From contig JAAOMT010000134.1 of assembly GCA_016748015.1 (NCBI GenBank), positions 192,757-256,756 of the forward strand: 64,000 bases of DNA. Reading direction: 5' to 3'. Position 1 is the stretch's first letter. Every line of letters starts with the position of its first letter. The stretch comes from Geosiphon pyriformis uo1. Its lineage: Eukaryota; Fungi; Glomeromycota. The notes beneath the pieces were generated by a model. It saw only the letters and a list, made by a program, of their open reading frames with translations. It had not been told where the DNA came from and did not search any database. Position numbers and translations under genes: made by a program. Shown piece after piece: positions 1-64,000 of the stretch.

Positions 1-2199
1 CTAAAAACCCAACATCCAGACCTGAAGTAAACACTTTTACACCAGAAAACTTATTCGCAATCCAAGACTTGATACTGGAGCAAAGCTTAATCTCAGTAAC
101 TATTGAAATATCATTATTTGAAACCATATACCACCTAATAATGTTATCCTGTTTAGCAAAAACATTCATACCTCTAATGTTACAAGTAGCAATCTTCCAG
201 ACTAAACTACTTATTGGAGAAGAGAATGAATTATCACACCACTGCTAGAATCAAAAGAGTCCAACTTATTCATTATTGTTTTAATTAAATTCTCTAGAAC
301 CAACAGGCTAGCCTCCAGGCCATCTACTTTCGCAGTTAAAACTCAGGAACCACTTGGAGAAATGTCATGGGTGACAGTAGTGACCACACTAGGCACAGGA
401 AGAATGAATAACAGATTGTCAACAGTTATATCCAGCACAGGTTTATGCTCGGAAGTGGGTGAAACAACAAAAATTGCTGACAAAACTGCCAACAACCTGT
501 TCAGCTTACATGAAATGTCAGCTATCTGGTCAGACATATTCTCAAATGAATGCTCAAGGACACTAACATGCGAAGCTAGAATTGCAATCTTGGACATCAA
601 ACTGCTGGCCAGTCCTATGCCCGTATTGGTTTCAATGAATGGTATAGAAGACAAATTTTTAAGAGAGCCACTTACTACAGAAGCCCAAGTCGCACTACCA
701 AAAGAGACAAAATGAGACACGGAAGCTTGTTTTTTGGCATAGATGAGCACAAGGTGCCTTTTATCCAAATTGGAACAAAGAAATTTTTTTTTGAAATCCA
801 GTCCAAAGGTTTTCTCATCATTGCTACATCCAGAGGAAACATGACTAAAGTTGTCACATGTGGCACACTTAGGAGATGACAAATCAGCCCAGATGAAGTT
901 GATACTCTTAAACACTAGCATAAAGTGAATAGCAGTCTCTCTGGCTTCTTTAGAATCAAAACATATGACAGCACATCAGACTTATGCATAAGATACTGAA
1001 TTCCTAGAAATACAGCAAGTCTTTCCACTATATAACTGGACCAGATTCGAGAAATCATGAACAGTTGTGCCCATCAGCAGAGTGTATAGGAGAGCACAAT
1101 AGCTGTCCCTTAAATTCTACATTTGTTTGTTGGCGTTGGCTTTGGCAACCTGCACCAAGTCCTTACCCAGCAAGATTGACCATTTGGATGCAACCAGGTC
1201 AGTGTTCTAAGAACTCTCAAACTTCACAAGTGCTTTCTGCCAGAGACCAATCAGCTGCATTTTGATTGAAAAAATTTTCCCATACTTGACCAAAGCTGAC
1301 TCAATTGCCAATTTGGACAGATCAATCGGAATTTTCTTGATAATGATTTCCCAATCTGATCATATGCTGATCTTCTTTAGATCAGCATTGACAACAAGAT
1401 TCTCAGACACAGCCAACTGTTTAGCCAAAGTGAGACTGGATTCAAACATGAAAGATGCCCTAACAATGCCTGGAAATTTTGATGGAGTTGACACACCTCC
1501 AAAACTGTTAACTTTGTAGAACAGCTTTTTGACACTCTTGAGTTTGTCATGCAGAGTATTTCCAGGAATGGCTGACAAACCAATGTTGAGTGCAAAGGAT
1601 TTGGTTGGTTTGAAGCAGAATCTCTCTTTAACAGAAGTGACCGAACGAGAAGGGGATTCCAAAAGAACAGAGGAAGATAAGTCTATGTTGACGTCATCAA
1701 CAGTAGAGCCAAAGTCACAGGGCCCCAAAGATGGAACCTTTATCATACCAGAGTTGAAGTGTTTAGTCTTTGGGGTGTTAGTATGAGAGTCCAACAGCTT
1801 ATCACTTTTACTGCCAGCACTGTAGCCTAAGTTTTTGCCCAACTCGCGTCCCAGCTTTTTTTCAGAAGAGATATCTATGTTTTTGTACCAATTGGGCTTG
1901 CTTATAGGTAATTTGAAAGATAAATCAGCTTTGTCTCCCAAGTGTTTGACTTTACCAAGTGAAACCTTTGATTTTTGCCTCAGACTACTATTCACAGAAC
2001 TAGTAGTGACATCTCTGGCCAATTTCTTTGTGAACATAACATTGACAACATTAGACACTAAAAGAACAATGAAAAAATTGGTAAGTTAAAAAATTGTGAA
2101 AACCAAGCAAAAGCAAAAGATGAAAACAGATGAAAAAACAAAAACTTCTTCAAAAATGCGCTATTTCAGGAATTTGGAACATAGGAGAGAAAGAAGTTT
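1..2199 (-). mobile_element. LINE copy A, 5' part (5'UTR, disrupted ORF1, start of ORF2 APE endonuclease); runs off the window edge
   Basis: ORFs 1360-2058 and 343-921 are homologous to ORF1 of copy B (FALNIGL..GGVSTPSKFPGIVR; CATCDNFSHVSSGC knuckle). LVWKIATCNIRG lies at ~170-210. The 5' end AAAACTTCTTTCT is shared with copy B. Confidence 0.88.
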
Positions 2200-5100
2200 T
2201 TTGTCCAATTATTTTAAAACTATATAACTAAAAAAGAATTTTTACTAATATCAGATCAATAGTTTTAATTGAAACACTTTAAAAAATTTTGTTAAAGCTT
2301 CTTTTAGATAAAATTTTTTTAATATATAGTAAGTTTGATGTTTTGTGTGGTAACAATTTTTCAGTTTTAAAAGACACATTCATCCAAACTCCAATTTTTG
2401 CTATTGGCTTTATAATTAAGAATATATTAAAAAAAAACAGAAAGCTGTAATTGGTTCTTCAAGATATATACAAAGCATACAATTTTGTTGAGTAGCATTA
2501 CTTGAAAAGCAGTTTGGTTAAGATCAAAATGTGTTTTTGCTTTATTGAATTTTTTGAAAATATACACAAATTAATTAAGTAATAACAAATTTAAACTCAT
2601 GACAAGGTATATTGTTTATAATAAACTAAATCAGAATAAAGTTTTCTTGTTACTGCTGTAAAAGATTTTTTATAACTTTTTACTTTATAAGATTAAAAAA
2701 TATGACTATGCATATGATTACAGAATAGATTTTAAGTTTTTTATATAAATTGGCAAACAAAATTTTAAGAATAGCAAAACGTTATTTTTGGCAGCTAGAA
2801 CTTTATAAATAATATGATTTGGATTGGAAATAGCATAACTGTTACTTAATACATTTTAAACATAGCTAGTAAATTTTTTTATATTAATAATATTTCAATT
2901 AATACAGAAAAAACAATTGCTATTTTTATCAATTAAAGAGTAAAAATCCTTATTTAATAATAAGTAAGTTAAACATTTTAATAGTAAAAAAAGGTAAAGC
3001 TTATTAATACTTAGACATTTTTTTGTCTACTGAAAGTTTTTCTTGTTTAAGTTTTACTAAAACACACTTTAATGTAAAATTTTTTACAAATTTGGTGCTA
3101 AAAAAAACTGTTTTTAATAAACAATTTCTATACCTGGTGTTTGCTGTTTTACAACCCATAATTGGTTATAAGCTGCAATTTAGTTACATGTTAATAAGTG
3201 TGTATGAGAAATAAAACAAAATGTTAAGAAAAAAGTTAAAACTTAAAACCAATTTACCCAAGAATTTTTCTAATAAAGTTATCTCTTATCTTGAGTTATA
3301 TTATTTTAAAACATTTAATCAAATACAGACTGAAAATTCACTGGCTAATTTAGTAATCTATGCTAATTTATAAGGTGTTTTTGGCAATTTGTTTAAACAC
3401 AGAGCTATGAATCTACAAATCATTAGTTAGATGCTCTAACAACCTTTTAGTTTTCCCATTATGCTTTTAATTACTTCTATAAATTGCTTCTTGGCAGGCA
3501 TAATAAACACTCTGGCTTTATGTGGTTTGTTCTTAAATAATAACATATTTAATGTATTTTAAACCAATAAAGATATTGCTGTTGCAAATGTTTTGAGATT
3601 AGAACAATATATAAGAGTGATAAGTTTACTTAAAAAAATTGGTATTGTTTTCATAAATCAGCTTTTAGATTATTATAACACATACTTCACATAGAATACA
3701 TTTCATAAATAAAAGAGACTGAATTTTAAAAGTCTGATTTCTGGATAGTTTAATTGGCTAGCTGAATTTATTAAGAATAATAGTCTAAATGACAATTATG
3801 CTTTAATATATTATCCTATTTTCAATAGCTGGTTATATAATATTGGCTTTGTTAAAAAGTGTTTTTTAAAAAAGAGAGTTAATAAAATAATTATTTATAT
3901 AGACAGTTCAGTTAAAAATTTGGGGTCTATAAATGCTTACAATAATGTTGCCACTTATTTTTTAAATGCTAATGTGAATACAAAAGTTAGAGTTCATGGC
4001 TTACTTTTTTTAATTTTTGTGGAACTGCAGGCCATTATTCTTGTATTGGATTGTGTTTCTGCAACCAGTTTAATAGAATTGTTTACAAATAGTTAAGCAT
4101 TATTGAATTTGTGTGCTTTAGTTATAAAAAACGTCTAACCAGACTTTTACAAAAAATTTTGGATAAAAAAAGAAGATATTTATCAAATTATTAGGTTAAA
4201 AAATCTGTTAATTAACTAAAACAAGATCAAAAATTATTTTGAAATTGTTGGCAATAAGTGTACAAATTTTTTTGCCAATGCTGTCACTATGTTTAGTTCT
4301 ATATTATCTATTAGAATATCTTATTACTTTCTTGCTATAAAAAGCAAACCTATCTCTAGAAATATTTCTTACTTTGTTAAAAGTTTTTTTGAAACTGTTA
4401 ATTTTATTAGCTGAAAATCCAAATATGTAAATAGTATTGTGAACAAATCTTTTTGCAACTTTGTTAATATGTATTGGATTTTTAGTATATGATATCTTAA
4501 TGGTCAAATTCAGTTTGATTTTATCAGCTTTGCTTTTATAGTACTTTGGTTGTATTTTATAAAAGTTTTACACTGCTAACTGTTCATAGCCAAGAGAAAA
4601 AAATTGTATAATCCGAATTATCTTAGTGTATTGTGTATTCAGTATAGACTGATAGAGGACTTAAATTATATGTTTTTATGTATACATAATAATTATGCCA
4701 AAAGAAATTTAATCTTAGATACTATTAAAGAATAAATTGGCTTGTTAAGTGCTTGTATAATTAACTGTATAATAATCTATTTTTTTCATAAAGCTGAATT
4801 TTCTAATTGTTTATATATGTTATTAGCTAAAGATTTCATAATAAAAAAGTAGATGATTAATACAGTAAGTATATTAAAAGATAAATCAGATAATAGATTA
4901 TTAATTATTAATTTGATCTGGTATTTCACTGAGAATTACAAATCTAACATATAGCTATTAATAACCAAATTAAGAATATATTATAAAAAACATAATCTAT
5001 CATTACATGACAAATTTGTAATTTTAGCCATAGTTGGTTTAGTTTTTGTATAGTTTAGTAAAATAATTTATAATTTTGGTATCAAGCTGGCTATCTATAT

Positions 5101-5200
5101 TTTAATCTATATTTTTATTTAAACAATATGCAATTTGGTTTTTTGTAAAACTTTTTTGTATTGGGTAATTTAAATATATAATATCATCTTGATTTACTAA
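2200..5200 (+). mobile_element. LINE copy C, decayed RT/RNase H/3' part, interrupted at its left end by copy A
   Basis: Translates with many stops to IVLIETL, FDVLCGNNFSVLK..PIFAIG, FFTNLVLKK..KQFLYLV, IYIDSSV and ELQAIILVL, colinear with ORF2 of copy B. Confidence 0.85.
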
Positions 5201-5539
5201 GTAACTATTTATATATTTTTAAGTAATAATTAGACTGTACTTATTAAACTTAATAATAATAATAAAAATAAGTAATTAATTAAATAATAAATGATAAATT
5301 AAATAATAATATATATTAATTAATAATAAAATTAAAATTAATTTTATGTTAATTAATAATTTAATTCTTTATTAATAATATTATTTATTATGTTAAAAAA
5401 ATAAAATATTAAGTATTATTAATTATAAAAAATTAAATTTTTGTTTTTTATACAAAAAATTTGACAACAAAAATTTTTTAAATTATATAATATTATTACT
5501 ATTATAATAAAAATATTTTGTTATAATTATTATGTAGTT

Positions 5540-5883
5540 TTTTTTTAATTTTTGTTAATTTATATATAATATATTTTTTTTAAAAATTATACCAAATTTT
5601 ATTTATTGTTGTTTAAATTTTTTCTAAAACTATTTTTATAATTGTCTAAAGTAATTTTTAATCTAAAAATATAGAATGTTAATAAATTAGTAATAATATA
5701 AATTATTTAATAAATAAATTTTTTTTAATAAATTTAATTAAAAAATAATAATTTTATTTAAAAATAAATATTTTTTCTTAATATTAAAACTATTACATAT
5801 ATATATTTGTAGTTTTACAAGATAATATATTATTTTTAATATTTTTAAATAGTACTTATTATTATTATACAATGATATTTGTT
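5540..5883. repeat. AT-rich inverted-repeat (foldback-like) left arm, outer part
   Basis: The reverse complement aligns by eye, with gaps, to 13511-14005 (e.g. TAAGTAxTATTTAAAAAxATTAAAAATAATATATTAT; TAAATAAAATTATTATT). Confidence 0.55.
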
Positions 5884-6016
5884 TTTTTTTTTATTAGTGC
5901 TTAATGAGTGAGATCCAAACACTACCTAGTGCTATACATCAAAGAATTGATCTAAACTAGGCATGAATTATGCACTTTCTACACGTGACCAGTCACTTAG
6001 ACTAATCAGAACAACA

Positions 6017-9000
6017 CTACACAGCTATATGAACTGATACCGAATCACTTAAACCTAAAAAGAACAAACAAGGCTTGTGAAAACCAAAATGAACACCTAA
6101 AGCATCAGTGATGCCAAGTAATCTAACCACTCCTGCAGAAAACCTTGAAGTCAAACCATGAATTGAGATGATGGCCAAACCATCCAGTGAGATCAATCCA
6201 TTCTTTTCCATATAAGCACAATGCTTAGCATGAACTGACCAGACACCCTCTCTGAAAGCAAGACCAAGAATGTACACAAACTTGACAATCTCTAAAACCA
6301 CAATCTTGGGGTCACAAAAGATGCAAACAGCTTCACAAAACCAACTATTGAAAACAAAGCCCTTAAAAAGAGCCATAGACACAGAGGAATCAGAAACGTA
6401 GGATGACAACAATTGTAATATACCTGAGGAAGAAAGAGAGGAACCAGAAAGTGCCTTCCAGACTCCTACATAAGAATCCAGCAACTGATGTCAAGCGGAT
6501 TTGTCAATCTTGCAGGAGAACGCATGATCTGACACTTCTACCTCACCATAATATAAGTACAACACACTAGAATAATGTCTATTATAAAGGCACTTTCATA
6601 CAGCAACTGGCAGCTAATGGTGCAAAGCCTTTATAAAGTAAGTACGCACACTGGCTAAAAGTCTACTGGTGAAATCTGCAGCCATGTGCAAATCAGGATG
6701 CCATACCAATGACAAACGGAGCCAATCAACCTCAAAAAACAAACTTCCCATCAAAACCTCAGAACCAAAACCAACCTTCTAGTGTGCATGACAAACAGAA
6801 CAATAAATGTCATGAACAAAATGTCTTGAATTCCCAGAGACAATACCACTGTTAGCTGTCAAAAAATGTTCACTCAAGCGGGGGGAAAGAAAGATACCAA
6901 TTGGAGAAAGAAGCAGCACCAGCAATCATGTCAGCATGCTCATTTCTCAAAATGCCAGAATGATCTTTTACCTTGTGAAAACTGATCCCCAACTTCTTAC
7001 TGCAAATCAAGTTGACAATATAACAATATTCGACCCAACATTAATTATGAAAATTGGAACACACCAGACCCAACTCTGACCTGCAAGCATCTAAAGCTGA
7101 TTGACTATTCGAAAACAATGAACAGAGCTTGAAGAGGGAACACACTCCAGAGCCAAGGCAATAGCCTGTAACTCCACCAAAGTAGACGACATCAAACCTG
7201 ACACACTAATGCCCAAACCCAAGCTAATGTCCTCAAAAAAAACAGCAGCACCAGCTCTACAGCCAACCGTGCCAAGATTACTAAGGGACCCATCCATATA
7301 TACTGACAAACTATTAGCACCAGTTGCTAGGAGATGATCACAAACAGACACATATTCACCAAATTCAAGAATGTTCAAAGGACCACCATTACCCAAAACC
7401 ATAGACTGAGCATAAGAAGATCCCACATCATCGAGAAACAAAACAGAATGTTTGAACCACTCAGGAACAGGGCCACGAGGGTCCAATCTCTTCCATCACT
7501 TGAAGGTGTACCAATCATAAACAGCATCATGATGGTCACAAAATTGATCCACAAAGGCAATATCATACTGCCAAAGGAAAGGGAGAAACCTGGAAAACCT
7601 TGACTCATCCAGAACTGTAGACATTAGTACTCCACCATGAAACCAAAAGAAATTGACCAAAGAGCCACCCAGAGACACATTGCAACCAAGAAGAACACAA
7701 ATCATGCCTGCCAGAAAATTATTAGATGCACTAACCCAAATACAGACAGAAAAACTCAATAGGTGAACAGGACGCCAACACAAAACTTACAAGTCATAAG
7801 ATCTGTGGGAAAACAAATGACCCAAGATACCACTAGAGTTCACAAAACTGACAAGAGAAGCAATTTTGCTCTCAGATTGAACTTGAAAAAATGACTTTAA
7901 ACCATAAAATGAAGGGTGTTGAATTGCATTATTAGGGAAATCGAGCAGCAAACCAGATTTGAGCTTTAAACCCTTATGAATTAGAGCATCCCATTTGCTG
8001 CACATGCCAACAGAAATAAAACTGAACTGAGTTCTATAGCTGACTATTGGATGTAGAACTGCCAACACCAAATATAAGAACTGCTTATCCAAGACCACTT
8101 TCCTCAACACTAGATTGGTGAAAAAGTGAACATCCGAATACGCCTTAACCAAGCTAGGCTTCAGTCGAAAAAAAAATGCCCAGATATCAGTGAGATTCCC
8201 CCTTTTTGGCAATAGAAATGGGCAAACTGCTGATAGAAAGAGAAGGATTGCTAACTCTGCTATTGATAGGAATGGCTACCATTTTGTTATTATTAATAGA
8301 GATGTCATTGACATGAAAAAATTCACTAGCAACATTAAGAATATGTTGAGTAGCTGTCTGACTGCTGCCAACTTAAATTGTATTATCAACAAAAGCACCA
8401 GCAGCAAAAAAAGAAGAAAACCCGGCCTGGGATTTGGAATGACCATTCTTGGAAACAAAGTGAGAATTCAATCTATACCCACATACATTCTCCTGTCTTT
8501 TGACTTCGCACAAAAGGAGATCATAAAATATGTGCCAGAGAAGAGGAGAGAAGATCTTTCCCTGGTTCAAACCATCATGCACACTATAACCACTTGTCAA
8601 CCCAAAATCTGTCATAACTTGGTTGGTATGATCCCTATAAATACTGCCAAAAAACTGAATAAATTTGCTACACATCTTAATCCTAACCAGACTCTTCTCG
8701 AGATGCTCCCAGCTGACTGAGTCATATGCTTTTCGCATGTCTTAAAGAACCAGCCAGAGCTTCCTGTTTTTTTCCAAAGCATCTTCGACTACCAATCCAA
8801 TTGCAAAAATAGGAGACTGGATTGTTGTACCCTTCAGAACTGAAAAATTGTCCTTTCGAAGAACATCAAAAGTGCTGTATGCTAAAGAAATCCTGTTAGA
8901 GAGGATCTTGGAAAGAATCTTGCAAGCTGTCTCGATCAAGACAATAGGATGTGTATTTGTCAGAACACCTTCCCACTCATAAGGTTTGGAAATCATTGAG

Positions 9001-10697
9001 ACCCATGCTTCCTTTCAAGGGCTAGGCACCAATTCTCTGGACAAACAAGAGTTCAAAAGCACCAGCAACATATTCAGAACAGACCTATCACAGTGTTTCT
9101 AAAGCTTATTTGAAATACCCGACAAACTAGCTGTTTTACCATTTGGAAGCTTAGAAACCACTCTGAAGAACTCATCATACCCAATTGAGCACATAATCCC
9201 AGAAAAAGCCTCATTAAAAACATACTCCAATAGTTGATATTGGCAATGCCAATCAACCGAAATATTATCAACCACCCAACACTTTCTAGTCCAACTCTTC
9301 ATAATTGCATTCACCTTAGACTTAACCAGATCAGGTTCCAAAACCAACTCATCATCAACCACCAAATAATTCAACACAACCTTTTGAAATGGACGTTTCA
9401 ATACACTTCTTATCATATGACCCTTATTTATTTCAAAGCTTTCCATCTTCCTGCTTATGGCAGACCTGATGTTTGCCTCTTTAGCACTCTGAGACTCAAC
9501 AAGTTTAGATGCCCAATAAGATTTTCTAACACCCAAAAGAGCAGAACAAACATGACCAGATTCCACACCAGAGTCCACCAGATTCTAAACAATTAAAGCA
9601 TTAACACTGTCCACAGAAGCCCAACATTTCATAAGAGAAGCAAAATCCACAGCACACCCTACACAAGATGCCTTAATAATCTTCGAAACCAGAAGCTCCA
9701 ATTTGTAAAACCTTGAGGAATCTTTAGTAAAGACATCATTAAATTCCTTGAACAATTTTTTCTTGAATACCTCACCAGCTGAAAGAACTATTATCTTGCA
9801 AACAATGCTTCACATCACATCCAAATCTGAAAGCTTCGCAGAGGCAGCAAACTCATCTGAGAACATTGTAGCATTGGCCGACATAGCATCTTTAAAACTG
9901 TTCCATTTAATCTTATCAGCACTCTTGAAATCAAATTTCCATTGGTCCCTATTTGCTTGCCTGTGAAGAAAGTTTAACTGCGTATCCAAAAGCCCACCCA
10001 AACCTACAGCCATTGAAACAGCCTGGTGATCTGTGTCAAAATGCTTACTGACATCCAAAACCTCACAATTCACTATTGCATCGACCAGATTTGGAGAAAC
10101 AAACACATAATCAATTGTCTTCATGACACCCCTATAATTTGCCCAGGTGGGCAATTTTGAAGCTGGGCTTCCAGCCAAAGAATTCACCAGACCCAAGTCC
10201 AGACACTTTTTAAAACTTGCACACTTACAAGAACCGTCTTCATTGAAATCACCACCGAGAACAATAAAAAAAGATTCATTAACAGCTTTTGCAATGAGAG
10301 AGTTGACTTCACCAGCTTGAAAAAACCATACTGCTGAGGAAGCACCAGCATATAGTCCCAGAATAGACACCGAAAGTTTATTTTTGAAAAGTAACTTAAT
10401 AGACAAGAGCCAACTAGGCACTTCTGAGACCCTGTACACATGTCTCGCCAAAGAAGAATTCATGATGACCACGACACCAGCACCCAAATAGCCAGATTCC
10501 AGGCCAGAGGTAAATACCCGCACACCATTAAATTTGTTGACAATCCAGGGACGAATCTTCCCTTTTAACTTTGATTCTGTAAAAATAGAAATTAAATTGT
10601 TCCTTTCCATATGCCAATGAATAATATCATCCTGTTTTGCAGGATTGTTCATTTCTCTGACATTGCAAGTAGCAATATTCCAAACCAGATTGTTCAT
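6017..10697 (-). pseudogene. LINE B ORF2: APE endonuclease, reverse transcriptase, RNase H, C-terminal CCHC
   Basis: APE motifs IATCNVR, FTESKL, GGDFN, IDYVF and TDHQAV. RT motifs DMRKAYDSV, GLNQG..SPLLW and AFVDNT. RNase H motifs VYMDGS, ELQAI and HKVKDHSG..NEHAD. Confidence 0.9.
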
Positions 10698-12475
10698 TGA
10701 GAAGAAAAAGAATTTAAACCTGCACTAAAACTGTCCACTTTGGCCAAAAGACCCAGAACTGTTTCCATCAGACATTTCATGCTGTCTTTCAACTTGGATA
10801 CCAAAGATACATTAAAAGACATTGCTCCTGAAACAACTTCACCACTAGTGGCTGTACCTGAACTCTCACTTATCACTATATCTGCTTCTTGATTCTGTAA
10901 TAAAGGGGTCACCAACGGCTGACATTCAGGACTTGGCTGGAAAACCATTGGCCCAAGTGCATCCAACCTTTTAGCCAGCTTACCCATCTGCTCTGCGAAG
11001 CTGGCAAGACTGTGCTCAAGAGCAACAAACATATCATTGACTTCTGTCAAAACTGGCAGAAATGGCTCCATCTCTGAAGAGGAACCAGATTTTGCCGAAA
11101 CATTATGTCCAGAAAGAGGGGGAAAAGAAAACCCACTAGCAACCTTTGCCCAAGAGAGACCACCAAAAGAGACTGGATGAGCAACTGGAGCTAACCGTTT
11201 GGCATAGATGGCTGCCAATCTGCTCTTATCTGTGTTAGACAGGACTCTATGCAAAAACAAACCTGAGGAAACTTTCCCACCAACCGCACAACCCAATGAT
11301 ATATGGCCTGATTTCTCACACTTGGCACACTTAGCTGAGACAAGACGAAACCAGTATAGATTGGTGCCCCTTAACACTGGCGTGGTTTCCACGATGGCAT
11401 TCAATGACTTAGCAGAATCAAAACAGATGACAGTACACTTAGCCCTAACATATGTAACTGGATGACAATCGATGACACACGTCTTCCCATCCACTGAACC
11501 AATAAAATCCCAGATGTTATGAGCAGTCGTTCCCATTGGCAGAGTATAGAGCAGTGCCCTATGCTGGTTCCTTGCATCCCATGATTCTTTGTCCAAATCC
11601 GATCTAGCTACCCACACAGCATCCTTCCCAATTAAGATTGACCACTTTGTTGCGACCAAATCGGCATGACCTGATTGCTCAAACTCCACCACAGCTTTCT
11701 GCCACAGCCCCACCAATTACATCTTGATCGACTTAATTATTCCAAACTCAGAGAGCGCAGCACGCACAGTCTCAGCTGATGTTCCAACTGGAATTTCTTT
11801 TAACACCACAGCCCAATCTAAGCGACCAGCAGATTTCTTAAGATCAATGTTTACCATAATTTTTGTGTCCTCAGCCTTTTTAGAAGTCTGCGCCAAGCTC
11901 GATTCGGACGTGAACATCCGCTCTGATGATCCCAGCAAATTTTGAAGGGGTAGAGGTCTCCCCAAAACCATTGATACCTGAAAATAATTTCCTGACTGCA
12001 GAAAGTTTCTCTTGAAAAGATTTACCAGTTACTTTTTCCAACCCAATATTCAGAGCAAATAACTTATGTACAGGAATATTAACCAGATTTTTCAAAGAAG
12101 AAAGAAGTTCCAAATGGTCACCTGACAGAACATTACCATCATTATCATTACCCAGAAAATTAATTTTGCCCAGAGGTTTACCCAAAGCTTGCTTAGTAAT
12201 TACCTTGGTATTTGGTTAATGTCTCTCCCTTCCAAAAGATCACCTTCTCCATAATCTACACTAGTTTTCTCAATCAAAAACTTTTTTTCCATGTTTACAC
12301 TGTCGGACTTAGTGGTATTCCCAGCCTCAGACTCCCAAGAACCACCAACCACTTTATTAGACACAACCATTTTTTGAGCAGCACCATCCTTTAGAACACC
12401 ACCTTTCCTCTTTTTCCTAGAAGCAATGTCCTTACTAATAGTATCAGCACTAAAGCTCTTGGCAGACTCCTTCAT
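10694..12475 (-). pseudogene. LINE B ORF1 (RRM-like segments, CCHC knuckle, C-terminal coiled coil)
   Basis: Fragments 12200-12475, 11880-12185, 11717-11971 and 10694-11716. Contains VVLKEIPVGTS..ALSEFG, CAKCEKSGHISLGC and the heptad-like LEHSLASFAEQMGKLAKRL. Confidence 0.85.
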
Positions 12476-12618
12476 TACAGCAACACTAGGACCAACAATG
12501 GTCTCATAATCAAGCAGAAAAAGTTTGGATTTATTGTACTGAATTGTAAAAAACTTCTTTTCAAAAAACTTTTGGCTCTTTTTCAGAAATTTGGGACAAA
12601 GGAAAGAAAGAAGTTTTT

Positions 12619-13108
12619 ATATTTGTTGTTATGATAAAATAATATTTATTGTTAATAATATTTAATAATTATTATTATTATATAAATTATTATCTTTTTA
12701 AAATTATTATTATATTATATTATAATTAAATATATTATTTATAACTCTTATTAAATTTTTGAATTATAATATTATATATTTATTTATAATATTAATAATA
12801 TTGCAAAATAAATAAAATAATTAAAAACAATTGTATTTTAGTTATATATATATATAATATTTTTTAAAATAATTTTTTTTTGTAGAATTATTTAAATTTA
12901 GTTTAAATTAAACTTATATTTAATTATATATAAAAATACATAAATTATATTTAATTTTAAAACTTATAATAATTATATTATATTAATATAAGAATACTAT
13001 AATAATAATTTTAAAAAAATAATAATTTACATAATAATTATCAAATAATATTAATAATAAACACTATTTTGTAATAATAACAAATATTATATTATAATAA
13101 TAATAAGT
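12619..13108. repeat. AT-rich foldback centre (inner parts of both arms)
   Basis: 12619-12750 aligns in reverse complement with ~12960-13090. Confidence 0.45.
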
Positions 13109-13510
13109 TGATATAAAATTTGGAGATAGTTTATTAGGTTAATGTGTAAATAATAAGAGTTAGATATAGAATATTTATAAAAAAAAAGGAGTTTGATTGA
13201 TTGTAATGGTTTTGTGCTTCTTGATATTCATGGTTTTTTGTCTTTAATTTTTGTTAATATTGTTATATTGCTTAAAATTGTTGATGCTTATGGCACTAGT
13301 TTTGGTTTTTATACATTCTGCAGTTTTTTTTCTGGTATTAATAGTATAATTTCTGTTATAATAGATTCATAGTGTTGTTTTGATTGACCCAAGTGGCTGG
13401 TTACATGTGTAAAATGCATAATTTGCACTTAGTTTAAATTATTTAGCTTGATGTATTGTATTAGATAGTATTTGGGTTTTACTCATAAAATGTTAAAAAA
13501 AACAAAAAAA
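13109..13510 (+). mobile_element. 5'-truncated LINE copy D (end of ORF2, 3'UTR, poly A)
   Basis: The 3'UTR is homologous to 5890-6016 and is followed by an A tail. Probable TSD ATAATAAGT (13100-13108) / ATAGTAAGT (13511-13519). Confidence 0.8.
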
Positions 13511-14005
13511 ATAGTAAGTATTATTTAAAAAAAATTAAAAATAATATATTATTTTATAAAATTATATATATATATATATAATAGTTTTAATATTAAAAAA
13601 AAACACCTATAATTTTAGTTATATTTTTGGTTTTATCTTTAAAAAACAATAAAAAAATATTTAATATCTAATAAATCTTTAATTAATTAAAAAAAATAAA
13701 AAAATAATATTAAGAATTAAATTATTATTATAAATTTATTATAAAATTTACTTGTATTTATTCTTAAATAAAATTATTATTTATTAATTAAATTTTTTAA
13801 AAAATAATTTCAGATTAAAATTATTTTAATTATTATAAAATTATTGTTTTATTTAAAAAAAATGTTTGAAACTATTAATATTTTGTGTTTTTAAATTAAA
13901 AAAACATTTTAAACAATTGCAAAAATAACTTTAAAAAAAATTTAATAATAGTAAATAAATTTTAGATTAGTTTTTAAAACAAAATATATTATATATAACA
14001 AAAAT
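13511..14005. repeat. AT-rich foldback right arm, outer part
   Basis: Inverted homology to 5540-5870. Confidence 0.55.
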
Positions 14006-15294
14006 AAAACTTTTTTCTCTTGTTAATCTCTTGACCATAATGAAAACAAAATATATACCAAAATTATAACTTTCTCTTTTTTTTCCCTGTTTTTTCCCTA
14101 GTTATTTCTTTAAATATATTTTTATTTATTGTAATAAAACCAGTGGACTTGTCTACTGATGGTTCTAGCTTTGGCTTGGCTGGTTTAAAGACTTATTCTA
14201 ATACTAAAAAGAAGCATGTAAAAAGTGTCTACTCTTATGGTATGTCATTTAAAAAGCCAAAAAAACTTGAAACTAGTAATATTGTAGTTGACTTATCTAC
14301 TAATCCTATTAGTTTAGAGAATATTGTGAGCTCTAATATTAAACCTGTAGTGTCTTAAAAAAGCAATATTAATAGTATTACAAATAGTGTTAATGGTCTT
14401 TCAAATATTGAAAATATGAAAAATACAGTCATGAAAGAGACCAGTTATATTGATTTAGATGCTTTGGTGAATAACAAGATAGTAGATAACACTATGCCAA
14501 AAAAAACTTACACTCACACATATGTATTAAGTTACCTGTCAGAAGTGCCAAAATTTGATGTAATGAATAATAATGATAACATATTAGAACTTTTATCTTC
14601 TAAATTTGTTGGCTCTAAGCAATTGCCAATTAATAAGTCATGGATTTTGGAAAAATGTAATTTTGTGCTAGTTAAGTTTTTCATATTAGATATTGAATTA
14701 TCAGCTGTACTTAACAAAACTAATGAGGACAAATTGCTTTTTATTAAAAAAATTTTCTATTATATTGATGGTTTTGAAGAAGCTTTAATTCACTCAAAAT
14801 TTTCTGGCATTATAAGATCTACTTTTACTTTTGAATCAAGTTTAAGCAAAGCAAAAAATCTGGTTATTAGTAAAAAAATTTTGGTTAATAATAATATTAA
14901 GAAGATAAATAGTTGTTTAGATCAAGAAATAATTGTTAAAAAGATTTCAGTTAATTTTTCAAAGTCAGTTGTAAAGTTAGTTTTTTCTAAATTTGGTAAG
15001 ATTGTATTAATCAAAATACAACTGATTGGTTTTTGGCAAAAGGCTCTAGTGGAGTATAAATCATCTAAGATAGCTGATTTGGTCACAACTAAATAATCTG
15101 TGCTTATAAAAAAGGATTCTGTTTATGTAGTGAAAGCAATTGGTAATAAACAAATATAGATGTTCAGAGATCAATATTGAGCTTTGTTGTACACTTTGTC
15201 TATTAGGACTACTGCTTATAATTTTTCTGATTTGTTGGATTTTTATGGTAGGAAAACCTATTTTATTGGTCATAACCTAAATTTATATGTATGT
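14006..15294 (+). mobile_element. LINE copy E, 5' part (ORF1), interrupted by Gypsy F
   Basis: ORFs 14143-14358 and 14416-15096 are homologous to ORF1. The reading NLYVC|DRCAIICF resumes at 33038. Confidence 0.87.
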
Positions 15295-16142
15295 TATTAC
15301 AGTTGATTATTTGGGGTCTCGAATCAAATAACAAACTCGTAACTTGGTGCTCAAAAGCTATTTCCATTGATGATGTTCTGAAAGTGTTGTATCTGAAGGT
15401 TTTGATGGAGTCTTTTGTATAATGAACAGAGATTCAATAGTTGTTTTATCTATAGCTTCCCAGACTTACAAGTCTGTCAATTTTTTTCTCGGCTTAGTGG
15501 CCAGCAATCCTCTGGTAAGTAATCCATATCTTCTGTATGTGTCCTATTCTCTTGCAGAGGTCTTTTACCAGGCAATCCTTGATGTTAGTAATCAGTGCTT
15601 TTAATCAATTGGTTAGTGCACAATAACAAAATCACAGAAAATAAAGAAAATAAAGAAATCTAAAGAAATAAGCCAAGGCGATTTGCAGATTAGTATCCCA
15701 TCAATAACCATAATCAAGAGCTATTGTTCCAGCATGGTTAAGTATCAATTACTATCAACATGAAGTGTTAATAGTGGAGGGTGGATTGAGATATGGAATG
15801 ATTATTTATTTGATAATTGTGTTTTTAGGCTAAGGATTCTGTAATATTGATTCTGTCTTTTTTGTTTTTAACATTACTGCTATATATACATATTTGAGAT
15901 TCCTTAATTCCTCAATTCCTTGTGACAGAAATCTTGGAATTTTTGGAATCCTGCAATTCCTGATGAGAGGAATCTTGGAATTCTGGAATCCTGCGATTCC
16001 TCGTCAGAGAATCCTGAAATTCCTGGAATTCTGCAATTTTTCTAAGAGGAATCCTGGAATTCCATATTTACTACATCTACCTCTGATTGACTAATATTTA
16101 CTGACTAATAATACTATATTTTCCTATATTCTATATGTAACA
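15295..16142 (-). repeat. 3' LTR of F
   Basis: Direct repeat of 32192-33033 with T(A/G)TTAC...GTAACA termini. The PPT (AAAAGGAGAGAA on the minus strand) is adjacent at ~16145-16157. Confidence 0.95.
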
Positions 16143-16161
16143 TTATTCTCTCCTTTTAATA

Positions 16162-16850
16162 TTAAGCTCCGTTGAAATCTAATTCCTTTAATTCTCCTTC
16201 TTGAATTATTTCTTGAACTTCTTTTTTGAGTATTACTTGTGTTATTTGAATTTGTAATTTTTCAAATTGGGCATTGGTTATTTTTCCCAATTGATTACTT
16301 GTAACTGTGTCCATTGCTGTGTTGAGTAAGATTTCTGGTCGGTCTTAAAATCCCATATATAGCCGGTAAATGGCTCGAGCTTGTGTGGTTAGATTGTTCT
16401 TTCTCACAAATTGTTCCAGTTGTCTCAGTATTGTTGTGTCAAATAATCATTTTGTTTTGTTGGTGTACAAATTTTGTATATTTACGTGTTGTTCCAAGTA
16501 GAAATAGCAATAGTTTTTTGGAAATTGTTGCATCCACCAAGTCCAATTTTTTCTAGTAAGTTCTTGGTGTAGTCAGACTATTTGTTGTTCTTTTATGGCC
16601 ACTTTTATCTTGGTCATAATCTTGTCAACAACATTTTCAAGTCTTTTCTGTACTTTGTGTTGTAGTATCTTTGCCGTATTTTTGTAATGAATAGTTTGTT
16701 GATTGATTGTAATTTCTATTTCCTGGTGTTGAATTAATTGAAAAATTTGTTGGGCTAGTGAATAGATATTGTCTGTAATTTCCATTTTTCTGATCTCTTC
16801 TGTTATGTCAACTATGTTTTTTATATATTCTTTTGTCGATCAATTGGACA
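16162..16850 (-). pseudogene. F third coding region (env position), unknown helical protein
   Basis: A single frame broken by a few stops: MEITDNIY...YCYFYLE...ARAIYRLY...QLGKITNAQFEKL...DFNGA*. Confidence 0.7.
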
Positions 16851-16884
16851 TATTGTTGTTGATGATAATTATTGGTTCTAGATC

Positions 16885-18222
16885 TCATGGAATTTCATCT
16901 GGTTGGACTAGTATTTTCTGTACTCTCAATTGTGGAATATTATTGGTAGATGCTGATGCTATCTGGTGATATGGTTTCAGTTGATTATCATGTGCTGCTT
17001 TGGCTAAGATTCTGTTGTCTAGTCTTAATTTGTAAGCTTCATTTCCTAGAATTTCTTTTATGTGAAATAGTTTATCCCATTTGGGGTCGAATTTTCCACT
17101 CCATTGTTTTTCCACTTTGGTACAATGTAGTAATACTTTGTCTTCAATCTTGAATTTAACTGGTTTGTCTGGTAGTTGACTATCGTGTCTTTCTTTCTGT
17201 TTTTTTTGTGACTTTTGAATATTATCAGCTGCTCTTTTTTGTTTGTTTTCCAATGTTTTCATTAAGTCATATGTTTTTCTTAGCAATGTTTCTTGAAAAT
17301 TTTCTTCTGTTATTGGTTCAGCTAGATATGTATTAATTTCTCTCTTTACTGGTAATGTTGCTGTTCTACCATATACTAATTCAAATAGTATTGCTTGTGT
17401 AGTATCTTGCTTCATTGTCCAATAAGCAAATAATACTAATGGTATGAACAAATCCCATTCATCCTGGTTTTCTTGGCTGAGTTTGGCAATTGTTTCACAC
17501 AATGTTCTATTAAATCTTTCAACTAGACTATTTGTTTGTGGATGATATAATGATAATAGTGGTCTCTTAATTCCGAATCTCTGGCTTAATTCTGCTAATG
17601 TTCTATTCACAAAGTGGGTTTCTTGGTCTGATAATAGTTCTTTTGGACATCTATGTCGACAGATCAAATCTTGATGAATGAATTTGGCAACGGATTCTGC
17701 ATCCACTCTTTGAATTGCTTTCGCCTCTGGCCATTTAGTGAGATAGTTCATGGCTACTGCTATATATCTGTTTCCTCTGCTGGTAATTGTTAATGGTTCG
17801 ACTAAATCAATTCTAATCTGGTCAAATGGTTGTCCCATTTTGATTGGTCTTAATGGTTTACTGGGTTTTGTTCCTCCTCTTTGCTGACAAGCATCACAAT
17901 TTTGAACATATTGAATAATGTCTGGGTACATTAATGGCCAATAATATCTCTTTCTGGTTCTTTTCATGATTGCTTTTTTGTGAAAATGTCCTGCTGTTGG
18001 ATTTGAGTGCATGTTAAATAATATGGTATCTTTTTCTGACTTTGTAATTACTTTGGTTGGTTGATCTGGATTCCTTCTATTTTTCCGATAAAGTATATTT
18101 TGGTAAGTGATAAAATATTTTGATTGTTGTTTGATACTCTTTTGTTCTGTTTGAAATAAATTCTCCTTGAACTGTTGAGTGGTTATATAATGTTGAAGTT
18201 GTTGATATTTTTGTATGTTCAT
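16885..18222 (-). CDS. F integrase (HHCC, DDE core, GPY/F-like tail) as its own ORF
   Basis: 445-aa ORF containing MHSNPTAGH..CDAC, IRIDLV, LLSDQETHF, YHPQTNSLVERFN and KFDPKWDKLF. Confidence 0.9.
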   Translation of the reverse strand: MNIQKYQQLQHYITTQQFKENLFQTEQKSIKQQSKYFITYQNILYRKNRRNPDQPTKVITKSEKDTILFNMHSNPTAGHFHKKAIMKRTRKRYYWPLMYPDIIQYVQNCDACQQRGGTKPSKPLRPIKMGQPFDQIRIDLVEPLTITSRGNRYIAVAMNYLTKWPEAKAIQRVDAESVAKFIHQDLICRHRCPKELLSDQETHFVNRTLAELSQRFGIKRPLLSLYHPQTNSLVERFNRTLCETIAKLSQENQDEWDLFIPLVLFAYWTMKQDTTQAILFELVYGRTATLPVKREINTYLAEPITEENFQETLLRKTYDLMKTLENKQKRAADNIQKSQKKQKERHDSQLPDKPVKFKIEDKVLLHCTKVEKQWSGKFDPKWDKLFHIKEILGNEAYKLRLDNRILAKAAHDNQLKPYHQIASASTNNIPQLRVQKILVQPDEIP

Positions 18223-18287
18223 CTTTTATTGTATTTTTCATTGGTATTGTTCTGGTTTTTGTTATATTTTTGGGTTTTAAAATGTTT

Positions 18288-19901
18288 TTAGATTTGTTTT
18301 ATTCATGACAAACCGTCAGCATTTCTGTTGTCTTTTTCTTTCTTATAGTGTATAGTATAAGTATATCATAATAGTGCCATTTTCTATCTGGATTGGTGGC
18401 CATCATCAAATTCTTGCTTTTGAAGCGACGTTAACCCTTTATAATCCGTGTATATATCAAACTTTTGGCTCAAGTATTTGTTCCACTTCATGACTGCCCA
18501 ATAGATTGCCAAATGTTCTAGTTCTGGTGTTCTATAGTTCTTTTCGGCTGGTGTTAGACCTTGGCTGGCATAAGCTACTGAATGTTCTCTGCCATCTGGT
18601 TCCTTCTGAGATAGTACTGCTCTCAATGCTTGGCCTGAAGCATCGGTGGTAATAATAAATGGTTTGTTGTAATCTGGGTAGATCAGTACTGGAGCTTGAA
18701 TGAGCTTTCTTTTCAAAATATCAAAAGTTTCTTGTTGACTTTTTGTTCATTCATATTTGGTATTCTTGGTTTGCAGATTATTGAATGGTTGAGCTATCTT
18801 TGAAAAGTTCTTTATAAAGCATTGATAATAACTTGCAAATTCCAAGAATGATTTCAATTCAGTCACATTGGTTAGTACTGGAAAGTTCTTTACTATCTCT
18901 ATTTTCTCTGAATCCATTTTGATGCTGTCTTTACTGACTATATGTCCCAAGAATTTTAGTTCTGTCTTGCCAAAGAAGCACTTTGTTGCATTTAACTTTA
19001 GTCCTGCTCTTTTTAGTCTTTCAAACACTTGTTGAAGATGATGAAGATGATCATCAAATGTTTTTGAGAATACATTGGTGTCATCCAAATATACAATTAC
19101 TGATTTCCACAATAAGCCAGTATAAACAATTTCTATTAGCTATTGGAAAGTGGCTGGGGTGTTGGTCAAGCCAAATGGCATCACTTCAAATTCGAAATTC
19201 CCTTCTCTAGTGGTGAATGCTGTCTTCTCTTTGTCAGCTGAATTTATGGCTACTTGCCAATAACCACTATCTAAGTCTAATGTTGAGAACCATTTGTTTC
19301 CGCCAAAAGCATCAAATAATTTCTGTATTTGTGGAGTTGAATAGCTGTCTTTACGAGTTATACTGTTGAGTTTTCTGTAATCCACACAAAATTGGATTTT
19401 CTCATTCTTTTTATGGACAAGTACTACTGGTGACAATCATGGACTCATTGATAGTTGAATTAGCCCATTGTCAAGCATTCAGTTTATTTCTTGACAAATA
19501 ATCTTGTGGCTGGCTGGCAGCACTCTGTATGCTCTTTGTTTGATTGGCATTGCATCTCCAGTCTTGATCTGATGCTGGATGATGTTAGTTCGGCCAAACT
19601 CATTTTCACTGGCAAAAATGTCATTGAAATTGTTGAGCAACATCTTGAGCTACATACATTGGAGTGGATCTAAGTTTCCCATGTTCATTTGTTCTAATTG
19701 TTCTGGTTAGAACAAATAACATTCATCTCGTCCATAGATTGTTTGTGATGTGATGTCAACATATCCACAAAGTTGTGGAAAGTCTGGAATGGGGTTTGGT
19801 GGTTGGTCTTCTATTTCTATGGTTAAATATCTGATGGTAGTTCCTTTTGGTATGTTAATGATATTGCCAGTGTTGTTGTAGATAGGAATTTTTATGCAGC
19901 T
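18288..19901 (-). pseudogene. F pol 3' part: RT and RNase H
   Basis: SPVVLV..FCVDYRKLN, LDLDSGYWQ, MPFGLTN, VYLDDT, TTDAS..AVLSQ, ELEHLAI and NADGLS, followed by a stop. Confidence 0.92.
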
Positions 19902-19905
19902 ATAG

Positions 19906-20583
19906 TGTTACGGGTTGAAGTAACAAGCTAACGGATAGCAAGAGAGAACAGTATTGTATGGTGATGGAAATAAACAAAGAAGAAATTACAATAAGGGAGC
20001 AAATTGAATAAGTAGGAATTCAATGTGCATGATCAGTCTCATAAAAATCACAGTCGCTAATCTTTTCTTAAATCTAAAGGTAGAAGAATAGTCCATAATT
20101 GTCAACAAGATAACACTGCTGCTATTATTCTATGCCTCAACTCGGCGATTCTTAGAATCAATAACAGGTATCATTGTACTTTTTAATCATTTTTTTATTC
20201 AATAAATTACAAGAGCAAGCCAATTGCTTTTCAGGCTAATTCTAACAAATACAAATCAAGAAGGGGAAAAGATAAGATATGTGAATGCCAACAAGTAGAT
20301 ACTTGAAGATAAGAAAAGGAGAATAAGCAATTATGAGAGGAAGTAATTAATATTGTTTATTTTGTTACTTTGATCATGTCTTTCTACAGCTAAGGGAATC
20401 ATCACTTATATAGCTATCTAAAATGGTCAATGACCAGGTCAATGATCAGGTCAATGATCAGATCAATGGTCAGGTCATTGATTAGGTCAATGATCACTAT
20501 CTAAAAATAGGGTGGCTAATTATATGACATCAGTGGCTAATACATGTGATAATTAATAAAAACTATGTGTTTCAACCATAACA
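19906..20583 (-). repeat. 3' LTR of G (6 copies of a 12-bp U3 repeat)
   Basis: TGTTAC...ATAACA termini. The PPT (GGAGAGGATGA on the minus strand) is at 20584-20594. Confidence 0.95.
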
Positions 20584-21245
20584 TCATCCTCTCCAAAGAG
20601 ATTGAGCTCTGGCGAAATCAAACTATTTATGGGATAGTCTATGTAAAGGGTTTTGTCTAACTCAAAACTAACTAGTCTGTTGAAGTCTTTTGTGGATAGA
20701 ATATATAGTACTTGAGACAAAATAAGCTTTGTATCCAAGAGACCAAATCTTTGTATAAGAGTTCTGGCTCTTCTTGCAATGGTCAAAACTCTTGGGACAT
20801 CTAAATGTATAATGCCCAAAATTTCCACTTGTATCTCTGAAGTTGTTTTCTTCATGAGCTTCATGTCTTCTATGATTTCACCAAGACAACCATAGAGTTC
20901 TAGTTGTCTTCCATATGACAAGTTTTTGTCTATGGGCAAGATTTCTTGTATTGTTTTTCCAATTGTGCTGGAAGGTAAAAGTATCACTGCTGTTATGCTT
21001 TCCAGCAGGTATTTATCCATTTTGCCACCAATTCTTTCTCTTCTGGTAGTTGTTTTCTTTGGTCTAATAACAGTGTGAGTTCCACTGTTGTCTGTTATAG
21101 TGGTTTGTTTTCCGATAGTCAGAGTAGCATTTGGATAGTTTTTAATCCAGTACTCATGGAGAGTATAGAAAGCATTTTGAATGTTTGATCCAGGAAATAA
21201 TTGTTCATGTTGATTGAAGATACCTCTGTTTTGGGAATAGTGCAT
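20553..21245 (-). CDS. G ORF3, intact 230-aa protein of unknown function in the env position
   Basis: The ATG lies 10 nt after the integrase stop (21256). The ORF stays open through the PPT and 31 nt into the 3' LTR. No signal peptide or TM helix is evident. Confidence 0.75.
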   Translation of the reverse strand: MHYSQNRGIFNQHEQLFPGSNIQNAFYTLHEYWIKNYPNATLTIGKQTTITDNSGTHTVIRPKKTTTRRERIGGKMDKYLLESITAVILLPSSTIGKTIQEILPIDKNLSYGRQLELYGCLGEIIEDMKLMKKTTSEIQVEILGIIHLDVPRVLTIARRARTLIQRFGLLDTKLILSQVLYILSTKDFNRLVSFELDKTLYIDYPINSLISPELNLFGEDDVMVETHSFY

Positions 21246-21255
21246 TTATTTATAT

Positions 21256-22568
21256 CTAATTTTTGCTGATCATTTGGGTCGGTATTATCACAACAAGTAA
21301 CCAATCAGGTCGTTTGTGATATTTTTTGAGTCGCGTGCCATAAACAGGGCAATCACTGAATATTGTTCTATATTAATCTTGTAAGATATAAGAACCATTG
21401 TTCAAAACTTTGTTGACTATAAAAGATCTTTTCCACTGGCTAGAGAATTTATTACCATAGACATTGTCTCTGTCTGAATGGTATTCCAAAACTAAGTCAC
21501 CAACACTTAAGAAAAGTGTTTTATAGGTCTTTTTCTTTTTGAGCTTCTCTTGGAACTGTTTTATCTTTTCAAAGGCAATTATCCGTGCTTCTACCAATGA
21601 GTCAAGAATGGTACCTAGTCTTCTTTGCAAATGTCCTTGTAATCTCCTATTGTTATTTCTTCAAAAGGTATTGTTTCTATATCCATTTCTATTGATAAAG
21701 TTGCCATTTGTCCATAGAGCAGATAAAAGGGTTCATAACTTGTTATGTCATGATTCACAGTTCTGTAAGCAAACAAGGCTGAAGGCAATACTTTGTCCCA
21801 TAGGTTGGTTTCTTCACTGGTTTTGGCTAAGGTTTCACATAGTGTTCTATTAAAATGTTCCACTAGGTTATTTGTTTTGGGGTGATAAGGGGAAGAGAGT
21901 TTATGACATATTCCCATTTTTCTGCAAAGTTCTTCAACCAGTGTACTGAGAAAAGCTCTTCCTCTGTTAGATAAAAGTTTTTTGAAACAGCCATGGTGAC
22001 AAATGATATCTTTATAAATAAAATTGGCAATTGAGACTGCTGTTTGATCTGGGGTGGCTTTTGCTTCTACCCACTTTGTAAGATAGTTGGTAGCTGTAAT
22101 AATGTATCTGTTGCCATCAGGAGTTACTGTTAAAGGTCTAACAATATCTATACCAATTCTATCAAATGGTTGACCAATAGAGATTGGATGGATATCTTCC
22201 TTGCGATTGGGTTTTTCTCTTCTTTGGCAGGTATTACAGATTTTGATGTATTCAGCAATGTCTTTTCCCAAGGTAGGCCAATAATAGCGAACTAAAGTTT
22301 TCTGAATTGTTTTTGTTTTTCCAAAGTGTCCAGCTAATGGATCAGTGTGCATATTGTAGATCACAATTTCTCTTTCTTCAAATCTAATGACTCTCTGGGG
22401 GCAGTCAGGATCTTTTCTATTTCTTTTATATAATTGGTTCTGGCAAATCAAATAGAAATTTGATTGTTTGTGCAAATGTTCTCTTTGCTGTCGAGTATAG
22501 TCTGGCGGGTATTGTCCTTTACCCAAAAATTTCATTAAAGCAGAGTAGTTGTCCAAGTCCATTATCAT
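21256..22568 (-). pseudogene. G integrase, separate ORF (one frameshift, one stop)
   Basis: MHTDPLAGH..CNTC, IGIDIV, YHPKTNNLVEHFN and KFSSQWKRSF. Confidence 0.9.
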
Positions 22569-22621
22569 GTTTGTTTGTGGGGAAGTTACAAATAATTAAG
22601 TTGGTTTGGTTTGAGAGGGTT

Positions 22622-25327
22622 TTACTATCACTGGATGGTAAGTCTGGAGAGAGCATTGGTGTTTTGATGATTAGCTCCTTTGTGGTGTTGAATGTCATAG
22701 TCGAATTCGTCCAAGTGGAGTATTCAGCGAGTTATCCGTTTATGTTCCAGGTTTCTTTTGTTGTGTAGCCAAACCAAAGCTTGGTGATCTGTTACCACCA
22801 AAAATTTCACACCCTTAAGATATTTGTCCCAGTAGCTGGTAGCCCAAACTACTGCTAAGCATTCCTGCTCAGTAACTGAGTAGTTCCTTTCTGCTGGTGT
22901 GAGAGTTCTACTGGCATATGCTACAGTGTGTTCTCTGTTATCTTCATCTTTTTGGGAAAGAACAGCACCAAGTCCATAGCCAGATGCATCAGTGTGGAGG
23001 ATAAAAGGTTGATCCAAATTAGGTTGCATGAGGATGGGTTCTGTAACCAGTTTTTCCTTCAGAATTTCAAATGCTTTTTGTTGATGAGTGCCCCAGTGAT
23101 AATTGATGTTTTTCCTAAGTAGCTAATTGAGAGGAGCAGCAATTTTGGAGAAATCCTTGACAAACTTGCGATAATAAGAGGCCAAACCAAGAAAAGAGCG
23201 TAGTTCATGAACATTCATTGATTGTCTAATGTTTTGAACTTTTTCAATTTTGGCTGGATCAGGGAAGATTCCATTTTTTGTAATAAGATGGCCAAGGAAC
23301 TGGGTGGATTGACATCCAAAGAATGATTTGATTGGATTGATCTTGAGACCAGCATTTCTAAGGAGGTCAAAAACCTTTTGCAAATGTTCAAGGTGTTCAT
23401 CCCAGGTTTTTGAGTACACCATTATGTCGTCCAAGTAGACTAGAACAAAGTTTTTTTTTACTGATTCAAATACTTTGTCCATTAAGCGTTGAAATGTGGG
23501 AGGAGCATTTGTGAGACCAAAAAGCATGACTGTAAATTCGTAGGTACCATACTTGGTGATGAAGGCAGTTTTCTTTCTGCTTTCTGGATCCATCTCTACT
23601 TGCTAAAATCCAGCAGTTAAGTCAATGGTTGAGAAGAAAGTGGCACCATGGAATTGGTCTAGCATTGCATCAATCTTGGGAAATGGGTACATGTCTCTTT
23701 CAGTAATGGCATTTAATTGGAGATAGTCAACACAAAAGCATAAGATTCTTTTTTTCTTGGATACCACTACAACTGGGAATGCCCATTCACTCTTGGTTTC
23801 CTGTATAAATCCAAGAGTTTTCATTCGGGTTATTTCTTTTTTGATAAACTCATCATTGTGCCAGTTGGATTAATAGGGCTTCAAATGGATGGGGCGAGTT
23901 TCTTTGGTGATGATGGTGTGTTGTATCACATGTGATGTCTAGGAGGTTCACCTTCTTTTGAAATAACTGGGCTGTTTCTAGCCAGTAGATTTTCAATGTC
24001 TACTTTTCTTTTTTCTGGAGAGGGTTCTCTTTGTTTTACAACCAGTGATTGGATTTCAGGTGGTTCGTTTTCAAAGGACTTTTGGACTTCTTTTATTTCC
24101 TCTTGGGGTATCAAGCTGATTGGTTTCCAATCTTTGTAATAGATCAGACAGGACATGCATTCATCGCTAGGAGAATACAATGGTTTGTCGCACCAGCACC
24201 AGGCACAAGGACCATGCCACCAATAACTGTATTTGGCTTTCTTGCCTGGCTTTCTGTTAAAAGTTCTTCTGAGCATGTCATAATAAGGCCAGCAGATCAG
24301 CTTGCCATTGACAATAATTCTTTCTTTATCTGCCTTGACATTATCCAGTGGTTTGCCATTGCTAATAAAGATTGTATAAGCGAGTTTAGCAGTTTCTTTT
24401 TGTTCTTTTTGTTCTTCTTCTTCCTCACTTTCTTCATCATCTGATTCATCTGATTCATTTTCTTCTGGGCTCTGCTTGGATACTAGGGGAGTTGTCCAAT
24501 GGCGACACTTAACCACAATGAGTTTTTCACCACATCTGATAGTTAGTTTACAGAGTTCATAATTAAGTAAAGCCTTTGCTTTCTTGAGCCATTCATTGCC
24601 AACAATGATGGTGTATTCTTTTGCTTCAGACACTTCCATATCAGTTTCAATGCTGATACCATTGATGTGAACAGGAATAGCTTTGGCTATGCCAAGCCCT
24701 TTTTTCTTATTACCATGCACATTGGTCATTGGTCATTGGTCATGTGGATGGTTCATCAATTTTTCTGCCAATTGCTTCAAGAAAGTGTTTGACAATAACA
24801 CTAACAGATAATCTACTGTCTAGGATCAAATCAATGAAGTAGCCAGCCACTTGGACTTTACAAATTAGAGGAATGACATTGCTATTGTCAACAAGTTCAG
24901 CTTGGCGAGAGCATTTGTTGGTTTTGAGTGTCTTTTTCTTTGGAATCAGGGATTTGTGAAGATCTTTTCTGAATTGTGGATGGGTCATCAATTAGCCAAA
25001 GGTTATATGTGCTGGGGTTTCCATAAGGTCTTTGACAACAGAATAGAGACCGGATTTTTGTACTATTTCTGGGGGTTCCAACTTTGGAGGGTTCTTGAAA
25101 ACTTTGGCTTTTGGGGGCTCATTGTTGTCAGCAATTGATGTAGAAGTTTTATTGGGGTTTAGAACAAAATCAACTTTGGCTTTCTTCTTCTTTCTTGTGG
25201 ATTCAGAGGGGTTGATTGCTAATTCATTCATGTCATGGTCATCATCAGTTAAGTTAAAAGTGTAAAAGGGGTTTTCTTCTGGTTGGCTTGCACTCTTACC
25301 CTTTGGAGGTGCGCCTACCAGTTTAAA
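22622..25327 (-). pseudogene. G pol: protease, acidic/Cys linker, RT, RNase H (no dUTPase)
   Basis: LILDSRLSVS, IIVGNEWL, WAFPVVVV, VYLDDI, HTDASGYGLGAVLSQ and NALSR, followed by TGA TAG TAA. Confidence 0.9.
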
Positions 25328-26831
25328 GGCTGATAAACAGTGGCTTCAACTAGGAGATTCTCTCCAAAAAATTGATGTTGGCATGATTGGGTCTTTGGTT
25401 GGACACATTGTTGTTGTTAATCCTGTTGTTCTGAGCATCATTGTTTCTGGGAACTGGTGGAGGCAGTAGAGAATTGTTGCAATCTCTTGAAAAGTGTCCA
25501 GTTAATCCACAGTGATAGTATACAGGTGGGCCACGATTTTGTTGTCTTTGATAAGGTGGTTGTTGGGGCTGATTGAAGCGTGGTTCAAATCTGGGTCTTT
25601 GTGGTTGCTGATTTTCTCTGACTGCTTGGGCTAAGGGTTCTAATAACCGAGCAAGATTTGCTGTGAGTCTGTCTATTAACTGTTTATTTGGATCTTGAGT
25701 GTGAGTGGCAAAAGAAGTAGCAGCCATTTAAGAGACAGGAGCCATGACAGGAACAGGAGCAAAAACTGATAGTGTAGATCCCAAGTGCATCTTTTGGTTG
25801 TTTTCAATTCTTTGTGCTAATTCAATGGCCATATCTATGGTGGGATTATTTTTCAGGGCCAGGAGGGGCCAAAGAGCATATAATAGATCAGTTCTTAATC
25901 CTTTTGTGAAAGAGTGAATTTTCTGCTCTTCTGTCCAATTTCTTCCAGTGTCTACTTGTTTAATTAACTTTCTGATTGCTTTGGCGTATTTGGTTACAAT
26001 TTCACTGGGACCTTGGGTTCTTTCCAATTCCATATGCCATTTTGATATTAATATTGGGATTCTGAACTTGTTTTCAACATTTGCTGGTGTCCATCTAACG
26101 ATTTTTTGCTGGGCATTGGCATCTGTTTCTTGTGAGAACCAAGTAGCAGGAGATCCTTGAAGGTAGCCACCGACAATTTGGAATTTGTACTCATCATTAT
26201 ATTGATTGGCTGTAGTGGCTCTTTTAAAGTCATCCAACCATTCAATTGGATCTTGTGCATCATTTCTAAATAATGGTATTGGGGTGTTGTTTCTTCACTC
26301 TAGAGCAGTTTGTATATCTTGGAGGACGGCCAGAATGTTTGCTTGCATGGGGTCATTAGCCATTGGTTCAGGGGTAACTGTTTGTGTAGACGAGTCTGAT
26401 TCGCTTGATAAAAGATCAAAAACAGGGGCAGTTTGGTAGCTTTCTTCTTCTGTTTCAAAGAAAGTTTCAGTTGCTTGATGGGCAGCAATCCAAATGTGGA
26501 TTTGATGATTCAGATATTCGAAATCAAGAGGCTGTTGTTTAAAGGTTGCAGAATATAAGAGCTGATTAATACTGTTGTTTCTTTCTTCAAAGTCGTTTTC
26601 AAAATAAGCTTGGTCAAAGTAATAGGTTGTATAAGCTGTGTAGGTTTCAGCTGAATGCTCATTCAGGAACCAGTTCCAAAAGTCTTGGAATTGTCTACTG
26701 GATTGTTCTTCAAGGGGGAAGCAGATCAAGCAGAAGGGCAGAGAATTAAGTTCAATGAAACTTTGGTCGTTTCTGTTGTGTGCTGCAAAGTGTTCTTCTG
26801 ATTACTGTGGCAGATATGAGTAATCACCCAT
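25315..26831 (-). pseudogene. G gag (N-terminal extension, capsid, zinc knuckle)
   Basis: ATG at 26831 just after the PBS. Contains DAQDPIEW.DDFKRA, QGPSEIVTKYA, FTKGLR and YYHCGLTGHFSRDC. Confidence 0.88.
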
Positions 26832-26859
26832 ACAATAAGGGAATAAGTGAATTTTGACA

Positions 26860-26878
26860 ACCTCACAGGGAGCACTAC
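26860..26878 (-). promoter_or_regulatory. Primer-binding site of G, probably tRNA-Ile(UAU)
   Basis: T(A)GTGCTCCCTGTGAGGTT lies just inside the 5' LTR. It is complementary to ..CCTCACAGGGAGCACCA, which resembles eukaryotic Ile-TAT 3' ends; the tRNA identity is inferred. Confidence 0.7.
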
Positions 26879-26883
26879 TTTTA

Positions 26884-27525
26884 TGTTATGGGTTGGAGTA
26901 ACAAGCTAATGGATAGCAAGGGAGAACAGTATTGTATGGTGATGGAAATAAACAAAGAAGAAATTACAATAAGGGAGCAAATTGAATAAGTAGAAATTCA
27001 ATGTGTGTGATCAGTTTCATAAAAATCACAGTCGCTAATCTTTTCTTAAATCTGAAGGCAGAGGAATAGTCCGTGATTGTCAACAAGATAACATTGCTGC
27101 TATTATTCTATGTCTCAACTCGGCGATTCTTAGAATCAATAACAGGTATCGTTGTACTTTTCAATTGTTTCTTTATTCAATGAATTACAAGAGCAAGCCA
27201 ATTGCTTCTTAGGCTAATTCTAACAAATACAAATCAAGAAGGGGAAAAAATAAGGTATGTGAATGCCAACAAGTAGATACTTGAAGATAAGGAAAGGGAA
27301 ATAAGCAATTATGAGAAGAAGTAATTAATATTGTTTATTTCATTACTTTGATCATGTCTTTCTACAGCTAAGGAAATTATCGCTTATATAGCTATCTAAA
27401 ATGGTCAATAACCAGGTCAATGATCAGGTCAATGATCACTATCTAAAAATAGGATGGCTAATTATATGATATCAGTGGCTAATACATGTGATAATTAATA
27501 AAAACTATGTGTTTCAACCATAACA
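26884..27525 (-). repeat. 5' LTR of G (3 copies of the 12-bp repeat)
   Basis: Direct repeat of 19906-20583, 36 bp shorter. Confidence 0.95.
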
Positions 27526-27529
27526 ATAG

Positions 27530-30500
27530 CTTTTGGCTAATATGTGGAGATTGATCAGCCCAATCTTTTCTGATTTACAAAGGTTTGCTTCCGCTTCAAA
27601 AATATGTTCTTGCTCCTTTTCTTTCTTTTCTATTGCTAGTATGTACTGACTATATGGTGGAATAGAAATAACTTGACTGGTTGAGATAATTTCTCCTTGG
27701 CCAACAATTTTTTCCTTTGCCATATTAACTGGTACATCTATTCTACTGTTGACCCAAATTCCTGTATCCCTCTTGCTGTTATTCCCAATTCCTTCCTTGT
27801 TCCCATTTCCACTAAGCTGGCTATTTTGACTAATGGCAGGAATATGGCATATGCTATCTTTTCATTTGGCTCAATTGTATAGGCTTTTTCTGAGTCATTT
27901 TGTAGCATGGCACTAATATTTCTTGTATATCTTGCATCTACTATTTCCCCTCTAATATTAATCTCCTTCTTTGCTAAACTACTCCTAGATGCTAAAAGAA
28001 CCATGGTTGTTGCTGAAATCTCTAGAGCTATTTTCAAATCAATGCATACTCATGCATTTGGTTCCAATTTGATGGCATCTTTTCCTGGATATCTTAGATC
28101 AAACTCTGCATCAGTATCATGCGCTCATTCTGGCCTGATGCTTTTGCTATTGTCATTGTACCATTTCAACTCCTGTTCTTTGGAGAGGTTTGGTAAAGCG
28201 ATGTATTGTTTATAGTTAGGATTGGAGTCTGAATTGTTAATATTTTTATTGCCACATTGCGTGGAACTGGAACCAGTGTTTTCATTGTTATTGTTGTTGG
28301 AGTTTGAATCGGAATTGTAAACTAATTCTGATTCTGATGTGCAGCTGTTGATTGGTTCCTCTTCCTTAGGAATCATGTAGATTATGTGTGGTGGTGGATT
28401 GTAGATAAGATCACACTTATCACAATATTGGAAGTCACATGGAATTAAACAGTGATCACATAATCTGGTGTTTATTTCTTCTAAGCATTGCACCTGTTCC
28501 TCCCTTGTGGGTGCTAATTCCTGGTAATATTTGTGGAATTGCTCTGGATCTAGAAGATTTATGACTAGTTCTGGGTCCCAGTCAAGTTCTATGGGCTCTA
28601 AAGAATTGTTCTTGATTTCTCTAATCTCTTCGGGTGTTGCTCCTTCTATTTTGGCAATTGCCATTCTCCAAATTTCATTATTGTCATGTGGACAACTGTC
28701 CAGTTACTGCACAGCTCTTCTCCAGACTGCTTCTATTAGGGTTTCTTTCCTTACCCAGTCGCTTATTAAAATTGTGTATTGACATAACACGTTGCATGTT
28801 CCTCCACATCCTAGGATGTTGTTCCACATCCCTTCATCTAGTAGGGTCTTCCCACAAGTGAGACAAGGTTGGTTATCTCATTTTTCTTGCCTCTTTGGTC
28901 GTCCAAAGCATTTGAGTAAGCATGGATGACAGTAGAACTTTGTTGTAGCATGGTATTCCTCATCGTCATCACAACATGCACCCATTGACAACAGTTTCTT
29001 GCCACAATTAATGCATACAAGTCTTGGCCATCAATAATTAGATTGTTGTGGAGTGTGGTGAGTGTAGAAATTATAAATGGCAGCAGTTGGTGGCATTCCT
29101 TCTTCCTTTTTTTTTCCTTTTCCCTTATCTTTGTTCCATTCCCAACTTGAGACTTCTTCTTGTTTGTTGTTGGTCCAAGTCAGATTATTGGTTTACCAAG
29201 TAAGTTTGTTTGTTTGCTTTCCTTTCCCATTGTCATCCCAAGAGAGTATTGGTGGCAGCTCATTGTGCTCTTCGTCAGCCCATAACACTTGGTAGGCTTC
29301 CCAGGTAGGTTTTGGTTTCTCTTCCTCAAAGTCAATTAGTGGTGCCATGGTGTTGGTAGCCTTGAAGTGGCCACACATTGCTGGTACTCGCATGTGTTGC
29401 CTGTTTTGGCTGAGTTGAAGCTCTTGTGTATTCCAGTCCAGAGTAGTGTTTGTCTTGGACAGCCAGTCATTACCAACTAGAGCTTGGTATTGGGTGGCTT
29501 CTATGACGAATACTTTGATTGGTACTATGATACTGTTAATTTCGATTAGTAAGTCATTGATTTTGCCGATTGGAGTCTTGGTCACTCCATTAGCCATGAT
29601 GATTCTGGCACTAGCAGTTTGATCAACTTGGCGACCTAATTGATCCATGAGTTGTTATGTAATAATGCTGCCTGCTGAACCACTGTCAAGAATTAGTTTG
29701 ATAGGATGGCCATCAATTTTCACATCAGTATATATGGTGGTAATTGGCTTTTCTTCCAGTGCAGCTCCACTGAATAATGACATGATTGATGATTCCTCGA
29801 GTTTGAATGGAAAAATGGCATCCAGAGATTTGTTTTCTGTGATTGTGGCAGGTAAAATATTGCTGGTAAGTATTTGTTTGAGTTCCTGGTTGTTGGGTAT
29901 GGCATTTTCTGGAGTAACCAGAAGACTTAAATAGTTTTGGGAATTCAGGTTTTGGGTGGCGCCTGTACTCAAATTCCGAGAATGGGATCCTGAGCTTTGG
30001 TGAGAGGAGCTGAGGATTGGTTGATGAACAACCATCGCCGATCTCCAATTTTGAGCAATTCTGGGTTTCGGGTTTCCTGATGTCATTGTAGCTGAGTTTT
30101 GGAGTGGTGTTTGGATTGATGGTTGAGACTGATAAATTATTTGGGGCTGTGGCTGATAAATTACTGGAGGCTGCTGTTGATAAATTGCTGGTGGCTGTGG
30201 TTGATAAACTGGAGATTGATATACTGATGGTTGATAGATTGGTTGCTGCATCATTGGCAGGTAAGTATTTTGATATTGGTCTTGATTTGGATAATAATTT
30301 GGAGTTTGGAACCAGCAATCGGGGTTTCTGTATTGATTTCTTGATTGTTGGTTGCTATAAATATGACAATTAACTCGAATATGGTCTTGTTTACCACAGT
30401 TATGGCAGACATGCATTTCTGGCTGTCATGGCAGACTAGGTGCTATTGAGGATGATGGACGTGATTGATTTTGGAAATGATTCACGTTTCCTGAATTATT

Positions 30501-32129
30501 GTGTTATTGTGATAATTGATATATAGTGCAATTGTCAGCTAAGTATTTCTCTAATTTTTGATTAATTGACTTACTGAATTGTTTTAATTTAGAATCCAAT
30601 TTAGATGATTCATTCATTACTAGGTTTACTGCTTGGGCGTGGTTGGCTTCTAACTCAGCTGCTTCAAAATCTCTGGCATGTGTAATTGTGGTAGAGAGGT
30701 CAACTGGATGCATTAGGCGTACTTGCTGAAGGAGGTTACTGTGCAAACCTCTAATAAATTAGTTCAAAATCTGTGGCACTGTAAAATAGTCAGCTTGAAT
30801 TGCTTGAATCTGGTGCAGATTTCTATGAAAGCATCCCAAGTAAGTAGTGACTGCTTCAGTATCTCCTTGTTTGATGGTGGTGAAGAGGTTGGCTAACTTG
30901 TTGATACTATTATTGTTGCTAAAATATCTTACAAATTCCGTCTTGAAGTTATTAAAGATTTGGGGTTTGACAGCTAGACTTTGATATCATGCATCTGCAG
31001 TGTCCCTTAGAAAGTATGGGATGGCTTGAAGTGCTCAGGTGTCATTCCATTCATTTGTAGTAATGGCTTTCTCTACGTCATTCAGCCATACTTGTGCGTC
31101 ATCTTCTTCACCGGTAAAGTTGTCAAGTTTTGTGATTGGTACGTAGGCCATTGGATCTAAGTTGGATTGTTGTGGTGGCTGTTGAAGCAGTTGTTGTTGT
31201 ATTGGTTGTTGGGGTGGTAGTTGAAATGGCTGTTGTAGAGGTTCAGCTACTGGATTAATTGGTGGTTGATTGATAACGATTACTGGAGGTAAGTTTTGTT
31301 GATTAATTAATTTGGGGTTTGGATTGTTCTGCCTTTGATGATTTGGAGTTTTGATTTCTGAATTTTTTAGATTTAGATTTTGCTAAGCTTAAAGATTCAG
31401 GGTTCCAACTTCCAGGTTTTCAGTAATTGGGTTTTGGTAAGTAAATTCTTGATCTTCTGATTCTTCTTCCTCTTCTTCTTCAAATAATTCTCATAGAATA
31501 GCAGTTCCAAAGTCTGGTTAAGACGGTGGTGATCGAATTTCTGATGGGGTTGGTGATCACAATTTAAATCTGTTGAAATATTTGCCGTATGGTTCTAATA
31601 GATCTGTTTTCTTTTGTTTACTTTGAGATGGGAATTGTCTGAATGTTGATATCACATTTGATGTGGATGTGCTTGCTGATGTTATATTGATGATGCTTCT
31701 CGGTATGTAGTGATAGGATGGGGCAGTTGGTAATTCAACTTTTGTTTTCTTTCAAGTAGGTGGTTGTATCTTTTTGGGTGTTACTGCTGGTGTTTGTAGT
31801 TTTCTTTTGCCTTTATTGGCGTAAGTAATTGGATATTTTTGTTGGGTGTGATGTTCAATTTCTTTGTTGATCTCAGTAATGATGGAGACAAAATTGTGAT
31901 TTGTTGGCAAGTTGGTATTTTGAATTAATTCTCTGTAGAAAGTTTCCCTGGCTGATTCAGTATTCACTGGTGTTCTTAACAAAAAGGAAATTTTTTCATT
32001 GACATAGAAATTAAAGACTGATTTGGCGGATATATGATTGTGGTTTAATTCCAAGTGTTGACAATAGTGTTGAAATAGGGATTTCACAAATCCTAAATGG
32101 TTTGCTCCTATGTTTTCTGATTCTGCCAC
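27530..32129 (-). pseudogene. F gag-pol 5' part: gag, zinc knuckle, protease, Cys-rich domain, dUTPase
   Basis: KLDNFTGEEDDAQVWL, CHNCGKQDHIRVNC, LILDSGSAGS and LVGNDWL. The knuckle and protease lie in one frame. Confidence 0.9.
27738..28150 (-). pseudogene. dUTPase domain of F pol
   Basis: Motifs I-V are recognisable though mutated: DAEFDL, RSSLA, GEIVDARYT, NEKIAYAI and RGIQEFGST. Confidence 0.9.
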
Positions 32130-32171
32130 TTTTGGTTTGGTGTTATCAGTGCTGGTTTTCTGTAGGATTAA

Positions 32172-32190
32172 ACTTCACAGGAAGCACCAA
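32172..32190 (-). promoter_or_regulatory. Primer-binding site of F
   Basis: TTGGTGCTTCCTGTGAAGT adjacent to the 5' LTR, the same type as in G. Confidence 0.75.
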
Positions 32191-32191
32191 A

Positions 32192-33033
32192 TGTTATAGT
32201 TGATTATTTGGAGTCTTGAATCAAATAACAAATTCGTAACTTGGTGCTCAAAAGCTATTTCCATTGATGATGTTCTGAAAGTGTTGTATCTGAAGGTTTT
32301 AATGGAGTCCTTTGTATAATGGACAAAGATTCAATAGTTGTTTTATCCATAGCTTCCCAGACTCACAAGTCTGTCAATTCTTTTCTCGGCTTAGTGGCTG
32401 GCAATCCTCTGGTAAGTAATCCATATCTTCTGTATATGTCCTACCCTCTTGCAAGGGTCTTTTACTAGGCAATTCTTGACATCAGTAATTAGTGCTTTCA
32501 ATCAATTGGTTAGTGCACAATAACAAAATCACAGAAAATAAAGAAAATAAAGAAATCTAAAGAAATAAGCCAAGGTGATTTGCAGATTAGTATTCTGTCA
32601 ATAGCCATAATTAAGAGCTATTGTTTCAGCGTGGTTAAGTATCAATTACTATTAACATGAAGTGTTGATAGTAAAGGGTGAATTGAGATATGGAATGATT
32701 ATTTATTTAATGGTTGTGTTTCTAGGCTAAGGATTCTGTGGTATTGATTCTGTTTTTTCTGTTTCTACTGCTATATATACATATTTGAGATTCCTCAATT
32801 CCTTAATTACTTGTGACAGAAATCCTGAAATTCCTGGAATCCTGCGATTCCTGATGAGAGGAATTCTGAAATTCTGGAATCCTGCAATTCCTTGTCAGGG
32901 AATCCTGAAATTCTTGGAATCCTGCAATTCCTCTAAGAGGAATTCTGGAATTCCACATTTACTACATCTACCTTTGATTGGCTAATATTTACTGACTAAT
33001 AATACTATATTTTCTTATATTCTATGAGTAACA
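32192..33033 (-). repeat. 5' LTR of F
   Basis: Direct repeat of 15295-16142 with TG...CA termini. A GGAATCCT/GGAATTCCT array lies upstream of a TATA-like element. Confidence 0.95.
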
Positions 33034-33037
33034 ATGT

Positions 33038-35085
33038 GATAGATGTGCAATAATTTGTTTTTCCAATAAAGCATCCAAATTGGCTGTTATTAGTTCTGTT
33101 TCAGTTTTTAAGAGTGTAAATTTGTGTTAAGCTGGTCTGTTTTTGGCTTGCTATGCATGATGCAAACAATTTGGTTATGTTTTTAGTATATATTCTGTAA
33201 ATGAGAATTCTGGTGTTCATGATAAATGTGTGATAACTCTTCAAAATTGGACATATTTAGCCAATATATATAAGAAAAAACAGGTGCCAATTGTTCATTT
33301 AGTGTTTTTTGGTAGTAAAACATGGATTTAAGTTGCTAGTGATTCTACTTTTTGTGTGATGTCTTTGATTTCTCTTAGTACTGGTTTATCTTTAAATAAT
33401 AAAATTCTTCTGCTGGTTTTTTTGGAAATAAATAATAGGTTTGCCACTTTTGAGCACAGTTTTGTTAGTTTTGTAGAGAAAATAAACAAGCTAACTAAGA
33501 GGTTAAATACACTCATGTCAATAGTTTTCTAGCTTAGCCCTAAATATCAGCCATTGGTGATTTTTTCATCACAAAATCAAGAGATAGATACAATAATAAG
33601 TGAAAGTTCAAGTGTGATTACTAGTAGTAAAACTATTGCAGAAATGGTAAGTATTAATATTTTGGTTGTTTCAAGACTAGAAAAGACTTTGAACAGCTTA
33701 TCAAATATAATTATAAATCTAATAGCCAAAATAAACAATGTTGACTTGAGTGTAAAAGATCTCTCCTTTCAATAACATATTTAGTTTGGAAATTTGCTAT
33801 ATGTAATGTTCAGAATATCAATGTTACTGTCAAACAGAAAAACATTGTTTATTGACATGTGAATTCAGAAAATATGGTTTCAATTATCACAGAAACTAAG
33901 TTAAAACCTGGCATTAAGCCATGAATTATGAATAAGTTTAATACAGTTAGGATTTTTTCATTTGGTTTGAACATGGGGTTTCTTGATGCTAGAGTGGTCG
34001 TTATTATGAATAATTTTCTGGCATATCATGTATCTAAGATTGAAGAGATTTCTGGTTGGGTTATTTTAGTGCAGTTTTTTTTTTAAAACAAGCTCTTGGT
34101 CATGTTTTTGGGTCTGTATACTGGTATTTTAGCTAAGATCAGATTCGATCAGACTGCAAAAATCAACTTCTTTATTATTAAGGCCATTAATTCTAGTATT
34201 TTTGTAGTTCTGAATGGGGATTTCAATGAAAATAGGTTTAAGAAAAGTATAAGTTTCAAATTCTGCTCAAATTTGAATTTGGTTAATTCTTTTGATAAGC
34301 ATTTACTGATCAAAGCTCCTACTTGAAGCAATTTGAGAGACACTAAAAAAGTTATTAATTACATTTTTATGAGTAAAAATTTGTCATCTATGGTGGCCAA
34401 TCATATGGTTAATCCTGTTTCTGAGTTTTTTAATACAGATTACAAGACTGTTTTGGTTTTGATCAGTTTGAGTAGTTTTTTAGATGTTTAGTTAAATAGC
34501 TTATGCAAACAGGCCAACAAAAATTATTGAAAGTTTAAAATTAAAGATGTTAATAATACTAAATAAAAAAAGTTTAAAGATTGTGCTTTAGCCAAATTTT
34601 TAGTAGTAGAGATTAGATTTTTTGTAGCTGGAACTTGTGGTAACTTGGATACTATGTGGAAGTTATTAAAGAAGATAATGGTGGAGTCAACTAATAAGAT
34701 GTTTTCTAAACATTGGTTTAATAAATTTAAGTGTTTTAAAAACAGACACTCTTCAAAATTTTTTGGGTTGAAATTGTTAGTTACCAAAATTATTAAAAAG
34801 TTGAGCTCAAGTAACATGCTTGGATTTGATTGTCTTGTTAAGAAATAATCAACTTTGGATGACAATAAGACTCTTAAGATTATAGATGTGGTTTAGAATA
34901 GTGAAAATTTAATGGTTATTCTCAAGTATTTGTTAATATTTTATAAAAAGTACAGAAAGTTCAAGCTTTATGAATTAAAATTAACTAAAAAAATGTCTAT
35001 TAGAAAGACAATTAAGAAACACATAAAAAGTTTTTGTTTTAATAAAAAGAGCATGATCAAAAGTATTCTGAATTGGCTCTTTTAC
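33038..35085 (+). mobile_element. LINE copy E continued (end of ORF1, ORF2 APE region), cut by the LTR at 35086
   Basis: LVWKFAICNV, ITETKL, LNGDFNEN and MIKSILNWLFY are colinear with copy B. Confidence 0.87.
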
Positions 35086-36670
35086 TGTTACAGATAATTA
35101 TTTGAGATCTGAAAACAAATAACAAATCTGTAACTTGGTGCTTAATATGTAATATGGTAAGTAATATCTAAAGATTTTTGTATTTGAAGGTTTTAGTTAA
35201 GTCCTTTGTATAATAAACAAAGATTCAATGTTAATATTTTGGTGTAATTGTTTTTAGTTTTTTCTCCAACCCTCAAGTTAGTATGCATTGTTATTCATAG
35301 TTATTTAAAATAATTATTTTGTCAATTTTTTTTTCAGCTTAATGACCAGTTCTCTAATAAGTTATTCCTTAATTTCAAGTGTTTACCCTTATTTCTGGGT
35401 CTTTTACCAATTTTTTTTAATGTCAATAATTTCTCATATTTTAATTTTTCAATCAATTAGTAAACAACACAACAAAAAAAAATAAAATAAAAAATAAAAT
35501 AAAATAAATGAAAATAAAATTAATATCTCATTAATAGCCATGATTAAGAGTTATTGTTTTAGTATAGTTAAGTGTTAGAGTCTATTAATATGAAGTGTTG
35601 ATAGAATAGAAAGGATTAATATTCTTTAATCAAATGATAATAACATAGATTCAAGTAATAATTAATAATTTATTAATATGTGATATGGATTTGAATTGCT
35701 TCTAACTGGATGTTTTTACTATAAATTTTAGCTGAAGATCCTGTCTTTTCTGCTTTTAATACTCTTACTATATATATATAATTGATGTTTTACAAAATTT
35801 TACACATTTGTGAACAATGTGTTATAATTTCTTAAGCAATGTGCCATAATTTACTAATATTGCTTATATTGTTAAACAATGTGCCATAATTTACTAGCAA
35901 TGTACTCATGTGTTCAATACTATTCTTTTATTGATCTATTTTTCTTATTTGTTTTTTTACTATTCTCTTGTGCTTTTTCTATAAGTAATATTATCTTATC
36001 TTTTTTTAATATTAAGCTTTGTTAAAATCTTCATTTTGAATAAATTCTACTACTTTTTTTTCTAACACTATTTGTTCAACTCTGTTTTTTATTTTTTCAA
36101 CTTGTAAGTTGTTTATTCTTTTTTATTGTTTAATGGTTATTGTTTCCATTTTTGGGTGTAGTAATATTTTTGGATAATTTTGGAATATGGTGTATAGCCA
36201 ATAGATTGTTTTAATATCAAGTAATAAGTTTGTTTTCTTTTCAATAAAGTCTTTAATTTGCTGTATTATTTCTTGATTGAATATTTTTTTGGATTTTTTG
36301 GTATATAGTTCTTGAATATTTAGCTTTTGTCCTAATTAATAGTAACAATATGGTATTGAAAGTTGTTTTGTTCAGTGTTTTCAACTTTTTTTCATTAGCT
36401 TTTCTGTTGAAATAATAATAAATATTTTTCCAAAAGTATTTTTTATTTTTTTATTATTATATCTGACCAATGTTTTATTAAGTTTAGTGGTTGCTAATAT
36501 GGTGTATTTCTTGCTTTTTTTCTTTTTTTGGTGTTTCAATAACAGATTGTTTGGTAGTTAATAACAATTTTTATATCCAATTGTTGTTAATTTACAGCTT
36601 GGAATAATTGTTAAGCCATTGAGTGGATGTATCTGAGATTTCTATTTTCTGTTTGTTGCTTTTGTTGTAT
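35086..36670 (-). mobile_element. Truncated F-related Gypsy: 3' LTR (35086-35990), PPT and ORF3 remnant
   Basis: The TGTTACAG start and the U5/R region are homologous to the F LTR. The adjoining 36020-36670 is homologous to 16160-16800. Confidence 0.8.
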
Positions 36671-38490
36671 TATTACAGATGATTATTTGGGTGGTTAGAA
36701 TAAATAACAAACTTGTAACTGGTGCTCAATAGCTAATATGGTTGATAATTCTGAAGGTTTTGGTTAAATTCTTTGTATAATAGACAAAAATTCAATAATT
36801 GTGTTAGTAGTCTTTTGAAATTGCAATTTCATCAAATTTTTTTCTTTAATGTAGTAGCTAGTTTATTTTAATAGTTATGTCCTTCTGGTAAGCTATCTGT
36901 AATTTTTTAAACTCTATACTCTTCTTTTGGAATTTTTTATCAGGCTATTCTTGATGTCAATTACTCAATGCTTAATTTTTTTAATCAATTAGTAAATTAA
37001 CAAACAACAAAAAAATAAAAAAAATAAAAAAAAATAAAAAAAATAAAAAAATAAAAATAAAAATTAGTATCTTATTAATAACCATGATCAAAAGCTATTG
37101 TTCCAGTGTAGTTAAGTATTGACTTCTATTAACATAGAATATTGATAAAGTAGAGATGATTTAATATTCTTTAATTAAGTAATAATAACATGGATTCAAG
37201 TAGTAATAGATAATTTATTGATATGTAATATAGATTTAAACTGCTTCTAACTGAGTGTTCTTGCTATAGATTTTAGCTTGGAAATTCTGTTTTTTTTGCT
37301 TCTAACATTCTTGCCATATATACATAATTAATGTTCTATGAGATCTTACACATTTGTAAGCAATATGCTATAGTTTTTTGAACAATGCTTATATTGCTAA
37401 GTGATGTGCTCTAATCTACTGACATTGTTTACATTGCTGAACAATGTGTTATAATTTACTAACATTGTTTACATTGCTGAGCAATATGCTATAATTTGCT
37501 GATATTGCTCACATTGTTAAGCAATATACCATAATTTACCAGTAATATGCTTATGTGCTCAATACTTTTCTTTTATTGGTTTATTTTTCCTATTATTTCT
37601 TTTGTGTTCTTTTTTATAAGTAATATTATTTTCTCTTTTTTAATATTAAACTTCATTAAAATTTTTATTTTGAATTAATTCTACTATTTTTTTTTCTAAT
37701 ACTGTTTATTTAACTTTAGTTCTTATGTTGTCTACTTGTAAGTTATTCATTTTTTCTCATTAGTTAATAGTTATTGTTTTCATTTTTGAATGTAGTAGTA
37801 TTTTTGGATAATTTTGAAATATAATATATAGCCAATAGATTGTTTTAATGTAAAGTAATAAGTTTGTCTTCTTTCCAATAAAGTCTTCAATTTGTTGTAT
37901 TATTTTTTAATTGGATATTTTTTTAGATTTGTCAATATATAGTTTTTAAATATTCAGCTTTTGTTTTAACTAATAGTAACAGTATAATATTGAAAATTGT
38001 TTTGTTTAGTGTTTCTAACTTTCATTTGTTAGCTTTTCTATTGGCACAATTATAGGTATTTTTCCAAAAAGTATTCTTTACTTTTTCTATTATTTTATCT
38101 AATCAATGTTTTATTAAGTTCAGTGATTATTAATATGGTGTATTTTTTGTTTTTCTTCTTCTTTTGGTGTTCCAATAGCAGATTGTTTGGTAGTTAATAA
38201 CAATTTTTATATCCAATTGTTATTAATTTACAGCTTGAAATAATTGTTGAACTATTGAGTAAATGTGATCTGGAATTTCTATTTTTCTGTTGTTGCTTTT
38301 GTTACATATACTGTGTTTTTTTTATATTGTTTTGGTTAATTACTTTGACATATTTATATCAATAATTATAATTGGTTCTAAATCTCATAGAATCTTATTT
38401 GGTTGGACTAATATTTGTTGTATTCTCAGTTGTGAAATATTACTGGTGAATAATAAGCAGAATCAAATTTAGATATAATGGTTTTTAATT
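36671..38490 (-). mobile_element. Second truncated F-related Gypsy: 3' LTR (36671-37625), ORF3 remnant and integrase tail
   Basis: Near-duplicate of 35086-36670. 38360-38480 matches the F integrase tail (DLEPIIII). Confidence 0.8.
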
Positions 38491-38499
38491 TTTTTTATT

Positions 38500-40160
38500 C
38501 TTTTAGTAAACTTTTAATTAATATATTTTTTGCTTTATCATAAAATTAGTAAACACATAACTGGTTTCATTTTTTGAATTTTTGAACTTATCTATTTGAA
38601 AATTACATTTTATTTTCATGTATATTAAGAAGTTTGGCAAATTTTTTTCTTTTTTTTTTAATTAGTTAATCATTAAATTTAATAGTAATTGCAATTATTT
38701 ATTCTATCTTATAACTTAAAACTTGGTTTAATAATAAAAATTTAATGCTTTTATGTTAAATAAATTTTTCTGAAATTTCATTAATTTCAATATTCAACTA
38801 CTTTATATGTTTTTTAATTATCTTGGAAATAATTGAATATTTATGATTAAAGTAAGCTACAATATTATTATGTTTTATGTTATAATAGTTTTTGAAATAT
38901 TGATAATTTTTTTTATGAAAAACATTATTAACTGTTGTTCATTTTTGTTTTTTAAATAAAAATTCTAATATTGTAATAATTTAGCAAGTCTGTTAGAAAA
39001 TATGTTTATAATAATAATATTAGATTTGGTTTAAATAAGTGTAAATTAAAACATAATAGAAAATAAATAACCATATATAAAAACAGACAAAATTAAAAAG
39101 AATAAGTCTAATATAAATTAATTTAAACAAAAATTAGAATAAAATTACTTTAATATATTTTAAATTTTTTTCCAATTATTAATTAACATCTAGTATATAA
39201 TATTTGTTTTATATAAAGATAAATTTCGAATAAATATTTGATAAAATTATGTTTTTGTTTCTTTATATATTGTTTTTATATAAAAAAAAAATTGGTAATT
39301 AATTAATTAGCTCTATAAAAAATGTTTTTTATAAGAGATTATTTTTTTATCAAAGATTTTTTATGAAAGTCTAACTATATTAGATATATAAGTAAAATTA
39401 TAATTAATTTACATTCTTATTTTATGATATTTTTGTATTATTGTTTGCCTATTGCTATTTATAAATACTTATATAATAAGAAATACTTTAGTGTTTTGTG
39501 TTTATATTATAGAAAAATTGAGTTTTTAAATTATTTTTTTCTTATAGAATAAATTTTGGCTTTTATAAAAGTTTACTAAAATTATATACTGCTTTATGAA
39601 AATTTATGTTCAATCTAATCTGGTTTTTATTATGAATTTTATAATTGTTGTTGTTATATAAGTTTAATAATACTATTTATATTGTTTTAAACAAAGATTA
39701 TATATTTAAAAATTAATATGCAAAAGCTTTTTTAATTATTAAAAATTCAAAATTAGCTATTACTAAAATAATGAATTTTGTGTATGATTTAAATACTTTT
39801 TATTATAATAAAATTTAACTAGTTTAATTTAAGTATAAAACAATTATAAAAAAAAATAGTTTAATATTCTATAGTTTTATATTTTTTATGGTTTATGGTT
39901 TTTTGTTAAAACTCTCTAATAATATTGTTTAATTTTTGAAAATTGCTAAATCTTTTAGTATTTGTTTTGAATTATATAAGCTATTTTTTTTATAAGTATT
40001 AATAATTTTATTAGTGTTATAATAAGTATATAATATTGTCTTAATTGACTTAAATAGTTGATTACATATAAAAAGTACATAATTTACACTTAATTTAGAT
40101 CAATTAATTTAATGTATTGTATTAAATATGTTTAAATCTTACTTATTAAATAAAATAAAA
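38500..40160 (+). mobile_element. Extremely decayed LINE 3' part (RNase H to 3'UTR)
   Basis: 39420-39540 aligns with the reverse complement of 47580-47700. A 3'UTR remnant is at 40015-40160. Confidence 0.7.
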
Positions 40161-41480
40161 ATATTATTAAGCAATTTTAATAATTGTAAATAAAAATATT
40201 ACTAATTGTTTTAAAAAACAAAAAAGTTACAACTTTTTTACTTTTTGCTTTAATTGTGATTATAAAAATATAAAAGAAAATTTTTTTTTACTTTAATTTA
40301 AAAATAAGAATAAATTTGTTAAATTTGTATTTTTTTATTTTATTTTTAATAAGTATTATCTATTACAATACAACATAAATATTTTAAACTAAATGTAACT
40401 TATGTTATTACAACATATAACCAGCTATTTGGACTAATCAAAACTACACTATGTATTCAAAACAACTGAAAGATTATTTAAATCTAAGAAAAACAAACAT
40501 TCTTCTTAAAACCAAAACTGATTATATGTTCTTTAACAACACTTGATCGAGTGGCTGGTCATGTGTAGAAAAAGCATGAGCCACACTTATTTTGGAATCT
40601 TTCGTGGTTACAATTTTGGATAAATAATTAGTGTATAAGAATAAATAACAATTGCCAATAATTGCAACAAATTGTATATTGGTTTAAATTTTAATCATAG
40701 TTCAAATTGTTCAATAAGTTGCTTAATTATTACTTCTGAATCAGGACATCAAAAAGAAAGTAGAGATGCGGGATCGGTTGGCCTTGATGTTCATGATTAC
40801 CCGTCCATCCGACAATTGTCGAGCAAGGATATCGATCTTCGGTAGTCTGAGCTTGAACATGTTGATATCCTTAATTGAATCCACGTCTTTTTTGATTTAT
40901 TCCTAGTGGATATTCGAAAGACTGAAGAAAAACATTCAATAATCAGGAACCATCACAACATATCCAAGCGTTGCGCAAATAATGTGTCGCATATATGTTG
41001 TACATCGACTTGGACACGGTCGGCTTATTACGAGCTGACCGTAAGGCAAATTGGTCGTCCTTGCCGTAGTCACGGGAGTATATTCCCCTTTTCGAGATTT
41101 CAACAGGCTTTATACTGACAGCAACAACTGGGAAAATTTTACTTTTTGCAGCCTGTTTGATTCCGTCAGAACTATTCTTTTCCAGTAATCCCAAACGCCA
41201 GAGCCGTGCCGTCTTTACCTGAAAGAGTGGAAGCGACAACACCTGAAGGTGAAAGCTGTAAAAAAAAGTCGAAATGTCAATGGCGATCATGAGATATAGA
41301 TTCCAGTTGGTTACCTCAAATATGTTAGCTAACACATTTTGGGTAAGACCTTTTAATTTGATTAGAATAACGTAATAAACGCGTCTTAAAATTCCACTAT
41401 TCTTTTGCACTTTCAAAATTTATTACCAAAAGCCAAATACAATTCGTCCTCTTATTTACAAAATTAGTGATATTCTCAAA

Positions 41481-42817
41481 ATGTCAACTAAAGTGAGCTC
41501 AAAACGCGAAAAACCTACGTCTCAAGTATCTGATGATAACGAAAGTCCCAACCCAACCAAACGTCAAAAAACTGACATCCCCACAAACAAAAGTTTACCA
41601 GATCCCTTAAATCTTCCTGCAAAATCTCCTAGAACGTGGAAGCTTGCAAGTTTCAACGTTTCCGGGTTAAACGCAGCCATGAAAAAGGTAATAATAATCT
41701 TGATATGTTTTGAAGAAGATTCATCGTGAAAAACGCGTCTATCCAGTACAATGTTGAGGCATATCGCATTTGTTCAGGGCTTAAAAACTTATCTTGAGGC
41801 TGAAGACGCCGACATCATTACCTTACAAGAGACAAAGGTCAACGAACCGGTAAATGGCGTGGTTGATGTCGGGAAATATATATGTCGTGAATGGGCATTT
41901 GAAGAAAAAAAAGGATATGGTGTGTTGTCTCTAAAGTTTCTGTGCCATTTTATGAGATCTGCCGATATTCGTTGGATAATAGGGAAAAAATATATCTAGG
42001 AGGAGTGGTTGTATTTTCCAAGATCCGACCGATTTCAATTAAACGTGGTCTGCCGACCCACCCAAAACCAAACTCGACAAGGGGTCGAATCATCACCCTG
42101 GAGTTCTCTACCATATACTATATCGCCGTTTATGTCCCTAATGCTGGGGCCAAATTGGTTAGATTGAAGGAACGTGTCGAATGGGATAAGGCTATGCGCG
42201 AGTATTTGTGGCAATTGGATCAACAAAAACCGATCATTTTGGCAGGGTAATAAATCTGTCGGTCATTCGAAACCTTGATAATTGTACATGGGGTTTTGTG
42301 ATTTTATTGATCATTCTATCATTACGTTCTTCATATTCATAAGTGATTTAAATGTAGCGCACAAAGAAATTGACCTGGCACGTCCAAAGGGAAATCACAA
42401 GTAACTTTGAATGAATTTGACCATCTCTTTCTTGCACTTCCTTCATAGTTTTTCATAATTTCAGAACCCCCGGGTTTACACCTGAAGAACGTAAAGGGTT
42501 TGAAACTTTATTGAATGATGGTCAGACCAAATTCATAGATACTTGGCGTCATTTAAATCCGGGCATAACGGGGATTTACACATATTACTCTTATAAATTT
42601 CAATGTCGCACTAAAGGAATTGGATGGCGTTTGGATTATCATGTAGTTAGTGAGCGACTTTTGGAACGAGTTGTTGCTAGCGAAATAAGGTACAAAATGC
42701 GTCTCATTTCTCATCTTTGATCAATCTAGTTTCTGATGAGAAATCAATTATAGAAGCGAATGTTACGGCCCAAGTGATCACGTGCCAATTGTACTTTTGA
42801 TTAAGGATGATTTGTAG
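41481..42817 (+). CDS. APEX1: AP endonuclease / exodeoxyribonuclease III family, APE1-like (6 exons: 41481-41687, 41778-41919, 42000-42246, 42344-42400, 42465-42689, 42754-42817)
   Basis: GT-AG introns give a continuous frame with SFNVSGL, LQETK, YVPNAG, GDLNVAH, GFTPEER, WRLDY and SDHVP. Confidence 0.93.
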
Positions 42818-43123
42818 AAAATCGTAGTGGGTGCACATTTCATTTTACCGTATTATAATTTCGGATGAGTAAACCAAGCACCTTTAAAATAATTTCCATT
42901 TTTCCATGACTAAAATTATGCATGAATAGCCAATTTAAATAGTACTGATAATTGTTTGTTGAAATAATCAAAGCAGTCAAGTACAACATCAGACCATTTA
43001 TAAACTTTCCAACGTTTCCATATTATTATCGAGCAACAGGAAGATCCAAGCGTAGCCCCTGAAAGCATTAGGATCTGTTATCTGTGTTGGCTACTTTATG
43101 TTGAGTCCTCCGATTTTAAACAT

Positions 43124-44726
43124 TTAAATATCCTCAAAATCATCCTCTACCCCGTTAATGGCGGTAAAAAAGAACATCAGAAGGTTACTTGTAAAATGCA
43201 TTTCGAAACCTCCATACAAGCTTCCAATTCCATAATTGTCGAACCAGCTTCTCTGTCGTCTTCTGTTCTGATTTGGCAAATACTGTTGACTGATGCCCTC
43301 TTCCAGAATTATCCTATAGAGGCAATCAATCATACCTACGTACGGAGCTTGACGCGTCTGTACAATCGTTTCGAAGCGCTTCCCTGGAGTACGTGAGCGA
43401 ATTTGACATTGCAAGCGTTTACGAACTGTTTCCAAAGGTAACGTGATAAGTAATTGTAAAGTGTGCAATCCTAATCGCGCAAGTCCATATAAAATTGGAG
43501 AATCAGCAGGAGAGATGTGAAAGACTCGGTCAATTATCAACGGAATGACGCACTCTAAGAGCGGAGATACAGCGTGATAAACAATTGAAGGTAACAGATT
43601 GTGAGACCAATACAGAGAAGAAAATCCTTCTTCAGATATAATTTTATAAAGACAATCCCATGGCCCGGCGTATTTTTTGTGAAGAGGGGAGGACGTCTGA
43701 ACGATCAGTCTAACTCGTCAAAGCAAGAGAAATTTGTGAACTTGAATTGAGCAGTTGGAAAAGGTGGGGTTCTACAATCCTGTTTTACCTCGTCTTTACC
43801 AATTCCAGAGGGCTAAGAAGTACACCGGCTATCACATGGCTTGCCACAAGAGTGGCAATATTAGGTCCGACATGATCCAAATAAACCAAAGGAATTGTAT
43901 CATCATACAAATCAAATGTATCATTTAATACTCCCTCGATAGTTGGTTGAAGAAATAGGTGTGACATCTCATAAACCCAATTGGTGAATTGGCCTTTATT
44001 AAATCAATGTACAAGCAAATGAGAATTTCAAACTATTGTCTCAAAAAACTCAAAGTGGCTGACCTTTCCAAAGTGATTTGTATCCCTCTGTTTTGTGCTT
44101 TGTTAACAAAGTTAAGGTGTTCAACACGCCTTTTTCTAAGGGAGGTAACATATAAATTGGTCGCGTTGATTCATCATAAACGTTAGTGTTCACAAGGTAG
44201 CCTTGATTGTCAGATGATCTATTCCTATGAGCTTCAGGGCTAATAGAAGAGTTAGATCGTCTGCTAAATATTTCGGCCTCATCATCAGACAACTAGGGAA
44301 AAGATATGAAAAACAAATTTAGGATTCTTTCCAAGATCAAAAATCGAAATACGGTCAGCTTACTTCGTCCTCCGACTCTACAACACCTCCCTCAGGTGGG
44401 ACCTGTACAACATCTTCGTTGGGCAGATATTGAACTTGTAAAAGAGTTTTAGCAACATCAAAAGGTTCGACAAACGCTGTGCTAAAGAATTTGAGAAAAG
44501 CAAAAGAGGCAAGCTCTTTTGCCGGATTGCTAGATTCTTCTATAGCTCCAAGTTTTCGGTCCGTGCCAGTCTTGTCTTCCAAATTGGTGTTGGACGTACC
44601 ATGAGACAGCGTATAGTAGTGGCTGGTATCGGTAGGAATATAGTACGGTCGAAGTGGGTGCACAGTAGTTGACTGTGGAAAGGGAGTGTATGTATACTTT
44701 GGGTTTGTTTTCGTTTCAACAGGCAT
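43124..44726 (-). CDS. UGO1: Ugo1/SLC25A46-like mitochondrial outer-membrane carrier-family fusion protein (exons 44726-44364, 44292-44064, 43993-43789, 43709-43124)
   Basis: N-terminal HPLRPYY, PFDVAKTLLQVQ followed by an acidic loop, EGYKSLWKG, SPLELVKTRL and PLETVRKRL. Introns are canonical. Confidence 0.85.
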
Positions 44727-44884
44727 CTTTCTATTAAACGAAATAAATTCAGTTATTCTGATAAAGTAATTTTTAAATCTCCTAGTTCATCATATCCATG
44801 AATCACGTGCATTTACACGAGATATTTTATCGATCGACTGTCTAATAACAATTTCGCCCGTCAAATTGAAAGAATCAAAAGATT
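44727..44884. promoter_or_regulatory. Compact divergent (bidirectional) promoter region
   Basis: 158 bp separate the two head-to-head ATGs. Contains a TCACGTG E-box at ~44803. Confidence 0.5.
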
Positions 44885-46501
44885 ATGAATAAATCGGATA
44901 ACGCCCAAGAAGCCTCAGAAGTAAGGTAATGGACGACTAATGTTTATTAAATTTTTTATGCATTGAGAATTACTTTTTAACTTATTTAAGGCTTCATATT
45001 GATGTTGTCCAACTGGAAGGATACCTTACTTCAAAAATCGCTGATTTCAAAGTACCATTGGAAATAAAACAATTCAGTCATGGCCTTAGTAATCCAACTT
45101 ATTTGCTGATTGATGCAAGGTATGAGAATTTATTTATTTTGTGCTGAAGATTGAGAACGATTTTACTTAATTCGTGCGCTTTTGTTTGAAGTAAAAAGCG
45201 ATATGTGCTTCGAAAGAAACCCCCGGGTTCACTTCTTTCTATTACCGCACACGCTGTTGAACGTGAATTCAGGGTGCTTGATGCCTTGGGTCGACGTACT
45301 GACGTTCCAGTCCCGAAAGTTTACCTTCTTTGTGAGGATTCCACAATTATCGGGACACCGTTTTATGCAAGAAGTTAACATTTTATTAAACTAGTAATTG
45401 GGAAATACACAAAACGCCTAAAGGCATTTTGAAAATGTAGGTGATGGAGTTTCTTGAGGGACGGATTTTTAAAGATATGCGATTACTTTCACTTTCAACA
45501 AACGATCGCAAATTATGGTATTTGAAAAATTTTCAAGGACATGCTTGTTTGGGTTCCTGGAAATTCCTTTTAATTGAACTAATAACTTCGGGTTTTTTAA
45601 TTGGGAGTTGGTATTCACTTGTAGAGACCCTGGCCAAAATTCACTCTGTTAAATATAAAGCTATTGACCTTGAAAGTTTTGGTAAACCTTCAGGATTTTA
45701 TTCACGTCAAATTCGTTCTTTGTCAAAAGTCTCGGCTGCTCAGGCAGCTGCAAAAGACGATGACAATATCGAAGTCGGGGCAATTCCTAGAGTTGACGAG
45801 ATAATTGAGTGGCTACAAAGGAATCAAGTACCTGATGAAACGACACTTGTGCATGGGGACTATAAGGTATTCAATACGAAATTTTCGTCTGATAATGGGA
45901 AACCTGATATATATAGAATTTTTTTATTTTCAGATGGATAATGTGGTGAGCCCATAATTCGATTACCGAAATATTGGCACATAGCATATATCATGAAAAT
46001 TTGTTTCTTGATAGATTTTCCACCCCACTGAACCACGAGTTATTGGAGTGCTTGATTGGGAATTGTCCACAATTGGTCATCCATTTTCGGATCTTGCCAA
46101 TCTTCTTATGCCTTACTATGTTCCAAGCAATGAGCTTGGACCTCTTGGGGGTTTTATTAATGAATCAAATCTCGAAGTTCCCTCGTTAGAAGAGTTGATG
46201 CGTCTATATTGTATAAAAACAAATAGGGAATACCCAATACCCAACTTTGATTTCGCTACAGTGTTTTCTTTTTTTAGGGTAAGAAGTCACTATTTAATGC
46301 TGACTCCTTATCTTTCTTTTAATCCAATCTATTTCGTCCTTTTAGTTATGTGTTATCACACAAGGAATCGCTGCTCGTGTGGCACGAAAACAGGCTAGCT
46401 CAGTTAGAGCCACGGAATTCGGTGGCTTGTTTCGAAAAGTGGCCAATTTAGCACTGAAAATTGTGGATCGTGGTGATTTAACCAACCCGAGCAAACTTTG
46501 A
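44885..46501 (+). CDS. Aminoglycoside-phosphotransferase/choline-kinase-like protein (ACAD10/11 N-terminal kinase type), stand-alone, with PTS1 (exons 44885-44925, 44991-45119, 45192-45366, 45441-45517, 45608-45867, 45934-45945, 46015-46278, 46346-46501)
   Basis: [60 protein letters not shown] and [12 protein letters not shown]. The protein ends SKL*. Confidence 0.9.
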
Positions 46502-46959
46502 ATGAAATATGTATGTAAAGGAATCAACTATGACTGCCGTTACACTGTTATTAAAGCTCTTGAAAATTTTCAGTTTAGAATGAATTGTTCAGCCAGCTTA
46601 ATAAGCCCTATCGATAAAGGTATCTAGACCTTCTGAACCATTCTTTTTGGAAATTTCACATTATAAGCATCATGAGTTGAAAGTAATTGAACTTTCAGGT
46701 TGATGGTTTCTTAGGGCATGTGAATCTTGAAGGGCTCTTAATAAAAATCCCTTAACATCATTTTGCTCATAGATCATAGCAAAGGCTTTCATAAGCACAT
46801 TTAAAGGGGTTATATTTTAACATCAAAGAAATTTTTGGGAAAAAAAAATAAAGCAAATTTTTTTAGATAATTAAGTTTAATTATTACTTGTTTATATAAT
46901 ATATATTGTTTATAAAATAAACTTAAATGTTTCAAGATTTTAAAAATATATATTTTTTT

Positions 46960-49924
46960 AATTATTTTACGAGTGAGGCCCAAATGCCACCTAGCACAAT
47001 ACATCAAACTAAGTGATCTCTACTAGGCGCAAATCATGCATTTTCTACACGTGACCAGCCATTCAGGCCAATTAGAGCAACACTATAAATCTATCTTAAC
47101 AGAAACCACACAATCAGTACCAAAAAAAAACTGCAAAGCTTACAAAAACCAAAACTAATACTGTGTGCTTTTATAATTCCAAGCAATTTAACCATTAAAA
47201 AGCAAAAACATAGAACTAAGAATCTTAGAAAGCATAGATTTATTATGTATAATTAAATCTTTTTTCTTTATTAATACTTTATACTTAGTTCTTATCAACT
47301 ATATATCAATTTGATAAGCCATTTTCAAATCTTGTACCAACTCAATGACCTTCTTGCTAACAGTCTTGGCACAGCCAAAAACAGAAACAGCTTTTAAATA
47401 CCATTCTTTGAACACAAAATCTTTGCATAATATAGTATATATAGTATTGTCAAAAGCACACAAAGAAAGCAATTATAAAATATAAAATGACAACAAATTT
47501 AAGTTCAATACAAAACTCTACTGGGCCAAATGTGAATCAAGTAATTCTTTGTGAATATTAGAGTTTATTATACATGTAAAAAAATAATTAAAAAACTCAA
47601 TTTTTTCACAATATAAACATAATATACTGGAATATTTCTTATTATATAAGTATTTTCAAATAGCAACTAGCAAACAATAATATAAAACTTTTATAAAGTA
47701 TGAGCATAAATCAATAATAAACTTACTCATAAAGTTAAATGCCATATGTAAGTCAAGATGTTAAACCAATAAAGTTCAAATTTAATCTATATTTCTAATT
47801 ATATTTTTATAAATAACATTAGAACCAGGCCTAACTTTCCAATAAACATAATAAAATGCTCTAAACACATTATAAATAAAATACCAAACATTTTCAGACA
47901 TTGCTATCTCACCAGTTTTAATGTATTTTTTCTTAATAAGAACAAAAAGTAATAAATTCGAAAATAAAGCCAAGTTAGTCAACATATCAGTATGTTTATT
48001 ATTCAAAACATCTGAATGGTTTTTAATTTTGGTCCAAAAAACAGTAAGCATCTTATATTTAATAGAGTTTATAACACTACATTTTTTAAGCCAACAGTGA
48101 TTATGGAAGTCAAGTAAAGTCATATCTAATTTTATAATACATGTATCCAAAGCAGCTTGATTATCTAAATACATCATAACATTATTAAAAGCTGAAACAC
48201 ACTTCAAGACCAGAGCAATTGCCTGTAATTCTGCTATTATAAAAAATACCAAACTATTAACTTCAATTCTAATACTTAGATTCAGATTAGCAAAAAATGC
48301 AGCTGTATTATATCTTATCTTATACATATTTAAGTTCTTTAAAAATCTATCTATGTAAACATTAATAATATTTAAATCAATACCAAAAAAACATTGTCTT
48401 ACTGTGGAAAAATTACTAGTACTAAAAACATTTAAAAGCTGGAATTTATTGATAAGTAGTTAAACTACAAAATAAGAAGTAAAATTGATTAAGTAATTAT
48501 ATGCCAACTTAAACCAAATAAAGACCAAACCTCTAGAATCAAGTCTTTTTTAATGATAAAAACTTTTTTAATCAAAAACTAATCTCTTTTTATCATATAA
48601 TTATTCAATAAAGACAATATTAAATCTTTTAAGTAAGTAAAAAACATTATAAAACATTTTATCTTCCAAAACAAAAGACATAGAAGTGCTACCAAAAAAC
48701 TGAAATATGGAGAACAAAATATTAGTAAAAAAAACATTATAATCCAAAAAAAAATTTATCATACCAGCTAAAAAATTGTTAACTGAACTGATCTTTAACT
48801 TTACAGAAATTTACAAAAAATAAATAAGAAACCAACTCAAAATTTGCAAATCTAAAAATTTATAATCAAACAAATGACTGTAAACATTAGCAACATTTAA
48901 AAAACTTAATACAGAAGCTAATTTACTTTTTGTTTGGACTTGCTTAAATAATTTAAAGCCATACAAATATGAATGATAAAAAACCTCATTGGAAAAATCT
49001 TTTAACAAGCTAGTTTTTATTCTTAAACTCATCTTAATCAGTGTATCTCATTTGTTGTACACACTTTTAAAAACAAAACTAAACTAAATCTTATAATTAA
49101 CAATAGATTGAAGCACAATTGAAACCAGATAAAAAAACTACTTGTCCAAAATAGCTTTTTTTAAAATTATGTTGGCAAAAAACCTGATATCTGAATGAGC
49201 TTTTTTCAAACTAAATTTGAATAAATCTTCAGAAGACAAAAAAATACCAAGACATCTATAGAATTTTCCACTTTGTGTTATAAATATTGGCAGGTCACTT
49301 ATTGATAATAAGGTATCTTTAACTCTTTGGTTGATAAAAATGACTACCATTTTTTCATTGTTAATTAAAATATTATTAATAATAAAAAACTTACTTATAA
49401 TATCTAAAATATATTAAATAGCAGTTTAACTACTTCTTATTTAAATTGTGTTATTAATAAAAGCTCTAGCTGTCAGATATGAAGTTAATTCACTTTGGAA
49501 TTTTATTCTGCCAGTTTTGACTACAAACTTAATATTAATATAATAGTCACATAAGTTTTTATGTCTTTTAATCTCATACAGAAAAAGATTATAAAAAATT
49601 CTTTAGAGCAAAGAGAAAAAAATTTTACTTTAGTCCAGATTATTATGCACTTGGTACTTATTAGTTAACTTATAATCAGTCATAATCTAATTAATTCTAC
49701 TATTGTAAATACTACCAAAAAACCTAATAAATTGTTTACACATTTTTATTTAATTAAACTATTTTTTAAATAATGTTAACTAACAAAGTCATATGTTTTT
49801 TGCATATCTTGCAAAATCAGCCAAATTTTATGATCTTTTTTTAAAGCATTTTCAATTATTAAGTTAATTGTAAAGATAGAAGACTAAATACTAGTGTCGT
49901 TTAATACAGAAAAGTTGTTATTAT
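46960..49924 (-). mobile_element. LINE copy I, 3' part (RT, RNase H, 3'UTR)
   Basis: 3'UTR at 46970-47090; AELQAIALVL and FFANIILKK. The frame RFNIFY|NNNFSVL rejoins across H. Confidence 0.85.
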
Positions 49925-50898
49925 TATTACCAGTAGAATTTTAGCTATTAATTAGCATGAAATTATCCTTATAATTCTTATTATTAATTAGCATATATTA
50001 TTATCATTTCAATTATTACTTATTATTTAATCAAATTATCAAATATCATTATTCAATTAATAATCTGATTTGTACCATAGAAATTAAGATAATCAAATTA
50101 CACAATATCCTGAACCATTTAATATAGTCAAAATTCGCCGAAATTAATAAAAATTGGTCGAAATAATCAATAATTTGTAGAAATAACTTGTAGTTCACTA
50201 AAATGTATCTTTAATTTACCAAAATTAGAACAAAAAAAAAAGTGCAAGTTCAAAGATTAGTACTACAACAAATTGTAAAAAAAAGAGCTTCTCTCTTCAA
50301 GAAAATATATAATTTTCTCATAGTATCTTATCATAGTATTTTATTTTAGATATCTTAATTAGAACAAATTACCTTTTACATATTCAAATAAAAATTATAT
50401 ATTCGAAAACCAAATTCTTTAATTATTGTACTTGAAATTCTCTCAACACAATTAACATTTTAAAATTGAGTAGCTACCAATTTCAGTAATCTGTTAGTGA
50501 CTTCAGACCTGGATAGAAAATGTTTTCTTTGTTAGAATTCTATTTTTTTTACATTTCTTTTATTTTTCCTTTTTTTTCTTATTATAATCATTAAGATAGC
50601 CTACAGACAAAATTCTTGTAAAAAAGTTGACTTTCACAGCAAAATAACTGCACATTTTTAGTGAGCTTTCAGACAAGCAATTCCTGGGAAAGAGTTGATG
50701 TTTACTACAATGTAATTATATAAAATAACTGACAAGGAATTAGTCATTTTACTTATAAGCCTAGCAGTTCAAATTATAGAAGATAATTTGAAGATAAATT
50801 CAGTTATTGGAAATTCAACTGCTTTCAGAAAACGTAAAATTAGCAACAGACAAACATTAACAACATTCAAGAAAAGAGACCAAAAACCTCTGGTAACA
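49925..50898 (+). repeat. 5' LTR of H
   Basis: Direct repeat of 58854-59829. Confidence 0.93.
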
Positions 50899-50943
50899 TT
50901 TAGTGCTTTTCTATAAAAATAACAGAGCAACAACAAATTCAAA

Positions 50944-53900
50944 GTGGTAACCACATTAGACACAACAACTCTAGAGTATTATCAGTCAATTTACACTCAA
51001 TTTACACTCACTGCAAACAAAGATTCAACATTCAAGACAGAATTGAAATTTTCAAGAAATCACTATACTAATATATTGAAAACTGCATCAACAATTATAT
51101 TTTTGAAAACTACAACATTTCAGAAGTCAGAAACAATCTCTACAATAATTTATTGCACTATTTACAATTGAAAACTAAAGATTTTAACAGTGAAACACTT
51201 GCCATTTACTTCCAAAAACTTAATTTTAACATTATTCAGTATTATAAAGAAAAATACTCAGTACAATCTAAATACTTTGTTGACTTTGAATCAGAACCAA
51301 AAAACAGCAACAACAGAAACAGAAAAAGAAAATTCGAGTTAACTATACAACTGACAACACACCAAAAACAACTGCCAAACACTTGTAAACACCTAAACAA
51401 GAAACCAGTGTCAAATTATCACTTTCTATTATACCATTTTTAATTTTACTTGCTTAACTACAAACACCAAATTTACCACTTATCTATTTCTCAAAACTAG
51501 AAGATTTTTAGTCACTTAAAAGTCCTACTCAACAACAGGAACTTATATCAATTAGCACTAATATTATTGATTATTTGTAGGAAAATGAAAGTAATCATTT
51601 AAAGAACTTGAAAAGTGAAAAAACTGAATCAAAACAAGAAGAAATCACAGAAAATAAAGAAGAAATAGCAACTGCTTATATTGCAAAGATTTCAGAATTT
51701 ACTGATAAAGATAATGATACCAGTCTACAAGAATGGCTTAACAAAGCTCAGAAAACAGGAAATGCAAATGGATGGAATGCAGCAAAAATGCTTAAAGCAA
51801 TCCCATACTTTCTCCAAGAAATAGCAGAAAAATGGTTTGAAAACTTAGATGCATTTTTTGGAAACTGACAAGCATTCAAAAATGCTTTCTTATAACAATT
51901 CACTAACAACAATACATCTATTACTTTCTGAAATTGGTTCTGAAATATAAAACAAGAACTAAGTAAATCAGTCATGGCCTATCTAGAAAAGTTCAACAAA
52001 CTTCTCAGAAGAATTTGCCAGTTAGAAACCAATGAATATTACTCTAATGCCCAAATTTTGAATCAATTTATCACTGAATTAAAAGATAAACTCATAAAAA
52101 AAGTGTGTTTATATTCATCTAAAGATTTGGCTACTGCTATCTAACATGCAAAGAATTATAAAATAGCTATAAAAGAAGTTAATCATACAAAACTTGTGAA
52201 TTTTGCTATTGGAAAAACCAATACAATAGCTGAAAAAAAAATTGACCAATTCACAAAGAAGATTGAAAATTATTTTACCAATCAACAACAACCACAATAA
52301 CTCCAAAGATATTAATCATCTTAACAACACAATCAAAACAATTACTCTTCATCATTCAACAATCAACCACAAAGCTGTTATTATTGTGAAATTCCAAGAC
52401 ATTGGAAACAAGACTGCAGAAAGCTACAAAAAGACCAACAAAACAGGAGCAATCAATTTTATTCTTCAATACAGCAATCTTATTATTAGTTACTACTACC
52501 AGTCTACTATTTTTCAAGACTCCAATAGCAAAACAATTATTATCAACCTGCTTCACAACAGTAATATCAACAACTTTTACCAATTCAGCAATATCAAGCA
52601 CCATTTACACAACAATATCAAATATCTGCTCAAAGATTGGTTCACCAAAACCAATTTACACCTCAAAATTGATTTCAGAATAATAATAATAGAACCAACT
52701 CAAACAATCAATTGGTTCCCCAAAATTCTGGTCAGCAAAGACCCAATCACTACCACACTCAACCCAGTTATCTCACAATGCCTGAAGAACAGGATTTTTA
52801 ACAAACTGCACTTTTTGAAGATAAAATTACAACACCAAAAACAAATCCTTCCAATAATATTATTCTACTAGCTCAAATTACCCAAAATGTCAATCTCTTA
52901 AACATATTTCTATTTGAATTTGAAGCAAATGAATTACCATTCTTGCTTAGCAATGCAGCAGTCAATGAACAAAAAACAATTACAGCAATATATATTAAAG
53001 CTAAAGTGGAAGGAAAATCAATTTAGTTAATCTTGAACAGTAGATCAGCTAGAAGTATTATCACCTACCAATTAATACAACAGCTTTAAAAAACTGTTGA
53101 CAGACCAGCCCAAACTGTAATTGTTACAGCTAATAGCATGAAAAAAATCCCAATAGGAGAAATTAACAACTTTCTATTTACTATTAATGGAATTATCATT
53201 CCAGTTAAAGTTTTAGTTATAGATATACCTTAATACCAAGCTTTTGTTAGAAATGATTGGCTTCTTAAGGCCAATGCAAATTTAGATTGGGAAACCCAGG
53301 AATTAAAAATTTCATATTAAAGACAATACATCAGAGTATCTGCCACTTATGGTACTTTTAATAAAAAATCCGAAAAAGCCCTAGTATTCAAATTTAAAGA
53401 GGAGAAAGAATTACTAATTACTGAAACTTTTATGGCTCTTGGATCAATATCTAATTGGACTGAAGAAACAAAACAAGAAATCTTTAAGAAAACCAGAGGA
53501 TAGAATATTGTTTGATACTCTATACCAGAACCACAGAAACAATTATTTTATATTCTATTTAAATACAAAGATTACAAAAAAAAACTTTTATCAATGAGAG
53601 CATGTATTTTTCCAAAAAAAGAATATGAAACTTGCATCTGTTACTATTGTAAAGCATGCCATAGAGAATGATTTGGATATTTCAAATGAAGTAGAAAATG
53701 GGACAACACTTCTTGTTTTATATGTGAAGATATACTACCAAAAGAATACAACTGAATTGATGTTAGAATAAGAAGAGGAATATGTGATCAAACTTGCCAA
53801 TATGCTTTATCAATCTCGGAAAAAGTCAGAAGAGAAACCTCTTTTAATGCAGCATACAACAGTGCTTTTAACAAACTCTACTATTATTCTTATAATACTG

Positions 53901-56560
53901 AAATAATCTTTGATTTAGCAATGGCTTTAATTAATAAAGCCACACAAGAAGATGTCCACCAAATAAAAGAAGCTAAATACATTGAATATACAATAAAATT
54001 AGCTGAATTCAACTATAAAAATAAAGTAGAAACATATCACCAAATTGCAAGCTACACTTATCTAACCCAAGAAGCTCAAATTTAATAATTAGAGCAAATG
54101 AATATTCAATTGTGTAAAGAATGCATCATGCCTTGTAATGACAAATAGTGTTTAGAATACTATGCTTTTAGCATTCTCTTGCCCAGTAAAAATGACCAAA
54201 AGGAAATTGAATTTGGAAAACCTGAAACAAAAGAAAAAATTACAACAATACCAATCTATCTTACTGAAAATCAGTCTGCTATACAATTCAAATACTTTGA
54301 CAACAATAAACAAAGAATAAAACCAGAAAAAGTCCATAAAATTAATACAGAATATAATTTAAGATATCTTGGCAAAGACACCTTAGTTCTCCAACCAAAA
54401 TTCTTAAACAAAATCAACCTTAGAATTGCTCTTGAAATACCACCAGAAGTAATGGTACAAATTGCTTTCTGATCATCATTGGCAAGCAAAAGATTTAATG
54501 TCAGAAGAAGAATTATAGATACAGGATACACTGAAGATATTATCATCATGTTACAGAATGAAACAGACAAACCATTCAAGATTGAATATGCTGAAAAAAT
54601 TGCTTAAGCAATTTACCTACCTTTAATCAACATTTCAAGTTTACAATCAATTAATAACAGAGAACAATTAGGAAAAAATAAAAGAGAAACTCAAGGTTTT
54701 GGCTCAACTGGACGATTTACAGTCCCAGTAAACATAGTTCTTAATGCACAAAGTAAATCTCACCAGATTCTTCAACTTCTTCAACCAATTACCATTTCAC
54801 TTTTTGGAGAACATCATGAAATTTATACTTGTTTAAAACTTACTACTACTCAACAAATCTTTGAATCCAATGAAAAAATCTGTTTGAAGCATGAAATTTC
54901 AATTCCAAATATCTATATACCAAAAAAAATAAAGAAATTTTGAGTTATATTTTACAAACCCAACAATTACCCCATTGTTCTATTAAATAAATTAGAAATT
55001 GGAATTATACATAACAATATCTTTCAAGATGAAAATCCTTAAATTGTCTCTAATTTCATTGAAATTATAAGACATACCCTATTTCTTAACTCAAACATCA
55101 TCTATACTACTAAAAACTATCATCTTTTAAAAGAAAAACTTGTTCAAATTAACATGGGTCACTTGGAATCCCAACAACAAAAACAATTGAAACAGCTAAT
55201 AGCTGAATTTGCAGATATATTTGCAAAAAACAACAATAACCTTAGAAAAACCAATATTGTTCAACATCAAATCCACATAGGAGATACTCTACCAAAAAGA
55301 CAACAAGCTTACCAAGTTCTATCTGTTAGTCACCAATTTATTAGAGAAGAGATCCAAAGAATGCTTAATAATAGATTGATTCAGTCATTAAAAAGTTTAT
55401 GGGCCTTACCAATAGTTTTTGTTAAAAAAAAAAACGAAAAAATCAGATTTTGTGTTGATTATTGACAATTGAATAGTGTCACAATTAAAGATACATACCT
55501 TTTTCCAAAAATTAATAATATGTTAGATGCTTTAGGAAAAGCCAAGTTCTTCTCAACTTTAGACTTAAAAAGTGAATACTGACAAGTCGAAATAAACCCA
55601 AAAGATTAACCCAAAACAGCATTTACCATTCAAGAAGGAAACTATAAGTTCAATGTTATGCTTTTTAAACTTTGCAATACACCAGCAACATTCTAGCAAC
55701 TCATAAATGTTGTATATAAAAGACTATTATGACAATTAGTAGTTGTCTATCTTAATAACACTAATATGTACTCACCAAGTTTTGAAACTTATCTTATTTA
55801 TTTGTGAGAAGTTTTTCAATGATTACAGAAAGCAAAATTAAAATTGAATATTGAAAAATATCACTTTGAAAAAACAAGTTTAATTTTTCTTGAACACATT
55901 GTTAACAAAGATAGAATCAAACCAAATCCTAGAACAATTAATGCTGTCAAAAACTTTCAAACTTCTAAAAATACCACAGAACTATGAAAATTTGTAGAAT
56001 TAGCCTCCTACTATTGAAAATTCATAAAAAAATTCTTAGAAATTGCCAAATTACTTAATTATCTTACCAATAAAAATATGCCATATTAATAGACTGAAAA
56101 ACAGCAGAAACCCTTTAAAATTCTCAAAACAAAATTAACAACAGCCCTAATTCTTGCTTATCCAAACTTTAACAAATGGTTCCAACTAGTCATTGATGCT
56201 TTACACATAGCATTTGGTGCCATTCTATCACAATTAGATAAAAATAGTCAGAAACAAGTCATTGTTTATATCAGTAGAACACTCAAACCAACAAAACTCA
56301 AGTATGGCTCAACTGAATTAAAAGCTGCTGCAGTCATTTGGGCTCTTAAACACTTTCAACAATACTTGAAGAATAGGAAAGAATTTGATATTATAATTGA
56401 CAATATTGGTCTTAAATGGCTCAATAAAAAAAAAACAAAACAAAGTGCCAAACAGTCTCAATGGAATAACTTTCTAGCAAACTACAAATATATTGTACAC
56501 CACAAACCAAGAAAACTACACACCAATGTTGATAGTTTTTCAAGAATGAAACAAGATTAA
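50944..56560 (+). pseudogene. H gag-pol: gag, protease, Cys-rich domain, dUTPase, RT, RNase H
   Basis: AKISEFT..QEWL, LILNSRSARSII, LVRNDWL, LWALPIVFV..FCVDY, VYLNNT and NVDSFSRMKQD*. Confidence 0.88.
54330..54712 (+). pseudogene. dUTPase domain of H pol
   Basis: EYNLRY, SSLA, IIDTGYT, EKIA.AIYLP and RETQGFGSTG. Confidence 0.87.
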
Positions 56561-56615
56561 CACCAACAACAATTCCACCACAACTTACCACTATTAACAA
56601 AATAACAAAACAACA

Positions 56616-58001
56616 ATAAATTCCAGAAATTACAACAATCTTAAAAACTATTTAGAGACTTTTACCATGCCAGAAAATTGGTCTTCAAGTGAAAAACACT
56701 GATTACAACACCAATCAAAACAATATTTCATACATCACAACAAAATTTATTATAAAAATTGCACAAATTTAAACCAATCATTCAGATTAGTACAAGAAAA
56801 TGAAAAAGAAACAATTCTATACAACATGCATACAGATCCTTCTTTAGCATACTTGGGAAGAAATAGAACAATTCAAAGAACTCTTGAACATTATTTTTGG
56901 TTTCACATGCAAAAAAACATTTAACAATATATAAAATCTTGTAATAATTGTCAAAAAAGAGGAGGAATTTGCCCTACAGAATCTTTAAATCCAATCAAAG
57001 TTGGACAACCTTTTAACAGAGTTAAAATTGATTTAGTTGAACCATTACCTATTACAACCCAAGAAAATTGTTATATTGTAGTTGCAGTAGATTATCTTAC
57101 CAAATGGCCTAAAGCTAGAGCCATCTAAAGAGCAGATGTAAAATCAGTAGCAAATTTCATCTATGAAAATATTATTTGTAGACATAAATGCTTAATTGAA
57201 CTTTTATTTAATCAAGGAATACATTTTGTAAACAACTTGATACAAGAAATTTGTGAACAATTCAATGTTAAAAGACTTCTATTATTATCTTATTATCTCT
57301 AAACAAATGAACTTATAGAACATTTCAATAGAACATTGTGTAAATCTTTAACCAAAGTCTCAACAAATTTTGAGCAAAAATGAGATATATTTATTCCATC
57401 AATATTACTAACCTATAGAACACTAAAACAAGATACTATAAAACACACACCATTTGATCTTACTTATAGAAGGCCAGCAATATTACCAATTAATTTTACA
57501 GTAGAAACATATCCAGTACAACCAATTAATAAAAAAAACTTTCAAGAAACATTTCAGAGAAGAGCCTATACTCTTCTTAGTACACTGGAAGAAAAAAAAC
57601 AAATAGCAGCCACTTATATTGAACACTCCCAAGCTCAACAAAAAAAAAGACATAATAACAAACTGCTACCAGTTATCAATAAATTTAAAGTTGGAAATAA
57701 AGTTCTCTTACACAGAACTAAGGCTAAAAAACAATGGAGTGAAAAATTTGAACATAAATAAAATAGACTATTTTATATTTATGAAATTCTAGACAATAAA
57801 TCATACAAGTTAAAACTTAATAACAAAGTACTAGCAAAAGTTGTATATAGAAATTAATTAAAACACTATTATTCTAGAAACAATCTTGAACCATTAATTT
57901 CACAAATTGGTATACATTTTCCTTTAATTAATCCTGAAGATATTCCCCAAAATTTAGAACCAATAGTTATAATAGAACAACAATCAAACTTGAATACTTA
58001 A
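56616..58001 (+). pseudogene. H integrase, separate ORF (start decayed to ATA)
   Basis: YNMHTDP..CNNCQK, VKIDLV, DYLTKWPKAR and EHFNRTLC; ends QNLEPIVII. Confidence 0.87.
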
Positions 58002-58208
58002 TTTAATATTTTTATAATAATTCCTTTAAAAATACACAAACATAAAAACAAAAATAGTAAATAATTACAAAAAACACTCAAACCCAAAAACAAATAAAAA
58101 TCCTATACCCAAAAATAATTTTCTTTATTTCTTGTTAAATTTTACTTATTAATTAGTTATTTTATCATGATTATTCCTCGAAATATTTAACAAATATCCC
58201 AAAAATTA

Positions 58209-58871
58209 ATGTTAGCCTTAAAAACACTTTTTAACTTAACTATAATGATTAATAAAAATCAAATTAATTACACTCAAAAAAAAACCACAACACCAATAGT
58301 AAATAATTCTCAGAATTATTATCTTTATAGAAAAAAAACAAGAAATTATTCTGTAAATCAATTACTAGAACTTTTGAAGCAAGCACTAAAAGAAAACTTT
58401 TTATTTGCTCCTATTAACATTCTACCAAATACCACAATTCAACAAAAACTTCTACTACTTTTTAATGAACAGAACAATAAACATACTCTTATCTATAGAT
58501 ATTTTTATATTAGAAAAACACTTTATGAATAAAAACTAAAACTTGAAACAAAACACATCACTTCTAAAGCTATACAAAAACAAATTCACAATGAATTTAA
58601 GACAACAGCTGGATTAACAAACACTTGCTACAAACTTAGAGCAGTATTTAGACTTTATAATCTATTTAATACTTGTGGAAATGTCCTACAAAATCCAATA
58701 CTTATTCAATGAAGATTCAATATATTAGAAAGCTTACAGAACTGAAATTTTAACAATTTTCAGATCAGATCACTTCAATTATCTTGGATCACTATCTTAA
58801 CATTACAGATAGTATTTGAACTTCGATGGAGCTTATTCTTGAGGAGGAAATTATGTTACCAGTAGAATTTA
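58209..58871 (+). pseudogene. H ORF3 (env position), related to ORF3 of F and G
   Basis: YRYFYIRK, LRAVFRLYNLF and YIRKLTELKF..DQITSIIL. It runs into the 3' LTR. Confidence 0.65.
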
Positions 58872-59829
58872 GCTATTAATTAGCATGAAATTACCCTCAT
58901 AATTCCTATTATTAATTAACATATATTATTATTATTTCGATTATCACTTATTATTTAATCAAATTATTAAATATCCTTATTTAATTAATAATCCGATTTG
59001 TACTCTAGAAATTAAGATGATCAAATTACACAATACCCTGAACCATTTAATATAGTCAAAATTCACTGAAATTAATGAAAATTGGCCGAAATAATCAAAT
59101 AGTTCAGTGAAATAACTTGTAGTTCACTAAAATGTATCTTTAGTTCACCCAAATTATAGCAAAGAGAAAAGTGCAAGTTCAAAGACTAGTATTACAACAA
59201 GTTGTATAAAAGAAAAGCTTCTCTCTTCAAGAAAATGTATCTTCTTATAGTAGCTTACTATAGCATCCTACTTTAGATATCTTAATTGAAACAAATCATC
59301 TTTTATACATCTTAAATAAAAATTAAAATATTCAAAAACCAAATTCTTAAATTATTGCACTTGAAATTTTCTTAACACAACTAACGTTTTGAAATTGATT
59401 AGCTACCAATTTCAGTAAACTGTTAGTGACTCCAGACCTGAATAGAAAACGTTTTCCCTTGACAAAATTCTATTTCATTTACATTTTTTTTATTTTTCTT
59501 TTCTTTTTTTATTACAATCATTAAGGTAGCCTACAGATAAGATTCTTGTAGAAGAGTTAACTTTTACAGCAAAGTAACTACACATTTTTTAGTAAGCTTC
59601 CAGATGAGCAATTCCTGAGAAAGAGTTGACATTTATTACAACATAACTACACAAAATAACTGACAAAGAATTGGCTATTTCATTTATAAGCCTAGCAGTT
59701 CAAATTATAAAAGATAATTTGAAGATAAATTCAGTTATTGAAGATTTAACTGCTTTTAGAAAATGTGAAATTAGCAACAAACAAACATTAACAACATTCA
59801 AAAAAAGAGACCAAAAACCTCTAGTAATA
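58854..59829 (+). repeat. 3' LTR of H
   Basis: TGTTACC...GTAATA termini. Confidence 0.93.
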
Positions 59830-59833
59830 TTAT

Positions 59834-62800
59834 AAAAAATATTAAATCTACTACAGACCAAAAAAATCTTATTGGAAAGAATCTTAGAAAAAATTTTACA
59901 AGTAGTTTCAATTAAAACAATTAGTCTAATATTGATCAAAATACTTTTCTACTTATAAGGTTTAAGAATTATTAACATTCAAGCTTTTTTTCAAGATTAA
60001 AATACAGATTTACACACCAAATAAAAATTTAAAAAATCCAAAAACATGACAAAAATTAAATCATTACAATGTTTTCAAAGCTTATTTGTAATTCTAGACA
60101 ACCAATGGCTTTTCCATCAAACAAATCTTTAATTACACATATTAAATTATCATAATTAATAACACTTATAATATTAAAAAAAGCAATGTTATCAAAATAA
60201 GCCAGCAACAAATATTGACAATGCCACAGATCAAAAATACTGTTCATTACCAATCTTTTTTTTTGTTTAATTTTCCATAATTGTATCTATTTTAACTTTA
60301 ATCTCACTAGAATTCAGAATTAATTTATTATTAATAACCAAATAATTTAATACAACTTTTGAAAAAAGACACTTCAATACACTCTTAATTGTGTAATTTT
60401 TATTTACAGCAAAGCTTTTTATTTATTTATCAATAACAAATCTAATAAGTAACTTTTTAGTTCTTAGAGATTCAGCAAGTTTAGAGACATAATATGATTT
60501 TTTCACTTTAAAAAAAGAGAATTTTATACTATTAAAATTAAAACCAGAGTCCAACAAAACTTGAATACTAGAAGCATTATTACTGTTCAAAAACATCTAG
60601 TAGCTTATCAAAGAATTAAACTTATCATTAGTATTATTATATAAAGATCTGACAATTTTCAACACCAACAATTCCAGTAAATTATAATGTTCTAGATATT
60701 GAAGAGCACTTTAATACTAATCATTGAGTGGTTTTTGTTTTCATAGATTTAGGTGGTTTGTTGGATATATGTTTGAACTTTCTTTATAAGCTGGCAAATA
60801 AGGACTACTAGAAATTTGATTTTAAAAATACTAATAATACAAAATAGAATAAATTCAAAGAGACTATAATGACCAATACTACTATGTTTTTTAATGAGTT
60901 TGCTGCATCTAGAAATCTTTCAGACATAGATGCAATATGAAATGTTATTTGTAAAATAGTGAGTTTATTAGCCAATAAAATGTTTAAAAAAAATGGTTCA
61001 AAAATTTTAATAATGTCTTTACCAAGAAATTTTTTAAGTTTTATAAATTATCATATTAATTAAATTTGAGGAGACAAATATAAAATCAATTGTTTTTTCA
61101 GCACTTTTAAAATTATTTTATGTTAAGATTTTTGCAGCTGAGCTTTCCACCAAAAAATTAACCAGTCCTAAATTAGATATTTTTTGAAGTTAGCATATTT
61201 GTAAGAACTATTTTTATTGAAATTATCTTCTAAAATTACAAATAAAGTTTTGTTTACAGTTTTAGCAATTAGTAAATTGATCTCTACAGCTTGAGCCAAG
61301 TGTGTTGCCAGAGCAATACCAATATACAGCACCAAAATTAACATAAAGAGTTTATTCTTAAAAAGCAGCTTAATAAACAAAAGCCTATTAGTAATCTTTG
61401 AAATCTTGTATATATGTCTCACCAAACCAACATTCATAATAATTACAACACCAAAACTCAAGTAGCCAGATTTCAAACCAGATGTAAACACTTAAATATC
61501 ATTAAATTTGTTTATAAACTATGGACAAATCTTATCTTTTAATTTTGTTTCAATAATAATAGAAATCAAATTGTTTATTTTTTTATGTCAACAAATAATA
61601 TTCTCTTGTTTAGCAGAGTTGTTCATATCTTTAACATTGTACATGGCAATTTTCCAGATCAAATCAATTATTATTAAAGAATAATGTCTAAATCTAAACT
61701 TTTATTATCTACTTTGACTAGTAAATTCATAATTATATCTGATAAATTGTCTATTTTTTTTTCAAATTTTTTGATAACTAATAAATTCAAATTTTCTATT
61801 TAAGCAATAGTCTTATTATTAGTGGTTGCACTCAAACTTTCACTTATTACTATATCTGCTCTTTAATTTTATAATAAAAAAATTACCAATAGCTAACATT
61901 CAGGGTTAGGCTAAGGAATTATTGGTCTAAGTGTATTCAATCTCTTAGCCAGCTTATCAACTTGCTTTACAAGACTGTTAAAACTATATTCAAAAGCAGC
62001 AAATCTATTACTCACTTTCAAAAAAACCAGCAAAAAAGGTTTAATATCTAAAAATGAATCAATAGTAAAAAAAACCAAAGATATTTTACAAAAAACAGAC
62101 TTATCAGCAATTTGGCCCAAGTTTTTTTTACCAAATAAGACTGGTTAAGCAATTGGTACCTGGTTCTTTTTATATATATTTTCCAAGCAAATTTTATTTT
62201 AAGAATTAATTACTCTTTTAATGTGACTACCCAAATTTTTACTTTTTAAATAAGTATTAGAAACATAACCAAATTGTTTACACTAAGCACACAAGCCAAA
62301 AAAAGACCAGTTCAATACAAATTTACACTTTTAAAAACTGAAATAGAGCCAATTGCAGTCTTTTTTAATGCTTTATCAACAAAACAAATCACAACATATT
62401 TATTACAAACATAAAAAACTAGATTATGGCCAATAGAATAAGTTTTTTACTATATAATTTCAACAAACCAGAAAGATTATGAACAGTAATACTAATTGAC
62501 AAAATATATAGTAAAATCTGATGTAGATTTTTAGATACTTACATTTGTTTATTATCAACAGTTTTAGCCACATAAACAGAATTATTTTTTATAAAACTGA
62601 TCATTTAATTGTAACCAAATTAGCAATATTAACAGATTTAAATTCAATTAAGACTTTTTATCAAAAACCAATAAGCTGTATTTTGATTAATACAACTTTA
62701 CTGAATTTGGAAAAAACTAATTTTACAGCTAATTTGAAAAGATTAACTGAAATTTTTTTAATTATTATTTCTCAATCTGAACATCTGTTTATCTTCTTAA

Positions 62801-63258
62801 TATTATTGTTTACCAAAAAATTTTTATAGATTGTTATCTTCTTAGTTTCTTTTAAACTTAATTTTGATGTAAAAGTTGATTTAATAATCTTTGGAAATTT
62901 TAAAAGAATTAATGCTTTCTCAAAATCATCAACATAATAAAATTTTTTTTTCACATTTAATAACTTATTACCAGTAGATTTTTCAAATATAGCAAATAAC
63001 TTAATATTAAGTGCAAAAAATTTTGTCAAATTAAAACTCTGTTTTTTTAAGGCACATGACTCAGTTGGTAACAAACAATTAAATTCAGAGAACTTAAAAG
63101 CTGGAAGTATCAGAATTTTGTTATTATTGTTGTTTAGATTGTCAAAAAAATTTTCTTAGACTGGCTGTCTAAAACATAAGTCCTAATATATGTCTTTTTA
63201 AATATAACTTTGTTTATTGTGTTGTCTATTTCTAAAGCATTCGAATTAACATAGCTGG
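59834..63258 (-). mobile_element. LINE copy I, 5' part (ORF1 end, APE, linker), with an internal inversion; cut by the LTR at 63259
   Basis: ORFs 61168-61491, 61911-62120 and 62772-63074 are homologous to copy B. Confidence 0.85.
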
Positions 63259-64000
63259 TATTACTTATAGAAATTAGAAATTATAATAATAAGTAAAATA
63301 ACCAATCAAAAATAAGCATAGTAAAAAAAAAAATTTCAGGATTCCAGAATTCCAAAATTTTAGGATTCTTTTTAAAAAAATTGAAAAATTTCAAAAAATC
63401 TCATATAACATAAATTATATATATATAGTAAGAATATTAGAAACAAAAAAAATATTTAAGACTCAGACAAAATAGTAGTTAGCAATCATTACTTATTTTA
63501 TACCTTTTCCTTTAAAAGATAGTTTTCAATAACTTAAAGCAAAATTACATTAATATTATTAAAATATTTTATTATCATTCAATTCATGTTATTGTTGCTT
63601 GATTAAAAATATTAATAATTTCTCTATTATTAACAATTTATGTTAATAAACTTCAATACTTAATTATACTAAGCTAATAGCTCTTAATTATGACTATTAA
63701 CAAAATACTAATTTTTTATTTTATTTTATTTTATTTTATTTTTTTATTTTGTTTTGTTTTGTTTCTTTGTTGTTTATTAATTAATTAAAAAAATTAAACA
63801 CTGAGTATTTGACATCAAAAATAGCTTAATAAAAAACCTGGGAACAAAAGTAAAAATTTAAGAATAGCTTACTAAAAGAATATGACTGTTAAAATAAACT
63901 GACCACTATGCTAAAAAAAAAATTCACAAAAAAACTATTAATTGAATTTTTGTCTATTATACAAAAAACTTAACAAAAACTTTCAAACTTCAAAATTTTT
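63259..64000 (+). repeat. F-related LTR in the opposite orientation, running off the window
   Basis: TATTACTTATAG start is the reverse complement of the F-type LTR end. Contains a CAGGATTCCAGAATTCC array, and its body matches the 36671 LTR. Confidence 0.8.

What the first reader, a model, noticed from the sequence alone, without database searches (positions are those of the whole stretch)
20553..21245. Conserved, unannotated third ORF in the env position of all Gypsy families here
Seen: G has an intact 230-aa ORF between integrase and the 3' LTR, although its gag and pol are broken. Similar regions occur in F (16162-16850), H (58209-58871) and both truncated copies (36020-36670, 37650-38330). 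By eye they share a Y(F)YLG-like motif (F YCYFYLE, H YRYFYIR, G LYGCLG). They also share a basic helix (F ARAIYRLY, H LRAVFRLY, G ARRARTLI) and a short helix (F LGKITNAQFEKL, H IRKLTELKF, G LYILSTKDFNRL). No signal peptide or TM segment is visible, so it does not look like Env. Inference: a soluble helical accessory protein, possibly nucleic-acid binding or anti-silencing. The G similarity is the weakest of the three.
Basis: partly seen in the sequence, partly recalled or inferred. Interest (0 to 1): 0.85.

Follow-up and report, generated by a model that had tools for sequence, protein, structure and literature searches.

The report
Hidden extra gene in fungal retrotransposons
Decayed Gypsy jumping genes, likely of the fungus Geosiphon, carry an unnamed extra gene where retroviruses keep env; its protein is predicted to be small, soluble and helical, is likely made from its own internal promoter, and likely binds the element's own DNA to regulate it.

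Summary
A real extra gene, but this copy is not intact. G's 230-codon frame is open (0 of 5,000 shuffles reach 200). Its true form is a 218-aa ORF from 21208; a 1-nt frameshift puts the first ~20 residues off-frame (0 of 120 sister proteins share them). All close relatives are Geosiphon pyriformis gene models. F, H and both truncated copies form one family (H-F profile P=6.5e-6) under coding constraint. It reaches further Geosiphon families and a metagenome Gypsy contig (L001) with an intact copy behind integrase. G's membership is likely (~0.75) but unproven: hhalign and HMMER fail, while a custom end-to-end alignment (z 4.2-6.5), matching predicted helices and a TATA box at -40 to -46 in G, F and T2 support it. 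The model (pLDDT 78) has a helix-hairpin head, a basic linker and a helical domain. There is no membrane segment, Pfam family or clear fold match; ParB and DUF1016 hints stay weak. Best reading: an internally promoted, DNA-binding regulator of its own LTR, working like foamy-virus Tas (0.4). The scan noted similar third genes on other genomes.

The parts
20553..21208 (-). G extra ORF in its family form (218 aa in sister copies); this copy has a 1-nt frameshift near 21184-21187; last 9 codons lie in the 3' LTR
21188..21245 (-). Off-frame N-terminal ~20 codons of the reported 230-aa ORF (not part of the family protein)
   Evidence: 0 of 120 sister proteins carry it
21247..21254 (-). TATAAATA box 46 nt before the family start codon, just after the pol stop (21256-21258); candidate internal promoter (inferred)
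   Evidence: pol end
20584..20609 (-). GAGCTCAAT motif and polypurine tract inside the ORF tail; a like motif precedes the tract in F, H and L001 (one-base variant in L002), read in another frame in F, so a DNA-level signal
19906..20583 (-). G 3' LTR (TG...CA) with a 12-bp x6 array (20425-20496) just upstream of the LTR's single TATA-type box
26884..27525 (-). G 5' LTR; 4-bp target duplication CTAT; G is inserted into F between dUTPase and RT
21256..26801 (-). G gag, protease, RT-RNase H and (after a stop) integrase, all broken
16156..16785 (-). F extra ORF (sister copies also have an in-frame ATG at the 16815 position); four internal stops; TATA boxes at -42/-40 (16820-16827)
58167..58874 (+). 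H extra ORF (235 aa from this start, 221-239 aa in sister copies), one internal stop and a frameshift near 58706, tail in the 3' LTR; no TATAWAW in the 170 nt upstream
36009..36645 (-). T1 extra ORF, decayed, F-like; its upstream DNA is cut about 25 nt before the start by T2's LTR
37640..38282 (-). T2 extra ORF, decayed, F-like; TATAAAAA at -44 (38319-38326)

Best explanation
The region is a frameshifted copy of an extra retrotransposon gene between integrase and the 3' LTR; it likely belongs to one fast-diverging family shared by these Gypsy elements, is likely transcribed from a TATA box just behind pol, and likely encodes a soluble DNA-binding regulator of the element's own LTR. Shown: the ORF, its slot, its sister copies, the F/H/T family with coding constraint, an intact copy in a metagenome contig, TATA boxes at -40 to -46 in G, F and T2, and no membrane segment. 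Predicted: a helix-hairpin head, a basic linker and an all-helical C-terminal domain. Inferred: a short mRNA from the internal TATA ending in the 3' LTR; nuclear import through the basic linker; binding of the helical domain to the family-specific repeat array in front of each LTR's TATA box; activation, perhaps against host methylation, through the acidic tail. This is how foamy-virus Tas works, without detectable kinship. Sub-odds: real gene 0.95; G homologous to F/H 0.75; internal promoter 0.6; DNA-binding self-regulator 0.4.
For: Open frame beyond chance. 130 Geosiphon relatives at E<=1e-3, and 20 of the 120 listed are exactly 218 aa; 30 of 120 gene models also carry integrase sequence. 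Coding constraint: F vs T1/T2 codon-position identity 0.53/0.67/0.47 and 0.54/0.73/0.48, like integrase (0.60/0.75/0.54); between H subfamilies 37 of 94 N-half but 17 of 107 C-domain columns differ (P=2e-4), while private decay is flat at 0.10-0.12. Locus L001 holds RT-RH, integrase, a 316-nt spacer, an intact 230-aa ORF, PPT and LTR-like DNA. TATAWAW at -46 (G), -42/-40 (F), -44 (T2) against a background of about 1 per kb. G link: global profile alignment z 6.5, and z 4.2 without the PPT-constrained tail (0 of 150 shuffles each; 34 unrelated controls max z 2.7); same order of predicted helices and hairpin. DNA-binding hints: ParB-type DNA-binding domains recur over the whole C domain (Spo0J Z 3.6, 88 aligned, rmsd 4.1; KorB Z 3.2, 95 of 114, rmsd 5.1; SopB Z 3.1, 94 of 114, rmsd 4.9); DUF1016_N in 10 of 55 H members, best E 0.0028. 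11 of 13 representatives have pI 7.8-9.9, and 12 of 13 have a net acidic last 25 residues. G, F, T and H LTRs each have their own repeat array; 2 of 7 G-array 8-mer sites lie within 150 nt of G's start (0.19 expected). Tas precedent: PMC4929722, passages.
Against: No standard tool links G to F/H: hhalign P 0.23, 0.2, 0.44, 0.37; HMMER 16 of 300 and 169 of 1,000 shuffles score as high; F vs G alone z 0.4. The F+H profile retrieved no G protein among 112 hits apart from one chimeric gene model. The custom alignment uses my own uncalibrated gap costs, and G's model has pLDDT 38. The ParB Z-scores lie within background (best overall 4.3). A profile of 75 YhcG N-termini does not match (P 0.13-0.37). 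The TATA box is absent in H and T1, and at -126 in L001 (3 of 6 copies at the shared spacing). The array echo was seen after the fact, is weak in F (1 of 9 sites, 0.17 expected) and absent in H and T2; whole-LTR k-mer sharing shows no enrichment in any of 4 elements. The two metagenome proteins are acidic (pI 5.4, 5.9). The acidic tail overlaps the purine-rich PPT, which forces Glu codons.
Confidence: 0.4

Rival explanations
1. An RNA-binding accessory protein, like Rev or C. elegans Cer1 CERV, that helps export, translate or package the element's RNA. These elements need extra expression control because integrase and this ORF both sit behind stop codons.
For: Basic linker with a shared P-Y-x-R/K-K-type stretch in H, T and the metagenome proteins; stand-alone integrase ORF in G, F, H and L001; CERV precedent (PMC10309623, abstract). 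The Atlas listed one closterovirus coat-protein cluster at 0.92 for H, a lead only.
Against: No RNA-binding family or fold match. CERV comes from a spliced mRNA, whereas here a TATA box stands at a fixed distance in G, F and T2.
Confidence: 0.25
2. An anti-silencing or integration cofactor acting by protein contacts (on the host small-RNA or methylation machinery, or on integrase), not by reading its own LTR.
For: Related AM fungi silence TEs by CG methylation and small RNA (PMC8647823, passages). G's two LTRs differ by 37 transitions and 0 transversions. The ORF diverges faster than integrase (H-F ~22% vs 44.5%). No chromodomain was hit in G, F or H.
Against: No direct evidence; the C-terminal domain is the conserved part between subfamilies, which fits a fixed biochemical job more than an arms-race surface.
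Confidence: 0.2
3. G's extra ORF is unrelated to the F/H/T family and was acquired independently in the same slot; function as above or other.
For: hhalign and HMMER not significant; F-G z 0.4; G also differs in lacking dUTPase.
Against: End-to-end colinear score z 4.2-6.5, with N and C parts each contributing (2 of 150 and 1 of 150 shuffles); same helix/hairpin order; same TATA spacing as F and T2 and the same tail frame as H and L001.
Confidence: 0.25
4. An Env-like or cell-to-cell movement protein.
For: Env position and sense orientation only.
Against: No hydrophobic segment in 13 of 13 representatives (4 of 20 decayed 218-aa G copies reach 1.6-1.8); 0-3 cysteines; soluble model; no Env family in Pfam.
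Confidence: 0.05

Closest known systems
Sense additional ORFs between pol and the 3' LTR (aORF-3S, env-like) of plant Ty3/Gypsy elements, and the antisense aORF-3R such as maize Grande gene23 (PMC7264820; main text read)
   Same: Slot between pol and 3' LTR; present in many copies of a family; no known homologues; Grande's gene has its own promoter and a nuclear product
   Different: Fungal host; sense orientation yet no membrane segment; runs through the PPT into the LTR in G, H and L001; candidate TATA directly behind pol
'add. ORF' of unknown function in fungal chromodomain Gypsy elements (PMC2864245; passages)
   Same: Extra ORF of unknown function in fungal Gypsy elements; the paper also shows dUTPase between PR and RT (PosPlaTy3-5), as in F and H
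   Different: No chromodomain hit here; I could not compare sequences (figure not seen, supplements not opened)
Foamy-virus Tas/Bel1 (PMC4929722; passages)
   Same: Small regulatory gene just before the 3' LTR driven by an internal promoter; DNA-binding part plus C-terminal activation domain (here inferred, not shown)
   Different: Retrovirus with env; no sequence link detected (no foamy accessory family in Pfam scans); binding and activation untested here
CERV of C. elegans Cer1 (PMC10309623; abstract)
   Same: Novel non-Env accessory protein of a Ty3/Gypsy element
   Different: CERV comes from a spliced mRNA and exports RNA; sequences were not compared directly
DUF1016_N (YhcG N-terminus, PF17761) and ParB/Spo0J/KorB DNA-binding domains
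   Same: Weak HMM hits over the same H stretch (residues ~109-173; also phrog_23683, best E 8e-5); low-Z structural overlap of the whole C domain
   Different: Far below Pfam's cut-off; profile-profile test not significant; Z within background

Membership tests
Ty3/Gypsy LTR retrotransposon (host element G) | gag-PR-RT-RH-IN order between LTRs with TG...CA, PBS, PPT and target duplication | tested here: met
Sense additional ORF (aORF-3S) | Lies between pol and 3' LTR, same strand | tested here: met
   (tail overlaps PPT and LTR start)
Sense additional ORF (aORF-3S) | Present in many copies of the family, not a one-off capture | tested here: met
   130 G, 86 F and 190 H relatives; 30 of 120 G gene models also carry integrase sequence
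Sense additional ORF (aORF-3S) | Purifying selection | tested here: inconclusive
   Shown for F/T and H; for G no sister DNA was available and protein variation is dominated by decay
Env / env-like | Signal peptide and transmembrane anchor | tested here: not met
   max KD19 1.37 in 13 representatives; no membrane helix in the model; no dedicated signal-peptide predictor was run
Env / env-like | Spliced subgenomic mRNA | not testable with these tools
   no RNA data could be laid on the locus
Foamy-virus Tas/Bel1 | Sequence homology | tested here: not met
   no such Pfam family listed at E<=1; that Pfam holds one is recalled
Foamy-virus Tas/Bel1 | Internal promoter in front of the gene | tested here: inconclusive
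   TATA at -40 to -46 in 3 of 6 copies, -126 in L001, none in H and T1
Foamy-virus Tas/Bel1 | Binds LTR and internal promoter and activates them | not testable with these tools
   only a weak, post hoc motif echo in G
DUF1016_N (PF17761) | Pfam gathering score 32.8 bits | tested here: not met
   best E 0.0028 in 10 of 55 H members; 12.9 and 15.8 bits in the members shown; hhalign P 0.13-0.37
ParB/Spo0J/KorB DNA-binding fold | Structural superposition of the helical domain | tested here: inconclusive
   Z 3.1-3.6, 88-95 aligned, rmsd 4.1-5.1; domain not folded alone
F/H/T extra-ORF family (this work), for G | Significant profile match | tested here: inconclusive
   standard tools no; custom global alignment yes
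Chromovirus chromodomain | Chromodomain at the integrase C-terminus | tested here: not met
   no Chromo family in any sense frame of G, F or H at E<=0.01

The most novel reading that the evidence does not exclude
A lineage of fungal Gypsy elements has evolved a complex-retrovirus layout by its own route: integrase as a stand-alone gene, plus an internally promoted transactivator with an undescribed helical fold. That protein diverges in step with a family-specific repeat array in each LTR, lets each family switch itself on against host methylation, and helped LTR elements fill about 41% of the Geosiphon genome.
Probability: 0.25. Interest if true: 0.8.

Novelty: new variant of a known kind. 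Interest (0 to 1): 0.5.

Why it matters
Most extra ORFs of LTR retrotransposons have no known origin or function (PMC7264820). This gives a defined non-Env family with an intact natural copy (P0373, L001), a confident model and a candidate promoter, so function can be tested directly. It also shows that at least 406 Geosiphon 'hypothetical proteins' (130 + 86 + 190 hits, overlap not checked) are likely transposon cargo rather than lineage-specific fungal genes. If it is a self-activator, it would help explain the LTR burst in this genome (41.2% LTR; PMC11952901, passage).

Tried and rejected
No whole genome was held, so no DNA-level dN/dS over G copies was possible. No RNA holder listed; this is no evidence on expression. 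The two-copy complex prediction for P0373 gave no answer (score 0.01); this is no evidence either way. AlphaFold2 of the G alignment failed (pLDDT 38) and was not used for fold searches. Foldseek against PDB and viral models found nothing at E<=1e-3; VIA-align found 0 chains at Z>=5 in 48,161 and in 992. This does not show the fold is new, and the head domain was barely tested. Atlas: no usable hit for G; 25 of 30 hits for H were unnamed clusters, the top three mostly Mucoromycota at 0.92-0.93, which I could not retrieve. PDB sequence searches gave importin-5 at E 0.009-0.02 and FliT at E 0.04, taken as helical noise, and nothing for G. The DUF1016_N lead was not supported by hhalign against 75 YhcG N-termini. 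A recalled resemblance to DUF3102 and to an expanded AM-fungal hypothetical family found no support (not listed). phrog_23683 could not be identified (0 of 5 genomes, 0 of 14 controls). Viral contigs: no relative of G or of the H clade and no PPT-motif match. Plasmids: 6 records at E 2, noise. A general LTR-to-internal-promoter motif-sharing test was negative in 4 of 4 elements. Literature searches listed no paper that, by title or abstract start, describes this ORF; one search returned 0 papers. The Geosiphon genome papers were not listed there and were not seen, and TE libraries such as Repbase could not be searched.

Full report
Setting. The window is a stack of nested, decayed retroelements. 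The closest proteins of all three extra ORFs are Geosiphon pyriformis gene models (all 120 listed of 130 for G, 86 of 86 for F, all 120 listed of 190 for H), so the DNA is likely from that fungus or a close relative. No whole genome was held. Three Gypsy elements carry RT. G lies on the minus strand with LTRs 19906-20583 and 26884-27525 and target duplication CTAT. It is inserted in F (LTRs 15297-16142, 32194-33033). H lies on the plus strand (LTRs 49927-50900, 58856-59831). F and H carry dUTPase between protease and RT; G gave no such hit. T1 and T2 are truncated F-like ends.

Observation. The 230-codon frame is there and is not chance: 0 of 5,000 shuffles give 200 open codons. It runs through the polypurine tract and 9 codons into the 3' LTR. 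It is not intact. 82 of the 120 listed relatives carry an N[YC]FL.QNIQ start, 0 of 120 carry the window's MHYSQNRG start, and 20 of 120 are exactly 218 aa. The window holds MNNYFLDQ in another frame from 21208, so a 1-nt frameshift (mutation or assembly slip in an A run) joins an off-frame head to the real body. About 13 lesions in 5.5 kb of G gag-pol (my count by eye) predict about 1.5 in this ORF; one is seen. The copy was not spared.

One family for F, H and T. F matches T1 and T2 (E 5e-30, 4e-23). H matches F over 179 columns (P=6.5e-6), and 0 of 300 shuffles reach either HMM score. An F+H profile found 112 proteins among 1.84 billion representatives. Of 10 looked up, 8 are Geosiphon models, including two further divergent families, and 2 are unnamed metagenome proteins. 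One of these is encoded on L001: RT-RNase H, stop, integrase with its own ATG, a 316-nt spacer, an intact 230-aa ORF, PPT and LTR-like DNA. At about 30% identity to H it comes from a distinct element family, likely of another organism. Coding constraint is visible. F vs T1/T2 identity by codon position is 0.53/0.67/0.47 and 0.54/0.73/0.48, like integrase (0.60/0.75/0.54); protein-guided alignment favours this pattern somewhat. Two H subfamilies differ at 37 of 94 N-half columns but 17 of 107 C-domain columns (P=2e-4), while private decay is even.

Is G in the family? Standard tools say not detectably: hhalign P 0.23, 0.2, 0.44 and 0.37; HMMER 16 of 300 and 169 of 1,000 shuffles as high. The F+H search returned no G protein except inside one chimeric model. 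A global profile alignment of my own gives z 6.5 against the 27-sequence family profile and z 4.2 without the PPT-bound tail (0 of 150 block shuffles each). The N part reaches z 2.7 (2 of 150) and the C part z 3.5 (1 of 150); 34 unrelated comparisons reach at most z 2.7. H-G alone gives z 3.5 and F-G alone z 0.4. The low-confidence G model (pLDDT 38) has the same order of elements as the good model: helix, hairpin (one extra strand in G), linker, then seven helices against eight. Slot, length, tail frame and TATA spacing agree. I put homology at 0.75.

Protein. AlphaFold2 on P0373 with 54 sequences gave pLDDT 77.7 and pTM 0.66: helix 7-20, strands 25-29 and 34-38, a disordered basic linker, and a helical domain 82-217 at about 90. 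There is no membrane segment in 13 of 13 representatives and no Pfam family above cut-off. Fold searches gave no clear match. ParB-type DNA-binding domains recur at Z 3.1-3.6 across the whole domain, within background. DUF1016_N (10 of 55 H members, best E 0.0028) and phrog_23683 (9 of 54, best E 8e-5) hit the same H stretch. A profile of 75 YhcG N-termini did not match (P 0.13-0.37). These are hints.

Expression. TATAWAW lies at -46 in G, -42/-40 in F and -44 in T2 relative to the family start codon, close behind the pol stop, against about 1 per kb in the elements. It is at -126 in L001 and absent in H and in T1, whose upstream DNA is cut. I looked for this after an earlier scan note mentioned a promoter-like box. 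G and F integrases share only 43%, so the shared spacing is not recent copying. G, F, T and H LTRs each have their own repeat array, upstream of a TATA-type box (read from coordinates). In G, 2 of 7 array-word sites in 5.7 kb lie within 150 nt of the start (0.19 expected); F has 1 of 9 (0.17 expected); H and T2 have none. The whole-LTR version of the test was negative in 4 of 4 elements. This is post hoc and weak.

Mechanism. Most likely (0.4): a short mRNA from the internal TATA yields a nuclear protein whose helical domain binds the element's own U3 array and raises or protects its transcription. Foamy-virus Tas works this way from an internal promoter before the 3' LTR (PMC4929722, passages). 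Rivals are an RNA-binding export or translation factor like CERV (0.25; PMC10309623, abstract), a protein-contact anti-silencing or integration cofactor (0.2; silencing context in PMC8647823, passages), and Env-like (0.05). Every functional step is inferred.

Comparison and novelty. Extra ORFs in this slot are known in plants (PMC7264820, parts 1-2 of 3 read), in fungal chromoviruses (PMC2864245, passages; figure and supplements not seen, and they may bear on novelty) and in rotifers (PMC5408684, search listing only). Nine searches listed no description of this family by title or abstract start; the Geosiphon genome papers and TE libraries were out of reach. The scan has noted similar third genes on two other genomes; by sequence it found no look-alike of P0001 or P0373, so I cannot say they are the same family. 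Verdict: a new variant of a known kind, interest 0.5.

Noticed in passing
window 22520-22570 (G), 18220-18300 (F), 56540-56620 (H); L001 772-800: RNase H ends at a stop just after the NAD(A)LSR-type motif and integrase follows as a separate ORF, with its own ATG in G, F and L001 (a likely decayed one in H). The scan has noted this on other pieces of the genome.
   Followed up: partly
window ~27750-28150 (F) and ~54400-54710 (H): dUTPase domain between protease and RT in F and H; none detected in G.
   Followed up: partly
window 19906-20583 vs 26884-27525: G's two LTRs differ by 37 transitions and 0 transversions in 642 aligned bases, pointing to strong methylation-driven or RIP-like C-to-T decay; LTR divergence would overstate age.
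   Followed up: partly
window 36645-36675: T1 begins about 25 nt before its extra-ORF start, directly after T2's LTR end. A nested insertion is simplest, but the point is close to where an internal-promoter transcript would start.
   Followed up: no
window 20584-20609, 16143-16170, 58828-58855; L001 3090-3116; L002 5-32: A GAGCT(C/T)A(A/T)T-type motif precedes the polypurine tract in G, F, H and L001, with a one-base variant in L002, and is read in a different frame in F, so it is likely a DNA or RNA signal.
   Followed up: partly
window 26865-26883 (G) and 32175-32193 (F): Similar primer-binding sites in G and F; they resemble a methionine-tRNA primer site (recalled, not tested). Target duplications are 4 bp (CTAT for G, likely ACAT for F).
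   Followed up: no
window 1-12200, 14000-15300, 33035-34900, 46900-49900, 59800-63200: Several decayed LINE-like elements with endonuclease and related ORF1 pieces, nested with the Gypsy copies.
   Followed up: no
window 43124-46398: Likely host genes: mitochondrial-carrier exons (43124-44786, minus) and an APH/phosphotransferase-family ORF (45441-45941, plus).
   Followed up: no
window 27526-28840 (F), 53300-54200 (H), 23926-24500 (G): Long Cys/Trp-rich inserts between protease and RT in all three elements, with no Pfam hit; possibly undescribed zinc-binding domains.
   Followed up: no
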